Source: an uncultured virus (IMG/VR IMGVR_UViG_3300043539_001111) (taxonomy: Duplodnaviria > Heunggongvirae > Uroviricota > Caudoviricetes). Taken from it: a stretch of DNA of 64,000 nt. The notes below the pieces were generated by a model, which was given only the letters and a program-made list of their open reading frames with translations, was not told the origin of the DNA and made no database searches. Made by a program: the position numbers and the translations under genes. Below are positions 1-64,000 of the stretch, piece by piece. Each line of letters starts with the position of its first letter. Within the stretch, counting starts at the first letter, position 1. The stretch lies in IMG/VR virus record IMGVR_UViG_3300043539_001111, positions 1 through 64,000 of that record; one strand, 5' to 3'.

Positions 1-151
1 AAAGAATATTAAATGGATAATGGGTGGAATCCGGGGTATTATGATAAATGGGAGAATTTTCACCCCTACGAAAAGAAGTGGTATTGTACTAACAACAAGA
101 TAATCCACCAATCAGAAAAAGAAAAAAATAATTGTAAACATTGTATAGAAT

Positions 152-409
152 ATGAAAACATACACAAAAGGAAACGTAATAGTTGAGGAGATTAAAGTTG
201 GTGATATTCATTATGAATATGAGTTGGGTGTTGGTATTAAATGTGAGGTAACAACATTACCAACATTAAATGAAACCGGTCAATACATTTGGGAAAGTAA
301 GAATCTGAAGACGGGTAATATTATCCAATATTTGGTTGACCCAAAATATTCACATTACTCAGCGAATCTATATGATTACGAAGCGTATAAAGTTAATACC
401 TATATATAA
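152..409 (+). CDS. hypothetical protein
   Basis: ORF track, 85 aa, in a run of + strand genes. Confidence 0.7.
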   Translation: MKTYTKGNVIVEEIKVGDIHYEYELGVGIKCEVTTLPTLNETGQYIWESKNLKTGNIIQYLVDPKYSHYSANLYDYEAYKVNTYI

Positions 410-410
410 G

Positions 411-584
411 ATGCAAAACACATTTACAATTGATGAAATTAGAAAGTATATCCTATCACAGGATAGCTTGGGGGATGTCCTATACAATTTAAGTGTCTCA
501 AAAATACTTGAGGCAAATGAACCGGAAGAGGAGGAAGAAGATGAGGATGATGAAGACGATTTTAATTTTGAAATAAGAATATGA
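411..584 (+). CDS. small acidic hypothetical protein (start moved to ATG 411)
   Basis: ATG directly after upstream stop; E/D-rich tail. Confidence 0.65.
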   Translation: MQNTFTIDEIRKYILSQDSLGDVLYNLSVSKILEANEPEEEEEDEDDEDDFNFEIRI

Positions 585-1147
585 AAGTAATATTTTTGGA
601 TAACGATGGTGTTATCTGTTTGGCGAATAATTGGGGGAGTCGTGCTAATAAACGAAAAAAAGATAAAATATCTTTGGTGATGAATGACCCTGATGTTGAG
701 GTGAAATATCGTTTTGATTATTTTGACAAAAAGGCAATCAAGGTATTGAATCAGGTATTAGAAGAAACCGGAGCAGAAATCGTTGTGTCTTCCGATTGGA
801 GATTATATGCCAATTTAGAAGAACTTGGTGAATATTACCTTTCAGAAGGAATCGTCAAAAAACCAATCGGTGTTACCAAACGTTATTTTGATTGTGATAG
901 TCCTGACGAATACGAATGGAATCGAAATGCAAAATATGAACAACAAAGATGTTTAGAGGTTAAACAATATTTAACCGACCACCCTGAAATTACACATTGG
1001 GTTTGTATTGATGATTTAACATTAGGTTTGGAATCAAATGGTTTGGAACAAAAGTGGGGTTTATCTAACTTTGTTCATACACCAAGAGATAATGAAGGAA
1101 TCAAACAATCAGGTGTTAAAGAAAAATTGTTGGAATACTTAAAATAA
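581..1147 (+). CDS. HAD-family phosphatase (Swiss-Army-Knife RNA-repair HAD-like)
   Basis: IFLDNDGV motif I, VVSSDWR, WVCIDD motif IV. Confidence 0.8.
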   Translation: MKVIFLDNDGVICLANNWGSRANKRKKDKISLVMNDPDVEVKYRFDYFDKKAIKVLNQVLEETGAEIVVSSDWRLYANLEELGEYYLSEGIVKKPIGVTKRYFDCDSPDEYEWNRNAKYEQQRCLEVKQYLTDHPEITHWVCIDDLTLGLESNGLEQKWGLSNFVHTPRDNEGIKQSGVKEKLLEYLK

Positions 1148-1207
1148 AGTAATAATTTATTTGGTTGGTATTATATTAATGATTACTTTTGTATAAAATA
1201 ATTAGAT

Positions 1208-1444
1208 ATGAAAAAAGAAGCTTTAACGATGTTCAAAAAAATATTTAGACCAAAATTATACGATAAGGAAATGCGTGAAAAATTATTGGAGTTATTTGAT
1301 GAGTTATTTGATGATGATAGTGAAATCAATGAGCGAATTGAAGTAATTAATGAATATAATGTTGATGATTTATTAGACAAAATAAATAAGTCCGGTGTAA
1401 AATCATTAACTACCGATGAATTAGATTTCCTTAATAATCAATAA
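1208..1444 (+). CDS. hypothetical protein
   Basis: ORF; C-terminal VDDLLDKINKSGVKSLT. Confidence 0.65.
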   Translation: MKKEALTMFKKIFRPKLYDKEMREKLLELFDELFDDDSEINERIEVINEYNVDDLLDKINKSGVKSLTTDELDFLNNQ

Positions 1445-1473
1445 AAAACCCCCTCGTTAAAGGGGGGTAATTT

Positions 1474-1746
1474 TTACTCTTGACTTGTAGCGTCTTTAAC
1501 TTTTTTCTTTGTTGCAGTGAATTTATCTACTGAAGATAATCCTAAACAACCAAAAGCTAATAATGCAACCGCGTCTACTAAATAAGGTGCCGGTGCAACG
1601 TCAACTGTTGAGAAACTATTGTGATACATAGTAATACAAAGTGTTATTGCACATAGAATACCAACAAATCTTTTTGATGATACTACACCATGTTCGTCAG
1701 TGAACAATCCTTTAATTCCCCCATAAATGCTTGAGAAAAAACCCAT
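1474..1746 (-). CDS. small two-TM membrane protein (holin-like)
   Basis: two hydrophobic segments, basic C-terminus. Confidence 0.6.
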   Translation of the reverse strand: MGFFSSIYGGIKGLFTDEHGVVSSKRFVGILCAITLCITMYHNSFSTVDVAPAPYLVDAVALLAFGCLGLSSVDKFTATKKKVKDATSQE

Positions 1747-1775
1747 AATTTTTAGTTTTAATAATTTATGGTAAA

Positions 1776-1910
1776 TTAACGTCCTTGACCCCTGTAGTTC
1801 TTTTCAGACCTGTCGTGTTTGTTTCTTGATTTTCTGTGTTTACCGGAAACTTTTTTCTTGTTAAAAGAAATTTTAGTACTTGAAGATGAACCTGATTTAG
1901 GTTTAGTCAT
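1776..1910 (-). CDS. 44-aa basic peptide ending YRGQGR (not in ORF track)
   Basis: manual translation MTKPKSGSSSSTKISFNKKKVSGKHRKSRNKHDRSEKNYRGQGR*. Confidence 0.7.
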   Translation of the reverse strand: MTKPKSGSSSSTKISFNKKKVSGKHRKSRNKHDRSEKNYRGQGR

Positions 1911-2046
1911 TTTGTTAAGGTTTTAATCGTTTATTTACTCAATTATAAATATCTGAAAAAATAAAAAAGGGGATGATAGCGAATCTCCCCTTTAATTTGT
2001 TACCATCACTGATAACGGTCCTAAACGTCCCCAATGACGGGGTATA

Positions 2047-2559
2047 TTATTTCTCCTTAACTAATACCAAACATCTTTTCAGATATTCTTTCGCTCTTGG
2101 AGATGGGTCTTTGTGCGCCAACACTTTTTCAATGTCTTTAACTAAATCTTCCCCGTGTTCGTTCTCTTTATAAAGTTCAATTACTTTATCCATGGCTTTA
2201 ATACAACCATTATTTGTTTCGTCGTGGAAATTTTTATTTCTAAATTTGTTTAAGTGATTCATTAAATTATAAGATAAATGTTCACCATTATCTTTAATGT
2301 TTGAATGTAAACGTAATGTTCTTAACATATCTAATGTATCAACCATTCCGTTAATACCACCATCACGTTTTAAAACACCTGATGCGTAATCACTAAAGTT
2401 ATCAGAAGGACCAACAAGTTCGTCTAGTGGCATTACATTTCCAGCAACACATCTTTGTTTTTCTTCTCTATTATCTTTTGCTCCGGTTTCAGATTGTTCC
2501 AACAAATGTTTTCTAACTGATTTACGAAGTTCGTTTTCGTTTATTTGTATTTTTTTCAT
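2047..2559 (-). CDS. hypothetical protein with putative head-protein N-terminal motif
   Basis: MKKIQINENELRKSVRKHLLEQ; TATTTAT motif upstream on - strand. Confidence 0.7.
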   Translation of the reverse strand: MKKIQINENELRKSVRKHLLEQSETGAKDNREEKQRCVAGNVMPLDELVGPSDNFSDYASGVLKRDGGINGMVDTLDMLRTLRLHSNIKDNGEHLSYNLMNHLNKFRNKNFHDETNNGCIKAMDKVIELYKENEHGEDLVKDIEKVLAHKDPSPRAKEYLKRCLVLVKEK

Positions 2560-2595
2560 AACAGAAATGTTTTTATACTATAAATATAAGGATAA

Positions 2596-2745
2596 CTATA
2601 ATTCTTCATCCTTTAATTCTATTATTTTTCGTTTAACTAACTCTAATGTTGAGTAAGCGACTAATTGTGATATTTCAAAATCGCCATCAGGGAACTTATT
2701 TTGTTCTTCCTCAACCCATTCTAATAATTTTTCGTAACATTCCAT
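2596..2745 (-). CDS. 49-aa hypothetical protein (not in ORF track)
   Basis: manual translation MECYEKLLEWVEEEQNKFPDG...KDEEL*; follows thioesterase. Confidence 0.55.
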   Translation of the reverse strand: MECYEKLLEWVEEEQNKFPDGDFEISQLVAYSTLELVKRKIIELKDEEL

Positions 2746-2749
2746 ATGA

Positions 2750-3154
2750 TTAAATTTTAGAGTCAATTAAGGTTTGTATTTTTTTTCTACCCTTATCACC
2801 AATTGGAATTGGGTTTCCCCCTTCATCAATCATAACAAATTTTATATTTGTTCTTAAAACAATAACCTGATTACCGGTATAAACATTATGTGCTCTGGCT
2901 TCCATATATAAAGTAACAGATGTTGTTCCTATTAAAGATGGTTCACCATAGATTTTAATTAATTGACCTTCTCTTGCAGGTTTTTCAAAAAAACATTTAT
3001 CAATAGCTACTGTGACCATTCTTGGTGTGTCACATAATTGCATTGAATATCCCGCAGCGGCAGCGTCAATCCACGCGAGTAATTTCCCACCAAAAAGATT
3101 TCCGTGAAATCCCAAGTCGGATTTTTTAATTGGGTGTGTGTTTAATAATTCCAT
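2750..3154 (-). CDS. acyl-CoA thioesterase (hotdog fold, YciA-like)
   Basis: DLGFHGNLFGGKLLAWIDAAA, VTVAID, FVMIDEGGNP. Confidence 0.85.
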   Translation of the reverse strand: MELLNTHPIKKSDLGFHGNLFGGKLLAWIDAAAAGYSMQLCDTPRMVTVAIDKCFFEKPAREGQLIKIYGEPSLIGTTSVTLYMEARAHNVYTGNQVIVLRTNIKFVMIDEGGNPIPIGDKGRKKIQTLIDSKI

Positions 3155-3219
3155 ATTTGAAATATAAGTAAAATTATAAACAAAAAAAACATTAATTGAT
3201 TATTAAAGTATTTATAGAT

Positions 3220-4179
3220 ATGTTAACAGAAAAACAACTAAATAGAATTAATAAACTATTATCAACCCGAACATTTAAGTTTAAAGGTCAAATAATTAAT
3301 GATTTACCGGAATCAATGAATTCGGATATAGATTATAAATTTAAAATTAATGGTTATAAAAAAATGACTAGCGTTGGTGAGGAGTATGATTACGCTTTAT
3401 TAAATGTTGTTATCACAGGACTAAATGATAGATTTAGTCAATTACTATTTACACCTGAAGACAATGAACAAGGTAAAATGATTGCTAAAAGTTTTGAAAA
3501 TAGATTATATAAATTCTATTCAGAATTAAATTTGGCGATGACTAATTTTTTACGTATCTTTGATGGAGATATTAGAACAACAATTGATAGTTTAACATTT
3601 GATGTTCCAAAACCAATAAATGAATCAAGAATGAGTAGATTAGCCATTAGAACTGTTGTAAGAGATATTGTTAATGTTTTAAAAAATACTAAAGCTGGTG
3701 ATTTTAGATTACCCGATGTTGAAGATGGTTCAGAATATCAATTTATTAATTTACCTTTTGGGTTTAATGTAGATTTATTTGTTAAAATTGATAATGACGC
3801 TCCAAAATATAAAATGAATGGACAAACCACAGATAATGATGTGATTCAAATTTTAGTAATAATCAACCCTAAAACATTAAAGAATGATTTTTATAATATA
3901 ATTGGTGAGTTGAATGAAATAGTCGCTCACGAATTAGAACACTTATATCAGGATTATAGAGGGGAACGTAAAACTAAAACTCCAACAAAAAATTCTTTTA
4001 AATATTATACTCAACCACGCGAAATAAAAGCTCAAAGAGCCGGTTTTAGACGTATCGCAAAATTAAGAAAATTACCATTTAATGATGTGGTTAGAGATTG
4101 GTTTGAAGACCATAAAGAAATTCACCAAATGAATGACAATGAAGTGGATAAAGTGATACAAATAATTATTAATGGCTAA
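3220..4179 (+). CDS. hypothetical protein with HExxH zinc-peptidase-like motif
   Basis: VAHELEHLYQ ... YYTQPREIKA. Confidence 0.6.
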   Translation: MLTEKQLNRINKLLSTRTFKFKGQIINDLPESMNSDIDYKFKINGYKKMTSVGEEYDYALLNVVITGLNDRFSQLLFTPEDNEQGKMIAKSFENRLYKFYSELNLAMTNFLRIFDGDIRTTIDSLTFDVPKPINESRMSRLAIRTVVRDIVNVLKNTKAGDFRLPDVEDGSEYQFINLPFGFNVDLFVKIDNDAPKYKMNGQTTDNDVIQILVIINPKTLKNDFYNIIGELNEIVAHELEHLYQDYRGERKTKTPTKNSFKYYTQPREIKAQRAGFRRIAKLRKLPFNDVVRDWFEDHKEIHQMNDNEVDKVIQIIING

Positions 4180-4954
4180 TAATACTCAAATAAAAGGTGT
4201 TATATCATATCTAATCCGATTAACTCATACCTCTGGTGCGTTTAGATTTAAATTTGTTAATGTTGATGTTTTTAAAAAAATTAAAGGGCAACAATCTTAC
4301 CCTGAAATCCATTATGACTTAGAAATTACCTCAAAACAATCGGACATACCTTATTTGTGGGATTTTTTCCATTGTAAATCAACACACATAGTACAAGATG
4401 GGTGTGAAATGGTTGGTCTTGATTGGAAAGATTTTTTTAATAAAGTTAAGGACATTTATTATAATGGTGAAAAAATAAATAGATACGGTGGAGATATCCC
4501 TCAGTCATTTATTAAGAAAGTATCAAAAGATATTGAAGAAAATACTCCAAAACAAATATCTACACACTTCTTCTGTGAAGGGAAAAGAAAAGAATTAAAA
4601 TTAAATATTAATGTTGAAGTTTCCGACATGTATATTGATGATGGTATTACCACAAATGTTTCCGTATATTGTAATCAAGTATTAGTTGATAATAAACCAT
4701 TAGAGAATATACCTAAAGACCTTGCAGAAACTATTGTTGGTTATATAAGTGAAGATGATAATCTTAGAAGTCCGTTAGATGGGATTGTTTGGGATGAAAT
4801 CACTCAGTATATGGATTTAGCCGATTGTGAGATATGGACCCATACCTACGCAAACATTAGAAACATCGGTGATACAGAAATTGAAGATTTTAACTATACC
4901 AATCATTCAACATTTTCAAGTAAATTATGTGATTTTATTTCCGGAGATTATTAA
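4172..4954 (+). CDS. hypothetical protein
   Basis: 260-aa ORF. Confidence 0.7.
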   Translation: MANNTQIKGVISYLIRLTHTSGAFRFKFVNVDVFKKIKGQQSYPEIHYDLEITSKQSDIPYLWDFFHCKSTHIVQDGCEMVGLDWKDFFNKVKDIYYNGEKINRYGGDIPQSFIKKVSKDIEENTPKQISTHFFCEGKRKELKLNINVEVSDMYIDDGITTNVSVYCNQVLVDNKPLENIPKDLAETIVGYISEDDNLRSPLDGIVWDEITQYMDLADCEIWTHTYANIRNIGDTEIEDFNYTNHSTFSSKLCDFISGDY

Positions 4955-5580
4955 TCTTTAAATCTTTTAATAAGTTTTGTTATTAAATCTCTTACAACAA
5001 TTCCTGATAAACTAACGATACCGCTACCAACAATTCTCAATGCGATTTCTTTTGCGTCAGAAACATTTATTTCATGACTTTTAACCATATTGAATAACAT
5101 AAGTAAAATTGGTACGATAAATGCGTATGACATCATTTTTGATACTTTAAAGAATGTGATGTTTAAACTTTCTAAAAATTTAAACAAAGTATCTTTTAAT
5201 TCGTTTGATTTTTTTAACCCAAGTTTAAATGCGTCGGATAAACCATCCTCTTTAATTTTTTGTAATATTTTTTCAATCTCTTTTTTGTTGTCCAAATAAT
5301 GTATCGAAATAATACCTGTTAATATTAAACTTAATTCAACCTCAGATATTTCAGGGTATCTACCTTGAATAAACTCCCCAATAGGTGCGATGAATCCTCC
5401 AATACTAGCACCCCAAGTTATAAGAAACTCAAGATTAAGTCCATAATCTTTCTTTACATCAGACAATACTTTTGCAGTGTATTCGTATCCTTCCTCAATG
5501 GATTTTCTAATATTGTCAACAATAGATTCTTTAAGAATTATTCTTTTTTGACTTTCATTTATTAATAATGTGGTTTTCAT
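4951..5580 (-). CDS. hypothetical protein with hydrophobic segments
   Basis: 209-aa ORF; N-terminal LLINESQKRIILKE motif. Confidence 0.7.
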   Translation of the reverse strand: MKTTLLINESQKRIILKESIVDNIRKSIEEGYEYTAKVLSDVKKDYGLNLEFLITWGASIGGFIAPIGEFIQGRYPEISEVELSLILTGIISIHYLDNKKEIEKILQKIKEDGLSDAFKLGLKKSNELKDTLFKFLESLNITFFKVSKMMSYAFIVPILLMLFNMVKSHEINVSDAKEIALRIVGSGIVSLSGIVVRDLITKLIKRFKD

Positions 5581-5630
5581 ACAATAATAAATACTTTAAA
5601 TATATTTATTGTTAAATAATTTTATTAAAT

Positions 5631-6212
5631 ATGATTAATCCGGAATTAAAAAAAGGTGATAGAATAATTTTATTACATATGTCAGGAGAAAGTTCTGTAC
5701 CTGATGGTACTCACGGGACGGTATATAGTGTTGATAAGGTATTCGGTGACGTACAATATGGTGTTGAATGGGATAATGGTAGTAAATTAGCGTTATTGTC
5801 TGACACAGATATGTGGGATAAAGAAGAAAGATTTAAAGTTAAGAAAAAAATCACTGAAGATAGAGATAAATTTATTATGGACAATATTGATTTGTTCAAA
5901 TATTTTAACATTAAATTTTTAAAAAAATACCTATTAATGGTTAGAGCTTCCGGTATAACAAATATGTATGGTGCCGGTCCATACCTATATATGGGTAGTG
6001 ATAGAATTAAACACGAATTTAAATACAAAGATGTTCCTAATGAAGACGCGTTTGAAGAAATGTTGGAACACTCTGACCAAGCTCAAGCAGAAATGATTAA
6101 CGGGGTTATAAACTATTTAAATGATAAGGGGATTGAAGAAGATATGTCTAGTATAAACAGATACCTACAGAGGTTATCAACCAAGATTATTCAAACATAT
6201 ACCCTTTTATAA
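5631..6212 (+). CDS. hypothetical protein (DUF4314-like N-terminus)
   Basis: GDRIILLHM..GTHGTV..VEWDNGSKLAL; VRASGITNM. Confidence 0.6.
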   Translation: MINPELKKGDRIILLHMSGESSVPDGTHGTVYSVDKVFGDVQYGVEWDNGSKLALLSDTDMWDKEERFKVKKKITEDRDKFIMDNIDLFKYFNIKFLKKYLLMVRASGITNMYGAGPYLYMGSDRIKHEFKYKDVPNEDAFEEMLEHSDQAQAEMINGVINYLNDKGIEEDMSSINRYLQRLSTKIIQTYTLL

Positions 6213-6247
6213 TACATAAACATATTTATATATAAAAACAAATTAAT

Positions 6248-6775
6248 ATGAAAAATTTATTTAATGATATTTCTCAAGATGAGAAAAATAGAATTTTAGA
6301 GATGCACTCAGCTAAAAAGAATATAATTTCTGAACAAAATCCACTATTAGGTGGAACACGTCGAACACCTACTCCAACACGACCAAATAGACCATCACAA
6401 AACCAAAGGGTAGCACCACCACAACCTATTAAAGAACTTAAAGTTGGTACAATAATTAATATCTATGATGACCCAACATTAACATCTCAACCGGTTGTTA
6501 GTGGTCCTGTTGAAAAAATGAGTAATAATGGTGTAAAGGGTGTTCGAATCGAATTATCAGATAGAATGGGTGTAGTTACATTTAAATGTGGGCAACCGTT
6601 CCTTGAGTTTTTTATTGAAGATAAACTTTCTGAAACAGATAAATTTTTTAATCCTGAATTGGTCCAAACATTAACTACACAATTTTGTACTAAAAATTCA
6701 AGTGGTATTATGGTACCAAAAGCGGCTTTTGCAATGAATAATCAATCAACAGATACTACAACAGGTATTGCTTAA
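6248..6775 (+). CDS. putative internal head protein, MKNLFNDISQDEKNRILEMH family
   Basis: N-terminus shared with 41492..41914. Confidence 0.65.
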   Translation: MKNLFNDISQDEKNRILEMHSAKKNIISEQNPLLGGTRRTPTPTRPNRPSQNQRVAPPQPIKELKVGTIINIYDDPTLTSQPVVSGPVEKMSNNGVKGVRIELSDRMGVVTFKCGQPFLEFFIEDKLSETDKFFNPELVQTLTTQFCTKNSSGIMVPKAAFAMNNQSTDTTTGIA

Positions 6776-6790
6776 TACAAAACAAACAAT

Positions 6791-7363
6791 ATGAACTCAT
6801 ATTTTTTTAAAATGACAAACGAGGAAAAAAATAACATCCTTGACCAACATAAAGAAGTTTATGATGGATACTTAACAAGTTATATTAAACCGTCAAATGA
6901 ACAACCATTATACACTCAAGACTTCGCTAACGATAAAGAAGGTCTTACAGTTAATAATAAAGGTGTTGTAACCGCTTATAAGAACATGAACATCAATGAG
7001 ATGAAACATGATGGTAAAAGTACCGGATTATTCTCTGATGAAGAAGAAGAGTATAATGAAGGGTATATTTCTGCTGGTACTGAATACGCACCGGAAGAAA
7101 GTTTTGAAGAAGTGGAAGAACAATTGGATATGATTGGTGATGGTGAATATGATTTACCTAATGGTACGGTAGATGTTGACGATGAATATGTATCCGATGA
7201 TGAATTTGAAATGTGTGAAGATGATGAATTTGAAATGAATCTTGACGATTTAATGGATTTAGGTGATGAGGAAAATGAAATCGAAGAAGAAGAAAAAGAA
7301 GAGATAATTAACAAGATTAATGAATCTTTAGATATGTTCAAAAGATTAAAAAAATATAATTAA
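6791..7363 (+). CDS. acidic hypothetical protein
   Basis: EEKNNILDQH motif; D/E-rich. Confidence 0.7.
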   Translation: MNSYFFKMTNEEKNNILDQHKEVYDGYLTSYIKPSNEQPLYTQDFANDKEGLTVNNKGVVTAYKNMNINEMKHDGKSTGLFSDEEEEYNEGYISAGTEYAPEESFEEVEEQLDMIGDGEYDLPNGTVDVDDEYVSDDEFEMCEDDEFEMNLDDLMDLGDEENEIEEEEKEEIINKINESLDMFKRLKKYN

Positions 7364-7425
7364 TTCTGGACTTTTAGAAAAATTGTGATATTTCTTTGTA
7401 ATAAACAATGTTAAATTAAACGATA

Positions 7426-7737
7426 ATGGAAATTAAAGAATTAGTATCTTATTACATAAATGAAACATCACACATGTTGGAAGTCACATTCCGAATTCTA
7501 ACGGATAATGATGATGAAATAAGAACAGACCAAATAGTTCTTGAAGAAATAGAAACTTTTGGTTATAATATATCAAACAATTTTAAAGAAGATTTTTATG
7601 ACGATGATGATGAAGAATTTGAAGATATGTTCGATGATTTTGAAGAAGAAGAATTAGATGAGGACGAGATTGTATCATTTTTAAATGAGTATTACTTAAT
7701 CTATCCAAAAAAATTACCTGAAGCTCAATTATTTTAA
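7426..7737 (+). CDS. acidic hypothetical protein
   Basis: ORF track. Confidence 0.7.
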   Translation: MEIKELVSYYINETSHMLEVTFRILTDNDDEIRTDQIVLEEIETFGYNISNNFKEDFYDDDDEEFEDMFDDFEEEELDEDEIVSFLNEYYLIYPKKLPEAQLF

Positions 7738-7769
7738 AACACAAACCCACCAATTAGGTGGGTTTTTTA

Positions 7770-8282
7770 TTATGGTCCAACTCGTGTTAGATGTAAGGTT
7801 ATGTTTGTGTTAGGACCATATGGTCCGTCAGGCCATTGTCCGGTGGTTCTAAGAGTCAAACTCTCCATAGAGTCATTGACAATTTTAAACATCCTTTTTG
7901 TCCCGTTATTCAATTCAAATTCAATATATCCTAAATCAGTATAATACCAATCATTATATATGTGATAAAAATATTGATATTGCCATAACACCTGACCATT
8001 GTTTAACCCAATTGGGCTAAATGAGATTACACTATAATCAAAATGCCATCTTGTTGCTCCAACAACAATCATATCCATTGGAAATGATTCGGTATTACTA
8101 ATAAAGGTGTCACCCGGTTGATAGACAACCAATTGTTGTGTTCCTGACGTATTTTCCGTTGATGTACGGGTAATTCTGTCTATAATGTATTCTCCACTTA
8201 AACTCAAGGTTTTTGGTTGGTCATAGACCTCACAGGACACTAATGTTAGTAATAATACTACAATTAAAATTATTTTTTTCAT
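7770..8282 (-). CDS. putative lipoprotein
   Basis: signal peptide with lipobox LVSC. Confidence 0.75.
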   Translation of the reverse strand: MKKIILIVVLLLTLVSCEVYDQPKTLSLSGEYIIDRITRTSTENTSGTQQLVVYQPGDTFISNTESFPMDMIVVGATRWHFDYSVISFSPIGLNNGQVLWQYQYFYHIYNDWYYTDLGYIEFELNNGTKRMFKIVNDSMESLTLRTTGQWPDGPYGPNTNITLHLTRVGP

Positions 8283-8345
8283 ATATTATGGTTTTATTTT
8301 ACAAATATACAACTTTTTTCCAAAACAAAAAATATTTATCAACAT

Positions 8346-8603
8346 ATGAGAACAGATATTGACCACATAATTAGTTTAATGAAGAGATATACAACGAGTG
8401 ATTCAAATGAAGAACTTGGTGAACAAGAAGAATCTCCTGCCGCTGCGGCACCCGCTGCTGGTGGAGGTGGTGGTGGAACAACTACAAACACCGGTAGAAA
8501 GTGGGAAACCGGATTAACAAGAGGTAAAGCCAATAAATTAGGTTTAGCCGGTGAAAAATGGGAGACAGGTCTTACAAGAGGTCACGCAAATCCGGTACCT
8601 TAA
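8346..8603 (+). CDS. small protein with duplicated KWETGLTRG motif
   Basis: two copies of KWETGLTRGxAN. Confidence 0.7.
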   Translation: MRTDIDHIISLMKRYTTSDSNEELGEQEESPAAAAPAAGGGGGGTTTNTGRKWETGLTRGKANKLGLAGEKWETGLTRGHANPVP

Positions 8604-8634
8604 AAAAAAAATAATTCACCGATATTTATTAACT

Positions 8635-9816
8635 ATGAATTCAACTTATACTATAACCGAAGGGAATGATGCTTTAAATAGAGTACTTCTTATGATGCGT
8701 TATGATTCGACAAAAACATTATCGGAACAGAAAAAATTTACAGACCAAGATATTAAAAAACTTAAAAATGATGAGTTTGAAAATAATACTCGTAAATATG
8801 TAGATAAAACAGCGGTTTCATTTAGAGGTCCGGATGGTAAAAAAATATCAACAGCCACGTTTCCAAAAATGACTAAAAAAATAGATTCTAAAACATTTTC
8901 AGAATGGTTGTTAGAAGTACGTGAATTTTTTTTCACACCTGAAGGAGCAACATTACAAGTTGTGTTATCTATTGCGGGTGCCGAAATCGGTGCACCAATA
9001 TTGTTTATGATTTTAGATGGTGCAATTATTATTAATGACGCTTATATGATGGTGAGAGATTGGGATAATAATGGGCCTAAAATGCCTGAGTACCCGGTCA
9101 CAATGATTCCAAATCCTTCGATTACTGGATTATATAGTAAACAATTATGGGAATGGTTTAAGTTTCATTTTACAACAAATATTGGGTTTCAAAATCTTAT
9201 TGTAGACATTGGAGCTATTTTATTGGGGCAAGGAATTTTTAAATTAGGTAAAGCCACTCTTAAATCCGCTAGTAAAATGTTTAAATTATTGATAGAAAAA
9301 TTCGGCCCTAATTTTATGAAAAAATTTGTATCTTTTCTTGAAAAATTTAAACCAAAAACTGATGGATTACCTAAAGAATTAGGAAGTTGGGTTGATAAAA
9401 AATATTCTGAAATAACCAAAGCAATTGAGTTGTGGAAAACCCCAAGTAAAGCGGTTAAAACTGTTGTAAACCCACTAAGACTATCATTAGCGGGAGTCTC
9501 AGGTGCTGGAACATATAAATTAGTGAAATGGTTTGAATCAAAAAGTGATGCTATTGCTAAATTTTTTGAAAGTAATCCAGAAAAAGATTCAGCATTAGTA
9601 TCAAGTGATTTGGAAAATTTTACAGATAAAGATTTACTTAACACCATATTAGATGAAAACCCTAAATTGTTTAAGTCTGCTTTTAAACCAAAAACGTTTA
9701 AAATTATTATGGTTAAAAAAAATAACAAAATGTATCCTCAGTATTATATAATTGATGGTGTTAAGTATTCCCCTGTGGACTTAACTAAAGGTTTGGAAGT
9801 TAAAATGATAAAATAA
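8635..9816 (+). CDS. hypothetical virion-associated protein (start moved to ATG 8635)
   Basis: TATTTAT upstream; N-terminus similar to 13584..14195. Confidence 0.7.
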   Translation: MNSTYTITEGNDALNRVLLMMRYDSTKTLSEQKKFTDQDIKKLKNDEFENNTRKYVDKTAVSFRGPDGKKISTATFPKMTKKIDSKTFSEWLLEVREFFFTPEGATLQVVLSIAGAEIGAPILFMILDGAIIINDAYMMVRDWDNNGPKMPEYPVTMIPNPSITGLYSKQLWEWFKFHFTTNIGFQNLIVDIGAILLGQGIFKLGKATLKSASKMFKLLIEKFGPNFMKKFVSFLEKFKPKTDGLPKELGSWVDKKYSEITKAIELWKTPSKAVKTVVNPLRLSLAGVSGAGTYKLVKWFESKSDAIAKFFESNPEKDSALVSSDLENFTDKDLLNTILDENPKLFKSAFKPKTFKIIMVKKNNKMYPQYYIIDGVKYSPVDLTKGLEVKMIK

Positions 9817-9822
9817 ATAAAA

Positions 9823-11499
9823 ATGGAAAATAAATTAATATTAGAAATTAATCAAATAAGAAGTAATATGGGTTTACCTGTAATTACTGAAGAAGTTAAT
9901 ATACTTTTAGAAGGTCCAACAAATGAAACTATTGCTACAATATTTAACGCACTCGTTAGGGGTTCGTTAAAAGCAGTAACTACAGAAGAAAGAGCGTTAA
10001 TTAGACGATTTATCAAGGGGGAAATTGATGACGCATCGGACAATGCAATTAAATTAAAATTTTCAAATTTTATAAAAACACCAAACGGTGTTAAAACAAT
10101 TGCGGAACTTGAACGAGCAATAAAAGCCGCAAAAACAAGAAGAAATAATCCAATTGATGCACAAACAGAAGGTTATATGAACGCAGTTCTTAATAAAATG
10201 AGAAGAGCTGGTACTAAATGGGCTAAAACTAAAAAAGCATTAGATAAAACATTTACAGAATTAGGAGGAATTACATCTAATCAGGTTAAATGGTTGGAAA
10301 AGGTTCATGGTAAAAATTGGGCAAAACCTTTTTATAGTTTTTTTGATTCAGTTAAAAGTATGTTTAAATCTGAAGAAACATTATTAAATGAAACTTTGGA
10401 ATTAATTAAACAACTTAGTATTGATACTGGTTCTACAAATATTGCAAATTATAAAAAACAAATTTCATTAAATTTTGAAAAATTAACAAAAATGAGAAGG
10501 GATAATTTTGATAAAATAAATGATTGGATATCAAAAAATGTACCTCCTAGCGTTAAAAAAAGATTAGATAAAGAAAATTTAAATGGATATGGTAGAGCCA
10601 AAAAATTAGCAACCGGTGCCTTTGAAAAGGAATTTCAGAAAGAGTATGGGACTTTTAATGATAGAATAAGTAAATTTTGGTCACAAATGAAAGACATCAC
10701 TTACGCAAATAAAAAAAGGGTTGAAAAGAAATACGGTAGTAAATCAGAAATGTGGGGTGATTTAGTAAGGCTTAAAAATATGGATTTAAAGGGTGACCAT
10801 TCTACTAAGTTTGGTGAATTAAAGGCTGATTTTTGGTATGGGTCGACATTAGTCCCATCAGCTTGGGGTGAATATATTAAAAAAGCGGGAAAAAGTGCCG
10901 CGGCAAAAAAATATATTGCAGAATACGCAACGGTATATGTTAGAATAAACTTAATAATTGCTGGTTTAGAATTGGCTGTTGATGTTTTTGCTAAAATTGT
11001 TGAAGATTGGTATTTTTTTGAAGATTTGGGGTGGGTACAAACTTTATCAAAAAATTATAATAAAAATTATTATAAGGCACTTGGTTTAGAGACAGATGAA
11101 CAAATTAACGAATATAAGAAAAAATACAAAGATGCTAAAGTAGAGTTAGAAACCGTTTTAAAAGTTTATTTACAATACGCTTACGAACAATTCAATACTT
11201 GGGAAAGTCTTATACCTGGATTTGCGGATAATGTTATTGTTGGAATTAAAGATATGATATTATGGTTAGCAAATCCTGAAACAAAACTAGATAAAGAAGA
11301 TGGTGAAGAAGTAATTAAAAAAGTTAAACCAATTATAGATGATTCTAAACAAAAGTTAGATTCTTTAAAAAATAAATTAGACGAGGATTTCAAAAGAAAA
11401 GTGGATTCTCTTGAAAATTTACCAATACCGGCTCCGGTCGATAATGATACAATTATAACTCCGGAAAAAATAAAAACAGCTGACGAATCAGGATTTTAA
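9823..11499 (+). CDS. hypothetical protein (558 aa)
   Basis: long ORF in + strand operon. Confidence 0.75.
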   Translation: MENKLILEINQIRSNMGLPVITEEVNILLEGPTNETIATIFNALVRGSLKAVTTEERALIRRFIKGEIDDASDNAIKLKFSNFIKTPNGVKTIAELERAIKAAKTRRNNPIDAQTEGYMNAVLNKMRRAGTKWAKTKKALDKTFTELGGITSNQVKWLEKVHGKNWAKPFYSFFDSVKSMFKSEETLLNETLELIKQLSIDTGSTNIANYKKQISLNFEKLTKMRRDNFDKINDWISKNVPPSVKKRLDKENLNGYGRAKKLATGAFEKEFQKEYGTFNDRISKFWSQMKDITYANKKRVEKKYGSKSEMWGDLVRLKNMDLKGDHSTKFGELKADFWYGSTLVPSAWGEYIKKAGKSAAAKKYIAEYATVYVRINLIIAGLELAVDVFAKIVEDWYFFEDLGWVQTLSKNYNKNYYKALGLETDEQINEYKKKYKDAKVELETVLKVYLQYAYEQFNTWESLIPGFADNVIVGIKDMILWLANPETKLDKEDGEEVIKKVKPIIDDSKQKLDSLKNKLDEDFKRKVDSLENLPIPAPVDNDTIITPEKIKTADESGF

Positions 11500-11501
11500 T
11501 T

Positions 11502-12806
11502 ATGGCTTTAGATAGAGAACAATTATATATAAAAATGAAAGCAAAGGCTAAGTCTTTAGGAAAGTTAGACGTGTTTAACAACGCTTATCCTAATTTAAAG
11601 ACTTGGGTTAAAATACGATTTCAAGATGAATCTCAAACTAATGAAACGTTTAAAAGAGCTAAAACAAATAATATTATTTCATCAGATTGGACAATTAAAT
11701 CATTTTATCAAACATACGCGTGTGATTTAGGTTGGGCTAAAAATTTATCATATTGTAGTAGTAATAGTACAACGGGTAACGACCCCCAACCAACAACTGA
11801 ATTACCTTCTTGGACTCCGGATTGTGTAAAAAATGGAGTTAAAAGTTTAAGTGGTACTACAGACCCAAACAAAGTTGTTTATATCAATGATAAAGGTGAT
11901 AAATGGTATTTCTCTAAAAATGGAGACTTTCTTTATATTTTTAAAAGTGGTAAACGTATTAGTGGTGATTATGTTTGTGATGATAATGATGTTGTAATAA
12001 CAACTGAGGATGGTGAAGTTTATCGTGGAAAAAATAAAAAATGGTTAAAAAAAGTAACCGATAGTGAATTACAGAAAAAATTAAAAGACAAAGACGATAC
12101 TAGTTTTTGGGAAGACATTAAAATTGGTGTTCCATCATTAATTAATAAAGCCGGTGAATGGTTTCACGACATTGGTGAGGACGCCAAAAAATGGTGGAAT
12201 GATTGGAGAAAAGAGGAAAACAATGGAAATTCAAATTCTTCTTGTAATACTAATGGTTGGTTAAAAGACCCAACAGGTAGTAAAAAATACGTATTTAAGG
12301 TTATAGAATGTAAATGGTATACCAAGAATGTTAGTACTTGTAAAGAGTTTAATATTAATGATAATCTAAAATATAAAAGGTCTGTTGATATATTAAATAA
12401 AGAATACCCTAATGAATTAAAAAATTGTAATAAAAATCAATCATCTGTTAACGAACCTTCTTGGGTTAAAGATTACCCTTGTATTCGTGGGTTTGGTGAG
12501 GCTTTACCAAAAAATTCGGATAGTAAAGTTTCATTTAAGTCATCAAACGGTTTAGATATTTTAAACTTTTATAAAAATTCAAAATTTAGTTATGAACATG
12601 AAAGTGGAGAAATTATGAATGGTACTTGGAAATGTGAAAACAATGTAATAATTATTGATACTGATGATAAGGCTCGTTTTATTTCAGGTAAAGGATGGGA
12701 TTATAGTAAGGTAATTAAGAAAGACCAAGAAATAATTAAAAAAGATTATGAAATTTCACCTGATGATGAAATTATTTATAAACAAGTTGATAAAGACGAA
12801 TTTTAG
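11502..12806 (+). CDS. hypothetical protein with two internal repeats
   Basis: PSW..C...F.KNG.F...G...C.....I.T repeated twice. Confidence 0.75.
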   Translation: MALDREQLYIKMKAKAKSLGKLDVFNNAYPNLKTWVKIRFQDESQTNETFKRAKTNNIISSDWTIKSFYQTYACDLGWAKNLSYCSSNSTTGNDPQPTTELPSWTPDCVKNGVKSLSGTTDPNKVVYINDKGDKWYFSKNGDFLYIFKSGKRISGDYVCDDNDVVITTEDGEVYRGKNKKWLKKVTDSELQKKLKDKDDTSFWEDIKIGVPSLINKAGEWFHDIGEDAKKWWNDWRKEENNGNSNSSCNTNGWLKDPTGSKKYVFKVIECKWYTKNVSTCKEFNINDNLKYKRSVDILNKEYPNELKNCNKNQSSVNEPSWVKDYPCIRGFGEALPKNSDSKVSFKSSNGLDILNFYKNSKFSYEHESGEIMNGTWKCENNVIIIDTDDKARFISGKGWDYSKVIKKDQEIIKKDYEISPDDEIIYKQVDKDEF

Positions 12807-12808
12807 TA

Positions 12809-13582
12809 ATGAAAAATATAAATATGAGAAGATTAATTTTAGAGGACTATACACCAACTAATACCGATAAATACCCAATCAAACAAATTAAGGGTGAAGT
12901 TGACCCTGATACTAAAAAACAACCCATTTATCAAATTGGGTTAAGTGATAATTTGTTGGTTTTTAAAAGAATGGATGAAGATGGGAAATTTAGTGGTGAA
13001 TGGTTAAAGTTTGCTAGCCCAGCAATTGTTAAGAAATTAAAAAAGGAACATTATAATCTTGTAGATGAAGAAGGAAATGTTATAAGTATTTTTGATGATA
13101 CTCCTGAAAAAAGAGAGTCTTCAAGTAAAACTAACGTAAAAACTAACGAAAAGTGTTTACCATTAAAAACTCCACCAGCAGGTCTTACATTAAATATTAA
13201 AAACCCTGGTGATAAAAACTATATTTATGGTAAAGTTGGCGAGGAATGGTTTGCTCAAAACGTTAAGAATAAAAAAATATTTAATTTAACTAAATGTAAT
13301 TATACAACATCAATTGCCAAATTAGAAAAGTTAAAACCGGGTAGTGCAAATGCAAGTGTTGAACAATTACAGAGTCAAAGTAAAGAAATTCAACAAAGTG
13401 CGGGATTACCTGAAACAGGTTCTTTTGATATTCAATCGTTAGAAAAATTAATAAAATTATTAAGTGATGAGGAACAACCAAAAGTACAATCGGTAAATCA
13501 ATTAAAACTAGCAGGAATTCAAACCCCTAATGCCGAAGAACAATTAAAACAAATTGCGTCACAACAAACAATAAGACAATAA
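12809..13582 (+). CDS. hypothetical protein
   Basis: ORF; NPGDKNYIY motif resembles DPTGSKKYVF in upstream ORF. Confidence 0.7.
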   Translation: MKNINMRRLILEDYTPTNTDKYPIKQIKGEVDPDTKKQPIYQIGLSDNLLVFKRMDEDGKFSGEWLKFASPAIVKKLKKEHYNLVDEEGNVISIFDDTPEKRESSSKTNVKTNEKCLPLKTPPAGLTLNIKNPGDKNYIYGKVGEEWFAQNVKNKKIFNLTKCNYTTSIAKLEKLKPGSANASVEQLQSQSKEIQQSAGLPETGSFDIQSLEKLIKLLSDEEQPKVQSVNQLKLAGIQTPNAEEQLKQIASQQTIRQ

Positions 13583-13583
13583 G

Positions 13584-14195
13584 ATGGAAAAATATAGTTT
13601 AAATGAGGGTAATGAATCTTTGAAGAGAATTCTTCTTATGATGAATTATGATAATAAGAAAACACTTGAAGAAAATACTAAAGTTATTTTTGAACAAGAA
13701 GAGGCCGGCGATTTGATAAATAAATATGGTAAAAAAATGGGTGTAACCTTACCATCGGATTTAGCAACACAGGCAACAGCGGCTCCGACAACAGCGGCTC
13801 CGGCAACATCGGCTCCGGCAACAGCGGCTCCGGCAACAGCGGCTCCGGCAACAGCTGCTACGGCAACACCTGAAGTTTCTTTAAGTTATGAAGATACTGT
13901 TAAGAAATTACAAAATTTATTAATAACAAAATATAAGGCCAAACTAGGTTCATCAGGGCCTAATAAAGATGGTGCTGATGGTAAAATAGGAAAATTAACT
14001 TTAGACGCTATTGGAGATGCAATTAGAACTAAATTTGCTAAACAACCTCCAACACCGACTGATGGTGAGAATAAATCAATAACTCCAAAAACTAAAGATG
14101 ATGAAACTATAACTCCGGAAGATAAACCTGAAACTACAATAACACCTGATACAACTCCGGCAGTTAATCCGGGGTCTGTAGACGATTGGAAATAA
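13584..14195 (+). CDS. protein with peptidoglycan-binding-like motif and TAAPA repeats
   Basis: VKKLQNLL...GADGKIGKLTLDA. Confidence 0.6.
   Translation: MEKYSLNEGNESLKRILLMMNYDNKKTLEENTKVIFEQEEAGDLINKYGKKMGVTLPSDLATQATAAPTTAAPATSAPATAAPATAAPATAATATPEVSLSYEDTVKKLQNLLITKYKAKLGSSGPNKDGADGKIGKLTLDAIGDAIRTKFAKQPPTPTDGENKSITPKTKDDETITPEDKPETTITPDTTPAVNPGSVDDWK
13773..13868 (+). repeat. 15-bp tandem repeat GCAACAGCGGCTCCG (ATAAP)
   Basis: about six imperfect copies. Confidence 0.9.
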
Positions 14196-14213
14196 TATAA
14201 AAACACAGTTAAA

Positions 14214-15797
14214 ATGAAACTTAATAGAATTTTAAAAGAACAAGCAACACAACCTACCAACAATGATAGAGATAAGTTGTATAAAGCATTACAAGCCGGA
14301 TGTTTTCCACAATGGTTAAGTAATGGTCAATTTGGTAAAATTGCCGGTAAGAGCATTTATTATGGAAAAAATAGTAAAGGTGAAGATATTGTGTTTTATG
14401 CTGACATGACGGCACAAAACATGAAAACTAAAGAAAAAAGATATTGGGTGTGTGAGGCAATCACTAATAATCCATTATTATCAACATTTGGTATTGACTC
14501 AAAATTAGATAAAGAAACATTGACGAAAACACTAAAAAATGTAACGGCTAACTTACAATCTTATGTTGATAAAGGTGCCGTGTCAAATATTTTTAAACAA
14601 TGGAATGATTTATTAACATCTACTTATCCTGATGTGACAAAACTAGTTATAACTGATGAGAATTCATTACCTGATAATGATATTTTAACAACTCAATTTT
14701 CACAAGTCCCTGCATTAGACAGAGATAAAGGATGGAAAAATGTAATGATATATTTACCAAAAGGTAAAACTAAAGATTTACAAGCGGGTGTTGTCGGAGG
14801 AATTAAATTAGATGCTGAAGGTTGTAGAACAATTTTAGGTCAATATCTTGGAGCGGCGTTACAATATAACGCTCAAGTTGAAACAACACCAATTCCACAA
14901 TTAAGAGAGTTTAGACAACAATTAGTTAAATGTGATGGTTCAGGTCAATTTGATAGTTTCCAAGGTTTTACAGAAGGAGAAACGGCATCAGTAAAAAGTA
15001 AATTGTCACCTTACGGATTTTTAAATAAGAAAATTAATAAAAGACAAGTGTTTAGAATTTTAGCGGGTAAAACTAAATATCTTAAAGCGCCTAGTCCATA
15101 TATTATAGGTCTTAATGAATCAACTGATTTAACTATTAAAAATGTTATTAAAGAAAATTTAAATAAAGTTAAAAATGAAAAATTAAGAACGTATTCTGCG
15201 GAATCAAAAATCATTAAAAATAGAGCGTCAATCATAGTTGAATCACCTATTATAAACACAAAACCACAGCAAAAAAGATTATTTAATGATATCTTGACAG
15301 AATCAATTTATTTAAATTCTCAAGGGTTTAGTAAACACATTATCCAAGAACAATTTTTTGATACGTTAAAAGGGTTCTTTGATAAAGAAGACCACGATTC
15401 TATATTCGACACGTTCAAAGAATATATGGGTGAATGGTTAGTATCTAAATTAACCCCATTACATCCTGATGGATGGATGAGTAAATCTATCATAAGTTCA
15501 ATTGACGATATTAAAATAAATGATATTGAGAAATTATTAGATTGTAGTTATTTAACAAAATCTATTTCAAAATCAATCATTGATGGAAGTGTTGGAAAAT
15601 TAGAAAAAGACAATGATTTAGATGGTGGATTATATGATATGGTAAGAAACAATCTATTTGATTATGTTAATGGAAATGACTTTTTAAACAAACTTGAAAG
15701 TGATATCACAAAAATATTATGTCCATTGTTAAATGGCATAACTGAAAAATTAGAAAATGCTCACGATGAGATTCGTGAAAAAGCTATGTCTAATTAA
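14214..15797 (+). CDS. hypothetical protein (527 aa)
   Basis: long ORF. Confidence 0.75.
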   Translation: MKLNRILKEQATQPTNNDRDKLYKALQAGCFPQWLSNGQFGKIAGKSIYYGKNSKGEDIVFYADMTAQNMKTKEKRYWVCEAITNNPLLSTFGIDSKLDKETLTKTLKNVTANLQSYVDKGAVSNIFKQWNDLLTSTYPDVTKLVITDENSLPDNDILTTQFSQVPALDRDKGWKNVMIYLPKGKTKDLQAGVVGGIKLDAEGCRTILGQYLGAALQYNAQVETTPIPQLREFRQQLVKCDGSGQFDSFQGFTEGETASVKSKLSPYGFLNKKINKRQVFRILAGKTKYLKAPSPYIIGLNESTDLTIKNVIKENLNKVKNEKLRTYSAESKIIKNRASIIVESPIINTKPQQKRLFNDILTESIYLNSQGFSKHIIQEQFFDTLKGFFDKEDHDSIFDTFKEYMGEWLVSKLTPLHPDGWMSKSIISSIDDIKINDIEKLLDCSYLTKSISKSIIDGSVGKLEKDNDLDGGLYDMVRNNLFDYVNGNDFLNKLESDITKILCPLLNGITEKLENAHDEIREKAMSN

Positions 15798-15896
15798 AGC
15801 ACCTTCGGAGTAGAATCCGAATGGGATTAACCAACTAAAAGAAAGGGGAAAATTCCAAATCTAGCAAAAAGATGTCGTGAGACATCTTTTTGTTTT

Positions 15897-16481
15897 TTAG
15901 TTATGTACGAATAATACTTTGTCTATTTTAAAAATACTTGGGGATAATTTTAAAACTTCAGTAAAGTAAATCCAGTCAGCATTAAATGCCACGGAATTAA
16001 AACCTACTTTTTTAGCCAATTCACTTTTAATAACAACATTACCCATATCAACTTTAGAACTAACTAATTGACTATTCATTAATCCGTAAGTAGAACCATT
16101 ACTATTAAATGGTGTTTTATGAGAATGAATTAAATCAAAATATATTAAATCTTCAGTTCTTTTACTTACTTCTTCAATCATATTTGGTGTATAGTAATTA
16201 TCACCATTAGTTAATAATACATATTCATTTTTAATTACATTTTCTAATGACCATTTACGTAATAAATGACCATAATTTTCGGTTCTTACCGGATGTTCAA
16301 TAAAACTAATTCTATTTGAACTTAAATAACCATTATCTCTAAGGTCTTTACGTAATATTGGATTTGGGCCATCATGAATAATAACTAATCTCCAATTATT
16401 ACTCGTTTGTGCTCTAATTGAATTTATGAAACATTTTAATATTTCATTTTGACCGTATGTTACCGCGATTATATCAACCAT
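15897..16481 (-). CDS. GT2-like glycosyltransferase
   Basis: IIAVTY, IIHDGP, LTNGDNYY, ADW motifs. Confidence 0.8.
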   Translation of the reverse strand: MVDIIAVTYGQNEILKCFINSIRAQTSNNWRLVIIHDGPNPILRKDLRDNGYLSSNRISFIEHPVRTENYGHLLRKWSLENVIKNEYVLLTNGDNYYTPNMIEEVSKRTEDLIYFDLIHSHKTPFNSNGSTYGLMNSQLVSSKVDMGNVVIKSELAKKVGFNSVAFNADWIYFTEVLKLSPSIFKIDKVLFVHN

Positions 16482-17173
16482 TTTCTTGGATGTTTAATTT
16501 TTGGATTTAAATATTTATTTGAATAAATTGATGAACCAACCGGTATTGGTTTTATATCTATACCTGATTTCCAAGATGAGTAAACTTGAGATAATTGGTC
16601 TCTAGCACTAAAGTTTTTTACTTCACTCCACCAAATATCATTAAATTCGTTAACTACTTTATTATATTTTCTAATAGTGAATCCACTATCAAATAAACCA
16701 TAATTACGAGGAAATCCCTCAATTCTATATCTAGACATTTGAGAATTAACAATATTATCATAATCTAATCTTTGTTGTTTAACTTCTTCGGATTCTGAAT
16801 ATATACATTGTCTAACATCGTGTTTATATGACATAATGTTATTGTTGAAAAAACCAATTTCTTTTAAAAATTCTTCGGCGTTATTAAATTTAGGTTTATA
16901 ACAATGGTCCACCCATATACTAATATCGTGATTAGGTAAAACTAAATGTGGGTTTATTTTAATATATCTGGCCTTTCTTCTATTGTCTAACTTACTATCA
17001 ACAAAGTCGATGTGGTTAATTTCCCAAACATCGGATTTGAAATACTTATTATCCGTAAATAAAATATATCTAATGTTTGGGTCATACACATCAGGAGACC
17101 TTAATTCATCATATCCTCCGGTGTTAACACTATAAACAATTATTTTAGGTTTCTTATACTCTAAATTATCCAT
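16469..17173 (-). CDS. DUF616-like glycosyltransferase
   Basis: YSVNTGGYD, KINPHL, SIWVD, RDQLS. Confidence 0.8.
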   Translation of the reverse strand: MDNLEYKKPKIIVYSVNTGGYDELRSPDVYDPNIRYILFTDNKYFKSDVWEINHIDFVDSKLDNRRKARYIKINPHLVLPNHDISIWVDHCYKPKFNNAEEFLKEIGFFNNNIMSYKHDVRQCIYSESEEVKQQRLDYDNIVNSQMSRYRIEGFPRNYGLFDSGFTIRKYNKVVNEFNDIWWSEVKNFSARDQLSQVYSSWKSGIDIKPIPVGSSIYSNKYLNPKIKHPRKWLI

Positions 17174-17945
17174 TATTATAAAAATCTTCGATTATTTGTA
17201 TTTTTTCTTTAATCATTTTACTTAAAGTTGGTTCAAGTTCCTTAAACTCATTAGAGTTTCTAAATTCAAACCATTGGTTTTTCCAATTTGGCATACCCCA
17301 ATTCATAGTACCTGTAGGATTTCTATTTGGAGATACGTGAATACCGTGAACAGGTCTATATGTATTTTCCATATTAAAATTAGGATAACGTTTTTTAACT
17401 AATTCATATAAAAATACTTCATCATGTTGTAACAACCCTCTTTGGCATAAATCATCGTAATTTGGTATTGGATAGTAACTATCATAAGTTGTGAAATGTA
17501 GCCCACTTAATCTACGATGAGGGTGGGATTGGTCTTTAACTGGTCTAACAATATTTGAGTATGGTAAATTTAATTTTTCCATATCATTTATGTGAATGTC
17601 AGTTAATTCTTTCTGAAGACAAATAATGTCAATATCTGATATGTAAACGTATTTACTTTTGTTTTTAGGCGGCGTAAAAAATCTAATGGTATTAGGTATT
17701 GAACTGTATTTTTGGTTATTAACTTTAATTGGTCCAAAATCAATTACGTGAATACTAAATTTATCAGGATAGAATTTATTTAACACTTGTAAACTTTTTA
17801 AAATTTCGGGTTTTAACATTGTATCAACACCTATTTCAACGAAACAATCTTCATTGTAGTATAAATGTGATAATATGAAAAGAGGTATAAATTCTTTATA
17901 TATCCCATTACAGGCGGTAAAAAAATTAGTTTTAATCATTTTCAA
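17166..17945 (-). CDS. putative glycosyltransferase
   Basis: YISDIDI (DxD) motif; cluster context. Confidence 0.6.
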   Translation of the reverse strand: MKMIKTNFFTACNGIYKEFIPLFILSHLYYNEDCFVEIGVDTMLKPEILKSLQVLNKFYPDKFSIHVIDFGPIKVNNQKYSSIPNTIRFFTPPKNKSKYVYISDIDIICLQKELTDIHINDMEKLNLPYSNIVRPVKDQSHPHRRLSGLHFTTYDSYYPIPNYDDLCQRGLLQHDEVFLYELVKKRYPNFNMENTYRPVHGIHVSPNRNPTGTMNWGMPNWKNQWFEFRNSNEFKELEPTLSKMIKEKIQIIEDFYNNG

Positions 17946-18672
17946 TAATTTTTGTTTTATGTTGTCTTATATAATCAAACCCTTTATCCGACCATTGTGC
18001 TCTACCTAACGGATTTTTTAAAAAATGTTTGATTAATGTTGGGATATAATCATAATGCCCCATTGCGATATGTTTAGTTAAATAATCATATTTTTCATCG
18101 GCATTTTTTTCCATTATAACAAAAACTTTATTTGATAATAATGGAGTTAATCTTATCCAATCAAATTCTTGAGAACTATCGTGAGTATTAACCAATAAAA
18201 CTATTTTACTATTATTAATTAATTTCCACAAATCAGCACCAACAACAGGAGGTGATGTATGAAGAATAACTTTATTTGGTACTGATATTTTATCTAATAT
18301 TTCTTTTCGTCTAGGACTTAATACTCCGTAAAAAAGTACATCAATTTCTTTAGATTCTTCATATTCAACTCTATAGTTATTTGAATAACGAATTTCAAAA
18401 TTTTTAGAATAATCTAAAACTTTTGTTGCGTTTTCACACATTATTTTGTATTCCGGATATCGATTAAAGGTTCTTTCAAGGGGTTCTGTTTGAACTACAA
18501 TATAATCACCTTTAATTGCTTTGTAAAATCCTGATAAGAATGATGTAAAGAATAAAACCCAAGTACCCGTTTCGTTTGGGTTTGATGTGTGTTTACAAGG
18601 TTCACCTAAAACCTCCTCAACCATTTTTGAGATTGAATTAAAGTAACCTCCTTGTTTATGAATTAAATACAT
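17932..18672 (-). CDS. putative glycosyltransferase (GT-B-like C-terminus)
   Basis: IDVLFYGVLSPRR, SKIVLLVN. Confidence 0.6.
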   Translation of the reverse strand: MYLIHKQGGYFNSISKMVEEVLGEPCKHTSNPNETGTWVLFFTSFLSGFYKAIKGDYIVVQTEPLERTFNRYPEYKIMCENATKVLDYSKNFEIRYSNNYRVEYEESKEIDVLFYGVLSPRRKEILDKISVPNKVILHTSPPVVGADLWKLINNSKIVLLVNTHDSSQEFDWIRLTPLLSNKVFVIMEKNADEKYDYLTKHIAMGHYDYIPTLIKHFLKNPLGRAQWSDKGFDYIRQHKTKIIEND

Positions 18673-19241
18673 TATAGTAAGTGTTGTTTATTTTCTTTTA
18701 TTCCTCCACGATACCAATGTTGAACATATATTCCTTTCATTAATCCAACTTTCTCATTAATTAATCTAATTTTTCTGTGAATATCGTTATCAATAGTTAA
18801 CATTTTATCTTCTTTAAAACCACCAACTTTTTCCCATACAGATTTTTTGATTGCAATAAAAACGCCACTTAATTCCATATTTTTTGTTACATCCATAACT
18901 TGATTTCCATATAATTCCCAAATACGGTCACCAAAATTTCTATGATATTCTTGGTCGTTTGTTTTAACGTCAACATTAGGTGCAATTTGGTATTGGCAAT
19001 TAACTCTATTGGTTACACAGGTAAATAAAGAATATTCAGGGTTAGAATCAATAACCTCTTCGATTCGTTTACCAAAAAAATGAGATGTATGAACCGCATC
19101 TCCGTCTAAGAAACAAATCCAATCATTAGTTTTAACCATTGACATTAATTCATTATATGATTTACCAATATTTTTATCAGAATTCCAAGGAATCATATGA
19201 AAAACTCTTCCTTTAGGTTTAATAAATGTAATTTCAGACAT
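18672..19241 (-). CDS. GT2-like glycosyltransferase
   Basis: WICFLDGD, WEKVGGF, IDND. Confidence 0.75.
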   Translation of the reverse strand: MSEITFIKPKGRVFHMIPWNSDKNIGKSYNELMSMVKTNDWICFLDGDAVHTSHFFGKRIEEVIDSNPEYSLFTCVTNRVNCQYQIAPNVDVKTNDQEYHRNFGDRIWELYGNQVMDVTKNMELSGVFIAIKKSVWEKVGGFKEDKMLTIDNDIHRKIRLINEKVGLMKGIYVQHWYRGGIKENKQHLL

Positions 19242-19307
19242 ATTATTTAGTATATAGTATTAAAATAGTGTATTTGATGTATTTATAAATATTGAACCTT
19301 TCTTTTT

Positions 19308-20453
19308 ATGAAATTAATTATTGTATCCACCTTTTGGAATTCTGAAAAATATGTAGCAGACTGTATTAAGTCAATAAAAAATCAATATTATAGTGAGTTT
19401 GTTGCTTATATAGTTGATGATGTTTCGACCGACAATTCTTATGAAGTTGCCCTTGAGGCGATTGATGGTGATGAAAGATTTATATTAATTAAAAACACCG
19501 AAAAAAAATATAAAACAAAAAATTTTATTGATGTCATCAATAATAATCCGGATATTGATTGGGATGATGTTATTATTGAAATTGATGGTGATGACCAACT
19601 AAGTGATAACTTTGTTTTAGGTTTAATTAATAAAATTTATACAAATGAAAACATATGGATTTGTGGTTCAAAATGGATGGATAAAAATGGTGTTGTAGGG
19701 AATTATGGTAAATTTAATGCTGATAAAGCAAGAATTAAATCATGGAATTTCTCACACATGAGAACCTATCGAGCATTTTTATTTAGAATGATAAAAGAAG
19801 AACATTTAATGTTTGAAGGTGAATATTTTAAAGCCGGATGTGATATTGGTGCCGGAATCCCTATGTTAGAAATGGCCGGAAATGAACATTTTTATTATTT
19901 GGACCAAGTTACTTATATCTACACATGGCATGATAACCAATCATATTCAAGTACAAATTCATTTGGTGATAAAACTTTGCAAAGTAAAGTTGCGGGATAT
20001 GTTTATAAATTACCAAAATATGAAAAAGTAATAATAGTTAATGAAGATGGTGTAACATACACACCTAATTATGGTAAACCAAAAGAAAGTGTTGAATTAA
20101 TATCTCGATTAACCGCTCCAAAACCAAGATTATCTAAAAAACCTGTGGTTGTTCAACCTACCATTGTTGAAAAACCGGTTGTTGTTGACAAAACAAAGAG
20201 TATAAATTTAATTAATTCTTTATTGAATAAAAAAGAACCAACTGATAATGTTGATTATAGTGTTATTAATAAAATAATACAAAATAAATCCATTTATATA
20301 CCACCTAAAAAAGATAGTAAACCCCTTAAAGAACTTGTTCCAAACTATCGTAATCAGTTAACCGAACTTAAAAAAGATTCTATGACTAATCAAAGAAAAC
20401 AATTTGACGAAGTTTATATGAAAAAAAGAAAAAAAGGTGGATTATATTTTTGA
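19308..20453 (+). CDS. GT2 glycosyltransferase with C-terminal extension
   Basis: IVDDVSTDNS, EIDGDDQL. Confidence 0.85.
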   Translation: MKLIIVSTFWNSEKYVADCIKSIKNQYYSEFVAYIVDDVSTDNSYEVALEAIDGDERFILIKNTEKKYKTKNFIDVINNNPDIDWDDVIIEIDGDDQLSDNFVLGLINKIYTNENIWICGSKWMDKNGVVGNYGKFNADKARIKSWNFSHMRTYRAFLFRMIKEEHLMFEGEYFKAGCDIGAGIPMLEMAGNEHFYYLDQVTYIYTWHDNQSYSSTNSFGDKTLQSKVAGYVYKLPKYEKVIIVNEDGVTYTPNYGKPKESVELISRLTAPKPRLSKKPVVVQPTIVEKPVVVDKTKSINLINSLLNKKEPTDNVDYSVINKIIQNKSIYIPPKKDSKPLKELVPNYRNQLTELKKDSMTNQRKQFDEVYMKKRKKGGLYF

Positions 20454-20483
20454 TAATTAAATAATTTGTATTACTTTTGTCCA

Positions 20484-20747
20484 ATGAAAACATTTGATGA
20501 TTTAGTATTTAAACCGCACCCATTAGGTAGAGGTTGTGTTATGGCCAGATTAGATTTAGGAAACGATATTGAAGTTTCCGTGGTTGGAGGTCCGGGGTTA
20601 TATGGAAATGGAAAAACTTCATTTGAAGTCGCAGCATTCTACAAAACTCTTGGTAAATTTGTACCATTTGAAGATGGTGAAGATGTTTCAGGTTGGAACT
20701 CAAAAGTTTCCGTAACAAAAATTATTAACAGATTAGAAAATTTATAA
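20484..20747 (+). CDS. hypothetical protein
   Basis: ORF after Bacteroidota-type promoter. Confidence 0.7.
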   Translation: MKTFDDLVFKPHPLGRGCVMARLDLGNDIEVSVVGGPGLYGNGKTSFEVAAFYKTLGKFVPFEDGEDVSGWNSKVSVTKIINRLENL

Positions 20748-20750
20748 ATT

Positions 20751-21008
20751 ATGCCAGATTTTAGCACCTATGTTGACATTGACCCGAGTGAATACGTTGA
20801 TAATTGTTCACCTAGAGAAATTACAGAATTAATTAATATCCTTGTTGATGAAGGGTATTTAGATGGTGAGCCAGTTACATCCCCTAATCACCACAATCTA
20901 TTAGACGAGGAGTGGGCAAATATTATTAGTAAGATAATGAAGTCCCGATTACTCTTATCTAGCGAGGATGAAAATACAATAATTGAGATTGCAAAAAGAT
21001 TAATATAA
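20751..21008 (+). CDS. hypothetical protein
   Basis: ORF track. Confidence 0.7.
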   Translation: MPDFSTYVDIDPSEYVDNCSPREITELINILVDEGYLDGEPVTSPNHHNLLDEEWANIISKIMKSRLLLSSEDENTIIEIAKRLI

Positions 21009-21024
21009 AAAAAATAAAAAAATA

Positions 21025-21055
21025 TTTGACTTTTGATAAACTTTTTGTAAGTTTG
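21025..21055 (+). promoter_or_regulatory. Bacteroidota sigma-A-type promoter upstream of leader ORF 1
   Basis: TTTG-N19-TAAGTTTG. Confidence 0.65.
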
Positions 21056-21101
21056 TAATAGTTATTAAGAACAAGGTAGAAATACCACAAAAAAAAGAAA
21101 A

Positions 21102-21224
21102 ATGAAAAACACTAATAAACATATGAATGTCTCGATTTGGAACCAACAATTTAGTAATTGTTCGTATCCGCGTATCTCGCATACAAGTTCAGCTGATTTA
21201 TTAAGTGATTTAATTTTATACTAA
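21102..21224 (+). CDS. putative attenuator leader peptide of tRNA array 1 (40 aa)
   Basis: MKNTNKHMNVSIWNQQFSNCSYPRISHTSSADLLSDLILY*; contains AGTTCAG, complementary to the terminator 5' arm. Confidence 0.75.
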   Translation: MKNTNKHMNVSIWNQQFSNCSYPRISHTSSADLLSDLILY

Positions 21225-21247
21225 AGATTAAACCAATAATATAAGAT

Positions 21248-21283
21248 AAAATCCTGAACTCAAAAAGTTCAGGATTTTTTTTT
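21248..21283 (+). terminator. intrinsic terminator (attenuator 1)
   Basis: AAAATCCTGAACT-CAAAA-AGTTCAGGATTTT plus T tract. Confidence 0.9.
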
Positions 21284-21291
21284 GTCAAAAA

Positions 21292-21360
21292 ATTGGAAGT
21301 TAAAAAAAAAGGATTACCTTTGTCCCGTCAAAATAAAGGATAAGTTATTTGAAATATTGG
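21292..21360 (+). promoter_or_regulatory. sigma-A-type promoter plus boxA-like element before tRNA array 1
   Basis: TTG..TACCTTTG, then AAGTTATTTGAAATATTGG (near-identical at 25686). Confidence 0.6.
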
Positions 21361-21369
21361 TAAGAAAAT

Positions 21370-21451
21370 GGAAGAGTGGACAGTTGGTTGTCGAGCGGTC
21401 TTGAAAACCGTCGCTCGTAATGGGTTGCAGGTTCGAATCCTGTCTCTTCCG
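21370..21451 (+). tRNA. tRNA-Ser(TGA)
   Basis: cloverleaf, loop CTTGAAA, long variable arm. Confidence 0.9.
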
Positions 21452-21552
21452 CGGGTTAGTTAAATAGTTTAATCCACACCCAAAAAAGAATGTCCGGAGA
21501 GAGTCCGGGGCGAACGTAATTGTGGTAATCGTTCTTTAACTAAAAAATATTT

Positions 21553-21624
21553 TGCCCCTTCGTATATCGGTTAGTACACATGGTTTTGGTCCATGCGGGG
21601 GGAGTTCGATTCTCTCAGGGGTAA
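21553..21624 (+). tRNA. tRNA-Gln(TTG)
   Basis: CATGG-TTTTGGT-CCATG. Confidence 0.9.
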
Positions 21625-21631
21625 CAAAAAT

Positions 21632-21703
21632 GGTGATATGGTCGATTGGTTTAGGCACTGGATTGCAAACTCAGTTAGGTGGGTTCGATTCCTACTATCA
21701 CCT
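21632..21703 (+). tRNA. tRNA-Cys(GCA)
   Basis: loop TTGCAAA, U73. Confidence 0.9.
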
Positions 21704-21757
21704 CAACGGGTTCGGTGGAAACCCAAAAATAGATGATGAATCTATGTCCACCAAAAT

Positions 21758-21826
21758 GCCGAGGGGTCAGGTGACCGGAGATGGCTCATATCTATTTCTA
21801 GAATGGCTCGATACCATTTCTCGGTA
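21758..21826 (+). tRNA. tRNA-Met(CAT), atypical (4-nt D loop)
   Basis: GATGG-CTCATAT-CTATT; T loop CTCGATA. Confidence 0.65.
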
Positions 21827-21880
21827 CGAACAGCACTCAGTTTATATGTTTGAGGGTGGGAGGAATCTAAACATATATTT

Positions 21881-21951
21881 GCCTCGATGGCGTAATGGGA
21901 GCGTATTTGTCTTACATACAAATGGTGGGGGTTCAATTCCCTCTCGAGGTA
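21881..21951 (+). tRNA. tRNA-Val(TAC)
   Basis: TTTGT-CTTACAT-ACAAA. Confidence 0.9.
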
Positions 21952-22007
21952 CAAAAATCTAAAATTTGAGCAGTAAAATGTCTTAAATTTGAGCAATACA
22001 AAAAATT

Positions 22008-22088
22008 GGGTAGTAAAAGTCGTTCGGATACGGCAGCCAGACTGTAAATCTGGTCCTTTTGGGAGTGGTTCGAGTCCACTACTGCCCA
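22008..22088 (+). tRNA. tRNA-Tyr(GTA)
   Basis: CCAGA-CTGTAAA-TCTGG; atypical D arm. Confidence 0.85.
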
Positions 22089-22234
22089 CAATGATAATGG
22101 TCTTCTCTATCTCTCGGATGTCGACAATCCAAGATAGGTCAAAGAATTCACACACCCCCTGCCGGTGCACCGTAAAACTACGAATAAGCAGTTAAGATTG
22201 GAGCGAGATGGGTACTCCAACATTATCATTACTT

Positions 22235-22307
22235 GGTTCTCTTGTGTAAGTGGTCTGCACGCAAGACTGAAAATCTTGAGGATAGAGTTCGATTCTCTGG
22301 GGAACCA
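22235..22307 (+). tRNA. tRNA-Phe(GAA)
   Basis: CAAGA-CTGAAAA-TCTTG. Confidence 0.9.
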
Positions 22308-22384
22308 CGGAGTCCTGAAATAACAGGAAACCCCCACTCCCATATGGCAGCCGGTCCATTAACCCGGTGAAGTGGGGTAAATAT

Positions 22385-22470
22385 TGACGGGTTGCCGTAG
22401 TTGGTCGAACGGTCCGGACTGTTAATCCGGTGAAAATATTCCATCGTGGGTTCGAATCCCACCCCGTCAG
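22385..22470 (+). tRNA. tRNA-Asn(GTT) with long variable region
   Basis: CCGGA-CTGTTAA-TCCGG, G73. Confidence 0.85.
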
Positions 22471-22521
22471 CGAATTTTTTCGAAAATTAACATATTTATT
22501 ATTAACAAAAAAAGTTAATTT

Positions 22522-23061
22522 ATGGAAAGGTATTCGGAACAAATAATTTCTTTAAGAAATGAAGGTAAATCGTATAAAGAAATTAAAAAAATTTTAGGTT
22601 GTGCTTTATCAACTATCTCATATCATTGTACTAAAAATAAAGTTGGTGGTTTTTCAGATAGATTATCGGATGATGATAAGAAAAAATTACAAGAACTATA
22701 TGATGAATTAGGTTCAGTTAAAAAAGTTAGAAAAATGACAGGTAGGTCGGTTGAAACAATATTAAAATATGTTGTAACTAAAAAACCTACAAAAAAAATA
22801 ACATCATCTGAATCAGTTATAAATTGGAGAAAAAGAACTAAACAAAAGTTAATTCAATATAAAGGGGGTTCTTGTGAATTATGTGGATATTATAAATGTG
22901 AACGGGCACTTGAATTTCATCATATTAACCCTGAAGAGAAAGATTTTAGTATTAGTGGTAAAAGTTTATCGTTTGATAAATTAAAAGATGAGGTTGATAA
23001 GTGTATGTTAGTTTGTTCTAATTGTCATTGTGAAATACACGACGGACTTATTAACTTATAA
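22522..23061 (+). CDS. HTH + HNH endonuclease (homing-endonuclease-like)
   Basis: CELCGY..ALEFHH..CMLVCSNCHCEIH. Confidence 0.85.
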   Translation: MERYSEQIISLRNEGKSYKEIKKILGCALSTISYHCTKNKVGGFSDRLSDDDKKKLQELYDELGSVKKVRKMTGRSVETILKYVVTKKPTKKITSSESVINWRKRTKQKLIQYKGGSCELCGYYKCERALEFHHINPEEKDFSISGKSLSFDKLKDEVDKCMLVCSNCHCEIHDGLINL

Positions 23062-23068
23062 AATATAT

Positions 23069-23143
23069 GGTGGCTATAGTGTAACGGTTAACACGATAGA
23101 TTGTGGTTCTGTAAATGGGAGTTCGATTCTCCTTAGTCACCCA
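23069..23143 (+). tRNA. tRNA-His(GTG)
   Basis: loop TTGTGGT, G-1, ends CCA. Confidence 0.9.
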
Positions 23144-23148
23144 AAAAT

Positions 23149-23220
23149 GTCTCCATAGTTCAACGGATAGAACGTCAGGCTACGGACTTGAAGATGTGGG
23201 CTCGAATCCTGCTGGAGACA
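23149..23220 (+). tRNA. tRNA-Arg(ACG)
   Basis: TCAGG-CTACGGA-CTTGA. Confidence 0.9.
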
Positions 23221-23296
23221 CAAAAAAATCGCTGATAGTAATATCGAAGGTGTGTAATGATATCAACATCGTAGGTTAAGCGATATCCTACAAAAT

Positions 23297-23382
23297 GGAG
23301 AGTAAAACAATCAGGGTATTGTCACCTCCTGCTAAGAGAGTGGTTCGGTAAAATGGATGGATTTCGAGTATTCTGCTCTCCG
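23297..23382 (+). tRNA. tRNA-Ser(GCT), 8/4-type cloverleaf
   Basis: 8-bp acceptor GGAGAGTA/TGCTCTCC, 4-bp T stem, loop CTGCTAA. Confidence 0.8.
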
Positions 23383-23398
23383 CAGAAAAATAATAACA

Positions 23399-23473
23399 CT
23401 AGATGTAGAGGAGCCCGGAGTCCTCGCCGTCCTTGGAAGACGGAGACCGCAAGTTCAAATCTTGCCATCTAGA
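23399..23473 (+). tRNA. tRNA-Pro(TGG)
   Basis: CCGTC-CTTGGAA-GACGG. Confidence 0.9.
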
Positions 23474-23478
23474 CGACC

Positions 23479-23552
23479 CGGTACTTAGCTCAATTGGTTA
23501 GAGCACTCGCCTGATACGTGAGAGGTTATAGGTTCGATTCCTATAGTACCGA
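23479..23552 (+). tRNA. tRNA-Ile(GAT)
   Basis: CTCGC-CTGATAC-GTGAG. Confidence 0.9.
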
Positions 23553-23635
23553 CAAATGTGGCTCACAAACTTTGATTATTAAGTTCAAATTATGTATAAT
23601 TTGAGCCCAATGTTAAAGTAAAATGAGCTCAATAA

Positions 23636-23707
23636 TCCCCCGTAGCAAACCGGTGTAGGCAACTGGCTTTTAACCAGTGGGGTCAGGTTCAACTCCTGAC
23701 GGGGGAA
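23636..23707 (+). tRNA. tRNA-Lys(TTT)
   Basis: ACTGG-CTTTTAA-CCAGT. Confidence 0.9.
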
Positions 23708-23740
23708 CAAAAAGAATGTTTAACTAATAAATCAAAAGTT

Positions 23741-23980
23741 GTGAGTAGTGTTACTTGGTCAGTATTTAGTGCTGAATATTTTAGTGAAGTAAAAAAAGAA
23801 TCAATGTGGAGAAAACAAACTTTTCTTTATATGGGAGATTTATCCAACGTAGATATGACAACAGATTGGAGATTTAGTGATGTTGAAGGAAAAAGAAGAA
23901 AGTGTGAATTTTTAGGGTTAATAGATAATCCGGAATTTCCACTAAAAGAACCAATAGAAACATATAGAAATAATGAGTAA
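23741..23980 (+). CDS. hypothetical protein
   Basis: ORF overlapping HNH start. Confidence 0.6.
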   Translation: MSSVTWSVFSAEYFSEVKKESMWRKQTFLYMGDLSNVDMTTDWRFSDVEGKRRKCEFLGLIDNPEFPLKEPIETYRNNE

Positions 23981-24479
23981 GTACGGAAAAACATTGGTTT
24001 TGGATTCAAGTTATATGCCAAGGTCTATCATAAACACTGAAAGGGCTTTTGTCATAACTTATAAGGGTAATGCAAGTGTTATTGCCGAACATCCGGAATC
24101 ATTCAGTTTGATTAATCCTGAATTGGATATCAAAAAACCCTCAATTATTAGGGTTTACAAATATGTGAATCAACCGATTCATAAAGTTCCTTTAAGTAGG
24201 GAGAATGTTTATAGAAGAGATGGTTATGCCTGTGTATATTGTGGATGTGACAATCGTAAAACTTTAACATTAGACCACGTAATACCCCAATCTAAGGGAG
24301 GTAAAGATGCGTGGGACAACTTGGTAACTGCTTGTAAAAGATGTAATAGTGAGAAATCAAACTTGACATTGGAAGAATATGGTAAAGAAATACCTCAACC
24401 AAGACGACCACATTATTTGATGATGATAAAACAAGTTCATTATATTCCTGAAGAATGGAATGATTATTTATTTTTCTAA
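23973..24479 (+). CDS. HNH endonuclease (McrA-like)
   Basis: RRDGYACVYCG..LTLDHVIPQSKGG..NLVTACKRCNSEK. Confidence 0.9.
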   Translation: MSKYGKTLVLDSSYMPRSIINTERAFVITYKGNASVIAEHPESFSLINPELDIKKPSIIRVYKYVNQPIHKVPLSRENVYRRDGYACVYCGCDNRKTLTLDHVIPQSKGGKDAWDNLVTACKRCNSEKSNLTLEEYGKEIPQPRRPHYLMMIKQVHYIPEEWNDYLFF

Positions 24480-24536
24480 AAATTTTGGCAGAATAAAAAA
24501 TAGTTGTATCTTTGTTGAAATAAAAACGGAGAAACT

Positions 24537-24680
24537 ATGTCATTAGAAAAAGAAATTTTGGGATTTACAAATTGGTTATACGCTAACAATTGGAAACTAA
24601 TTGGTGATGGGATGTGTTTAAATCTTGAAACAAAGTCGATTGGTTATATTAACGAACTGATGGTTGAATATAATAAATAA
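24537..24680 (+). CDS. 47-aa hypothetical protein (not in ORF track)
   Basis: MSLEKEILGFTNWLYANNWKLIGDG...; TATCTTTG promoter upstream. Confidence 0.6.
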   Translation: MSLEKEILGFTNWLYANNWKLIGDGMCLNLETKSIGYINELMVEYNK

Positions 24681-24752
24681 AACACCCGCTACGTAACGAA
24701 AGCGCTACGACACGTACTATCTGGCAGGTCAGGTCGGGTGTTTATTGAAAAT

Positions 24753-24823
24753 GCAGGTCACAGACAAGGTGTCGGTACAGTCTCCAAAACTGTTACGGGT
24801 AGGTTCGATTCCTACGGTCTGCG
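24753..24823 (+). tRNA. tRNA-Trp(CCA)
   Basis: ACAGT-CTCCAAA-ACTGT, G73. Confidence 0.85.
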
Positions 24824-24893
24824 CAGAAGACGGAGAGTGAGTCAAGGGTAATTCCGTTATGGTTATCCCTCGAGGGTCTCTCCTGAAGAATTG

Positions 24894-25091
24894 AAAAGTT
24901 TAACAACCGGGGTGTCCATACTCTAAAAAACTAATGGACTAGTCGTGTTGATAGGGGTGACCTCCCAACAGTAGCACCGTAGTAATACGGTAAAGGATAG
25001 ATAAGGACTGGTACGCCGGTGAGGAACACGACCAATTCCGGAATTCCCATTGTAGCCCGCTACGACCCGAGGGCGGGGTTGTTAAACTTTT
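24894..25091 (+). ncRNA. unidentified ~200-nt multibranch structured RNA
   Basis: 15-bp closing stem AAAAGTTTAACAACC/GGTTGTTAAACTTTT, internal helices. Confidence 0.6.
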
Positions 25092-25113
25092 TTTAATAAT
25101 AAATCTTACCAAT

Positions 25114-25431
25114 ATGAAAAATACAATAGATAGAAGAATGTTGGATGTGGATATCACACCAATAACTTTATCAAAAATTAAATCTCAGGGATTAACACCA
25201 TATTATTATGATGAAAATACTGATATTGTTGAATTAACAGGACCAATTAAAGGGAAGACATATAATACAAAACCAAAAGAAGTGTTTTTATTAACTCCGG
25301 ATGAGTATGATAAAATTAAAAAATTATCAGACAATATTAAGGAAATGATTGAACTTAAATTAAAACAAATTAAGTTATACAAACAATATATTCCAGCGGT
25401 TATGGGAGAAATTATAAAAAAAAATAATTAA
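25114..25431 (+). CDS. hypothetical protein
   Basis: ORF track. Confidence 0.7.
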   Translation: MKNTIDRRMLDVDITPITLSKIKSQGLTPYYYDENTDIVELTGPIKGKTYNTKPKEVFLLTPDEYDKIKKLSDNIKEMIELKLKQIKLYKQYIPAVMGEIIKKNN

Positions 25432-25488
25432 TACTTGACACTTTTTAAAAAAGGACTATATTTATTAGAAATTACAATAACACAGAAA

Positions 25489-25563
25489 ATGCAAACTTTA
25501 AATACATTATTACTTACAATAGGCGCGGAGGGTAGAGATACAACTCGGTCGGAGATGGTATGA
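25489..25563 (+). CDS. putative attenuator leader peptide of tRNA array 2 (24 aa)
   Basis: MQTLNTLLLTIGAEGRDTTRSEMV*; contains GGAGATGG, complementary to terminator 5' arm CCATCTCC. Confidence 0.75.
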   Translation: MQTLNTLLLTIGAEGRDTTRSEMV

Positions 25564-25595
25564 TGTATTGTTAAGTAACATAATAATAATAGATT

Positions 25596-25628
25596 AAGTC
25601 CATCTCCAAAAGAGATGGATTTTTTTTT
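25596..25628 (+). terminator. intrinsic terminator (attenuator 2)
   Basis: AAGTCCATCTC-CAAAA-GAGATGGATTT plus T tract. Confidence 0.9.
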
Positions 25629-25637
25629 ATAAAAAAG

Positions 25638-25704
25638 TTTGGTATAATGAAATAAAGTATTATCTTTGTACCATCAAAAAGAAACAAGTTAATTGAAATA
25701 TTGG
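25638..25704 (+). promoter_or_regulatory. sigma-A-type promoter plus boxA-like element before tRNA array 2
   Basis: TTTG-N19-TATCTTTG; AAGTTAATTGAAATATTGG. Confidence 0.65.
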
Positions 25705-25715
25705 TAATATAAAAC

Positions 25716-25787
25716 GGCCCTATCGTCTATCGGTTAGGACATTTGGTTTTCATCCAAAAAAGTCGGGTTCGACTCCCGGTGGGGCTA
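25716..25787 (+). tRNA. tRNA-Glu(TTC)
   Basis: TTTGG-TTTTCAT-CCAAA. Confidence 0.9.
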
Positions 25788-25792
25788 CAATT

Positions 25793-25864
25793 GGGGATAT
25801 AGTATAACGGCTATTACAATGGTTTTGCAAATCGTAAATTAGGGTTCGATTCCCTATATCTCCA
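25793..25864 (+). tRNA. tRNA-Ala(TGC)
   Basis: loop TTTGCAA, G3.U70. Confidence 0.9.
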
Positions 25865-25868
25865 CAAA

Positions 25869-25940
25869 GGTCTATTCGTTCAACGGCTAGGATGCTACCC
25901 TGTCACGGTAGAGATGAGAGTTCGATTCTCTCATAGACCG
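25869..25940 (+). tRNA. tRNA-Asp(GTC)
   Basis: CTACC-CTGTCAC-GGTAG. Confidence 0.9.
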
Positions 25941-25989
25941 CAAACCATAGGATTAATTACCCTATGACTGTCAGGTTCGAAACTGACGA

Positions 25990-26102
25990 TTGATTATGGT
26001 GTAATGGTGCACAGAGGAACGGAGTAGGAATACGAAAAGCATTGGGCTTTCGTCGGTTCTGAAAGGGGACTCAGGATTAAGGTTCGAGTCCTTATTAATC
26101 AG
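25990..26102 (+). ncRNA. tRNA-like RNA with anticodon arm replaced by an expanded domain
   Basis: acceptor TGATTA/TAATCA, D arm, T arm TAAGG-TTCGAGT-CCTTA; no anticodon loop. Confidence 0.6.
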
Positions 26103-26108
26103 CAACAT

Positions 26109-26181
26109 CGCGAGGGGGAGGTATAGTATCTCATTGGTCTCATAAGCCAATCAAAGCAGGAGCGTTACCTGCCCTACGCTA
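26109..26181 (+). tRNA. tRNA-Met(CAT), initiator-like, atypical T loop
   Basis: TTGGT-CTCATAA-GCCAA; unpaired C1; T loop AGCGTTA. Confidence 0.65.
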
Positions 26182-26203
26182 CTAATTTAATAACTAAATC
26201 CGT

Positions 26204-26374
26204 ATGGCTACAGCAGCAAAAAGGTCAAGACAATCAAGAGCACTTGATATGTTACAGAACCAATTGAAAAGTGGTGTGAAAACACAAAAGGGTACAAGGG
26301 ACGTAAAAGTTCCATTAACAGATTCTGACAAGAAAAGAATCGAAAAAGAGATGGGGATTCTCCAATCTAGATAA
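26204..26374 (+). CDS. 56-aa basic hypothetical protein (not in ORF track)
   Basis: MATAAKRSRQSRALDMLQNQLKSGVKTQKG...ILQSR*. Confidence 0.65.
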   Translation: MATAAKRSRQSRALDMLQNQLKSGVKTQKGTRDVKVPLTDSDKKRIEKEMGILQSR

Positions 26375-26456
26375 TGAAAAAGTGTCTCGGTACGCTCTGA
26401 CGAAAGTTAACGACGAGGTCCCGGTAGACAGAACGCGTCTGATTCTACCCAAATCT

Positions 26457-26528
26457 GCGAATATCGTATAGTGGTTATTACTCCATCCTTCCAAGTTGGA
26501 GACGAGAGTTCGATTCTCTCTATTCGCT
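26457..26528 (+). tRNA. tRNA-Gly(TCC)
   Basis: loop CTTCCAA, U73. Confidence 0.9.
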
Positions 26529-26535
26529 CAAAATT

Positions 26536-26607
26536 GCCTTCATAGTTCAAGGGATAGAATAAGACACTTCTAATGTTTTGATATAGGTTCGAGTCCTATT
26601 GAGGGTA
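26536..26607 (+). tRNA. tRNA-Arg(TCT)
   Basis: AGACA-CTTCTAA-TGTTT. Confidence 0.9.
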
Positions 26608-26615
26608 CAACAATT

Positions 26616-26688
26616 GCTCTAGTGGTGGAACGGTATACACACTTGTCTTAGGAACAAGGTTTTGAGGGTTCGAATCCCTCCTTGAGTA
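26616..26688 (+). tRNA. tRNA-Leu(TAG), short variable region
   Basis: CTTGT-CTTAGGA-ACAAG. Confidence 0.85.
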
Positions 26689-26791
26689 CAATACATTATC
26701 ATAACTCGGTGTGATACACCGCCAACTACCTCCTTAAACAACGTGGGAACTGCGGTTCTCCCAATGTGGCCGAAGTGATGATGTTAAAAAA

Positions 26792-26947
26792 TGATAACTG
26801 TGGTGGAATTGGTATACACGGGGGTCTAGTCCAATATGATTGGTTGAGAGTGAACTTCTCAATCTCTTGCTCACGGACGGAAACTGCCGGAGAAAACACA
26901 GCAAGAAGTGTTATATCCTTACAGGTTCGAGTCCTGTTGGTTATCAG
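26792..26947 (+). ncRNA. tRNA-like RNA with ~100-nt central insertion
   Basis: acceptor TGATAAC/GTTATCA, Leu-type D arm, T arm ACAGG-TTCGAGT-CCTGT. Confidence 0.6.
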
Positions 26948-26998
26948 TAGTTTAAGAGACAGAGTTGACTTCTACTTAAAAAAAATACTCTGCGACAG

Positions 26999-27081
26999 GC
27001 TGGTGTCGCATAGAGGTTGATTGCACCTGATTTGTAATCAGGAACCGAAAGGTCACGTTGGTTCGAATCCAATCACCAGCT
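26999..27081 (+). tRNA. tRNA-Thr(TGT) with long variable arm
   Basis: CCTGA-TTTGTAA-TCAGG; variable ACC-GAAA-GGT. Confidence 0.85.
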
Positions 27082-27306
27082 CAGGTCATCCACTTTCGTT
27101 CTCTCCGTATGAGGGTATGGGTTCTTGGATGTAAAATGTAGAACTCGGACGGTTGAAATAGACCAAACGATAATACGGCCTTTTTACAAATTTTTGTGCG
27201 GACAAAAAATACGGGTTCTTCGGTGGGCACCGGGTTATTTCTCTTAAAATAACACAACTACTAAAAGTATGGACACATATGGGGAAACCGAACCCGTGTC
27301 CTATAT

Positions 27307-27386
27307 AGTCGGGTGGCGGAATTGGATAGACGCGGCCCCGTCGAGGGGTTTAACCGGAATTACAGGTTCGAGTCCTGTCCTGACTA
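27307..27386 (+). tRNA. atypical tRNA, possibly Arg(TCG)
   Basis: good acceptor, D and T arms; loop CGTCGAG lacks U33. Confidence 0.5.
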
Positions 27387-27603
27387 CAATTGAGTGAGAG
27401 ATACTCAATAGATTTGGCATCGTTTCTTAAACAATGATGTAGCTGACGCCTCAAACGGTTTTACAGAGGGGGTCTGTCGGAATAAAGGGAACTGACAACA
27501 TTCCCTCCGAGTAGTTGTTGACTTTTAAGCGGTAAGACGCGATGGGTTTTGAATAGGAAAACTGTGGACATCTACACCAAAATAATCTCATTGGTGGAAA
27601 CAC

Positions 27604-27675
27604 ATCCTCGTGGTGAAACGGTAAACACAACAAGTTTAAGCCTTGTAAGCTGCAGGTTCGACTCCTGTCGGGGAT
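27604..27675 (+). tRNA. tRNA-Leu(TAA), short variable region
   Basis: ACAAG-TTTAAGC-CTTGT. Confidence 0.8.
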
Positions 27676-27742
27676 ACTAATATTTACTAATATGAAAAAC
27701 CAACAACCAAACTCCACATAGTTTTAGCAGTTAGCTAAGATT

Positions 27743-27973
27743 ATGACTCAGAAATTGAGAATTTGGAGAGTAGTTCCCGTTTATAACGGTGTTCAGGCTC
27801 CCACTTTTTTCGTAGAAACTACGGAAGAGGGACGTGAGAAGGCAGAGGAATCTGCAATTAAACAAGCACGAATGAAATCGGGCTTAGGAAAGTTCAAACA
27901 ATGGAACTTTAGATTGGAGAAACTCTCTGTGAGGGTTGATAAATTTGGTAGGTATGTGAAACACCACCAATAG
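27743..27973 (+). CDS. hypothetical protein
   Basis: ORF track. Confidence 0.65.
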   Translation: MTQKLRIWRVVPVYNGVQAPTFFVETTEEGREKAEESAIKQARMKSGLGKFKQWNFRLEKLSVRVDKFGRYVKHHQ

Positions 27974-28012
27974 TTATTCAAGTGTTTATGGGTACACTAA
28001 AAACCCATAATT

Positions 28013-28087
28013 GGCCTCTTAACTCAGTCCGGTAAGAGTAGCTCGCTCATAACGAGAAGGTCACAGGTTCAAATCCTGTAGGGGCCA
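28013..28087 (+). tRNA. tRNA(CAT): Ile2 (lysidine) or elongator Met
   Basis: CTCG-CTCATAA-CGAG. Confidence 0.85.
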
Positions 28088-28091
28088 CAAC

Positions 28092-28122
28092 AACCTTCAA
28101 GGAAACTTGGGGGTTTTTTATT
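28092..28122 (+). terminator. terminator ending tRNA array 2
   Basis: AACCTTCAAG-GAAA-CTTGGGGGTT plus T tract. Confidence 0.8.
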
Positions 28123-28259
28123 TACAACAAAACAAATCATCCTTATATTTATTAATGAAACCTTGTTGCTGAGGTTCTCGTGTCCACAGAGGCATTTGAG
28201 TTGGAATTGATACCAACGAAGAGAAGTTCAATAAACATAAAAAATAAAATAAGGAAATT

Positions 28260-29132
28260 ATGTATTACCAAACAAAAACAGGTATGCCTTGTGCGTACAT
28301 CACAAAAGACAAAAAACGTCTTAAACAATTTGGACAAACTGTCTATCTTAAAAATGGGGATGAATTCGAACTAGAATTATTTAACCCAACATCAAACACA
28401 ATATTAGCAAAAATAAAACTTGACGGAAATTATATTGCCGGAGGAGGAATTGTACTTAAACCAGGACAACGTGTATATCTTGAGAGATATCTTAATGAAG
28501 CTCGTAAGTTTAAGTTTGAAACTTATGAGGTTGACGGAACATCAAACGAGGTATTGGACGCCATCGCCGGAAATGGGGATGTTGTTATTGACTTCTTTGA
28601 TGAATATAAACAACCGGTGTGGAATAACCCAATAACGTATTATGGTGGTTCATTTGGGGGCCCAAATTATGTTTCAGGGAATCCGTCATTTACTACTAAC
28701 ACAAATTATGTAAATGGTATTACAACAACCACAAATGGTAATGTATCATTTACATCATCAAGTAATACTGCGGGAGTTAATTTTAATACTACTTCAATAA
28801 GTAATACCTTTGCAGGACCAAACTTAAGAAGTGCGACTTCAAGATTAAAAAAATCTAAACCTAATTCTCGTAGTGAGGTTACTATGGATATGTTATCTAT
28901 GGACTCTATTGAAACCGGTAGAGTTGAAAAGGGGGGTTCATCTGACCAATCATTTCAAACAGTGAATAAAACTTTTAATCATCACACTTGTGCAAGTTCT
29001 GTATGGAAGATTCTACCTATGTCACAAAAGGTATATGAAAAACAAGACTTAAAAGTGTATTGTACTAACTGTGGAAAAAAAAGAAAAAAGGATTCCGATA
29101 AATTTTGTTCTTCTTGTGGGAACAAATTCTAA
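28260..29132 (+). CDS. hypothetical protein with C-terminal zinc ribbon
   Basis: YCTNCGKK..KFCSSCGNKF. Confidence 0.75.
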   Translation: MYYQTKTGMPCAYITKDKKRLKQFGQTVYLKNGDEFELELFNPTSNTILAKIKLDGNYIAGGGIVLKPGQRVYLERYLNEARKFKFETYEVDGTSNEVLDAIAGNGDVVIDFFDEYKQPVWNNPITYYGGSFGGPNYVSGNPSFTTNTNYVNGITTTTNGNVSFTSSSNTAGVNFNTTSISNTFAGPNLRSATSRLKKSKPNSRSEVTMDMLSMDSIETGRVEKGGSSDQSFQTVNKTFNHHTCASSVWKILPMSQKVYEKQDLKVYCTNCGKKRKKDSDKFCSSCGNKF

Positions 29133-29235
29133 AAAATAAACAAATAACAAGGTTTCAAATTAAATCCATCATTTTTTCGTGATGGATTTTTTTATATTAA
29201 AAATTTGACTATCTTTGTAAAAAAATATATAAAGT

Positions 29236-29709
29236 ATGAAAAGGATTTTTATTGATATGGATGGTGTGTTGGTCGATTTAGGTGCGGAATTCGATAAATG
29301 GTTCGATGAACATCCAAATTTAGTTCACAAGTATAAACATAGTCCAGACCATATTCCGGGTATTTTTAGAGACCCTAAACCATATGATGGTGCTATTGAA
29401 GCAATCAATAAGTTGGTTGAGAGTGGTAAGTATGAATTATTAATTGCTACTGCATCACCTTGGGGTAACCCATATGCCTCAACAGATAAGAGGTATTGGA
29501 TTGAAAAATATTTTGGTAGGTTGTTTCATAAGAAAATGGTAATAACTCACCGAAAAGATTTATTACTTGGTGATTATTTAATTGATGACAGAACGGCAAA
29601 TGGTGCCGGAGAGTTTACCGGTGAATTAATTCATTTCGGTTGGAATTATGAGAAAAAAGTTTGGAATGAATATCCTGATTGGGATAGTGTATTAAAAAAA
29701 TTATTATAA
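29236..29709 (+). CDS. 5'(3')-deoxyribonucleotidase (NT5C-like HAD)
   Basis: IFIDMDGVL, ATASPW, GDYLIDD. Confidence 0.85.
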   Translation: MKRIFIDMDGVLVDLGAEFDKWFDEHPNLVHKYKHSPDHIPGIFRDPKPYDGAIEAINKLVESGKYELLIATASPWGNPYASTDKRYWIEKYFGRLFHKKMVITHRKDLLLGDYLIDDRTANGAGEFTGELIHFGWNYEKKVWNEYPDWDSVLKKLL

Positions 29710-29710
29710 A

Positions 29711-30181
29711 ATGGAAAATAATGTAAAACCACCTTACCGTATCTATTTAGATGACGTAAGAACTCCAACGGGAGATAATTGGATTGTTGTAAGAAATTAC
29801 GATGAATTTGTTAGTGAAGTAAATAAAGTTGGGTTAGAAAATATTGATATAATATCTTTGGACCACGATTTGGGTGATACTGCAATGAAAGAGTATTTTG
29901 ATAATGTTTCTCCAAACTATACTTTGGATTATAACAATATTGAAGAAAAAACAGGATATGACGCTGCTAAATTCTTGGTTGCATTATTTCACAATACTAA
30001 TGAAGCTCGTTTTAATATGAGTAGAAGTGATAGAAAGGCGAATAAATTTGTATTTCCAATTGTATATGTTCATTCTGCAAACCCTATTGGGAGTGCGAAC
30101 ATTATGGGATATTTGAACAATTTTTATATGAACGAGGGTCAAGCACAAACTTGTGTTAGAGTCAGAATACCACACGTATAA
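29711..30181 (+). CDS. cyclic-phosphate-processing receiver-like domain protein
   Basis: IYLDDVR, ISLDHDLG, TGYD, VHSANPIG. Confidence 0.8.
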   Translation: MENNVKPPYRIYLDDVRTPTGDNWIVVRNYDEFVSEVNKVGLENIDIISLDHDLGDTAMKEYFDNVSPNYTLDYNNIEEKTGYDAAKFLVALFHNTNEARFNMSRSDRKANKFVFPIVYVHSANPIGSANIMGYLNNFYMNEGQAQTCVRVRIPHV

Positions 30182-30669
30182 TGAATATATTTTTCTTAGA
30201 TGAGAATCCTATATTGTCGGCACAATACCACGTAGATAAACACGTAGTGAAAATGATATTGGAAACTGCTCAGTTATTATGTTCGGTTCATCACGTAACC
30301 GACCAAGATACCGACCAAGTACCGTACAAGTTGTCACATAAGAATCACCCTTGTGCGGTATGGGCTCGTCAGAGTTTATCAAATTATTTGTACTTGTGTG
30401 AATTGGGATTGGAGTTGGGAAAAGAATATACCCACAGGTATGGTAAAAGACACAAATCAATAGATGTGATTAATTGGTGTATTATTAATAAACCAAACAT
30501 CCCGGACATTGGTTTCACTACTCCGGCGATGGCGATGCCGGATGAGTTTAAGGTAGATTCTGTTGTGGAATCTTATAGAAATTATTACATGGGTGCTAAA
30601 ATTAGTTTGGCGTCTTGGAAAAACAGAGAAAAACCTAAATGGTTTAATTATGAAAAAGAGTTAGTATGA
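30181..30669 (+). CDS. pyrimidine-dimer glycosylase/DenV-like protein
   Basis: MNIFFLD..AQYHVDKHVVKMILETAQLL..HKNHPCAVW. Confidence 0.75.
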   Translation: MNIFFLDENPILSAQYHVDKHVVKMILETAQLLCSVHHVTDQDTDQVPYKLSHKNHPCAVWARQSLSNYLYLCELGLELGKEYTHRYGKRHKSIDVINWCIINKPNIPDIGFTTPAMAMPDEFKVDSVVESYRNYYMGAKISLASWKNREKPKWFNYEKELV

Positions 30670-31358
30670 AGATTATAGTTTTAGGAGATGGTATATTAGG
30701 TGGTGAAATTATAAAACAAACTGGGTGGGATTATATTTCACGTAAGAAAGATAACATAAACCTTGATGATTTTGACAAATGGATGTTTAAGTTAGACAAA
30801 TATGATGTTATAGTTAATTGTATTGCAAATACTAACACATATTCGGATGATAAAGAATTACATATAAAGATAAATTATCATTTTGTAAAACATTTAGTTA
30901 ACTATTGTAATCAGATGGGTAAAAAGTTAGTTCACATATCTACTGACTATATTTATGCGAATTCTGACAATGAACGAAAAGAAAGTGACGTTCCCGTACA
31001 CCATTCAAGTTGGTATGGGTATAGTAAATTAATTGGTGACGCACATGTCGAATTAGAATGTGATAAATTTTTAATTTGTCGTTTATCTCATAAACCTTTC
31101 CCTTTTCAATATGATAGAGCTTGGACCGATGTTATCACAAATGCCGACTATACCCCTAAAATTGTTGATTTATTAGTTAAATTAATAAACAAAAATGTTG
31201 AAGGGGTTTTTAATATTGGTACAGATAAAAAAACTATATATGAGTTAGCATCACAAACAAAAAAGGTTGAGAAAATATTGTCACCTGAAAAAACACCAAA
31301 AAATGTTACAATGGATTTAAATAAGTTATTAAATTTTGTATATTTGCAGTATGATTAA
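30666..31358 (+). CDS. RmlD-like NAD(P)-dependent sugar reductase
   Basis: GDGILG, HISTDY, YGYSK. Confidence 0.8.
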   Translation: MKIIVLGDGILGGEIIKQTGWDYISRKKDNINLDDFDKWMFKLDKYDVIVNCIANTNTYSDDKELHIKINYHFVKHLVNYCNQMGKKLVHISTDYIYANSDNERKESDVPVHHSSWYGYSKLIGDAHVELECDKFLICRLSHKPFPFQYDRAWTDVITNADYTPKIVDLLVKLINKNVEGVFNIGTDKKTIYELASQTKKVEKILSPEKTPKNVTMDLNKLLNFVYLQYD

Positions 31359-32013
31359 GATAGATAAAGATAGAAAGGTATGGATAACTTCCGACACACA
31401 CTTTGGACATAAAAATATATGTCGTGGTGTGACTGCGTGGAGATTACCTGATGGGGGTATTCCAATTGCTCAAACTAGAGATTTTGATTCAATTAGTGAG
31501 ATGAATGATATGATTGTAAACAACATTAATAGTGTTGTTGGTCAAGATGATGTTTTGATTCACTTGGGAGATTGGAGTTTTGGGGGATTTGAAAATATCA
31601 AAAATTTTAGAGATAGAATTGTGTGTAAAGAGATTCACCTTATATTAGGTAATCACGACCATCACATTGAAAACAACCGAGAGGATTGTCAGGAAATGTT
31701 TGCAAGTGTTAATCACTACACAAAATTAATGTATAAGTTTGAGACATTGGTTTTAATGCACTATCCAATTGATTCTTGGGATGGGTTAAACAAAGGACAC
31801 ATCCACTTACACGGACACTGTCACTTACCTCAAACAAAAATTTTTGGTAAAGGCCGTAGAATGGATGTAGGAATGGATGGTAGTTTGTTCTTTTCACCAT
31901 ACGATTTAAGTAACGTAATTAAGATTGTTAAGGAAAGAGAGATTCGTTCAAATATGGATGGTGACCACCACACAGATGAGGTAATAACTGAAGATGGTAA
32001 AAAAAGAAAGTGA
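31351..32013 (+). CDS. calcineurin-like metallophosphoesterase
   Basis: SDTHFGH, HLGD, GNHD, HGHCH. Confidence 0.9.
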   Translation: MIKIDKDRKVWITSDTHFGHKNICRGVTAWRLPDGGIPIAQTRDFDSISEMNDMIVNNINSVVGQDDVLIHLGDWSFGGFENIKNFRDRIVCKEIHLILGNHDHHIENNREDCQEMFASVNHYTKLMYKFETLVLMHYPIDSWDGLNKGHIHLHGHCHLPQTKIFGKGRRMDVGMDGSLFFSPYDLSNVIKIVKEREIRSNMDGDHHTDEVITEDGKKRK

Positions 32014-32014
32014 T

Positions 32015-32305
32015 ATGAGAGTTAAAGAAACAAAAACAGATTTATTCATATGTTCCTGTCATAGTACAGAACATCAAATGGTTGTATTATATTCTGAAGA
32101 CGAAATTGATGGTATGACATATCCTATGGTTTATATTCACACACATCTTAATAAAAGACCATTTTGGCAAAGAGTTGGTTATGGATTAAGATATATTTTT
32201 GGGAGACAATGTAGATATGGTGCCTTTGATGAATTCATAATTAAATCGGAGGATGTTAAAGGTCTTGAAAAAATTATTAAACATTTAAAAGAATGTGAGG
32301 TATGA
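32015..32305 (+). CDS. hypothetical protein
   Basis: ORF. Confidence 0.65.
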   Translation: MRVKETKTDLFICSCHSTEHQMVVLYSEDEIDGMTYPMVYIHTHLNKRPFWQRVGYGLRYIFGRQCRYGAFDEFIIKSEDVKGLEKIIKHLKECEV

Positions 32306-32511
32306 TAAAAAATTTAATAATATTATTTTTATTTTTCACTTTGGTGTCTTGTGAAGCTGAAAAAAGAATTTATGAACATTCATATACTGATGAATGGTAT
32401 TATATTGACACGATGAGATTTCAGGTTTACAAAACCAAATCAGGTAAAAGATATATCCTTGTGTTAAATGAACAACAAACAAAATATAAACGACAATACA
32501 TAAAATTATGA
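32302..32511 (+). CDS. small putative lipoprotein
   Basis: lipobox LVSC. Confidence 0.65.
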   Translation: MIKNLIILFLFFTLVSCEAEKRIYEHSYTDEWYYIDTMRFQVYKTKSGKRYILVLNEQQTKYKRQYIKL

Positions 32512-32906
32512 AAGAATTATTTTTATTAAGAGGATTACCGGGAAGTGGTAAATCAACATTGGCAAAATCAATCGGTGGTGTTCATTACGAAGCCGATATG
32601 TATTTTATGAAAGATGGTGAGTATCAATTTGACATTACAGGATTAAGAGATGCTCATAGTTGGTGTCAGACACAAGTTAGTAATGCAATGCTTTTAAATT
32701 ACTCGGCAAATATTAATGAACGAATTGTAGTTTCAAACACATTCACACAAGAGTGGGAAATGACACCTTATTTTGAATTAGCGGAAAAATATGGATACAG
32801 AGTTCATTCACTTATCGTAGAAAACAGACACGGAGGTGTTAATGAACACGGGGTTCCGGAAGATAAATTGGGGTTAATGAAAAAACGTTTCGAGGTGAAA
32901 CTTTAA
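32508..32906 (+). CDS. P-loop kinase (AAA_33/polynucleotide-kinase-like)
   Basis: LLRGLPGSGKST, IVVSNTF, HGVP. Confidence 0.85.
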   Translation: MKELFLLRGLPGSGKSTLAKSIGGVHYEADMYFMKDGEYQFDITGLRDAHSWCQTQVSNAMLLNYSANINERIVVSNTFTQEWEMTPYFELAEKYGYRVHSLIVENRHGGVNEHGVPEDKLGLMKKRFEVKL

Positions 32907-32917
32907 TTGAAAAAATT

Positions 32918-33943
32918 ATGTTAGAAAAACTAAACAAATATTACGAAGACGGATTACTTTACAAACAAGTACATCCAACACTTCCATTAACCATATGGAA
33001 CTACACTGAAAAAGTTCAGTTCGAGAACCTATGGGATGAGGTGACCCTGATGTGTAGAGGTTTAGTTACCGATAACGAAGGGAATATGGTTGCAATACCA
33101 TTCCAAAAATTCTTTAATATAGAAGAAGGTAAATTTACCCCAACTGAAAACTTTGAAGTATTTGAAAAAATGGATGGTTCATTAGGGATTGTGTTTTGGT
33201 ATCAAGGTCAATGGGTGGTAGCCACTCGTGGTTCATTCACTTCTGACCAAGCAATCAAGGCGACAGAAATCCTTAAAAAATATAACAAAGATATTATGTT
33301 TAGACATTTGACTTTTTGTTTTGAAATTATCTATCCGGAGAACAGAATTGTTTTGGATTATGGTGATGATGAGAAACTAATTCTATTGGGGACATTTGAT
33401 AAGAACGGGAAAGAAACCGATTCTGAGATTTGGTCACAATGGGGGTTTGATGTGGTTAAAAAATATGATGGTATTAAGGATTTTAATCAACTTAAATCCA
33501 TGATTAAAGATGACCAAGAAGGATTTGTGGTAAAGTTCTCTAATGGAGATAGAATCAAAGTTAAAGGGGTTGAATATCTACGTCTTCACAAAATTATGAC
33601 TAATGTTACCACAACCGGTATTTGGGAATATCTTAAAAATGGTGAGGATGTCATGGAACTATTAAAAGATGTTCCGGATGAATTTTACAAAAAAATTCAA
33701 AACTATGTTAAAGATTTGAGATATTCTTACTTCCAAATATCTGAAGATGCAGGTAAAAAGTTTGATTATATGATGTATGGGAAATATAACGACAAAGAAC
33801 CTATCACAGATAGAAAAGAGTTTGCTGAGTGGGTATCAACCCAACCAAAACATTTGTCAGGGATTCTATTTAGAATGTTAGATAAAAAAGATTACTCTGA
33901 AATCATATGGAACCTAATCAGACCTGAATTTAAAAAATTGTAA
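32918..33943 (+). CDS. T4 Rnl1-like RNA ligase
   Basis: CRGLV, KFFN, EKMDGSL, EGFVV, KVKG. Confidence 0.9.
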   Translation: MLEKLNKYYEDGLLYKQVHPTLPLTIWNYTEKVQFENLWDEVTLMCRGLVTDNEGNMVAIPFQKFFNIEEGKFTPTENFEVFEKMDGSLGIVFWYQGQWVVATRGSFTSDQAIKATEILKKYNKDIMFRHLTFCFEIIYPENRIVLDYGDDEKLILLGTFDKNGKETDSEIWSQWGFDVVKKYDGIKDFNQLKSMIKDDQEGFVVKFSNGDRIKVKGVEYLRLHKIMTNVTTTGIWEYLKNGEDVMELLKDVPDEFYKKIQNYVKDLRYSYFQISEDAGKKFDYMMYGKYNDKEPITDRKEFAEWVSTQPKHLSGILFRMLDKKDYSEIIWNLIRPEFKKL

Positions 33944-34017
33944 AAAAGTGGGACATTAGTTCCACTTTTTTTATTTAATTACTATTTATAAGTTATATAA
34001 AACATTAAGTTAAAATT

Positions 34018-34623
34018 ATGAGTGTATCTATAATAGTAGCGTTTATCACGGGGGTTTTAGGTCCTATTCTATTATTATTCATTAAGAATAAATTAGAAAA
34101 AAAAGCAGAAAAACCGGATATGGTATTGGAAACGTTAAAAGTCAGTGAGCTTGTAATGACCAAATTAGACCATATAAAGGAAGAATATAAAGGAGATAGA
34201 GTATGGGTTGCACAATTCCACAATGGAGGTAATTTCTATCCAACCGGAAAATCAATGGCAAAGTTCAGTATTATATATGAATCTGTTGCTCCGTCAGTAT
34301 CATCAATACAAGGAAATTTTCACAATATACCTGTTAATTTATTTAGCCGTTCAATTAATCAATTATTAGAACATGATACAATTGAAATTCCTGATTTTAA
34401 AGATGATACAGTAGCGACTTTTGGTTTAAAATATATTGCAGAAGATACCGGATGTAAATCAGGATATCTTTTTGCGATAAAATGTATTGAAGGTAGATTT
34501 ATTGGAATGTTAGGAATTGATTATACCAAGAAAAAAACAAAATTAAACGAAGAAACTGTAACTCAATTATTGGTTCAGTCAACATCAATTGGTGGTGTGT
34601 TAATGAACCACTTACAACAATAA
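34018..34623 (+). CDS. N-terminal TM + GAF-like domain (T4 T holin-like)
   Basis: single TM, DRVWVAQFHNGG, IGMLGIDY. Confidence 0.6.
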   Translation: MSVSIIVAFITGVLGPILLLFIKNKLEKKAEKPDMVLETLKVSELVMTKLDHIKEEYKGDRVWVAQFHNGGNFYPTGKSMAKFSIIYESVAPSVSSIQGNFHNIPVNLFSRSINQLLEHDTIEIPDFKDDTVATFGLKYIAEDTGCKSGYLFAIKCIEGRFIGMLGIDYTKKKTKLNEETVTQLLVQSTSIGGVLMNHLQQ

Positions 34624-34624
34624 T

Positions 34625-35233
34625 ATGAAAAAATTAATACAATTATTAGAAGCGAATATTCAGATATCATCTTTGAGTTGTGGAAACGTTAAAGTAGATA
34701 ATGATAGTTCAAGTGATAAAGTTAATGAAAATTTATTGAAGGATATTTGTAAAGCGGCTAAAAATGCTAATGTTAGGGTTACTATAACTACAGCAATTTC
34801 AGGTCATAGTGCGGAAACGGCATCAGGAAACGCAAGTAGACATCCATCAGGTAATGCTGTCGATATTAGTTTAGTTAATGAAACTCCGGTTAAAACTCCA
34901 TCAAATAGAGGTAATGTTGATAATTTTGTTAATCAATTAGAAATATTAGGATATACTAAAAATTCAGAATCAGGAAATCCTAAATCAGTTTTAACGTTTG
35001 GTTTTCCGGGTCATGATAATCATGTTCATGTCTCAAATACTGAACAAACTTCAACAACATCATCTAGTGGTACAACATCGACTAGTGGGGCTACAGCAAC
35101 AGGAGATAGTCCTGAATCTATAAGTACAAATATTTTAAATAGTTTTATTGGGGATACGTTTGGTAAAGCTTTAGGATTAAAAGAACAACGAGTAAATAAG
35201 GAAATAGATAAAATTAGAAACTTATTAAAATAA
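34625..35233 (+). CDS. M15-like zinc peptidase (candidate peptidoglycan hydrolase)
   Basis: SRHPSGNAVDI ... HDNHVHVS. Confidence 0.65.
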   Translation: MKKLIQLLEANIQISSLSCGNVKVDNDSSSDKVNENLLKDICKAAKNANVRVTITTAISGHSAETASGNASRHPSGNAVDISLVNETPVKTPSNRGNVDNFVNQLEILGYTKNSESGNPKSVLTFGFPGHDNHVHVSNTEQTSTTSSSGTTSTSGATATGDSPESISTNILNSFIGDTFGKALGLKEQRVNKEIDKIRNLLK

Positions 35234-35270
35234 AAAAACCCCTCCGTTAAGAGGGGTTTTTTGTTTTAGA

Positions 35271-35444
35271 TTACTTCACTTGAGTAGTATCTACTTGTGT
35301 AGTGTCTACGGCTGTTGTATCTACTGATACTGAATCAACCGCTGTTGTATCAACAGATGTTGTTGATTCTTCTGTGTTTACTTGTTTGCAAGATGTTAAT
35401 GATAACGTTGCGATAACTGTAAGAGCTAATAATACTTTTTTCAT
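35271..35444 (-). CDS. 57-aa lipoprotein with repeated D-(S/T) motifs (not in ORF track)
   Basis: MKKVLLALTVIATLSLTSC-KQVNTEESTTSVDTTAVDSVSVDTTAVDTTQVDTTQVK*. Confidence 0.8.
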   Translation of the reverse strand: MKKVLLALTVIATLSLTSCKQVNTEESTTSVDTTAVDSVSVDTTAVDTTQVDTTQVK

Positions 35445-35629
35445 AATACTTTTGTTTTAATTAAATTTTAAGTTCGTTAAATAAATAGGTTATTAAAACC
35501 ACGAAGTCAAACATTATATTAAAAAAATTCACTTAATCGTTATAGTAAAAAATTTTTAAAAATATTTTTAGATAATGTTTGGTGGAAAGAAAAAAAGTAT
35601 TATCTTTGTACTCACAAAACGGATAAGAT

Positions 35630-35884
35630 ATGACTAAAGAGAAATTGTATAGAAGTGTTAATGGTGAATACCTATATTTGTTTAATTGGATTGGTGGTGG
35701 TTTTAATGATGTGTGGGCTCCAAGTAAAAGAGAGGCGTATGCTCGTGTAATGAGAGAACAAAAGGAACACGAGAAGAAATATCCTACTCACGTTAAGTTG
35801 AGACCTGATTACAAGTCCATGAGAAAATGTACTTATTCTCAGTATCAAGCACAAAACCGAATGGGTTGGATGATGAGTTGTTAA
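35630..35884 (+). CDS. hypothetical protein
   Basis: ORF after TTTG..TATCTTTG promoter. Confidence 0.7.
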   Translation: MTKEKLYRSVNGEYLYLFNWIGGGFNDVWAPSKREAYARVMREQKEHEKKYPTHVKLRPDYKSMRKCTYSQYQAQNRMGWMMSC

Positions 35885-36039
35885 AAACTACTTGAGTAAG
35901 TGGGAGTGGTCAATCAACAACCCAAAGAAGTTTCAGGTAAAACTATATTTAAAAGAGGACGGCCGAGCCTATAATAGAGTAAGTAGGAAGTTAGTGTTTT
36001 TTAGGAGGATTGAATCAGTTTTTAACATTAACGAAACAT

Positions 36040-36141
36040 AGTCAGGAGACCATTGGTTGGTATCACCTCCCCAAGGTTGAGTAACGGTAAGGCCGACTCT
36101 TTATGGTAAAGACGGAACAGGTTCGAATCCTGTCCTGACTA
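36040..36141 (+). ncRNA. tRNA-like RNA, no clear anticodon
   Basis: acceptor AGTCAGG/CCTGACT, T arm ACAGG-TTCGAAT-CCTGT, extra hairpins. Confidence 0.55.
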
Positions 36142-36232
36142 CAAAAAAAAATTAAAAAAAAGTTTGACAGATAAAAATAAATGTCTTATCTTTGTACAAG
36201 AAATAAAGTTCATAAAAATATTGAAAGATTAG

Positions 36233-36305
36233 TGTGGGTGTCGTGTCGAGGTTTCAAATCCCTCCGGATTTATCCGTAGCTCAGATGGTAGAGCATACAC
36301 CCACA
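36233..36305 (+). ncRNA. circularly permuted tRNA mimic (YrlA/Y RNA-like module)
   Basis: outer stem, then T arm, closed acceptor hairpin, D arm TAGCTCAGATGGTAGAGC. Confidence 0.65.
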
Positions 36306-36317
36306 TTTTTTTTACAT

Positions 36318-36408
36318 GGTATTGTAGCTCAGTGGAAGATTTATCTTCCTTGGTAGAGCAAGAGTAACGAAAGACTCTGTGCCGCAGGTTCGAACCCCGC
36401 CGATACCA
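36318..36408 (+). ncRNA. tRNA-like RNA with D-loop hairpin insertion and 8-nt anticodon loop
   Basis: GGTATTG/CGATACC acceptor; AGAGT-AACGAAAG-ACTCT. Confidence 0.6.
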
Positions 36409-36519
36409 CAAATAAAAAAAAATTAAAAAAAAGTTTTATAAAGTGCTTGACAAATGAAAAAAATCACTTATCTTTGTAAAACAATTGAGGGAAACCTTAA
36501 ACGTTCTTAGAAATTTTAG

Positions 36520-37369
36520 ATTATCCATTACACACTTCGGTGATGTAAGAAACGATAATGGGTGGTATATCATCCTTAAATAAACCGGGAAACCGGGATA
36601 AAGTGGAATCATTAGTGTTATTGGTTCTGCGGCTTCTGAAAGGGAGCTCGAGTATACAAGTCGGATATCACCTGACCTTCAGTATTGAGGGCAACGCTTT
36701 AGAGAAAGTGGTTGGGTGACCGGGCGATGTGGGTCGTCAGGTTGAGGTGGGAACACCAACAAGAATAACCGATAGGGATTATGTGAGAAATAGGGTCATC
36801 CAACCTTATAATTACGGATTCCAATATCAAAGGGGACTTAAAACCGAAAGGTAAGTTAGAGAACGAGTGGTGTCGCTACTAACCTTACGAAACATCTACC
36901 AAGATGTCAGTTTGAAGTAATCTTAAAATATGAGAGTGGGGACACTCTACCGAGTAGATTAGTATTTTGTTGTTCAAAAGATAACGAAGCTTACGACAGA
37001 CCTCTACTTGGACACATCCACAACACAATTAACTTATAGGACATTTTAAGTAAAACTAAAAAGATACATAAGCAAAAGTGTCTGTCAGGTATCATCGACA
37101 AGGTGACTACATAGTAACGAGCCGTTCGTTGCACAGGATGACCGCAAGTCAGAATGTATTCTTACGAAAAACCTCTACGGAGTCGAATCCGGAGTCAGCC
37201 CGCAAGGTTGAAGAGAGTTGAATAATAAGAGAGTAGATGATATCTCAAGGAGTAATTGGTCTAACCAATTGTCACTGAGGATTACCATTCAAAAGATGGT
37301 GGAAAAGAAGGGAAACAATAATCCTTCCGAAGATTCTTAATAACACGAGTATTCTCATCGTATTAGCCA
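36520..37369 (+). ncRNA. large structured ncRNA, GOLLD-like
   Basis: ~850 nt without an ORF, GC-enriched, many hairpins with GNRA loops, own promoter and terminator, next to tRNA-like genes. Confidence 0.6.
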
Positions 37370-37403
37370 AAAAGGTGTTACAGAAATGTGACACCTTTTT
37401 TTG
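37369..37403 (+). terminator. terminator of the large ncRNA
   Basis: AAAAAGGTGTTACA-GAAA-TGTGACACCTTTTT. Confidence 0.85.
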
Positions 37404-37434
37404 TTTATACCAATTTTTATATTATCTTTGTCCT

Positions 37435-37872
37435 ATGAAAAAATCAATTAACATAGTCAATAAGAAAGCCAAGTTTGAGTATTCATTCTTAGAAACCCTA
37501 ATTGTGGGAATCAAATTAGTTGGTTCAGAGGTGAAGTCCATCCGTCAAGGAAAGGTCTCCATATCTGAAGGGTATTGTTATTTTAATGATGGGGAATTGT
37601 TTATAAAGGGAATGAACATCTCCGATTATGGTTATGGGTCATTCCATGAAACAGTTAAAGATAGAAAACTATTGGCCAAGAAAAAAGAACTAAATAAGTT
37701 GGAACGTGAGTTAATAAACGGGACAACCATCATTCCTTATCGTGTCTTCATAAATGACACCGGATTGGTTAAGATGGAGATTGCTCTCGCCAAAGGAAAA
37801 AAACTCCACGATAAACGAGATAGTATTAAATCTCGGGATATTGAAAGAGATATGAAAAGGGACTTGAAATAG
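37435..37872 (+). CDS. smpB: SsrA-binding protein SmpB
   Basis: NKKAKFEY, GIKLVGSEVKSIRQG, RKLL, LAKGKKLHDKR. Confidence 0.95.
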   Translation: MKKSINIVNKKAKFEYSFLETLIVGIKLVGSEVKSIRQGKVSISEGYCYFNDGELFIKGMNISDYGYGSFHETVKDRKLLAKKKELNKLERELINGTTIIPYRVFINDTGLVKMEIALAKGKKLHDKRDSIKSRDIERDMKRDLK

Positions 37873-37897
37873 TTCCTTTTTTTATTATAATTAAATT

Positions 37898-38290
37898 ATG
37901 AATTTATTAATACCTACTAAAATAGAAATTAAACCCTCACCAGGAAAAGGAATGGGGGTCTTTGCTATTGACGTTATTCAAAAAGATGAGGTAATTGAAG
38001 AATGTCATTTAGTAAAATTACCCACAAAAAAATGGGAAAAATCAAAACTACTTGATGATTATAGATTTTGTTATCCTCAAGGACCAAATTGGGAAGAATA
38101 TGTGATTCCATTAGGTTATGGGTGTATATATAATCATTCAGATACAAATAATGCTATGTGGAGAAATCATCCAACAAAAAGAGCATTCCAATTTTATGCT
38201 TTACAAACAATCCAACCCGGTGAAGAAATTTGTACAAATTATGGTGATGGTTATTTATGGGGTGGGGGTCACCAAGAAGTTAAAATGTAA
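37898..38290 (+). CDS. SET-domain protein (lysine methyltransferase-like)
   Basis: GKGMGVFA, YNHSDTNN, IQPGEEICTNYG. Confidence 0.85.
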   Translation: MNLLIPTKIEIKPSPGKGMGVFAIDVIQKDEVIEECHLVKLPTKKWEKSKLLDDYRFCYPQGPNWEEYVIPLGYGCIYNHSDTNNAMWRNHPTKRAFQFYALQTIQPGEEICTNYGDGYLWGGGHQEVKM

Positions 38291-38335
38291 TAAAATTATC
38301 AGTTCAAATAAACAAATAAATAAAACACAGAAATT

Positions 38336-38668
38336 ATGATTATAGGAATGTTTTTAGGTATGGTTATGGTTCTCGGGATACTGGGGGTTATAGTTGTGGT
38401 TAGGATGTATTCAAACATCAAAAAATTAAAAGGATTGGTTAGAACTCAACAAGAAATAATAAATAATATTTATTTAAGAATAGATGAGGTAGACCAAATG
38501 ATTAACCGTCGTATTGATGGTGAGATTGATAGAACAAATAAATTAAATGAAACAACGAATAGACATATTACGACTCATATTGACGAAATATATAGATTTG
38601 TTGATTCAAGATTAGATAAATTAACGAATAAATTGAATCCAAGTAAAAAGGATTTATTACAAGATTAA
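38336..38668 (+). CDS. membrane-anchored coiled-coil protein
   Basis: N-terminal TM, heptad-like C-terminus. Confidence 0.7.
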   Translation: MIIGMFLGMVMVLGILGVIVVVRMYSNIKKLKGLVRTQQEIINNIYLRIDEVDQMINRRIDGEIDRTNKLNETTNRHITTHIDEIYRFVDSRLDKLTNKLNPSKKDLLQD

Positions 38669-38723
38669 AAAATAAACTTTGAACTGATAATAAAAAAACC
38701 CATCATATGATGGGTTTTTCTTT

Positions 38724-39119
38724 TGGTGGAGGTAGAGGCTTCGAAGCCTCGTGTTGCTCACCCTAAGTGTTCAGGACTACACGTTTAGGACATTGTTTAA
38801 GCTAACAATCCGAAATTTCACAATTCCCTTATTTTTGAGTGGTTCGGTTTATTGAGAACTAATCCTCCACTTGTACCTTTTCGGATAGGTACCACACCTT
38901 TGTAAAAGCTTCTGTTCCTAGGCGTAATGCTCACCGGCCCGAATGTGTGTTTGCTTACGCTACGTTCACAAGCTCGTCTTGACGTACAAGACCTACTAGA
39001 GCCATTTTGTTTAAAATGTTGCCATTTATAATTTTGTCATCCATAGATTTAAGTGATAGGAAACTTCTCACTACGTGCCCCAAATAAGTAGATATGCCAG
39101 TCAATACCATTTTACCCCC
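38724..39119 (-). ncRNA. ssrA: tmRNA; predicted tag GNILNKMALVGLVRQDELVNVA* at 39023..38955
   Basis: 5' GGGGGTAAAATGGTATTGAC, 3' CTCCACCA with G3.U, ~396 nt, smpB nearby. Confidence 0.9.
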
Positions 39120-39196
39120 ATATTTTGATACCACAAAGATAATACATTTTTGGATAAATCCAAATAAAATTATATTTATTATTAAAATAAATATCA

Positions 39197-40564
39197 ATGC
39201 CTGACACAAAGGATTTTCACGGGATGAAAAATATATTATTAGATAATGAAGATTGGATGGTTGTAGACCCATTGGACTACGATTCCTTTGTTTATTACGC
39301 ACCGGAAAACTATAAAGACAGATGGAATCAATTTAAAGAGGGGGACACTTATTTTATTATAGATAAAAATAAGGAACCAATTCAAACATCAGTTATTCAT
39401 AAAACACAAGATAATAAAATAGAATATTATGGTGGTGAAGCAACCAGACACAGAGAATTAAATAGAAGTGAATTTGAATCCGATTTACCGGATGAGGTTA
39501 AATCCGTTGTTGATAATATTGTGGGTCAATCAGATGTTTACAAATTACTATTGGATGTTAAAAACGGAGAAAAAGTAACGTCTAATCAAATGCAAAGAGC
39601 TGACGACCTTGTTTGGAAGTTCATATATAATGAGAAAAATCCAACTAAAAGTATGGTTAAACTTCAGTTTGATGATATGGAGGATTATTTAAAATTATTT
39701 GATATTGACGAATACGATATTCCTTTTGCGGAATCGGTTTATTCTTATTATGATGGAGCCAATTTTATTGATTATGACCACGGATATAATGAATGGAATG
39801 AAGGATATCTTTTATATCAATTTTCAGATGACAATTTAACTAAATTAAAACAAATACTTCGACTTATTAGTCCATCTACCGCTAAATTAGATACTGATGA
39901 AGACAAAGAACAATCTAGTAAATTATTAGAGAAAATGTTTCCAAATGAGGTTGATTACATTATTACTGATTGGACTGACGAAGAAAATGCTAGTAGAAAT
40001 AATGGTGCCAAAGAATGGATTGAGGGTGACGTGTGTGATTATTTTTCTAATTATGGTTTAATTAGACAAGATTGTTTTAGACAGTATTACACCACTGTGA
40101 GTATATTATTATCTTTATATAACAACGTTGGAGATAAAACATTATCTTTACGAGAAGTGTTAAAAAATATTGGTCATAGAGATAGTAATATTGGCGGATG
40201 GGATGAGAATAGGTGGGAAATTGATAGTGTCAGCTTTGATGAAAAATCATTCAATGAATCTGTGGAAAGACAACTTGATAAAATCTTTGAAAAAATAGAA
40301 GATTCTGATGAATTTATTGATGTTTATGAATACTCTAATATATTCAATAGAATTACTAAAAATTATCATCTTAACAACAGATATGAAACTAAATCAGGTA
40401 GAGAGTTTTTTATTAGAAAAATCGACCCGGCAACAAATAAAATTGTTGTTCAAGTGTTTAAAAAAGATGGTGGTGGATTGGAAGATAGAAGTTACACCGA
40501 AGAAGAATTTAATAACTTTTTAGTTTCTCCCGAGTTATTTGAAGGGTTTATTAGAATAAACTAA
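39197..40564 (+). CDS. hypothetical protein (455 aa)
   Basis: long ORF. Confidence 0.75.
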   Translation: MPDTKDFHGMKNILLDNEDWMVVDPLDYDSFVYYAPENYKDRWNQFKEGDTYFIIDKNKEPIQTSVIHKTQDNKIEYYGGEATRHRELNRSEFESDLPDEVKSVVDNIVGQSDVYKLLLDVKNGEKVTSNQMQRADDLVWKFIYNEKNPTKSMVKLQFDDMEDYLKLFDIDEYDIPFAESVYSYYDGANFIDYDHGYNEWNEGYLLYQFSDDNLTKLKQILRLISPSTAKLDTDEDKEQSSKLLEKMFPNEVDYIITDWTDEENASRNNGAKEWIEGDVCDYFSNYGLIRQDCFRQYYTTVSILLSLYNNVGDKTLSLREVLKNIGHRDSNIGGWDENRWEIDSVSFDEKSFNESVERQLDKIFEKIEDSDEFIDVYEYSNIFNRITKNYHLNNRYETKSGREFFIRKIDPATNKIVVQVFKKDGGGLEDRSYTEEEFNNFLVSPELFEGFIRIN

Positions 40565-40606
40565 TAAAATCTTTAATATTGTCATATTTTATATTATCTT
40601 TGTTGA

Positions 40607-41428
40607 ATGGATAGAGATTATGAATTATTAAAAGAAGTTTTGTCAGTTCCGACAAAAACATATCAAGAAGACCTTATGGTTGAGTTTCTAATCAAATGGT
40701 TAGAAGACAATGGGATTCCATTTAATATGGATGAGCATAATAATATTTATGCGGTTAAACAAACCGATGAATTTATTGAATATTTCCCTTGTGTGATTGC
40801 TCATACCGACACGGTCCACTCTTTGGATAACATTATTATTCGTGAGGAAACATTACCTAACGAACAAAAAGTTTTAAAACCATCCCTAAAAGCGTATAAT
40901 CATTTTGGACACCCAACAGGTATTGGTGGTGACGATAAATGTGGGGTTTTTGCTTGTTTGGAATTATTAAAAGAATTACCAAATTTAAAAGCGGCATTCT
41001 TTGTATCAGAAGAAACCGGATGTCATGGTTCTAAAAAGGCCGACCCAAATTTCTTTTTAAATGTTGGTTATGGTATTCAGTTTGATGCTCCGGGAAATGT
41101 TATGGTTAGTGAATATTGTATGGGAACACAATTGTTTGAAAGAGATAGTGAATTTTTTAAAATTTGTGATGTAGCATTAAACGAAGGGTTTAACGGTAGA
41201 CATGACTATCAATCTCACCCATATACAGATGTTTACGCATTAAAGAATATCTTTGATTTCTCCTGTATCAATTTTGCGATAGGTTATTACAACTATCACA
41301 CCCCAAATGAGTATGTTGTTGTCGAAGATGTTTATAGTGGAATAGAGACCGGTAAAAAGATGATTGAGGGGTTAGGATATAAGAAGTATCCGTTTAAAGT
41401 TGATAGTAAATATTTTAAATTGTTTTAA
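40607..41428 (+). CDS. M20/M28-family metallopeptidase
   Basis: AHTDTVH, GGDDKCG, SEETG, GYYNYHT. Confidence 0.85.
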   Translation: MDRDYELLKEVLSVPTKTYQEDLMVEFLIKWLEDNGIPFNMDEHNNIYAVKQTDEFIEYFPCVIAHTDTVHSLDNIIIREETLPNEQKVLKPSLKAYNHFGHPTGIGGDDKCGVFACLELLKELPNLKAAFFVSEETGCHGSKKADPNFFLNVGYGIQFDAPGNVMVSEYCMGTQLFERDSEFFKICDVALNEGFNGRHDYQSHPYTDVYALKNIFDFSCINFAIGYYNYHTPNEYVVVEDVYSGIETGKKMIEGLGYKKYPFKVDSKYFKLF

Positions 41429-41491
41429 TAAAAAAAGAGGACTTAATGTTCTCTTTTTTTTTCGATATATTTATAATAAAAAGATAACGAT

Positions 41492-41914
41492 ATGAAAAAT
41501 TTATTTAATGACATTTCTCAAGATGAGAAAAATAGAATCCTTGAGATGCACTCAGGTAAAAAAAATGTAATTTCTGAACAGGGAGTACCAACTCCTACTC
41601 CTAAAAAAGAAAAAAAGGTAACACCTCAAATGTTAGACTCAGTTTTGAGAAAACTTAATTATTCGATAGAAACAGGGGGTTCTGAATTAAAATTTATGAA
41701 AAATATACCTGAAAAAAAATTAACGTTATTTGTTACTTTTAATCCTGATTATGCTATTGTTAAAACCAAAAAAGTTAAAGAACCTAGTCAGGTAGGAACT
41801 AAAGATAAAATTCACGGAATGGGATTAGCAATTGAACCTAAAAAGTTTCCTTTATTGTCAAAACCTAATATTTTACAAGAATTTGAAAGGTTTCTTATGA
41901 GTTTTGAAAAATAA
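41492..41914 (+). CDS. putative internal head protein, MKNLFNDISQDEKNRILEMH family
   Basis: first ~29 codons nearly identical to 6248. Confidence 0.65.
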   Translation: MKNLFNDISQDEKNRILEMHSGKKNVISEQGVPTPTPKKEKKVTPQMLDSVLRKLNYSIETGGSELKFMKNIPEKKLTLFVTFNPDYAIVKTKKVKEPSQVGTKDKIHGMGLAIEPKKFPLLSKPNILQEFERFLMSFEK

Positions 41915-41934
41915 TTTAATATAAAAAAAGAGGA

Positions 41935-43980
41935 CTAATTGTCCTCTTTTTTCTTTCTTGTCTTTTTGGTAGGTTCTGTTTTGACCACCACTTCTTTCTC
42001 TACGGATACAAGGGTGTATGGAACACCCTCCACCATATTTCCTTTGATAATCTCTTCAGATACAAAATCCTCAATCTTATCTTGGATAGCTCTTTTGATT
42101 GGTCTTGCCCCGTAGGTTTCATCAAATCCAACTTCAGAGATTAGTTCTAAAATACTTTCATCAAATGTTATGTTATATTTCAATCCAACCAATCTTTTAG
42201 ATAGTTTGTCCAATTCCAATTTAACGATTTTCTTAACGTCTTCTTTAACCAAAGAGTTAAAGATAACAACCTCATCAATTCTGTTTAAGAATTCCGGAGT
42301 AAAGAATTTCTTAAGTTCTTTTTTAAGTGTCTCACGTTTGTATTCTTCTTCTACATAAGAACTAGCTCCTGTTTTAAAACCAACCCCTGAACCAAAATCT
42401 TGTAATTTTTTAGCTCCAACATTTGATGTCATAATGATGACACAATTTTTGAAGTTAATCTTTCTCCCCATACCATCGGTAAGGTGACCATCGTCTAATA
42501 CTTGAAGAAGTGTTGAAAAGATATCTTTGTTTGCTTTCTCAATTTCATCAAATAGAATTACAGAATAAGGTTTGTTTTTCACTTGTTCGGTTAATTGTCC
42601 ACCTTCATCGTATCCAACGTATCCCGGAGGTGCTCCAATTAATCTTGAAATGGTGTGTTTTTCTTGGTACTCGGACATATCCACACGAATCATATTATCT
42701 TCGCTACCGAACATTTGTTTCGCTAGTTGTTTTGCCAAGTATGTTTTACCAACACCTGTTGAACCTAAAAAGATGAATGAACCGATTGGTTTGTTCGGGT
42801 CTTTAATACCAATTCTGTTTCTACGGATTGATTTTGCAATCTTTGAAACTGCTTCAGATTGTCCAATAACTTTATCAGATAGATTTGTTTCCATCTCTGA
42901 CAATAGTTTGGTTTCATCAGCATTTAATTTGGTAACTGGAATTTTTGTCATATTGGAAACCACTTCATAAACTAAATCCAAAGTGATTTCTTTTTTGTGT
43001 GTAAGAAGTTCTTCTTCAAACTTTTTCTTTTCAGCTTCAAGTTTGGTTAAGATACGTTTTTCTTTATCACGTAGGTTTGCCGCCTCCTCGTATCGTTGTT
43101 GTTTTACTACATCAATTTTTTCTTGTTTAATGTTTGACGCTTGAAGTTTCAATTTTTCAATTGAATCTGGCATTTTCACATCTACCTGACTTCTCGCTCC
43201 AACCTCATCAATAATGTCGAATCCTTTGTCCGGGAATTCTCTATCTGTGATATAACGGTCTGCTAAATCAACACATACAGACAATACTTCATCAGTATAA
43301 GTTACCTTGTGGTAGTTCTCGTATTTGTCTTTTACATTTTTAAGGATGATTAATGTCTCTTCTTTGGTTGCAGCATCCACAACAACTTTTTGGAAACGTC
43401 TTTCTAACGCTCCGTCTTTCTCAAAGTTTTTTCTGTATTCATCCAAAGTGGTTGCCCCAACACATTGAATCTCTCCACGAGCAAGTGCTGGTTTGAAGAT
43501 ATTCGACGCGTCCATTGAACCTGATGAATTACCTGCTCCAACGATTGTGTGGATTTCGTCAATGAATACAATGATGTTTGGTTCGTTTTGAAGTTCTTCG
43601 ATAATGACTTTCATTCTTTCTTCAAATTGTCCACGATATTTTGTTCCCGCAACAATTGATGTCATATCTAATGACACAATTCTTTTGTCCATTAAGTTTC
43701 TTGGACAATCCCCATTATAAATCATAATGGCAAGACCTTCAACAATTGCGGTTTTACCACAACCAGGTTCACCAATAATAATTGGGTTATTTTTCTTTCT
43801 ACGTGAAAGGATTTGTGCAATTCGAGTGATTTCTCTTTCTCTACCAACCACCGGGTCAAGTTTACCCTCTTCGGCAAGTTTTATTAAATCTCTACTAAAA
43901 TTGTCTAATACGGGAGTTGATGAATCAGTTTTAACTGCTTTATTTCCACCGTTACTTCCACCATCCATAGATTCTGTCAT
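41935..43980 (-). CDS. ClpC/ClpB-like AAA+ ATPase lacking the N-terminal Clp-repeat domain
   Basis: two Walker A motifs ([16 protein letters not shown]), UVR-type middle domain, GARP. Confidence 0.9.
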
Positions 43981-44092
43981 AATTAATTGTTTTATTTAAG
44001 TATAAGGGTTATTTTCACTTTTTCAAATGATTGGAACAAAAGTAATGCAAATATTTGAATGGACAAAACAAATTTAAATTATATTTATTGAA

Positions 44093-44425
44093 ATGGAACA
44101 TAAAAAACATTGGATGAAATATATTGACACGTTAGGTGTTGATAATGAGTTGTCTCAAACTTATTACAATTTACGTAAGGCGTTTAAACGTGAGGGGTGG
44201 ACCGAAGAAGATTTGAAAAGTCCCCCATATTATCCGACTGATATAATGAGAAATTTTCAAAAATTTTCAGATTTAAGAAATGAAGTGTTTTTTGAAATAA
44301 AAAGTTTTTTCGGTGATGTTGACCATAATGAGTTTAGTGATTATCTTATGGATAAACTAAAAATAATCGACTTAAAAACACCTTTAGATAATGGCGATAA
44401 AAAAAGAAATAATAGACGGGACTAA
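44093..44425 (+). CDS. hypothetical protein
   Basis: ORF track. Confidence 0.65.
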   Translation: MEHKKHWMKYIDTLGVDNELSQTYYNLRKAFKREGWTEEDLKSPPYYPTDIMRNFQKFSDLRNEVFFEIKSFFGDVDHNEFSDYLMDKLKIIDLKTPLDNGDKKRNNRRD

Positions 44426-44633
44426 AATCATCAATGAGATTGAGTCAACAAACATCGTAAGAACTGAATACGATACTACTACAAAAAAAATGATTGCTGA
44501 ATTTAAAAATGGGGCTAAATATGAATATGAAGATGTACCTCATAATGTTTATACCAAATTTAGATTGGCGGAATCTCAAGGAAAATACTTCACCACAGAT
44601 ATATCTAAAAAATTCAAATACAAAAAAGTATAA
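44391..44633 (+). CDS. KTSC-domain protein
   Basis: ESTNI..EYD..EFKNGAKYEYEDVP..AESQGKYF. Confidence 0.85.
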   Translation: MAIKKEIIDGTKIINEIESTNIVRTEYDTTTKKMIAEFKNGAKYEYEDVPHNVYTKFRLAESQGKYFTTDISKKFKYKKV

Positions 44634-44663
44634 CAATTATACTTATTTAAGTATTTATTGTTA

Positions 44664-45443
44664 ATGAGTAATTTAAAAAGTATATTATCTAGCTTTCATC
44701 TACAAGATGAGTTAAATCCTAAAATTTGGGAACTACCTAATGAAAGGTATATGTCCGACCCAAAAGGTCAGGATGAAATCATGGTGCCAAAGGTTAGAGA
44801 ACGTCTACTTCAAATTGCTTACGAATTTATTGACTTTATTGGTGTGGATATGGTTGTGGACGATGTTGTTATGACCGGTTCATTAGCAAACTACAATTGG
44901 TCAAAATATTCTGATATTGACCTACACATTCTTGTTGACTTCAAACAATTCTCGGAAAAAGAATTACCTTTATACGAAGAACTATTCCGATTAAAGAAAA
45001 CATTATATAACGATAAACATAATATTACCATTTTTGGTTATGATGTTGAATTGTATGTTCAGGATACAAGTGAACCTCACACTAGTAGTGGAGAGTATTC
45101 TGTATTGATGGATGAGTGGATAACTAAACCAAAAAAAGAAGATGTTGAGATTGACACAACGTTAATTAAAACTAAATCTGAAGAATGGATGAAAATGATT
45201 GATGATGTAATCAATGATGCTGAAGATGAGGATTCGTTAGAAACTTCTAAAGAAATTATAAATAAATTTAAAGATAAACTTAAAAAATACAGAACACGAG
45301 GTTTAGAAGATGGGGGGGAATTCTCAAATGAAAACTTGGTTTTTAAAGTTTTAAGACGAAATGGTTATATTCAAAAACTATTTGATTTTCAAACAAAACA
45401 CTCAGATAAAAATCTTTCTTTGAAAGAAAGGTATATATATTAA
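44664..45443 (+). CDS. Pol-beta-superfamily nucleotidyltransferase
   Basis: TGSLANYNWSKYSDIDLH, DVELYVQD. Confidence 0.8.
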   Translation: MSNLKSILSSFHLQDELNPKIWELPNERYMSDPKGQDEIMVPKVRERLLQIAYEFIDFIGVDMVVDDVVMTGSLANYNWSKYSDIDLHILVDFKQFSEKELPLYEELFRLKKTLYNDKHNITIFGYDVELYVQDTSEPHTSSGEYSVLMDEWITKPKKEDVEIDTTLIKTKSEEWMKMIDDVINDAEDEDSLETSKEIINKFKDKLKKYRTRGLEDGGEFSNENLVFKVLRRNGYIQKLFDFQTKHSDKNLSLKERYIY

Positions 45444-45455
45444 TAAATAAAAATT

Positions 45456-46520
45456 ATGGGAAAAAAAATTATAAAACTAACAGAATCAGAATTATACAAT
45501 TTAGTTAAAAAAGTTCTTCAAGAACAAGAAGAAAAAGAAGAAGAAATTGATGAATCTTTTTATAAATTAGGAAGTGAATTTTATTTTAAAATTAATCAAA
45601 ATTACTTATATTCAATTGTTGATGTTGCTGATGGACAACAGTGGAAATATGTAAATGGTGATTTATATAATTTTAAAGTTAATTATAAAACAAAAGAATT
45701 AGTTTCAGATTATGGTTGGGGTTTAAATTTTGAACTTACTGACAAATATTGGCCTGACCTTTATTCATCTTCGGTAGGTGGTGAGCCTTTAGTACCATTA
45801 CAAAATGCTAATATGGATTATAAATTTGTTGCAATGGCACCAAATGACCGAAGACTCCCATCTCCAACCGACAAATCAAAGGTTGGTTCACCAACACTTT
45901 ACACTGCAAAGATAATAAAACAAGACTTAAGTTTATTAAAGGGTAGATATGAAGAATCTAAAGATGATACAATATCTCCGGTAATGTATGTTAAAAAAGG
46001 AGGATATGGAATTTTAATACAATTGTTTCCTGGTGCTAGTGCTAAATATTTTTCAAATAAACCTACACCTGAAACACCTGAAGACACACCAGAAGATACA
46101 CCATTTGAATTAAATATTGAAAGTCCATTTAGATTTAATGAGACTAATTTAACAGATGAGGCTAAACAAGAATTTAAAGATTTTATCAAATCAATTAAAA
46201 CTAATTATTCTGATGCTACAGGAGATGTAGAAGTAATATCATCAGCATCTATCGATGAAGACCCTGAAGGTAAACTTAAAACAGGTCAAAAAAGAAAAGA
46301 TTATAATATGGATTTATCTAAAAAAAGAGCAGAAACAATTGCTTCACTTCTTAAAAATAGTTTACCGGGAATTAAATTAAATTTTATACCTAAAGGTATT
46401 GGAGAAACTGACCAATTTGCTAAGGGTAAAAAATGGCCTGACGTAACAGATGAAAATCAAACGGCACCTAATAGAAGATTAATTATTAAACTTCCACAAA
46501 TAACTAAAAAAGGGTCTTAA
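45456..46520 (+). CDS. protein with C-terminal OmpA-like domain and head-protein-type N-terminus
   Basis: FRFNETNL..YNMDLSKKRAE..GIGET..NRR. Confidence 0.75.
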   Translation: MGKKIIKLTESELYNLVKKVLQEQEEKEEEIDESFYKLGSEFYFKINQNYLYSIVDVADGQQWKYVNGDLYNFKVNYKTKELVSDYGWGLNFELTDKYWPDLYSSSVGGEPLVPLQNANMDYKFVAMAPNDRRLPSPTDKSKVGSPTLYTAKIIKQDLSLLKGRYEESKDDTISPVMYVKKGGYGILIQLFPGASAKYFSNKPTPETPEDTPEDTPFELNIESPFRFNETNLTDEAKQEFKDFIKSIKTNYSDATGDVEVISSASIDEDPEGKLKTGQKRKDYNMDLSKKRAETIASLLKNSLPGIKLNFIPKGIGETDQFAKGKKWPDVTDENQTAPNRRLIIKLPQITKKGS

Positions 46521-46535
46521 AGACCCTTTTTTTTA

Positions 46536-46925
46536 TTAAAATATTTTAATGGTGATAGTTTTTTTCTCTGTAGTATTATCGTCAAAACAAAAAACCATAA
46601 CGTATTTATTAAGTTTTAATAGATTTTCATTATAATTAAGTGATTTTAATGTAACTACTCCAGTTTTTTTCTCTAAAATATATGTGTATTCTGAATGAGA
46701 GTAATTATGATGTAAATTGTCAGATAACTCAAATTCCCCAAAAAATTTAACAGCGGATAATTTAGTGATATCTAATTTGTAGGTATCCATTAATAATTTA
46801 ACTGATATGGAATCTCGTGTAAACACTTTATCTAATTCATAATATTTACCGGCTTTTATTGCATGTTGACCAAAAGATAAACTTGAAATAAAAATAAAAA
46901 GAATAATGGTGATTAATTTTTTCAT
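46536..46925 (-). CDS. secreted protein (signal peptide)
   Basis: MKKLITIILFIFISSLSFGQ. Confidence 0.7.
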   Translation of the reverse strand: MKKLITIILFIFISSLSFGQHAIKAGKYYELDKVFTRDSISVKLLMDTYKLDITKLSAVKFFGEFELSDNLHHNYSHSEYTYILEKKTGVVTLKSLNYNENLLKLNKYVMVFCFDDNTTEKKTITIKIF

Positions 46926-47119
46926 ATCTGTTGATGTTTTAATATTTATACAAAGATAATATTTTTTTTTTAATTCACAACTATTTATAAATAAAATTCG
47001 TTGATATAAATCTTTTTTAAATAAAAAATAGGTATTATCAATAATAAACCTGTCGGGATTACAACATTTTTGATTCCGAATATATTTATATATAAAATAA
47101 TTTTATAAAAAATTAACAA

Positions 47120-48469
47120 ATGGGAAATAATTTAAAACCGATTGGTAGCGAAAAATTACAAGGTATGGAGAAAATTCAACGTATCATGGAAATCGCAAAA
47201 TACAATGAAAACATACCTACACCGATAAATGAGAACACATCAGTTGACTATAATAGAACATTAGCCGACGGTAGAAATTATCAAATTATTAAAGAAAAAA
47301 ATGGTTATATCATTAAAAGAAGTTTGACTGAATCTACTGATGAAGTGGATTATTTAGAGCCAATGAAAAATAGAAAGTATTATTCATCTTATTCTCAAGC
47401 GTTCAAAAGGCTTAACTTAATTGCAAAAGAAGTAAATGTTAATGAAGGTCAAGAGGCTAACGTTAATTTATTTTATGAAAATGATGCTACCAAGTATATT
47501 TTAAAAATGAAAGGTGGAGAAACAGAAGAACAAGCACCGGCACCGGCTCCAGCTCCCGCTCCGGCACCTGCTCCGGCTCCCGCTCCGGCTCCCGCTCCGG
47601 CTCCCGCTCCGGCACCTGCTCCGGCACCTGAAGACGAATTTGATATTGATGATACAGAAGAACTTGATTTAGGTGATGACGAAATGGATACTGAAGATGA
47701 CGAAATTGTTACGTTAAAAGTTATTCAAAAGTTAACCGGTAAATTGGCTCAAAAATTAAGAGCGTTTGAAGATGCTCAAGAAGACGAACCAATGACTTCT
47801 AAAGACATTAAGTATGTTATTAACTCAATCTTATCAGCTTTAGATTTAGCATCTTTAGATGAGGAAGATAAAGAAGAAATAATGAATAAATTTGAAGATA
47901 TTGAAGCTGACGATTATTTAGGTGGTGACGATATGGATGGTGAAGATTTAACTGATGATAGTGAAGTTGAAGATATCCAAGCTGATATGGATGTAGAACC
48001 TGAAATGGCCGAAGGATTTATGTATGATGACGTTGACGAAGATAATCCTGATGATTTTGAATTTGATTTTGAAGTAGAAGACGAATTACCTTCTCACCCA
48101 AGACATAGAAGATTAAGACCTCATTCAATGAAAGACAGCCACGCTGACCGTTTAGAAGGTATGTTTGAAGGTATGTTCACAGAATCAAAAGTTGATGAAG
48201 TATTAAGAGGTTATTTTAAAATAGACCAAAAAGAAAAACAATTAATTGAAAATAAAAAACAAAAAGTTAATTTAATTAAAGAAGATAGAAAAAATAAGAT
48301 TTCTAAAATCAAACAAATTTCTGAAAGTATTTCTCAAGAAGTTGCTTCTACAAAATTAATAACAAAATATCCGGGAGCGAAATTAGTTGGTAAAACTAAC
48401 AAACATAACTTGGTATTTGAAATGAATAATAAACAACTTAGAGTAAACACTAAAGGTGAGATACTATGA
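47120..48469 (+). CDS. acidic putative head-assembly protein with (AP)n linker
   Basis: 449-aa ORF upstream of terminase. Confidence 0.75.
   Translation: MGNNLKPIGSEKLQGMEKIQRIMEIAKYNENIPTPINENTSVDYNRTLADGRNYQIIKEKNGYIIKRSLTESTDEVDYLEPMKNRKYYSSYSQAFKRLNLIAKEVNVNEGQEANVNLFYENDATKYILKMKGGETEEQAPAPAPAPAPAPAPAPAPAPAPAPAPAPAPAPEDEFDIDDTEELDLGDDEMDTEDDEIVTLKVIQKLTGKLAQKLRAFEDAQEDEPMTSKDIKYVINSILSALDLASLDEEDKEEIMNKFEDIEADDYLGGDDMDGEDLTDDSEVEDIQADMDVEPEMAEGFMYDDVDEDNPDDFEFDFEVEDELPSHPRHRRLRPHSMKDSHADRLEGMFEGMFTESKVDEVLRGYFKIDQKEKQLIENKKQKVNLIKEDRKNKISKIKQISESISQEVASTKLITKYPGAKLVGKTNKHNLVFEMNNKQLRVNTKGEIL
47534..47630 (+). repeat. (Ala-Pro)n hexamer repeat
   Basis: GCNCCN about 16 times. Confidence 0.9.
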
Positions 48470-48876
48470 GTTATTTAATATATGTTAACGAATTAGGACC
48501 AAATTATAAAGGGGATAACATATATGAATTTATTTTCTCGGATAGTTTGGAAAACATTTGGGGTGAAAACTGGGATGCTAAACCATCCAACAGATACCCA
48601 CTCCCACCTGATTTAGAACACATAAAAAAAGTAGGAGTTTTGAAGAATGATATGATAACCATGTCAGTAATTCAAAACTCTGATTATTTTTCGATGATTG
48701 ATTCTATGGATGGGATAATTGCTTTGGGGTATGAAAATGAAAGTGATGACGTTGATTTTGATAGACAAACTAGATTAGTATTTTCGTTTGGTGAAACAGA
48801 AGAATCAGTAAAAAATAAATTATATGAACGAGACATCGTTTTAGAATTTGAAAAAAAAGTTGTATATGAACACTAA
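48466..48876 (+). CDS. hypothetical protein
   Basis: ORF track. Confidence 0.75.
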   Translation: MSYLIYVNELGPNYKGDNIYEFIFSDSLENIWGENWDAKPSNRYPLPPDLEHIKKVGVLKNDMITMSVIQNSDYFSMIDSMDGIIALGYENESDDVDFDRQTRLVFSFGETEESVKNKLYERDIVLEFEKKVVYEH

Positions 48877-49879
48877 TCAAAAAAAATTGAAACTTATTAA
48901 AGAAGGATTTAAAGCTTCAACATTACAATATTTGTCGGATAAACAAATTAACGCATTATTCAATAGATTACAAGAACAAGTTAGTGCTGTAACAGAACCT
49001 GCCAAAAAAGGGTATAAAATTGGTGAAAAAGGTGGTAACTTACCTGCGGCGCCTAAAGGTTATAATATTAATAAAAATACTGATGGTAGTATAACTGCGA
49101 TACCTAATGAACAAAAAGATTTAGGTGAAGATACTGAAGTAGATAAAGATGACGAAGATAAAGGTGAAGTAAGTCAAGACCCTGTACAAGTACAAGGACC
49201 TGATGGAATGGATGATGATTCGGATAACCAACTTCAAGAAAAATTTGAATCTAAAAGTCAACAAAAATATTTCTTTGCAAGATGTAATGATAAAACACAA
49301 TCTAAAAAAATTAGAGATAAGTGGTGTAGAATGGCTGATGAGTTTGCTAAAGATACCAAATTTAATAAATTACCTGAAAAGAAAAAAGAACCAAAAGAAA
49401 ATTTTAGTTTTGACGATTATACTAAAAAAGTAGGTGCGGCATTGGCAGGTGGAATGAAAAATAATTTGACTAAAATATCTCCAAGTGTTAATATTGGTGA
49501 AAACGAAATAGAAAAACAAATTATGAGATTAGTTGAAAAACATATAACACCTAAAATGTCTAAAAAAGATTTTTTAAGTTTAATTGGTGAGGACACAAAA
49601 ACTGCTCCGGCAAAACCAAAAGTTAAACCGGGGACAAAACCGGGAACAGATTCACCATACAAACCTAAACCGGGTGTTAAACCAGCTCCTAAAGCTAAAA
49701 AAGAAATTGACGAAGATACTAAAACGGCGCCTGTAAAACCAAAAGTTAAACCAGGTACAAGACCGGGAACAGATTCTCCTTACAAACCTAAACCGGGTGC
49801 TAAACCGGCACCTAAAGCTATTAAAAAAGAATTACCTACTTGGTTATCGTTTGATAGTATAGGTCTTAAAATTGATTAA
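48866..49879 (+). CDS. K/P-rich hypothetical protein with internal ~36-aa duplication
   Basis: EDTKTAP.KPKVKPGT.PGTDSPYKPKPG.KPAPKA twice. Confidence 0.75.
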   Translation: MNTNQKKLKLIKEGFKASTLQYLSDKQINALFNRLQEQVSAVTEPAKKGYKIGEKGGNLPAAPKGYNINKNTDGSITAIPNEQKDLGEDTEVDKDDEDKGEVSQDPVQVQGPDGMDDDSDNQLQEKFESKSQQKYFFARCNDKTQSKKIRDKWCRMADEFAKDTKFNKLPEKKKEPKENFSFDDYTKKVGAALAGGMKNNLTKISPSVNIGENEIEKQIMRLVEKHITPKMSKKDFLSLIGEDTKTAPAKPKVKPGTKPGTDSPYKPKPGVKPAPKAKKEIDEDTKTAPVKPKVKPGTRPGTDSPYKPKPGAKPAPKAIKKELPTWLSFDSIGLKID

Positions 49880-49881
49880 TC

Positions 49882-51240
49882 ATGAGTTTAAATATAAAAA
49901 TAGAAGAGATTTTAAAAGCTAAAACAAAATTAGAAAGAAAATTATCTGAAGGTACAATTACTAAAAATGAACGTTCATTACTTAAAGAAATTAAAAGTAG
50001 TTTAGTTGAAGCACCAATTGATTATGAAGGTCCTGAAAGAATGGAACCGGGTATCGAAAGAAAAATTACTTCAAAACAAACTCCATTTAATCAAAATCCA
50101 GCTTTACCAAAAGATGGTGATAAAGATTATATTGAAGTAATCTCCTCTAAACGTTTTAAGGATTCTGTAGACAAAGTAAGAAGATATTTGGGGGATACTA
50201 CCGCAATTCAAGGAAACAATCCAATGATGGGTCTAATGTCGACAGTAATGAATGGTTTGCAAAGAATTGTACAGGTTGAATCTCAAAATAAAGAATATCT
50301 TGAAAGATTAGCAGTTAATTTAGTTGTTAAAGAACTTGGTATTCCTGAAGGGTCATTACAATTCGATGCTCAATTAGTTCACGGACCTATGGCTGCGGCT
50401 CAAGGAATGCAGACAGAACCTCAACAACCTAGTGATGAAGAAGTTAAAGACGCATTTAAAAAGGCGGAAGACCATTCTGAAGAATTAGAGGATTTTGCTG
50501 ATGAATTTGAAAAATTTAATTTAGAAAAATCAAAAAGAAGATTAATTAACTCGTTAATACAAGGAGCGGCTTTTAAAGGTGGTCATATGTATGTGTTAGT
50601 TAGTGATGAATTAAGTAGATTAGACCCTAACTTACTTAATCATTATGGTGTTACACAAGCCCTTATGGAACACTTATATTGGTTATACCCGGATATGGAA
50701 GGTATGGCAGGTTCAGGTGGTGGACAAATGGGTCAAAGTGAAGTGGATGATGAAACAGACCCACCAACAGTTAAGGCAAGAGCTATGACGTTTCCATTAT
50801 TAGTTCACGAATTAGTGAAAGGTGTTTATGAAGTATTTGGAACACATGGTTTACCTGATGACCCAAAACAAGCCGAAATGGTTTTAGGGGCGGAAGATAC
50901 ATTACCTGCCGAAATATGGGATTCTAGATTAGGTCCAATATTTTGGGAAAAATTTTTAGAGGCGTATCCTGATAAATTGTTTGATGATGATATGAAACAC
51001 ATCCAACATTATTTATTTGTGAGATTCTCGAAACTATCAGCACAAGAGTTTTTAAGAGTAGCTAAACTAATATTAGAAGGAAACCCACAAGGTGCTCAAT
51101 TTATTCAAAGAATGGTTGACGAAATCGTTAATGATTTGAAAAAAGATGAGTATGATGAAAAAATGGGTGACGATAATGATGATGACGACTACGGTGACGA
51201 CGACTTGGATGATTTTGATTTGTCGGCACTTGGGTTCTAA
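49882..51240 (+). CDS. hypothetical protein preceding terminase
   Basis: 452-aa ORF. Confidence 0.8.
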   Translation: MSLNIKIEEILKAKTKLERKLSEGTITKNERSLLKEIKSSLVEAPIDYEGPERMEPGIERKITSKQTPFNQNPALPKDGDKDYIEVISSKRFKDSVDKVRRYLGDTTAIQGNNPMMGLMSTVMNGLQRIVQVESQNKEYLERLAVNLVVKELGIPEGSLQFDAQLVHGPMAAAQGMQTEPQQPSDEEVKDAFKKAEDHSEELEDFADEFEKFNLEKSKRRLINSLIQGAAFKGGHMYVLVSDELSRLDPNLLNHYGVTQALMEHLYWLYPDMEGMAGSGGGQMGQSEVDDETDPPTVKARAMTFPLLVHELVKGVYEVFGTHGLPDDPKQAEMVLGAEDTLPAEIWDSRLGPIFWEKFLEAYPDKLFDDDMKHIQHYLFVRFSKLSAQEFLRVAKLILEGNPQGAQFIQRMVDEIVNDLKKDEYDEKMGDDNDDDDYGDDDLDDFDLSALGF

Positions 51241-51255
51241 AAACCAAACCGACTT

Positions 51256-53025
51256 ATGTCAAATTTAACAAAAGAACAAGTATTAATTGAATACGTAAAA
51301 TGTAATCGAGATGTTGAATACGCACTTAGAACGTATTTAGAAACATATGATAATACGGTTAAAAAATATGTTCCATTAGAACTTTTTCCTGACCAATTAT
51401 CTTTATTAGAAGATTACGAAGAATACAATGAAAACATTGCATTAAAGTACAGACAGGCCGGGGTATCAACAGTTACCGCGGCTTGGATGTCACGAAAGTT
51501 AGTATTCGCAAGAAAAGAAACCCCCGAAAAAATATTGATTATCGCCAATAAGTTGGATACTTCACTGGAGATGGCTAATAAAATAAAAGCGTTCGTTGCT
51601 CAATGGCCGTCTTGGACAGGTGTAGATTTTGATAAAGCAAAAAATTCCCAAAAACATTATAAATTAACAAATGGTTGTGAGGTTAAAGCCGTTGCGACAT
51701 CGAAAGATGCCTTGCGTGGGTTTACACCAACAATACTTGTATTTGACGAGGCGGCGTTTATCGAAGCTGACAGTGACTTTTGGGCTGCTTGTATGGCGTC
51801 CCTATCTACGGGGGGTAAAGTAATTGTTGTTTCAACTCCAAACGGATACGACCCAATTTACTACGAAATATATGACCAAGCATTACGTAATATGAATGAC
51901 TTCAAAATTACCGAGATGTTTTGGTATCGTGACCCACGTTATACTAAAGATTTATTCTTGGTAAAAACTGATGATATAATTCATTTCCTATTGAATAAAG
52001 AAGATTATAAACCAGATGAATTTCTTGATTGGTCTAAAATACCTTATGAAAATAGAAATTATAAAGAGTTAAGAATTATTATGGATGCCGGGTATAAACC
52101 TTGTTCATCTTGGTTTGAGGCGATGGTTAAGAAATTAAAATACGATAAACGTAAAGTATCCCAAGAGTTAGAATGTAACTTCTTAGGTTCGGGGGATAAC
52201 GTATTTGATTCTCTTATGATGCAAAAGATTCGTGAAAATATGATTCTTGAACCTATATCAAAGTTAATGGGGAATGCTCTTTGGATTTGGAAAGAACCTG
52301 TGATTGGACATAAATACATTATGGGTGTCGACGTTTCTCGTGGGGATTCTGAAGATTTTAGTTCATTCCAAATTGTCGATTTTGATACTCAAGAACAAGT
52401 CGCTGAGTATGTGGGTAAATTACCTCCGGACACTATGGCGGAAATTTGTCACAAATGGGCGACAAACTATTCTTGTTTTGTGGTAATAGATATCACTGGA
52501 GGTATGGGTGTTTCAACATCAAGAAAACTTCAAGAAATGAATTATAAAGATTTATATGTTGATGGTGTTGACACGGCAAACAAATGGAAATACGACCCAA
52601 AAGCTGCGGAGAAAATTCCGGGAATAAACTTTAATAATAAAAGAGTTCAAATTATTGCTTCGTTTGAAGAAGTAATGAGACATGGATTTAGAATTTATAG
52701 TTCTCGTTTGTATAATGAAATGAATACATTTATTTATATGAATGGTAGACCTGACCACCAAAAAGGTCATCACGACGATTTAATCATGTCTATTGCGATG
52801 GCAACCTACGTTGCTGAATCATCGTTTAGTAAATTAACTAAAGTTACTGAACATACTAAAGCGATGATTGATTCTTGGGCGGTCACTAATAATGACAATG
52901 TAAGTGAATCATTAGCGTTTAACCCCGTAATACCAAATACTCGAGAAAGAATTGGTCAATTTAGTAATGGAAATATAAGTCGAGACGATTATATGAAATA
53001 TGGCTGGTTATTTGGTACAAGATAA
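51256..53025 (+). CDS. terL: terminase large subunit (T4 gp17-like)
   Basis: KYRQAGVST, VFDEAAF, VSTPNG, GVDVSRG, HDDLIMS. Confidence 0.95.
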   Translation: MSNLTKEQVLIEYVKCNRDVEYALRTYLETYDNTVKKYVPLELFPDQLSLLEDYEEYNENIALKYRQAGVSTVTAAWMSRKLVFARKETPEKILIIANKLDTSLEMANKIKAFVAQWPSWTGVDFDKAKNSQKHYKLTNGCEVKAVATSKDALRGFTPTILVFDEAAFIEADSDFWAACMASLSTGGKVIVVSTPNGYDPIYYEIYDQALRNMNDFKITEMFWYRDPRYTKDLFLVKTDDIIHFLLNKEDYKPDEFLDWSKIPYENRNYKELRIIMDAGYKPCSSWFEAMVKKLKYDKRKVSQELECNFLGSGDNVFDSLMMQKIRENMILEPISKLMGNALWIWKEPVIGHKYIMGVDVSRGDSEDFSSFQIVDFDTQEQVAEYVGKLPPDTMAEICHKWATNYSCFVVIDITGGMGVSTSRKLQEMNYKDLYVDGVDTANKWKYDPKAAEKIPGINFNNKRVQIIASFEEVMRHGFRIYSSRLYNEMNTFIYMNGRPDHQKGHHDDLIMSIAMATYVAESSFSKLTKVTEHTKAMIDSWAVTNNDNVSESLAFNPVIPNTRERIGQFSNGNISRDDYMKYGWLFGTR

Positions 53026-53045
53026 TATTTATCAAATAAACATAA

Positions 53046-53549
53046 ATGGGTATTACCGATAGAAAAACTTCTACTTTAAATAATAGTATAACATTTGATG
53101 CAAATGCAGATTTGTATGCTAATGCAACTCTTAATTTGGGTGTCGGTAAATCAGGTGGTTTTGTAAATCGAAAAAAATCAGGTAAAATTTTCGCAGGGTC
53201 TAGAATGGTTGTTCCTGGTCAAGATATTTTAAGTGTTAAAGTATTTGAACCTGATTTTAATAGACCTAGAACTATTGACACATTTAGTGGAGCTCTTCCA
53301 CCAACACCAACGGCAGAACCAACACCTACTCCAACACCTACACCACCACCAACGGGTACGCCAACACCTACGCCAACACCTACAATGACACCTTCACCAA
53401 TTGTTGAGATTTGTTACTTAGCGACTGAGGACTTTATCCGTATTATAGCAGAAAATGGTGATAACTTAATTGTTGATTGTGACCCGTTCCCAATACCTGT
53501 ACCACCGGTTAATTATCCAACGCCAACCCCCACACCAACAATCCCATGA
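53046..53549 (+). CDS. PT-repeat protein
   Basis: (PT)n tracts; YLATED..IIAENGDNLI motif. Confidence 0.65.
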   Translation: MGITDRKTSTLNNSITFDANADLYANATLNLGVGKSGGFVNRKKSGKIFAGSRMVVPGQDILSVKVFEPDFNRPRTIDTFSGALPPTPTAEPTPTPTPTPPPTGTPTPTPTPTMTPSPIVEICYLATEDFIRIIAENGDNLIVDCDPFPIPVPPVNYPTPTPTPTIP

Positions 53550-53606
53550 TGATATTTGGTTAATCTAAACTATTTATTAAAATAAAAAAATATTTAAATT
53601 TTTCAT

Positions 53607-55475
53607 ATGGAAAACAATCAAAATAATGATTTAACAGTTTGGCAAAGGTTATCCAAAGCATTTGGACCAAATTCGTTATTGAATCAAGATTATCCCGTAT
53701 ATCAGTTAGATAAGAAGGAATTATTAAAAACCACGTCTAAAGCCGAATACGAGAGAGAAAAATTACAGGCACAACAAACTTATTATCTAGCCAATCAATG
53801 GACTAAAATTGAAAGTAATTTATATACTCAAGCGGTATATTATGAACCAACTCGTTTAGCTTCATTTTATGATTATGAATCGATGGAGTATACTCCTGAA
53901 ATTTCTGCCGCTTTGGATATCTATGGTGAAGAATCAACAACTGTTGACCAAAATGGATATATGTTACAGATTTATTCTGAATCAAAAAGAATTAAAGGAA
54001 TCTTAACTGACTTATTTAACAACGTATTAGATTTAAATACTAATTTACCTATGTGGACAAGAAATACTTGTAAATATGGAGATAACTTCGTGTATCTAAA
54101 ATTGGATGCGGAAAAAGGCATTGTTGGGTGTATGCAATTACCAAACATTGAAATAGAACGTTTGGAGAGAGGTATGGCTGCGAAATCAGCAAATGTTGAA
54201 GAACCTGCGGATAGTAAAGGATTACGTTTCAAATGGAAAATTAAAGACATGGAATTCAATTCATGGGAGATTGCCCATTTTAGATTATTAGGTGATGATA
54301 GAAAACTTCCTTATGGTACTTCTATGTTGGAGAAAGCGAGACGTATTTGGAAACAATTATTACTTTCAGAAGATGCGATGTTGATTTATAGAACTTCAAG
54401 AGCTCCTGAAAGACGTGTATTTAAAGTTTATGTTGGTAATATGGACGATAAAGATGTTGAACCATATGTACAACGTGTGGCTAACAAATTTAAAAGAAGT
54501 CAAGTGGTTGATTCTCAAACAGGGAATGTAGATATGAGATTTAATCAAATGGCTGTTGACCAAGATTACTTTATTCCTGTTCGTGACCCTGCGGCACCAA
54601 GTCCAATTGATACCTTACCGGGAGCACAAAATTTGGCGGAGATTGCCGATATTGAATATATCCAAAAGAAATTATTAACAGCACTTCGTGTTCCTAAAGC
54701 GTTTTTAGGTTTTGAGGAAGTAACGGGTGATGGTAAAAATTTATCTTTAATGGATATTCGTTTCGCAAGAACAATTAATAGAATTCAAAAATCTATGATT
54801 GCCGAATTAAATAAAGTTGCAATTATTCATTTATTCTTATTAGGATTTGAGGATGAATTGTCAAACTTTACATTGGCTCTTACAAACCCATCATCTCAAG
54901 CAGATTTATTAAAAATTGATATTTGGAAAGAGAAAATTTTATTGTATAAAGATGCTGTTGCGGCTATCGAAGGTATCGCTCCGGTATCTGTTACATGGGC
55001 TAAGAAACACGTATTAGGATTCTCTGATGAAGAAATTAAATTAGATTTACAACAACAACGTATTGAAAAAGCGGTTGGTGCGGAATTAACTAATACCGCA
55101 ACCATAATTACTCATACGGGTGTATTTGATACTATAGATAAATTATACGCGAGTAAATCCGGAACTACGGCCGTTGGAGCGGCTGCTCCTGCCCCACCAC
55201 CTGGTGGAGGAGGTGGAGGAGGTCTTGAATCTGACTTAGGTGGAGGACTTGACTTAGGTGGAGAACCTGAACCGGGTGGAGCACCTGAACCGGGTGGAGC
55301 ACCGGCACCGGGTGGTGAAGCTGAAATAACTCCTGAATCAGTCAAACGAGATAATTTGAATATCTTATTGGAAAGTGGTAATCTAACTGAAGACGATTCT
55401 TACATTGATTTATCTCGAGCAAGAAATTCTTTAGGTGATATGGAAAAAGAATTGGATAAAATCTTAAATGATTGA
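53607..55475 (+). CDS. portal protein (T4 gp20-like)
   Basis: EDAMLIYRTSRAPERRVFKVYVGNM, DYFIPVR, IDTLPGAQNL. Confidence 0.95.
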   Translation: MENNQNNDLTVWQRLSKAFGPNSLLNQDYPVYQLDKKELLKTTSKAEYEREKLQAQQTYYLANQWTKIESNLYTQAVYYEPTRLASFYDYESMEYTPEISAALDIYGEESTTVDQNGYMLQIYSESKRIKGILTDLFNNVLDLNTNLPMWTRNTCKYGDNFVYLKLDAEKGIVGCMQLPNIEIERLERGMAAKSANVEEPADSKGLRFKWKIKDMEFNSWEIAHFRLLGDDRKLPYGTSMLEKARRIWKQLLLSEDAMLIYRTSRAPERRVFKVYVGNMDDKDVEPYVQRVANKFKRSQVVDSQTGNVDMRFNQMAVDQDYFIPVRDPAAPSPIDTLPGAQNLAEIADIEYIQKKLLTALRVPKAFLGFEEVTGDGKNLSLMDIRFARTINRIQKSMIAELNKVAIIHLFLLGFEDELSNFTLALTNPSSQADLLKIDIWKEKILLYKDAVAAIEGIAPVSVTWAKKHVLGFSDEEIKLDLQQQRIEKAVGAELTNTATIITHTGVFDTIDKLYASKSGTTAVGAAAPAPPPGGGGGGGLESDLGGGLDLGGEPEPGGAPEPGGAPAPGGEAEITPESVKRDNLNILLESGNLTEDDSYIDLSRARNSLGDMEKELDKILND

Positions 55476-55496
55476 TATTTATAATTAAAAAAGAAA

Positions 55497-56216
55497 ATGA
55501 CAAAGTTTGGTATATTAAAATCGAAGATAGAAAACGTATTACTTGAGTCGTATAAAAACGACACATTTAAAGACGAATTAAAAACATTTAAAAAACTTGT
55601 ATTAGAGAATAAAAATGTTAGTAAGATTTTCTATATGTATGATGAGTTAAACTCTAAAAAAGGTTTGAGTGAATCATATTCAAGAGAATACATCCACGAA
55701 TGTATTACTCTATATGAAAATGCTGTGAATAAAATTTTACCGGCAGATTTGAAAAAATTAAATATGTGGGTTAGAAATACTAAATCTAATAACTCATACG
55801 AAAATATCGATAACTTATTTTCAACAGATGTTTTAACCATTGAATCAAGAATTAAAAGTAAAAATTTAATTATTGAGAATTTGAAAAAACTTCCAATTAC
55901 AGAATCCAAAGGTATTGAACTTCCATTATCAACTATGGTTAGTGTTGCAAATAAAACTATTAAGAATTATATTGATACTTTAAGTGAATCTGACAAAGCT
56001 GAAATAGTTAAATTGTTATCTGAAGATGATGGTGAATTATCCGTGAAATATAACACCCTTAAAGAAAATGTAGTTGATAAATTAAAAGCAATGAAGAATT
56101 CGTCCGAAGATAATTCAGTGAAAACTAGAATTGATGAAACACTTACAAAAGTGTTATCAGAGAAGTACGACAAATTAACGTATTTTAAACTTAAAAGTTT
56201 AAACGAGAATCTTTAA
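55497..56216 (+). CDS. hypothetical protein in head module
   Basis: ORF track. Confidence 0.75.
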   Translation: MTKFGILKSKIENVLLESYKNDTFKDELKTFKKLVLENKNVSKIFYMYDELNSKKGLSESYSREYIHECITLYENAVNKILPADLKKLNMWVRNTKSNNSYENIDNLFSTDVLTIESRIKSKNLIIENLKKLPITESKGIELPLSTMVSVANKTIKNYIDTLSESDKAEIVKLLSEDDGELSVKYNTLKENVVDKLKAMKNSSEDNSVKTRIDETLTKVLSEKYDKLTYFKLKSLNENL

Positions 56217-56407
56217 TCGTTATCCGAATAATATTTTAATTGAACGTGTTTAGCCTTAGCTAACACGTTTCTTTTTTTTACGGAAGGTTTGATAAATTCT
56301 TTTCGCTTATTAAGTTCAGAACTTTGACGTGTCTTGATAACTTTACTTTTATAGAGTTTCAGTGCTTTCTCTATTGGTGTATTTTTATCTAATTTAACTA
56401 TTAACAT
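56213..56407 (-). CDS. rpsU: ribosomal protein bS21
   Basis: IEKALKLYKSKV..ELNKRKEFIKPSVKKR. Confidence 0.9.
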   Translation of the reverse strand: MLIVKLDKNTPIEKALKLYKSKVIKTRQSSELNKRKEFIKPSVKKRNVLAKAKHVQLKYYSDND

Positions 56408-56499
56408 ATATAACATATATATCAAAATAACAAAAAATTTGACCTGACCCCTTATTTTACCTATCTTTTTTAAAAATAAAAGGAAAAATATGAAAATTA

Positions 56500-56970
56500 A
56501 TGAAAAAGGGGAAAACCTCTCAACTAACAGGTTTCAAAACCGCGAAAGTTGTTTATGGGACAGTTGATTCTGTAAACTTGAAATCACTTTACTTAAACGT
56601 ACAAACATGGGTTGAACCAATCTATGAATCCGATAATTGGTCGAGAACAGTTTTAAATTTAAGTAGGGGTATTAAACACTCGGTTTACGAGTCGTTAAAT
56701 AATAAAATTTTTGATACAAAATTTATTGTAGATTTAGATTTAAGGTCAAGTGGATTAAATTTGGGTAAAAAATCATTTATGAATTTAGAAGTTAATTTCT
56801 ATGTTATAGAAGAAAACCTCGATTTTAAATCAAAACAAATTAAAGATACATTATTAAAAATTACAAATAAAATCTACAACGATAACTTTTATGACAACAA
56901 TTATTTTAAGTTTTATCTAACTAAAAAAATCAAATCCGTTAAAGATACGTTACAAACCGAAAATGTTTAA
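56500..56970 (+). CDS. hypothetical protein
   Basis: ORF track. Confidence 0.75.
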   Translation: MKKGKTSQLTGFKTAKVVYGTVDSVNLKSLYLNVQTWVEPIYESDNWSRTVLNLSRGIKHSVYESLNNKIFDTKFIVDLDLRSSGLNLGKKSFMNLEVNFYVIEENLDFKSKQIKDTLLKITNKIYNDNFYDNNYFKFYLTKKIKSVKDTLQTENV

Positions 56971-56993
56971 TATTTATTATTAAAACATTTAAA

Positions 56994-57719
56994 ATGAGTT
57001 TAAGAATATTACAACCGAACGAATCAGGAAAAGGTATATTAGTTGAATACGATGCCGGATATATTAATCCAAAGGATAATCGTAACGAAACATTAATAAG
57101 AGAATCTAATGAAATGTTAGACCACTCAAAACCATTTGAATTTTATGCTGTATTACAAAAATATGATACACCAAATAGAAATGGTCGATTATACCCTGAA
57201 CGTATATTAAAAAGAGAAGCTGATAATTATAAAAAAATGATTAAAAAGGGTACAGCTCTTTCAGAGTTAAATCACCCGGAATCATCTTTAATTGATTTAG
57301 ATAGAGTTTCTCACGCAATCACCGAAGTATGGTGGGAAGGTAATGTCCTAATGGGAAAGATTAAATTATTGACATCACCGGGATACCACGAAAGAGGTAT
57401 TTGTTCAACCAAAGGAGATTTGGCAGCAAATTACTTAAGACAAGGTGTTACTTTAGGTATATCGTCAAGAGGTGTAGGTTCTCTTAAAAAGATTGGTGAA
57501 CAAAATGAAGTACAAGACGATTTTGAATTAATTTGTTTTGACTTGGTGTCCTCACCTTCAACTCCGGGAGCGTATCTATTCTTAAATAAAGATGACAAAC
57601 ATCTGTATGACGAGAACTTAGAAGAAGAGAAAAAAATGAGTATTGAAAGACATGTTGGTGATTCAGGAAATAAATCACTTGACTTAATGAAAAAATTAAA
57701 CGATTATTTAGGATATTAA
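56994..57719 (+). CDS. prohead core protease (T4 gp21-like)
   Basis: NRNGRLYP, ELNHP, GISSRGVGS, DLVSSPSTPGA. Confidence 0.95.
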   Translation: MSLRILQPNESGKGILVEYDAGYINPKDNRNETLIRESNEMLDHSKPFEFYAVLQKYDTPNRNGRLYPERILKREADNYKKMIKKGTALSELNHPESSLIDLDRVSHAITEVWWEGNVLMGKIKLLTSPGYHERGICSTKGDLAANYLRQGVTLGISSRGVGSLKKIGEQNEVQDDFELICFDLVSSPSTPGAYLFLNKDDKHLYDENLEEEKKMSIERHVGDSGNKSLDLMKKLNDYLGY

Positions 57720-57736
57720 ACTAAATAGAAAAAATT

Positions 57737-57946
57737 ATGGACGAAAAGTATTTCATTGCAAAAATTACATTGGACTCAGTTGATGAGGCATCAGGTAAGA
57801 TTAAAAAATTAAGAGAAGAAAAATTAGTGAGTGGTTACAACCCAACTGACGTAGAGGCTAAAGTAACAAAAGTATTTGAGCATTATACAATGGAATGGAG
57901 AATCACAGCAATTGTTGAAAGTAAAATTGATGAAGTGATAGAATAA
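57737..57946 (+). CDS. hypothetical protein
   Basis: ORF track. Confidence 0.7.
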   Translation: MDEKYFIAKITLDSVDEASGKIKKLREEKLVSGYNPTDVEAKVTKVFEHYTMEWRITAIVESKIDEVIE

Positions 57947-58082
57947 GAATTTATATTCAATAATTAATTAAGGAGACAGAAATGTCTCCTTTTTTTATGC
58001 TTTTATTTTTTTGGTAATATTTATTAATATAAAAAACTCATTATCAAATTAGCAAAAATAATGCTTTTTTGATAATGGGAGA

Positions 58083-58089
58083 TATTTAT
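58083..58089 (+). promoter_or_regulatory. TATTTAT motif, candidate phage late promoter (representative copy)
   Basis: recurs shortly upstream of structural/late-type ORFs. Confidence 0.55.
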
Positions 58090-58112
58090 ATATTAAAATA
58101 ACTTAAACACAA

Positions 58113-59639
58113 ATGGCAAAAGAAAAATCTTTAGTTGAAGAAGCTATCATCCAAATGAAAAATTTGGAAGAGGCGGTAGCGGAAAATGCAAAAGGAATAC
58201 TTGCTTCGACAATGTCGCAAGAAATCAAAGAACTAGTAAAAGAATCTCTTACAGAACAAGATGATGAGGAGATTGACACTGAGGTTGACATGGATGACAT
58301 GGATATGGATACAGATATGGACGATACAGAAATGGACGACGTAGATGTTGATATGGATATGGAAGATGACATGGATACCGATAATATGGATATGGATATG
58401 GATGATGAAGACACCATAGACCTTACTGACGTAGAAGATGATGAAGAAATCTTACGTGTATTCCAATTGATGGGACCTGAAGATAATATTGTTGTTACTA
58501 AAGATGATTCTGGTAACATCAGTTTAAAAGACGAAGAGAACAACAAAGAATATATGATTGTTGGTGAAGGTGAAGATGAATTAGAAATGTTCGAAGAATT
58601 TGACGACGAAGAAGAAGATATGGACTTCGATGACGAAGAAGAGGACATGGATTCTGAAGGTATCGAAGATATTATCTCTAGAGTATTTGATAATGACGAC
58701 GAAGATTCTGAATTTGGAGAAAGTGATGAAATGATGTTTGACGAAGAAGAAGATATGGACGATGAAGAAATCGTTTATGAAATTTCTTTTGATGACGAAG
58801 ATGATTCAGAGTTAGAAGAGCAAGACGACATGGACATGGAAATAGAAGAACAAGACGATATGGATATGGATGATGACACAATGATGGAATCTAAAATGTC
58901 TGTAAAACCAAAAGGAACCGGAATGGGTAATCCTAGTAAATTTAAATATGATGCAAAACCAAACCAAAATGGTGGATTTAAAACTGTGAAAAAATCAGTT
59001 AATCCAACAATGGGAACAGGTAAAGCTAAATTTGAATATAAAGAAGGTGAAAATCTTGAAGGAAAAATGAAATCTGTTAAAAAAACAGAAACAAAAGAGC
59101 AAACAACTAAAATTGCTAATACAACTAAAAAAGTTGAACCTAAAGAGGCTTCTCGTACATTAGGTAATGGAAGTAATTTCAGAAGAGGTGGGTTACCAAA
59201 ACCAAGAGCTCACTCATCTTTTAATACCGCAATTAAAGAGAACCAAAACACAAGTGAATTAAAAGTTTTAAGAGAAAAGAATGAAGAATACAGAAAAGCT
59301 CTTAACGTATTTAGAAATAAATTGAATGAGGTTGCAGTGTTTAATTCAAACTTAGCTTACGCTACTCGTTTGTTCACAGAACATTCAACATCAAAACAAG
59401 AAAAAATAAATATCTTAAGAAGATTTGACGGTGTTGAAAACATTAAAGAATCTAAAAACTTATACAAAGTCATTAAAGATGAACTTACAGGGACTGCATC
59501 TCAACCTATGAATGAATCATTAGAAAGAACAATTGCTAAAGCACCTTCAACAGGGTCGGCAGTTAACTTAATTGAATCTAAAACATATGAGAATCCACAG
59601 TTCTTGAGAATGAAAGATTTAATGTCAAAATTAAAATAA
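58113..59639 (+). CDS. prohead scaffold/core protein (gp22-like position)
   Basis: highly acidic, coiled-coil C-terminus, directly before MCP. Confidence 0.75.
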   Translation: MAKEKSLVEEAIIQMKNLEEAVAENAKGILASTMSQEIKELVKESLTEQDDEEIDTEVDMDDMDMDTDMDDTEMDDVDVDMDMEDDMDTDNMDMDMDDEDTIDLTDVEDDEEILRVFQLMGPEDNIVVTKDDSGNISLKDEENNKEYMIVGEGEDELEMFEEFDDEEEDMDFDDEEEDMDSEGIEDIISRVFDNDDEDSEFGESDEMMFDEEEDMDDEEIVYEISFDDEDDSELEEQDDMDMEIEEQDDMDMDDDTMMESKMSVKPKGTGMGNPSKFKYDAKPNQNGGFKTVKKSVNPTMGTGKAKFEYKEGENLEGKMKSVKKTETKEQTTKIANTTKKVEPKEASRTLGNGSNFRRGGLPKPRAHSSFNTAIKENQNTSELKVLREKNEEYRKALNVFRNKLNEVAVFNSNLAYATRLFTEHSTSKQEKINILRRFDGVENIKESKNLYKVIKDELTGTASQPMNESLERTIAKAPSTGSAVNLIESKTYENPQFLRMKDLMSKLK

Positions 59640-59672
59640 AAATAAACTAAAAAATTAATAAAAACCAAAAAA

Positions 59673-61589
59673 ATGGGAGCATTATTAGAATCAGGTCTAG
59701 TTGGTAACATCGGGTTAAAACACCTTAAAGTTATTAAAGAGGACACAATTAATAAATGGGACAAATTAGGATTTCTAGAAGGTCTTAAAGGTCACTTAAG
59801 AGAAAACGTAGCTCAGTTATATGAGAACCAAGCGTCTTTCTTAATAAACGAAGCAACTTCTGACGGGTCTTCAGGTTCATTCGAAACTGTTGTATTTCCT
59901 ATCGTAAGAAGAGTATTCTCTAAATTATTAGCGAATGACATCGTTTCTGTACAAGCTATGAACTTACCAATCGGTAAATTATTCTACTTTGTACCAAAAA
60001 TCCAAGGATATAAAGATGGTATTGCAGGACAATATTCAGGTGAGCACTATGCACCTGTTGGAGCTCCGGGTAACTACAATGATGGTACATTACCTTCACC
60101 TAACGGTACAGGTGGTAATCCAAATGCAGGTTACACTACAGGTTCAGGAACTTATAACCCTGTATACGAAAAAAATCTTTATGATTTATTCTATGAAGGA
60201 AATGAGGCTCAATTAGACCCTCCAGGATTATTTGATTATTCTAAAGGTCGTTGGTCAGCAATCACTGCTACTACAACTATCCAAAAATGGACAGGTGGAG
60301 TTTTAGTTGATGCTAACATTTCAGGAACAACTGATGGAGCAGCAGTTATTGCTTCAGGTAACACAAGAAAAGTTATCATTAAAATGTGTGGTTTTGCTGA
60401 TACAGGTGCAGGAAAATTAATCGGACCTGATGGTAACGAAATGGATACTGAATCATTCTTATCTGACTTAATCGTTTACACAGGAAATGGTTTAACTGTT
60501 TCTTCAACTTCACCATGTACAGTTAGTACAGGTTCTTTATTATTTAGAGTTGTGACTCAAATCTATGGTAGAGGTATTGTGAAATATGGTAATACTACTC
60601 AAACTTACTTCCCTTCAGGTAACCCAGCGGGTACAGCATCTAATACAGGTAACGGTGGTTCATTCAAAAATGTTTGTGACGCTGATGGATGTATTTGGTT
60701 AGAAGTTGATTTATCTTGTCCGGTATGTGCTGATTGTGATTCTACATCTTTAGATGGTTACACAGGTACTACTATCGAAACTGCGGTATCAGGAACTTCA
60801 TTCGCAGCGGCTTTCAGACGTTACGAAGAGTTAGAATTTGAAGATAAAATCGGTGAGGTTTCTTTCGATTTAGATTCAGTTACTGTATCTGTTACAGAAA
60901 GAAAATTAAGAGCACAATGGTCTCCTGAGTTAGCTCAAGACGTTGCGGCTTTCCACAACATCGATGCTGAAGCTGAATTAACAGCTTTATTATCTGAACA
61001 AGTTGCGGCTGAAATCGACCGTGAAATCTTAAGAGATTTACGTAAAGGTGCAGCATGGAACTTACGTTGGGATTACAATGGTTGGAGAAGAATTTCTCAA
61101 ACAACTTCTTATACTCAAAAAGATTGGAACCAAACATTAATTACAGCAATCAACCAATTGTCTGCACAAATCCACAAATCTACATTAAGAGGTGGAGCAA
61201 ACTGGATTGTTGTTTCTTCTGAAGTTTCAGCTATCTTTGATGATTTAGAGTACTTCCACGTATCTAATGCGTCTCCTGAGCAAGACCAATACAACATGGG
61301 TATTGAAAGAGTAGGTACATTAGCAGGTCGTTACCAAGTTTACCGTGACCCTTACTTCCCAGCTAACCAAGTGTTAATTGGACACAAAGGAACATCATTG
61401 TTAGACACAGGATACATTTACGCTCCGTATGTACCATTACAATTAACACCTACAATGTACAACCCATTCAACTTTACACCGATTAAAGGTATAATGACTC
61501 GTTACGCGAAAAAGATGGTAAATAACCGTTTTTACGGAAGAATTACCGTTGATGGTGTTAGAACATTTGACTTAAGAGAATTGAGATAA
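59673..61589 (+). CDS. major capsid protein (T4 gp23-like) with large insertion
   Basis: RKLRAQWSPELAQD, AEIDREIL, YAPYVPL, GIMTRYA. Confidence 0.95.
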   Translation: MGALLESGLVGNIGLKHLKVIKEDTINKWDKLGFLEGLKGHLRENVAQLYENQASFLINEATSDGSSGSFETVVFPIVRRVFSKLLANDIVSVQAMNLPIGKLFYFVPKIQGYKDGIAGQYSGEHYAPVGAPGNYNDGTLPSPNGTGGNPNAGYTTGSGTYNPVYEKNLYDLFYEGNEAQLDPPGLFDYSKGRWSAITATTTIQKWTGGVLVDANISGTTDGAAVIASGNTRKVIIKMCGFADTGAGKLIGPDGNEMDTESFLSDLIVYTGNGLTVSSTSPCTVSTGSLLFRVVTQIYGRGIVKYGNTTQTYFPSGNPAGTASNTGNGGSFKNVCDADGCIWLEVDLSCPVCADCDSTSLDGYTGTTIETAVSGTSFAAAFRRYEELEFEDKIGEVSFDLDSVTVSVTERKLRAQWSPELAQDVAAFHNIDAEAELTALLSEQVAAEIDREILRDLRKGAAWNLRWDYNGWRRISQTTSYTQKDWNQTLITAINQLSAQIHKSTLRGGANWIVVSSEVSAIFDDLEYFHVSNASPEQDQYNMGIERVGTLAGRYQVYRDPYFPANQVLIGHKGTSLLDTGYIYAPYVPLQLTPTMYNPFNFTPIKGIMTRYAKKMVNNRFYGRITVDGVRTFDLRELR

Positions 61590-61671
61590 TCAATATCTTA
61601 TGATATACCAAAAAGAGGACAAATATTTGTCCTCTTTTTTTTTATCTTATATTTATATTAAAAGAAAAATT

Positions 61672-62802
61672 ATGAAAAATTTATTTGAAATTTCAAGTGA
61701 AGAAAAAAATAGAATTTTAGGACTTCATGAAAGTGCTACTAAAAAACTTTATTTAATTAAAGAAGATATTACAGAACCTATAAAATTTAATATTTCAAAT
61801 TCGTTTCCTAGTGGTGAATATGAGTTAAATAATACTACTGAAATTGATAATGCAATAAAACAAATTAATGATTATTTAAAATCCGGTAAAGGTTCATTTA
61901 ACACTATCGTGATTAATTCATCAGAATCGAAAGTTCCAAATGAAGGTGTAGGGTTAAACTCAGGAGATTTATCCAAATTAAGAGCTTCGGAAGTTGAAAA
62001 ATATATAAAATCAAAATTAGGTGATAAAATATCTATTAAAATTAATAATTTAGGAGCTCAAGGTCCTGAGTGGGATGAAACCAAAGGTTCTAAACACCCT
62101 GACTATACAAAATATCAATATGTAACTTTAAATTTATCCGCAGAAAAATCTACTGAGAAGTGTAACTTTAACATTGACTATGAAGGAGTTCAAGGTTCTA
62201 AATCGAATAATTATATTGCAATTTTACCTTCAAAATATCAAAATGACTTAAATGATAAAGGTAAATTGAGTTTTGATACGGGAACAATGCCTGATAGATT
62301 AATTGTTACTGATACTCAAAAACAAATAACATTAGACACCGGATATGTATCTACAGAATTATATTTGGATGATATAATAAATTATATACCTGCGTGGGTT
62401 GATAGTTTAACTAAAATATATAACCAAAAATCCCCTGCAGTTAGTGGTAGTAAAATAATTACTAAAAATGTTTCATCAATAGATGAATTAGTTTCATTGA
62501 TTTTTAAAAACGAAAAATTAAAAAATATTTCATTAGATTTAATTAACAAAAATGATTTGAAAAAATTAAAGTCAATATTACAAGCTAATACAGGTACTGG
62601 TGAAGTTTCTTTAGGATTCGTTAATTTATTAGAGCAATATAATAATGGTGTTAGAGAGTTCGTACTTTATGAAAAAAGAACTACACCATATGAATTAGTA
62701 TATGATACTAGTAAAGGTAATAATTTATTTTTTGTTTATGCACCTATTGGGGGTCCTGGAATGGGGTCAACAGGATTTAAAATAGAGGGAGGTTGTATTT
62801 AA
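61672..62802 (+). CDS. protein with MKNLFEISSEEKNRIL N-terminus and OmpA-like domain
   Basis: FPSGEY..SSESKVPN..LSKLRASEVEKY..YQYV. Confidence 0.7.
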   Translation: MKNLFEISSEEKNRILGLHESATKKLYLIKEDITEPIKFNISNSFPSGEYELNNTTEIDNAIKQINDYLKSGKGSFNTIVINSSESKVPNEGVGLNSGDLSKLRASEVEKYIKSKLGDKISIKINNLGAQGPEWDETKGSKHPDYTKYQYVTLNLSAEKSTEKCNFNIDYEGVQGSKSNNYIAILPSKYQNDLNDKGKLSFDTGTMPDRLIVTDTQKQITLDTGYVSTELYLDDIINYIPAWVDSLTKIYNQKSPAVSGSKIITKNVSSIDELVSLIFKNEKLKNISLDLINKNDLKKLKSILQANTGTGEVSLGFVNLLEQYNNGVREFVLYEKRTTPYELVYDTSKGNNLFFVYAPIGGPGMGSTGFKIEGGCI

Positions 62803-62812
62803 TCACCCTTTT

Positions 62813-63067
62813 TTAATTAATTTTAATTCTTTTAGTTTCTTTATCGTGGACATTTCCTGATTTGTCTTCATAAACAATTCCTTCAACATAAACATCGTTA
62901 TGGGTTATTTTATATGAGCCAATAACTTTTACTTTATAAACTTTAGATAAGGAGTCCATTTTTTGAGTAACGGTTTGGTCTATTTTTTTGGTTGAAACTT
63001 TTTTCTTTTCTTGAGAAAACGACAAACCACTAACTAATAATAACAAGATAATTAATAATTTTTTCAT
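62813..63067 (-). CDS. secreted protein (signal peptide)
   Basis: MKKLLIILLLLVSGLSFSQ. Confidence 0.7.
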   Translation of the reverse strand: MKKLLIILLLLVSGLSFSQEKKKVSTKKIDQTVTQKMDSLSKVYKVKVIGSYKITHNDVYVEGIVYEDKSGNVHDKETKRIKIN

Positions 63068-63103
63068 AATATAAATATTTTTTACAAATGTAATTATTAT
63101 TTT

Positions 63104-63334
63104 TTACTCTACAACATTTTTTTCAACTTTATTTAAAGTTCTAATTGATTTTGAGATGATTTCAGATTCCCCCAATGAAAATATCCCTGAATGAAATGCA
63201 AAACTAACTGCTTGTGTTAGGATATAGATTGATTGTTCTTTATCCATTGTTGATAGTAGGACATCTAAATGGTCTTCGTTGTACAATGGGATTGTATTAA
63301 ATAATTTTCCGAATAGTTCTTGTTGTTGTTCCAT
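63104..63334 (-). CDS. hypothetical protein
   Basis: ORF track. Confidence 0.65.
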   Translation of the reverse strand: MEQQQELFGKLFNTIPLYNEDHLDVLLSTMDKEQSIYILTQAVSFAFHSGIFSLGESEIISKSIRTLNKVEKNVVE

Positions 63335-63362
63335 AATTAAAATTTTGTATATTTATAAGTAT

Positions 63363-64000
63363 ATGAATAAAAATAACAAAAATCAAATTAAAGAGGCAAC
63401 CGGTCATCGTGGCTCGGGACAAGTAAGAGTTCCTTTGAGCCCGGGAGTTAGATTGTTCAATAAAGAGCAACTACAACCATTTACTGTACCTACATCAAAA
63501 TATGATAGTGCTGAATTAGCGTTTGATAGTTATGATGGTGAGATGAGTACTCCAAAATCTAAAATATCTAAAATAGAGAAAGAATCAAGAAAAATTGCCA
63601 AATACGTAAAAAAACATCCGGAGCAGAATGATGAAGAAGGTGGGGTATTAAATCAAACTCCTGGTAAAGGTAAGAAAATTGTTCCTATTGATGAAAATAC
63701 AACGACCGTTAGTGCCGGAGAATACAATGGTCCTATTGAATTAGGTTTGAGAAAATGGATTAAATCTGAATTAGACCCATTTGTAAATACCCTTGAATCT
63801 GAATTTAATAATAAGAGTAAAAGTAAAACATTAAAAGGTAATAGAGACACCGTTGTTGGTATGTGGGAAAAAGGTGTGGATGGTACATACCACATTGATA
63901 CATACGATGTAAATACGGTTAATGAATGGGTTGAGATAACCAAAGACACCCTTATAGAAGATGTTGTCCCAAATGGACTAAAAACCCCTTCAAAAAATGA
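63363..64000 (+). CDS. hypothetical protein, truncated by window end
   Basis: open frame from ATG 63363 (MNKNNKNQIKEATG...) to the end. Confidence 0.7.
   Translation, partial: MNKNNKNQIKEATGHRGSGQVRVPLSPGVRLFNKEQLQPFTVPTSKYDSAELAFDSYDGEMSTPKSKISKIEKESRKIAKYVKKHPEQNDEEGGVLNQTPGKGKKIVPIDENTTTVSAGEYNGPIELGLRKWIKSELDPFVNTLESEFNNKSKSKTLKGNRDTVVGMWEKGVDGTYHIDTYDVNTVNEWVEITKDTLIEDVVPNGLKTPSKN

What the first reader, a model, noticed from the sequence alone, without database searches (positions are those of the whole stretch)
21025..24823. Leader-peptide attenuator whose codons match the downstream tRNA array 1
Seen: a promoter, then a 40-codon ORF (21102-21224), an intrinsic terminator (21248-21283) and 15 tRNAs. 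AGTTCAG (21186-21192) inside the ORF is complementary to the terminator 5' arm CTGAACT, so it can act as an antiterminator. The first 27 codons (MKNTNKHMNVSIWNQQFSNCSYPRISH) include all 14 amino acids served by array 1 (S,Q,C,M,V,Y,F,N,H,R,P,I,K,W). 26 of the 27 belong to that set, with no L/A/D/E/G. Codon boxes also fit: both Ser boxes (TCG, AGT), Arg CGT for the ACG anticodon, Ile ATT/ATC. Established: this is the layout of trp/his-type ribosome-mediated attenuation. Inference: a stall at any of these codons (uncharged tRNA, or tRNA cut by an anticodon nuclease) permits readthrough into the replacement tRNAs, making a multi-tRNA shortage sensor. I do not know of a description of this. Caveats: a second promoter-like motif lies after the terminator, and the antiterminator helix is only 7 bp.
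Basis: partly seen in the sequence, partly recalled or inferred. Interest (0 to 1): 0.95.

Follow-up and report, generated by a model that had tools for sequence, protein, structure and literature searches.

The report
Codon-matched leader attenuator before phage tRNAs
A tiny gene in front of this phage's tRNA block is spelled with one codon for every tRNA in the block and is wired to a switchable transcription stop, so it probably lets the phage make more tRNA when ribosomes run short of any of them, a control known for amino-acid genes but which I could not find published for tRNA genes.

Summary
A Bacteroidota-type promoter (21025-21055), a 40-codon ORF (21102-21224), an intrinsic terminator (21248-21283) and a 15-tRNA block are all present. 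Codons 2-27 hold a codon for all 15 tRNAs (3 of 2,000,000 random draws). A second, paralogous module (25435-25716) does the same for array 2: all 10 tRNAs in 23 codons (563 of 2,000,000). The ORFs are intact in 27 of 27 and 33 of 34 related viral contigs.

The antiterminator helix shows two compensatory pair changes that weaken the terminator. Divergent phages found by promoter or motif similarity alone, among them cultured Cellulophaga phage phi4:1, have different leaders that match their own, different arrays. Six of six leaders score best with their own array (1 of 720 permutations). In 8 of 12 modules the first tRNA starts 2-8 nt after the terminator.

Best reading is a multivalent ribosome-mediated attenuator that senses tRNA supply (confidence 0.65). 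The main caveat applies to this window: a consensus second promoter lies behind each terminator, so the attenuator is not the only route into the arrays. Nothing has been shown experimentally. Earlier notes of this scan report the same layout on other DNA. Eight literature searches found no published account.

The parts
21025..21055 (+). Promoter P1 of module 1: TTTG (-33), 19 nt, TAAGTTTG (-7), Bacteroidota type
   Evidence: The motif class occurs 15 times in the window against 2.72 expected.
21102..21224 (+). Leader ORF 1: 40 codons plus stop, MKNTNKHMNVSIWNQQFSNCSYPRISHTSSADLLSDLILY
   Evidence: Intact in 27 of 27 related loci at 36, 40 or 41 codons.
21105..21182 (+). Sensor part, codons 2-27: one or more codons for each of the 15 tRNAs of array 1; 25 of 26 codons are read by array 1
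   Evidence: 3 of 2,000,000 random draws cover all 15.
21186..21199 (+). Antiterminator strand (region 2), AGTTCAGctGATTT, codons 29-33. Pairs with the terminator 5' arm 21249-21260
   Evidence: There are two compensatory pairs in 4 of 21 distinct sequences.
21248..21283 (+). Intrinsic terminator: 13-bp stem, 5-nt loop, T-run
   Evidence: 97.4% of cells are paired across 21 distinct sequences. Hairpin energy -15.5 to -19.5 kcal/mol depending on the flanks folded.
21315..21322 (+). -7 box TACCTTTG of a second promoter P2, behind the terminator
   Evidence: A TANNTTTG box lies between the T-run and the first tRNA in 18 of 20 distinct leader-1 loci.
21344..21363 (+). Conserved motif GTTATTTGAAATATTGGTAA in the 5' leader of the tRNA precursor; function unknown
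   Evidence: 2 copies in the window against 0.24 expected. Found before tRNA arrays in other viral contigs.
21370..23708 (+). tRNA array 1: Ser(tga) Gln Cys Met Val Tyr Phe Asn His Arg(acg) Ser(gct) Pro Ile(gat) Lys, with an inserted HTH/HNH ORF at 22522-23061
24752..24823 (+). Trp(CCA)-like tRNA gene, separated from the array by three ORFs and preceded by its own promoter-like motif at 24484-24514
25435..25464 (+). Promoter P1 of the paralogous module 2: TTGACA, 16 nt, TATATT(TA)
   Evidence: (11 of 12 consensus positions).
25489..25563 (+). Leader ORF 2: 24 codons plus stop, MQTLNTLLLTIGAEGRDTTRSEMV. It holds a codon for all 10 tRNAs of array 2
   Evidence: 563 of 2,000,000. A 24-codon ORF is present in 33 of 34 related loci.
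25551..25558 (+). Antiterminator strand of module 2, GGAGATGG. Pairs with CCATCTCC at 25600-25607
   Evidence: Shuffle test 154 of 20,000.
25596..25628 (+). Intrinsic terminator of module 2: 11-bp stem plus T-run
   Evidence: 99.2% of cells are paired, with one compensatory pair (UA 11, CG 10).
25638..25668 (+). Second promoter P2 of module 2: TTTG, 19 nt, TATCTTTG
25716..28115 (+). tRNA array 2: Glu Ala Asp Gly Arg(tct) Leu(tag) Thr Arg(tcg) Leu(taa) Met(cat), closed by the terminator at 28092-28115

Best explanation
This is a ribosome-mediated (leader-peptide) transcription attenuator that reports on the supply of the tRNAs encoded behind it.

Transcription starts at P1 and a ribosome translates the leader.

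If every codon is read promptly, the ribosome runs over the antiterminator strand (21186-21199) and reaches the stop codon. It then sits between that strand and the terminator's 5' arm. The local 3:4 hairpin (21248-21278) forms and RNA polymerase stops at the T-run.

If the ribosome stalls in codons 2 to about 24 because one of the 15 aminoacyl-tRNAs is scarce, the antiterminator strand stays free. It pairs with the 5' arm as the arm emerges, the terminator cannot form, and transcription runs on into the array. The scarcity could have several causes: the tRNA is not yet made by the phage, absent from the host, or cut.

The leader is therefore an OR gate over all tRNAs of its array and closes a negative feedback loop. 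Module 2 does the same for array 2.

Shown from sequence: the parts, the codon match, its conservation, its tracking across phages, and the alternative pairing with limited covariation.

Inferred: translation of the ORF, the stall-to-readthrough logic, and the physiological trigger.

In this window a second promoter behind each terminator adds attenuator-independent transcription.
For: Codon match in this window:
- Leader 1 holds all 15 array-1 tRNA species in 26 codons (3 of 2,000,000), or in the whole 39 codons (909 of 2,000,000).
- Leader 2 holds all 10 array-2 species in 23 codons (563 of 2,000,000).
- Each is the only one of 308 short ORFs in the genome to do so.
- The two are complementary: leader 1 has 25 of 26 codons read by array 1 and 2 of 26 by array 2; leader 2 has 18 of 23 read by array 2 and 5 of 23 by array 1.

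The two modules are paralogous from about 30 nt before the terminator to the first tRNA. Their stems differ, and each ORF carries a copy matching its own stem.

Conservation: ORFs are intact in 27 of 27 and 33 of 34 loci, with in-frame length changes only.

Covariation: in leader 1, AU to GC and GC to AU changes in the antiterminator occur in 4 of 21 sequences. The same changes turn terminator pairs into a G-U wobble and a mismatch.

Folding: without the 3' arm the minimum-energy fold pairs the 5' arm with the 3' part of the ORF in both modules and in 9 of 10 leaders tested.

Tracking across phages found by promoter or motif similarity, not by leader content:
- G001: a 41-codon leader with all 20 amino acids and a codon for all 23 anticodons of its single 25-tRNA array (72 of 2,000,000).
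- L224: the first 17 codons use only the six amino acids of its array, and 19 of 31 codons are read (979 of 1,000,000).
- L273: 21 of 29 (48 of 1,000,000).
- L266: 12 of 23 (34 of 1,000,000).
- G002: 20 of 34 (603 of 1,000,000).
- Cellulophaga phage phi4:1 module A: 7 of 7 anticodons (459 of 1,000,000). Module B: 22 of 26 codons (362 of 1,000,000). Neither matches the other's array.
- Six of six leaders score best with their own array, and the diagonal is the top of 720 permutations.

Geometry: matched codons make up 134 of 205 upstream of the antiterminator strand against 28 of 80 from it onward (Fisher p 4.8e-6).

Gating: in 8 of 12 modules the first tRNA starts 2-8 nt after the T-run, leaving no room for a promoter. 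There the array can be reached only through the terminator.
Against: - A consensus promoter lies between terminator and array in both modules here. The same holds in 18 of 20 and 21 of 21 distinct loci of the two families. In the leader-2 family up to 955 nt and small ORFs lie in between.
- The antiterminator is short. The longest Watson-Crick match beats shuffles at p<0.05 in only 5 of 10 leaders (combined p 0.0012).
- In leader 2, 7-8 of 23 sequences lose the outer pairs of the antiterminator.
- phi4:1 module A showed no upstream partner for the 5' arm in the truncated fold.
- The covariation in leader 1 is probably one evolutionary event.
- Most tRNAs have a single codon in the leader, so only a severe shortage would cause a long stall.
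- In the 40-codon form a terminating ribosome does not cover the antiterminator strand: the stop codon lies 30 nt further on.
- Within the family the leader does not follow tRNA changes. CGG and tRNA-Arg(tcg) do not go together. TGT, TGG, AGT and ATG stay in leaders whose array shows no matching tRNA at the threshold used.
- One module, L276, shows no significant match: 6 of 32 codons (64,992 of 1,000,000).
- There is no direct evidence of translation or of regulated 3' ends.
Confidence: 0.65

Rival explanations
1. In this phage the attenuator is a relic or a minor input. The arrays are transcribed from the second promoters (P2). P1, leader and terminator form a small closed unit, and the terminator mainly insulates P2 from upstream transcription.
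For: Consensus -7 boxes lie behind both terminators. P2 is present in 18 of 20 and 21 of 21 distinct loci of the two families, with inserted ORFs in the leader-2 family. Within the family the leader content does not follow tRNA losses.
Against: The leaders stay intact and codon-complete in 27 of 27 and 33 of 34 loci. The antiterminator shows compensatory change at the terminator's expense. The core of ORF 1 varies less (17 of 84 columns) than the 5' UTR (21 of 40) or the spacer (20 of 23), though 17 of those columns were fixed by the search pattern.
Confidence: 0.12
2. The logic is reversed. Smooth translation of the leader promotes readthrough and a stall lets the terminator form. Plentiful tRNA would then raise tRNA transcription (positive feedback, or a check that the translation system works).
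For: The sequence alone does not fix the sign of the switch. In the long-tailed leaders a terminating ribosome leaves the antiterminator strand uncovered.
Against: The stop codon lies 23-35 nt before the 5' arm in all 10 leaders measured (plus G002 by hand). A terminating ribosome therefore cannot melt or mask the terminator. Matched codons sit upstream of the antiterminator strand, which fits stall-induced antitermination. Positive feedback on a spare-parts set has no evident use.
Confidence: 0.1
3. The codon-matched ORF works, but not through transcription termination. A stall on it could, for example, trigger cleavage or processing of the transcript, or the peptide or the terminated RNA could act in trans.
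For: Terminated leader RNAs and leader peptides with functions in trans are reported in Sinorhizobium (PMC6614838 and PMC7298713; I saw only the search listings and the start of the abstracts).
Against: The terminator directly abuts the first tRNA in 8 of 12 modules. An alternative pairing with the 5' arm recurs with different sequences. The peptides of different modules share no sequence, only the match to their arrays.
Confidence: 0.08
4. Chance, or an ordinary small protein gene whose composition happens to resemble the array.
For: The L211, L214 and L266 leaders look like hydrophobic signal-type peptides. L276 does not match its array.
Against: The joint probabilities are very low. Independent matches occur in G001, G002, L224/L273, L266 and phi4:1 modules A and B. 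The cross-pairing test gives 1 of 720. Variable columns in leader 1 by codon position are 2, 7 and 8 of 28, not the third-position excess of a conserved protein.
Confidence: 0.03

Closest known systems
Multivalent leader-peptide attenuators of enterobacterial amino-acid operons (thr leader with Thr and Ile codons; ilvGMEDA leader with Ile, Leu and Val codons). Recalled, not checked in a paper here.
   Same: Promoter, short translated leader, terminator with an alternative antiterminator pairing, and more than one kind of regulatory codon in a single leader.
   Different: The regulated genes are tRNAs, not biosynthetic enzymes. The leader holds one or a few codons for each of 10-23 tRNA species instead of runs of two or three amino acids. 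It occurs in phages of Bacteroidota-type promoter usage. The antiterminator strand lies inside the ORF, before the stop codon. Here a second promoter follows the terminator.
trp and his operon attenuators (trpL, hisL). Recalled.
   Same: Stall-dependent choice between a 2:3 and a 3:4 hairpin. In the full-length fold the early codons pair with region 2, like a 1:2 helix.
   Different: No run of a single codon. What is sensed would be tRNA supply in general, not one amino acid.
T-box riboswitches
   Same: They couple tRNA status to readthrough of a terminator.
   Different: T-boxes bind uncharged tRNA directly, have no ORF, and control aminoacyl-tRNA synthetase and amino-acid genes. No T-box match was found in 19000-30000 at E up to 1.
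Phage tRNA sets as replacements for host tRNAs lost to defence nucleases (PMC10264068; I saw only the search listing and the start of the abstract)
   Same: It gives a reason why a phage might need tRNA on demand.
   Different: That work concerns the tRNAs themselves. Its listing says nothing about a leader-peptide control.
Rfam Thr_leader (RF00506)
   Same: A match at 21226-21283 covers the terminator hairpin.
   Different: 31.8 bits against a gathering score of 55, with 58 nt laid over a 118-position model. This is a hairpin-level resemblance only.

Membership tests
Ribosome-mediated (leader-peptide) transcription attenuator | Promoter directly upstream of a short ORF with a start codon | tested here: met
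   P1 at 21025-21055 and the ATG at 21102. The ORF is conserved in 27 of 27 loci.
Ribosome-mediated (leader-peptide) transcription attenuator | Regulatory codons in the leader that correspond to the regulated function | tested here: met
   All 15 tRNA species of array 1 have a codon in codons 2-27. The match tracks array content across phages.
Ribosome-mediated (leader-peptide) transcription attenuator | Intrinsic terminator between the leader and the regulated genes | tested here: met
   21248-21283; 97.4% of cells are paired in 21 sequences.
Ribosome-mediated (leader-peptide) transcription attenuator | Mutually exclusive antiterminator pairing that involves the terminator's 5' arm | tested here: met
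   12 pairs with a 2-nt bulge. It forms in the truncated minimum-energy fold. Two pairs are compensatory. The shuffle test gives 185 of 5,000. Support is weaker in half of the other leaders.
Ribosome-mediated (leader-peptide) transcription attenuator | Regulated genes lie in the same transcription unit, with no other promoter in between | tested here: not met
   In this window TACCTTTG at 21315-21322 and P2 at 25638-25668 lie in between. The feature is met in 8 of 12 modules of other phages, with 2-8 nt from the T-run to the first tRNA.
Ribosome-mediated (leader-peptide) transcription attenuator | A ribosome stall at the regulatory codons raises readthrough | not testable with these tools
   This needs reporter fusions, Term-seq or Ribo-seq. 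Contigs from RNA libraries bridge the terminator but cannot exclude DNA.
Rfam Thr_leader (RF00506) | Score at or above the family's gathering threshold | tested here: not met
   31.8 bits against 55.
T-box riboswitch | Match to the T-box covariance model (specifier loop, T-box sequence) | tested here: not met
   No T-box match in 19000-30000 at E up to 1.

The most novel reading that the evidence does not exclude
Phages of Bacteroidota, and perhaps others, run their tRNA arrays on demand. Each array is headed by a 'codon sampler' mini-gene that tests, one codon at a time, whether the cell can still decode with every tRNA species the array can replace. A stall at any one of them opens the terminator, whether the host lacks that tRNA, it has decayed after host shut-off, or a defence nuclease has cut it. 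The two samplers of this phage split the genetic code between them without overlap. That would make this a built-in sensor and repair loop for translation capacity, and a direct readout of anticodon-nuclease attack.
Probability: 0.4. Interest if true: 0.95.

Novelty: new variant of a known kind. Interest (0 to 1): 0.88.

Why it matters
Why phages carry tRNAs has been argued for decades, and how these genes are controlled is largely unknown. A leader whose codon list equals the tRNA list of the array behind it would be the first leader-peptide attenuator known to control tRNA genes. It would also be the most multivalent one known, with 10-23 inputs.

It turns the idea that phage tRNAs replace missing or damaged host tRNAs into a testable prediction: deplete one tRNA, and only the module whose leader names it should open.

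It also helps annotation. The leader predicts which tRNAs belong to one regulatory unit and can support doubtful calls, such as the Trp-like gene or CAT-anticodon tRNAs that may read ATA.

A cultured system, Cellulophaga phage phi4:1 with Cellulophaga baltica, carries two clear modules, so the experiments are feasible.

Tried and rejected
- Rfam gave a Thr_leader match at 21226-21283, below threshold and covering only the hairpin. It gave no T-box match.
- The sigma-70 consensus scan was not enriched (46 against 37.6 +/- 7.0). The Bacteroidota-type motif was the informative one.
- blastn of 20700-22700 against the cultured-phage collection gave only tRNA-sized matches in 8 records.
- RNA libraries: the four runs were laid as assembled contigs of relatives, mostly 90-95% alike. 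Some contigs bridge the terminator (X3 record 14, 21145-21394; X4 record 21, 20967-21545; X2 record 11, 21007-21828). DNA carry-over cannot be excluded, and contigs show no ends or levels, so I draw no conclusion.
- Fine-scale tracking inside the family failed. CGG in leader 2 does not go with tRNA-Arg(tcg): it is present with TGG leaders in L060, L073 and L079, and not detected with CGG leaders in L048, L050, L056, L068 and L076. CGG also lies too close to the antiterminator strand to act as a sensor.
- phi4:1 gp076, in front of Ser-Asn-Trp-Phe, was considered as a third module and dropped. Only 6 of 32 codons are read (276,500 of 1,000,000) and I saw no promoter or terminator.
- L276 has the full layout, but its leader does not match its two detected tRNAs.
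- L093 and L158 carry the TTGAAATATTGGTAA motif before tRNAs without a leader and terminator.
- A 1:2-type helix (codons 4-7 with 21197-21207) appears in the full-length fold. By eye its changes across relatives were mixed, and I did not count it.
- My script mis-picked the terminator of G002. I placed it by hand.

Full report
**What is there**

The window belongs to a 74,464-bp virus record of 31.5% G+C. From 21025 the sequence reads as follows:
- a Bacteroidota-type promoter, TTTG, 19 nt, TAAGTTTG
- an A-rich 5' UTR
- an ATG ORF of 40 codons at 21102-21224
- a 23-nt spacer
- a 13-bp hairpin with a T-run at 21248-21283
- a second promoter-like -7 box, TACCTTTG, at 21315-21322
- a conserved 20-mer at 21344-21363
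- the tRNA block from 21370

The promoter class is real for this genome. TTTG-N18-20-TANNTTTG occurs 15 times against 2.72 +/- 1.73 in shuffles, and 0 of 100 shuffles reach 15.

ARAGORN default tRNAs in 21370-23708. A relaxed threshold adds Met(cat) and Ser(gct). The Trp-like gene at 24752-24823 is below Rfam's threshold, but it is homologous to a Trp(cca) gene that ARAGORN default calls inside the array of a relative.

**Is the codon match more than chance?**

Codons 2-27 hold a codon for each of the 15 tRNA species, and 25 of the 26 are read by array 1. With 2,000,000 draws from the phage's own codon usage:
- 3 covered all 15 species in 26 codons
- 22 reached 25 of 26 codons read
- 909 covered all 15 in the whole 39 codons, with no window chosen

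Of 308 ATG ORFs of 20-60 codons in all six frames of the genome, only this one covers all 15.

**A second module**

A second copy of the design lies outside the given coordinates:
- promoter at 25435-25464
- a 24-codon ORF at 25489-25563
- terminator at 25596-25628
- a second promoter at 25638-25668
- the same 20-mer
- array 2

This leader holds a codon for all 10 tRNAs of array 2, including AGA and CGG for the two Arg species and TTA and CTT for the two Leu species (563 of 2,000,000). It is the only short ORF in the genome to do so.

The two leaders are complementary: 25 of 26 against 2 of 26 codons for leader 1, and 5 of 23 against 18 of 23 for leader 2. The modules align from about 30 nt before the terminator to the first tRNA. 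The middle of each stem differs, and each ORF carries a copy of its own 3' arm: AGTTCAG in one, GGAGATGG in the other.

**Conservation**

Exact-pattern scans of viral contigs gave 27 loci with leader 1 and 34 with leader 2. The pattern fixes 17-18 bases by construction.

The ORF is intact in 27 of 27 leader-1 loci, at 36, 40 or 41 codons, so all length changes are in frame. It is intact in 33 of 34 leader-2 loci, always at 24 codons; L052 is an unrelated match. In leader 2 two groups differ by offsetting one-codon shifts that keep both the length and the amino-acid set.

The first 27-30 codons of leader 1 are conserved and the tail is variable. Variable columns number 17 of 84 in the core, 28 of 39 in the tail, 21 of 40 in the 5' UTR and 20 of 23 in the spacer. 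By codon position the variable columns are 2, 7 and 8 of 28. That is not the pattern of a conserved protein.

**Alternative structures**

With the 3' arm left out, the minimum-energy fold pairs the 5' arm with 21186-21199 in module 1 and with 25551-25558 in module 2. Local energies are -12.7 and -21.0 kcal/mol, against -19.5 and -15.1 for the terminators. In the full-length fold the terminator forms and the antiterminator strand pairs with early codons.

Across 21 distinct leader-1 sequences, 90.6% of antiterminator cells pair. Two pairs change on both sides (AU to GC and GC to AU) in four sequences. In the terminator the same changes give a G-U and a mismatch. This supports the 2:3 helix specifically, but it is probably one event.

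In leader 2 five pairs never vary and the outer three are lost in 7-8 of 23 sequences. The terminator has one compensatory pair.

**Does leader content track array content?**

I looked for relatives by things other than the leader: a 15-mer of the precursor motif and a promoter motif.

In the first set, 12 motif copies are followed by a tRNA within 100 nt. Two of these had new leader-terminator heads (L101, which is G001, and L159, which is G002), and two had none (L093, L158). In the second set, 11 of 80 had a tRNA within 600 nt: 5 with leader 1 and 6 new.

Results by module:
- G001 has one array of 25 tRNAs for all 20 amino acids. Its 41-codon leader contains all 20 amino acids and a codon for all 23 distinct anticodons (72 of 2,000,000).
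- L224 starts with 17 codons drawn only from Lys, Thr, Tyr, Gln, Pro and Gly, the six amino acids of its array. 19 of 31 codons are read (979 of 1,000,000).
- L273: 21 of 29 (48 of 1,000,000).
- L266: 12 of 23 (34 of 1,000,000).
- L214: 8 of 23 (462 of 1,000,000).
- L211: 6 of 25, with the array cut by the contig end (5,761 of 1,000,000).
- G002: 20 of 34 (603 of 1,000,000).
- L276: 6 of 32, not significant (64,992 of 1,000,000).

These nulls use the window phage's codon usage as a stand-in.

Cultured Cellulophaga phage phi4:1 has a repeated promoter, each copy followed by a leader and terminator in front of a sub-array:
- Module A covers 7 of 7 anticodons, with 11 consecutive matched codons (459 of 1,000,000).
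- Module B has 22 of 26 codons read (362 of 1,000,000).
- A scored against B's array gives 7 of 21, and B against A's gives 3 of 26.

These nulls come from 3,754 codons of its own locus.

In a 6 by 6 table of leaders against arrays, every leader scores best with its own array. The true pairing is the best of 720 permutations.

**Geometry**

Matched codons lie upstream of the strand that pairs with the 5' arm: 134 of 205 codons there, against 28 of 80 from it onward (Fisher p 4.8e-6). This covers ten modules. phi4:1 module A had no upstream partner in the truncated fold, and G001 was left out because all of its codons match.

The stop codon lies 23-35 nt before the 5' arm in all ten leaders measured. 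A terminating ribosome therefore cannot mask the terminator.

The longest Watson-Crick match between 5' arm and ORF beats shuffles at p<0.05 in 5 of 10 leaders and not in the other five. The combined p is 0.0012.

**The second promoter**

In 8 of 12 modules the first tRNA begins 2-8 nt after the T-run, so the array can be reached only through the terminator. G002 has 44 nt without a -7 box. Both modules of this window and L276 have 62-87 nt with one -7 box.

Within the window's families the box is the rule: 18 of 20 distinct leader-1 loci and 21 of 21 leader-2 loci. In the leader-2 family up to 955 nt and small ORFs lie in between. Here the attenuator can therefore only add to P2-driven transcription. 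The continued conservation of the leaders argues that it still matters.

**Limits**

There is no evidence of translation or of regulated ends. RNA-library contigs of relatives cover the leader and bridge the terminator, but they cannot exclude DNA.

Within the family the leader does not follow tRNA gains and losses. In 24 of 24 leader-1 rows and 20 of 25 leader-2 rows, every tRNA with a readable anticodon has a codon in the leader. These rows are not independent, because the leaders are nearly identical.

**Comparison and novelty**

The design is that of leader-peptide attenuation. It comes closest to the multivalent thr and ilv leaders (recalled). What differs is the regulated product (tRNA), the number of inputs, and the setting in a phage.

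It fails one defining feature in this window: there is another promoter before the regulated genes. That feature is met in most other modules.

Eight full-text searches found no account of leader-peptide control of tRNA genes. I saw only listings and the starts of abstracts and read no paper, and subscription journals are mostly not held.

Earlier notes of this scan describe the same layout on other DNA, including a close relative of this window. I read them, and they did not shape the analysis.

Noticed in passing
window 24680-25100: A G+C-rich stretch without ORFs lies behind the Trp-like tRNA. It includes a roughly 200-nt segment closed by GTTTAACAAC...GTTGTTAAAC and a T-run (24897-25096). 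The segment is conserved upstream of leader 2 in relatives. There is no Rfam match at E up to 1, and the fold z-score is -2.15. It may be an unknown structured RNA.
   Followed up: partly
window 21344-21363 and 25688-25707: The motif GTTAWTTGAAATATTGGTAA sits between P2 and the first tRNA of both arrays. Its 15-mer core also precedes tRNAs in unrelated-looking viral contigs: L093, L101, L158 and L159. In G001 it lies between the first and second tRNA. It could be a processing or binding signal.
   Followed up: partly
window 22522-23061 and 23973-24479: Two endonuclease-type ORFs lie inside or behind array 1. The first has an HTH_38 domain plus a weak HNH match. The second is a clear HNH (PF14279, E 1.5e-16). 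They are probably homing endonucleases, which may explain why gene order in the arrays differs among relatives.
   Followed up: partly
loci L001, L002, L003, L006, L007 (between terminator 2 and array 2): Relatives carry one or more small acidic ORFs with a shared (E/V)YSPILG motif between the leader-2 terminator and array 2. Each has its own copy of the P2 promoter. The window lacks them.
   Followed up: no
window 21750-21827, about 26110, and 28013-28088: There are three CAT-anticodon tRNA genes: two found at a relaxed threshold and one by default. Leader 2 contains ATA, G001's leader has two ATA codons, and G001's array has three CAT tRNAs. One CAT tRNA per set may be an ATA-reading tRNA-Ile. 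This was not tested.
   Followed up: no
window 36100-36410: A promoter-like motif lies at 36163-36194. It is followed by tRNA-like fragments and a 92-nt tRNA-Pro(tgg) call at 36318-36409, away from both arrays and without a leader ORF or terminator that I could see.
   Followed up: no
window 25991-26103 and 26793-26946: With introns allowed, ARAGORN calls two more tRNAs in array 2: Pro(tgg) with a 21-nt intron and Leu(gag) with a 62-nt intron. Both are doubtful, and I did not use them in any count.
   Followed up: no

Follow-up and report, generated by a model that had tools for sequence, protein, structure and literature searches.

Codon-sampling leader ORFs upstream of phage tRNA arrays as candidate ribosome-mediated transcription attenuators

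A short open reading frame (ORF) that precedes a tRNA array in an uncultured phage consists largely of codons that correspond to what the downstream tRNA genes supply, and these are many different codons rather than a run of one. We consider it quite probable that this unit, leader 2, is a trp-type ribosome-mediated transcription attenuator that samples many codons and controls tRNA genes, and that it is one of a family of such leaders located before phage arrays. Translation of the leader ORF, ribosome stalling and read-through are inferred from the anatomy of the locus, its conservation, the codon match and the alternative pairings. The phage has a 74-kb genome with 31.5% GC, of which a stretch of 64,000 nucleotides (the window) was analysed. 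The parts of the unit, in order along the + strand, are as follows.

25435..25464, + strand: leader 2 promoter (TTGACA, 16 nt, TATATT(TA))
25489..25563, + strand: leader ORF 2, 24 codons (MQTLNTLLLTIGAEGRDTTRSEMV) and TGA, with codons 3-19 as the codon sampler
25502..25514, + strand: segment 1, the 5' strand of the predicted 1:2 helix (RNAalifold, MFE fold)
25551..25568, + strand: segment 2, in which GGAGATGG (25551-25558) is able to pair with the terminator 5' arm
25596..25628, + strand: intrinsic terminator (putative attenuator), stem 25596-25606/25612-25622, T run 25620-25628
25638..25668, + strand: promoter-like site between the terminator and array 2 (TTTG, 19 nt, TATCTTTG; also TGGTATAAT)
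25693..25707, + strand: conserved pre-tRNA motif TTGAAATATTGGTAA, directly 5' of the first tRNA
25716..28088, + strand: tRNA array 2 (Glu-TTC, Ala-TGC, Asp-GTC, Gly-TCC, Arg-TCT, Leu-TAG, Thr-TGT, an odd Arg-TCG-like gene, Leu-TAA and a CAT tRNA)
28092..28115, + strand: terminator-like hairpin closing array 2

The ORF contains exactly the codons listed in the earlier note, followed by TGA. Its promoter, which is conserved among relatives, is the top promoter-like match within 19500-30000 (11/12) and also fits the TTG-19 nt-TAnnTTT(A) type of other intergenic sites in the genome. The terminator hairpin (25596-25622) has 11 pairs followed by 9 T (−15.1 kcal/mol), and its stem is retained in 14/14 variants, with G-U changes. 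Ten tRNAs were called in array 2 by ARAGORN. A Met tRNA that had been placed between Asp and Gly received no ARAGORN or Rfam call, although a CAT anticodon loop can be seen by eye near 26110-26183, where relatives carry tRNA-Met(CAT). The possible Arg(TCG) gene (27307-27387) was called by ARAGORN but is atypical, being 81 nt long with a long variable arm and G as base 33, and it scores 35 bits with the Rfam tRNA model; the CGG match therefore rests on an odd tRNA, and it does not co-vary in relatives.

In the proposed mechanism, transcription would begin at 25435-25464 and the 24-codon ORF would be translated while the polymerase advances. If the sampler codons (about 2-19) were all decoded fast, the ribosome at the stop codon would cover GGAGATGG, the terminator hairpin would form and the transcript would end at 25628. 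If any sampled codon were slow because the matching charged tRNA was scarce, the ribosome would stall upstream and hold segment 1 off segment 2, leaving GGAGATGG free to pair with CCATCTCC; with this pairing the terminator would not form and the polymerase would continue into the tRNA genes. Since the leader has about one codon per array tRNA, the circuit would signal when any one of the tRNAs that the array supplies runs short, and it would close again once array tRNAs were plentiful. Slow decoding could be caused by codon mismatch with the host, by host shut-off or by a tRNA-cleaving defence.

The same design is present at a second array of the window, and leader 1 samples the codons of array 1 as leader 2 does those of array 2.

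21025..21055, + strand: leader 1 promoter (TTTGAC, 19 nt, TAAGTTTG)
21102..21224, + strand: leader ORF 1, 40 codons, with codons 2-27 as the sampler for array 1
21186-21192, + strand: leader 1 antiterminator strand (AGTTCAG), inside leader ORF 1
21248..21283, + strand: leader 1 intrinsic terminator (−16.2 kcal/mol)
21370..23708, + strand: tRNA array 1 (Ser-TGA, Gln, Cys, Val, Tyr, Phe, Asn, His, Arg-ACG, Pro, Ile-GAT and Lys)
24752..24823, + strand: tRNA-Trp(CCA)-like gene between array 1 and leader 2

The last of these is a tRNA-clan match below the Rfam threshold (37.6 bits) with a cloverleaf fold and the anticodon loop CTCCAAA, and relatives carry tRNA-Trp(CCA) at the equivalent position. 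The two units had been described as sequence-unrelated; this does not hold for the 86 nt after both terminators, which are paralogous (63/89 columns identical). Motif TTGAAATATTGGTAA has only two occurrences in the genome, at 21349 and 25693.

At codon-box level, 19 of the 23 codons that follow the ATG of leader 2 fit array 2, which equals the earlier count of about 18 among the first 20, and a cognate codon exists for 10/10 of the ARAGORN-called tRNAs. As a null, sliding windows were taken from 340 long ORFs of this phage group (78,414 windows): at least 19 codons were matched in 212, 10/10 tRNAs were covered in 34, and both measures were reached in 0/78,414. Under strict wobble, leader 2 fits 13/23 codons and 8/10 tRNAs when CAT reads ATG only, and 14/23 codons when CAT also reads ATA; both measures were then reached in 146/78,414 windows. 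The match is specific to the adjacent array: leader 2 gives z = +3.7 against array 2 and z = −3.5 (2/18) against array 1, leader 1 gives z = −3.9 (2/26) against array 2, so swapped pairings are depleted and the diagonal of the leader-by-array matrix is strongest. The match fails consistently at the codons for Gln and Asn in leader 2 and at those for Thr in leader 1. Relatives with fuller arrays explain the exceptions of leader 1: in L042 and L051 it covers 15/15 tRNAs with 25/26 sampler codons matched (for L042, 0/74,334 windows equal leader 1 on both measures), and in L048 it covers 16/16 tRNAs with 25/26 codons matched. One phage (L048/L021) has tRNA-Arg(TCT) in array 1 and not in array 2, and there AGA occurs twice in leader 1 and is absent from leader 2; AGA is found in leader 1 of four contigs, only one of which has tRNA-Arg(TCT) in array 1. 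In several cases the leader retains a codon for which its array has no tRNA (for example, Ala in L021 and L026, Val in L040 and L055). The tRNA calls are from ARAGORN only, many loci are cut, and variants inside one family are not independent of each other.

Motif TTGAAATATTGGTAA also lies directly 5' of tRNA arrays in more distant phages, which were located through it. Where their arrays are merged, the leaders sample 18 to 20 amino acids. The leader of L207, which has a merged array, covers 20/20 tRNA species and contains all 20 amino acids within 41 residues (38 and 441 of about 177,000 null windows); because it shares the DIIFE tail with leader 1 it was taken as a distant homologue of that leader, judged by the tail alone. 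In L159, 18/20 tRNA species are covered (399/185,668 windows), and in L181 another set (Gly, Met, Val, Pro, Ile, Asp, Ala, Thr and Cys) is covered 10/10, with 26/41 codons matched (both measures in 807/176,912 windows). The codon match of L191 is not significant (8,833/191,240 windows).

These results bear on the explanation that the terminator merely ends the upstream gene (25114-25431) with an ORF, an 8-mer and a codon fit that arose by coincidence and were picked out by eye. Some figures would suit it: promoter-like sites in general are not enriched (45 observed versus 38.9 expected from shuffles), the strict-wobble fit of leader 2 is only moderately unusual, and an 8-nt stretch with Watson-Crick complementarity to the 12-nt arm occurs within the 102 nt upstream in 159/20,000 mononucleotide shuffles. 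Chance is nevertheless very unlikely, given that the reading frame of the ORF is preserved in dozens of contigs, that no null window reaches both measures at box level, that the matrix is strongest on its diagonal and that array 1 and, with other tRNA sets, L207, L159 and L181 show the design again. The earlier note had argued that the same logic found twice, with complementary amino-acid sets, makes an accident unlikely.

Both leader units are conserved across contigs from dozens of uncultured relatives. When loci were located through the upstream protein, leader 2 was present in 10/10 and leader 1 in 8/8, and leader 2 is always 5' of array 2. The relatives provide 13 distinct sequences of leader ORF 2 (12 with 24 sense codons and 1 with 23) and 19 of leader ORF 1; lengths are constant or shifted by whole codons, start and stop codons are retained, and synonymous changes occur. 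A broken leader ORF was seen in one 1.5-kb metagenome contig (L147). Variants also carry the residues of the set in a shuffled order, as in TLLLTIGA, TILLLTGA and ILLTIAGT. In leader 2, codons 3-19 of the 13 sequences remain in the array-2 set except for Asn at position 5 and one TCA; codons 20-24 are mostly out of set. Across the 19 variants of leader 1, codons 5-27 are in-set except for AGA (1 variant) and ACC (3 variants), whereas most of codons 28-40 fall outside the set. The change from in-set to out-of-set codons coincides in both leaders with the start of the antiterminator strand.

This pattern also speaks to the idea that only the RNA matters: the 5' region and its terminator would form a structured element, serving perhaps for pausing, processing or insulation, and the frame would be incidental. 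Invariance beyond the needs of coding would agree with it: codons 15-28, the core of leader 1, do not vary, synonymous sites included, part of this core forms the perfect hairpin CAACAATT/AATTGTTG, and GGAGATGGTATGA is invariant across many leader 2 variants. Part of this invariance, however, was imposed by the exact-pattern scans used to find the variants, and peptide-based scans recovered variants with altered codons and an intact frame. Whole-codon indels, retained start and stop codons, and changes that are synonymous or within the set are not expected of it, and it leaves the codon-to-tRNA match without a reason; we regard such an element as improbable.

The alternative pairings required by ribosome-mediated attenuation are predicted in both leaders. 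As had been proposed, GGAGATGG is a perfect complement of CCATCTCC (25600-25607), which comprises the terminator 5' arm and the first loop base. The stop codon (25561-25563) is 3 nt downstream of this 8-mer and lies inside 25557-25568, the 3' strand of the predicted 1:2 helix; masking the footprint of a ribosome at the stop (25546-25576) abolishes the 8-mer pairing in the predicted fold, in line with the earlier suggestion that such a ribosome would cover it. The 1:2 helix of leader 2 (RNAalifold columns 34-38/96-100 and 43-46/89-92, 14 variants) shows one compensatory CG to UA change and is also present in the MFE fold. In both leaders, RNA ended after segment 3 is predicted to fold into the 2:3 helix. 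For the leader 2 antiterminator, 112/112 cells are paired in 14 variants, and no compensatory change supporting it was found among them. The earlier note had counted homologues without the complementary 8-mer against attenuation, and such homologues exist in part: in 10 further variants, all of one clade, CAG, TCG or ACG replaces GAG at codon 22, the GGAGATGG pairing is reduced to 5-6 contiguous pairs, and the duplex energy is about −8 versus −12 to −15 kcal/mol.

For the predicted, mutually exclusive 2:3 and 3:4 pairings, covariation of the antiterminator segment with the terminator was seen in the leader 1 family and not in leader 2. In the L014 clade (4 contigs), AAGTTCAG is changed to AGATTCAG together with a change of CTGAACTC to CTGAATCT, the 3' arm being unchanged; this amounts to 2 compensatory pairs, which 0/500 shuffles reach. 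A ribosome at the stop codon of leader 1 leaves segment 2 uncovered in the predicted fold, so the attenuator model needs the 1:2 helix of this leader to re-form; the extended 1:2 helix is modestly supported, with 92% of cells paired versus 20-39% in slid controls and a value that 43/500 shuffles reach. Among the distant phages, the in-ORF segment and both terminator arms of L207 have been replaced in concert (AGTTAGGGG, 9 nt; 19/5,000 shuffles), L191 retains GGAGATGG with its own terminator (23/5,000 shuffles), and no clear antiterminator was found in the L159 and L181 leaders.

Between the leader 2 terminator and tRNA-Glu lies a canonical promoter-like site (25638-25668), missed by the earlier note and paralogous to 21293-21322, and because of it read-through may not be needed for expression of array 2 in the window. 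The site is present in all leader 2 relatives seen and in 21 variants of the leader 1 family (18 in A2, plus L086, L088 and L093), with L042 and L051 as exceptions; in several relatives it is followed by a protein ORF. With a promoter-like site after the terminator, the unit looks like an ordinary promoter-gene-terminator cassette to which read-through would be merely additive. The leader could accordingly be an autonomous small gene or small RNA with a real codon match whose output is not read-through, for instance a terminated RNA or peptide acting in trans or stalling that triggers another response, the array being transcribed from its own promoter at 25638-25668. A terminator followed by a promoter is the usual intergenic layout here (for example, 29162-29189 then 29210), and trans-acting attenuator RNAs and leader peptides are on record in accounts of Sinorhizobium trpL (PMC7968998, PMC7298713).

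We nevertheless hold an autonomous gene to be rather unlikely. Although the window does not have the array and its putative attenuator in one unit with no canonical promoter between them, four relatives (L042, L051, L159 and L207) do, their tRNAs lying right behind the terminator: TAnnTTTG is absent between the terminator and the first tRNA of L042 and L051, and in L207 and L159 the tRNA begins about 14-20 nt past the start of the T run. In addition, the in-ORF segment co-varies with the terminator arm, which a free-standing gene would not need, and the shuffled residue order and variable tail length poorly fit a folded or specifically binding peptide. Overall, the attenuator reading is partly supported, by the conserved in-frame ORF, the matched codons and the recurrence of the design; the downstream promoter-like site and the incomplete conservation of the 8-mer weigh against it.

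Leader-peptide attenuators control amino-acid operons, as in trpL, hisL, leuL, thrL, ilvL and pheL. Leader 2 resembles them in having a short ORF between a promoter and an intrinsic terminator, in having a segment in or near the 3' end of the ORF that is predicted to pair with the terminator 5' arm and an upstream segment predicted to sequester it (1:2, 2:3 and 3:4), and in the proposed logic by which slow decoding would lead to read-through. It differs in that it is phage-encoded, the genes it would regulate are tRNAs rather than enzymes, its codons include about one for each of 10-20 tRNAs instead of a run for a single amino acid, and a promoter-like site follows the putative attenuator in the window. 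The pheST operon of Escherichia coli, which encodes an aminoacyl-tRNA synthetase, is controlled by attenuation through the pheM leader; as proposed for leader 2, it places leader-peptide attenuation on a translation-apparatus gene and senses charged tRNA supply, but it senses one amino acid, its product is a protein enzyme, and it has neither a multi-codon sampler nor a tRNA array. T-box riboswitches bind uncharged tRNA directly, via a specifier codon and the T-box sequence and without translation; like the proposed circuit, they sense tRNA status and choose between terminator and antiterminator upstream of translation-related genes, whereas the proposed sensor at leader 2 is a translated ORF. 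Comparison of 19000-38000 with Rfam 15 gave no T-box match at E up to 1. No Rfam leader family matched 25435-25715, and Thr_leader gave only a sub-threshold hit (31.8 versus 55 bits) on the leader 1 terminator (21226-21283).

It has long been asked why phages carry tRNA genes, and to our knowledge almost nothing is known of how these genes are controlled. Our literature search found no description of a codon-sampling attenuator or sensor controlling phage tRNA gene expression. The pheL attenuator is treated in PMC3082878. In mycobacteria, polycysteine leaderless short ORFs are presented as cysteine-responsive attenuators (bioRxiv 10.1101/834739), in which, as proposed here, the codon content of a short ORF sets the signal for a downstream operon; as described there, they concern a single amino acid and cellular operons, with another mechanism and target. 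Phage arrays have been discussed as a supply of host tRNAs or a counter-measure to their loss (PMC10264068), the phage set being thought, as in our proposal, to sustain translation when host tRNAs are unsuitable or attacked; the discussion in that source is of why phages carry tRNAs rather than of an expression sensor.

Taken more broadly, it seems somewhat likely that one family of uncultured freshwater phages, probably of Bacteroidota, runs its tRNA arrays on demand through codon-sampling leaders, such that any slow codon would switch the whole array on and plentiful phage tRNA would switch it off, and that the leaders follow when arrays split, merge or exchange tRNAs. Because array make-up differs between related phages, the leader-array pairs form a purely computational test set. 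If the proposal is true, these would be the first leader-peptide attenuators known to act on tRNA genes and the first whose sensor reads many codons, showing that a leader peptide can make a natural multi-input 'OR gate' and carrying classical attenuation over to genes for non-coding RNA and to expression signals of the Bacteroidota type. The phage would then handle tRNA supply as a regulated, feedback-controlled resource, and the question of which shortage opens which leader would give a direct handle on the supply and counter-defence hypotheses.

The leader-2 locus contains every part that the earlier note had assigned to it (ORF, hairpin, 8-mer complementarity and tRNA array), together with a second promoter-like site that the note had missed:

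Features of the leader-2 locus
25435-25462, promoter-like site, TTGACA, 16 nt, TATATT (11/12, the best match in 19500-30000)
25489-25563, leader ORF 2, 24 codons
25551-25558, GGAGATGG, complementary to CCATCTCC (25600-25607)
25596-25628, terminator-like hairpin, 11 pairs followed by nine T
25638-25668, second promoter-like site, TTTG, 19 nt, TATCTTTG, located 3' of the leader-2 terminator
from 25716, tRNA-Glu, the first gene of array 2

The 86 nt downstream of the terminators of the two arrays are paralogous, with identity in 63 of 89 columns, and both stretches terminate in TTGAAATATTGGTAA, a motif present only at those two places in this genome. ARAGORN called ten tRNAs in array 2, and the composition previously proposed differs in two entries: the 'Met' after Asp is uncalled in the window, and the 'Arg(TCG)' gene (27307-27387) is odd, having a long variable arm and G33. 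A CAT anticodon loop is recognizable by eye near 26110-26183, and relatives carry a tRNA-Met(CAT) at that position. Contigs from three RNA runs skip the 160-nt segment that follows tRNA-Asp (25945-26104), and this segment therefore seems to be missing in relatives; the tRNA-like sequence after it, with its CAT anticodon loop, was called by no program. The intron mode of ARAGORN proposed intron-bearing tRNAs at 25991-26103 and 26793-26946. Between Thr and Leu-TAA, array 2 of four related loci (L019, L022, L026 and L030) has tRNA-like genes that ARAGORN left unassigned, with 8-nt anticodon loops and four-letter 'anticodons' such as gaaa, gtaa and tagt, which might be frameshift-type tRNAs.

The codons of each leader were scored against those that the anticodons of its array, as called by ARAGORN alone, can read, either under strict wobble or in a codon-box mode, a generous rule in which U34 reads all four codons of a four-fold box and CAT counts as reading ATG as well as ATA. 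The null comprised all sliding windows of equal length in ~86,000 codons, taken from 340 distinct long ORFs of this phage and of relatives. In codon-box mode, leader 2 matched array 2 at 19 of 23 codons and covered 10 of 10 tRNAs, a combination reached by none of the 78,414 null windows (212 reached the match alone and 34 the coverage alone); under strict wobble, 13/23 codons were matched and 8/10 tRNAs covered, with both values attained in 146 of the 78,414 windows. Leader 1, the ORF ahead of tRNA array 1, was scored in codon-box mode against that array plus a Trp-like gene at 24752, giving 26/39 matched codons and 13/13 covered tRNAs (both in 27 of 72,974 null windows). When the pairs were swapped, matches were depleted for leader 2 against array 1 (2/18, z = -3.5) and for leader 1 against array 2 (2/26, z = -3.9), and a matrix of six leaders by six arrays displayed an excess on the diagonal.

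The Trp-like gene (24752-24823), a tRNA-Trp(CCA)-like sequence with a reduced D arm that is uncalled by ARAGORN and scores below the Rfam threshold, accounts for the TGG codon of leader 1; a normal tRNA-Trp(CCA) is found at this position in relatives.

Searches with the flanking proteins recovered leader 2 in 10/10 loci and leader 1 in 8/8, and further loci were collected by scanning; many of the loci are cut at 3-6 kb:

Scans for leader ORFs (scan; loci; remark)
Leader-2 exact DNA motif; 21; 2 chance matches
Leader-1 exact DNA motif; 26; 2 chance matches
Leader-1 peptide alignment; 27; 3 new contigs
Leader-2 peptide alignment; 33; 16 new loci
Leader-2 peptides against metagenome contigs; 21; 1 broken ORF (L147)

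The pooled searches yielded 19 distinct ORF sequences for leader 1 and 13 for leader 2; variants within a family share ancestry, which leaves few truly independent cases (leader 1 together with L207, leader 2 together with L191, L159 and L181). Start, stop and frame are preserved, with lengths of 36, 40 or 41 sense codons for leader 1 and of 23 or 24 for leader 2. Synonymous changes stay within the range of one tRNA (AAT/AAC, CAA/CAG, ATT/ATC, ACA/ACG/ACT, GGC/GGT/GGA and GCG/GCC), and the remaining changes replace one codon readable by the array's tRNAs (in-set) with another. The in-set region comprises codons 5-27 of leader 1, where the sole exceptions are AGA in one variant and ACC in three, and codons 3-19 of leader 2, where they are Asn at position 5 plus a single TCA. 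Beyond it, most codons of either leader fall outside the set and the tail varies in length; in both, the in-set region stops where the stretch complementary to the terminator arm starts. Leader-2 variants carry T, L, I, G and A in differing orders, which is odd for a structured peptide and natural for a codon list.

In nearly all loci, the leader contains a cognate codon for each species of tRNA that was called in its array, and the only uncovered species are Gly-GCC (L010/L021) and Ser-CGA (L034). The 'exceptions' of leader 1 (Trp, Met and Ser-AGT) are accounted for by relatives with fuller array-1 sets. The leaders of L042 and L051 cover 15 of 15 tRNAs with 25 of 26 sampler codons (codons 2-27 in leader 1) matched, and none of 74,334 null windows equalled the L042 match in either wobble mode; L048 has 16/16 tRNAs covered and 25/26 codons matched. 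The converse is less tidy, because some leaders retain codons whose tRNA is missing from the array.

Two co-variations of single codons were also considered. A phage whose tRNA-Arg(TCT) gene sits in array 1 and not in array 2 has AGA twice in leader 1 and nowhere in leader 2; this pattern, clean at first, was weakened by three more contigs that have one leader-1 AGA and lack tRNA-Arg(TCT) in array 1. The pairing of CGG with tRNA-Arg(TCG) was rejected, since L020 and L019 keep CGG without a call of such a tRNA, and the match is also undercut by the atypical gene in the window and by homologues called '???' or Ser(CGA).

Folding of RNA cut just past the 5' arm of the terminator predicted an antiterminator helix (segments 2:3) for both leaders. 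This helix was lost from the predicted leader-2 fold when a ribosome footprint was placed at the stop codon, and the full-length RNA was predicted to adopt the anti-antiterminator (1:2) plus the terminator (3:4). Across 14 variants, the leader-2 2:3 helix was paired in 112 of 112 cells (29-56% in slid controls), with no compensatory change among them. Ten leader-2 variants of another clade, in which codon 22 is CAG, TCG or ACG, have 5-6 contiguous pairs at about -8 kcal/mol, as against -12 to -15 kcal/mol; the leader-2 1:2 helix contains one compensatory pair.

Antiterminator pairing is better supported for leader 1 than for leader 2. In a clade of four leader-1 contigs, AAGTTCAG is replaced by AGATTCAG and CTGAACTC by CTGAATCT while the 3' arm of the terminator is unchanged, and the clade displays two compensatory pairs, which 0 of 500 shuffles reached. 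In L207, a more distant phage locus whose leader we took for a distant homologue of leader 1 from the common DIIFE tail and not from an alignment, the in-ORF segment has been replaced along with both arms of the terminator (AGTTAGGGG; 19/5,000 shuffles). The leader-1 stop codon lies 30 nt beyond segment 2, and termination after smooth translation must therefore depend on the 1:2 helix re-forming behind the ribosome; that helix is 92% paired, compared with 20-39% in slid controls, yet 43 of 500 shuffles reach this value. No clear antiterminator was found in L159 or L181. A small hairpin, GGTA....TACC, in the 5' UTR of leader 1 (21074-21085) is invariant in 18/18 variants of alignment A2. Logan contigs of four metatranscriptome runs span both leaders (region 20700-28300), and their summed depth peaks in the leader-1 bin in three of the four, a depth that cannot rank regions and shows no RNA ends.

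A conserved 15-16-nt motif, TTGA[A/C]ATATTG[G/A]TAA, lies 6-25 nt ahead of the first tRNA of arrays both here (21349-21363 and 25693-25707) and in more distant phages, whether or not a leader is present, and could serve as an atypical promoter or as a signal for processing. Scanning for this motif gave at least 119 stretches, and among the 80 loci fetched, 15 copies stand directly 5' of a tRNA, seven of them in leader-1/leader-2 families. Four of the eight other cases (L207, L159, L181 and L191) have a different short ORF and an intrinsic terminator upstream; L152, L184 and L190 have the motif and no leader, and in L222 it occurs within an array.

Leaders and arrays of three more distant phages (locus; array; leader match; null windows)
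L207; merged, 20 species; 20/20 covered; coverage in 38/177,708
L159; merged, 20 species; 18/20 covered; 399/185,668
L181; Gly, Met, Val, Pro, Ile, Asp, Ala, Thr, Cys; 10/10 covered, 26/41 matched; both in 807/176,912

The L207 leader contains all 20 amino acids within 41 residues (amino-acid-count null, 441/176,912), and the L181 leader is enriched in exactly the amino acids of its array. For the leader-2-like ORF of L191, the match to its own array was not significant (8,833/191,240).

The source of the window, which forms its first 64 kb, is a single contig of 74,464 bp (31.5% GC) with 23 tRNA genes called by ARAGORN, HNH endonuclease genes interspersed among them and a full-length GOLLD RNA at 36950-37361 (Rfam, 306.5 bits), and its content reads like that of a phage genome. 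No close relatives were found among 50,697 deposited phage genomes, a tblastn search of these records with the leader-1 peptide gave no match, and a DNA search for cultured relatives with 24900-28200 returned matches of tRNA size only; the best matches of a neighbouring protein, weak ones, were to Prevotella megaphages. A promoter-like site at 36469 precedes the GOLLD RNA, and shortly upstream are a YrlA-like match below threshold (36221-36318; 40 bits versus 69) and, fused to it, a tRNA-like gene at 36318-36409, both preceded by a promoter-like site at 36187. Relatives vary widely in how their arrays are ordered and composed. An HTH plus HNH-like ORF within array 1 (22522-23061) and, in the interval from array 1 to the Trp-like gene, an HNH endonuclease gene (23973-24479) look like homing-endonuclease insertions. 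Contigs from two RNA runs connect 25095 with 25430, indicating that the 105-residue gene (25114-25431) is absent from some relatives, in which leader 2 comes immediately behind the GC-rich stretch 24830-25095.

Intergenic promoter-like sites throughout the genome have the form TTG(AC), ~19 nt, TAnnTTTG, which is the Bacteroidota consensus, and no Shine-Dalgarno sequence was seen ahead of the genes inspected. The window and most relatives have a canonical promoter-like site 3' of the terminator; in some relatives a small protein ORF separates it from tRNA-Glu. This site is the main argument against simple attenuation. One of the features that define an attenuator is the lack of a promoter behind it, and in this respect the window departs from the definition. 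In L042 and L051, no TAnnTTTG is present from the terminator to the first tRNA, which begins 107-110 nt after the stop codon, and in L207 and L159 a tRNA begins ~14-20 nt past the start of the T-run. In these four loci, the tRNAs would be reachable only via the terminator unless an unrecognised promoter exists, for which the pre-tRNA motif is a candidate. Many relatives (L003 at about 4560-4700, L010, L112 and others) encode a small acidic protein of ~40 residues (MEGQE... or MDD...) immediately before tRNA-Glu, the stop codon of which falls within the pre-tRNA motif; this ORF is lost in the window.

The leader belongs to no Rfam leader family and is not a member of the T-box family, and full-text searches of the literature outside subscription journals yielded no paper in which tRNA genes or phage tRNA arrays are controlled by a leader peptide or an attenuator. 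The anatomy, its conservation, the match of codon sets and the complementarity are observed in the sequences, and translation of the ORF, stalling and regulated read-through are inferred. The proposed attenuation is of the trp type and would work as in the attenuators of amino-acid operons: smooth translation of the leader would allow the terminator to form, whereas a stall at any sampled codon would leave segment 2 free to pair with the 5' arm of the terminator, and the polymerase would then continue into the tRNA genes. Where a promoter lies 3' of the terminator, such read-through would add to a basal level of the array. What sets these putative sensors apart from all described leaders is that they list many codons, about one for each tRNA of the array. 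Scarcity of any single tRNA would induce expression of the entire array, which would be repressed when phage tRNA is abundant.
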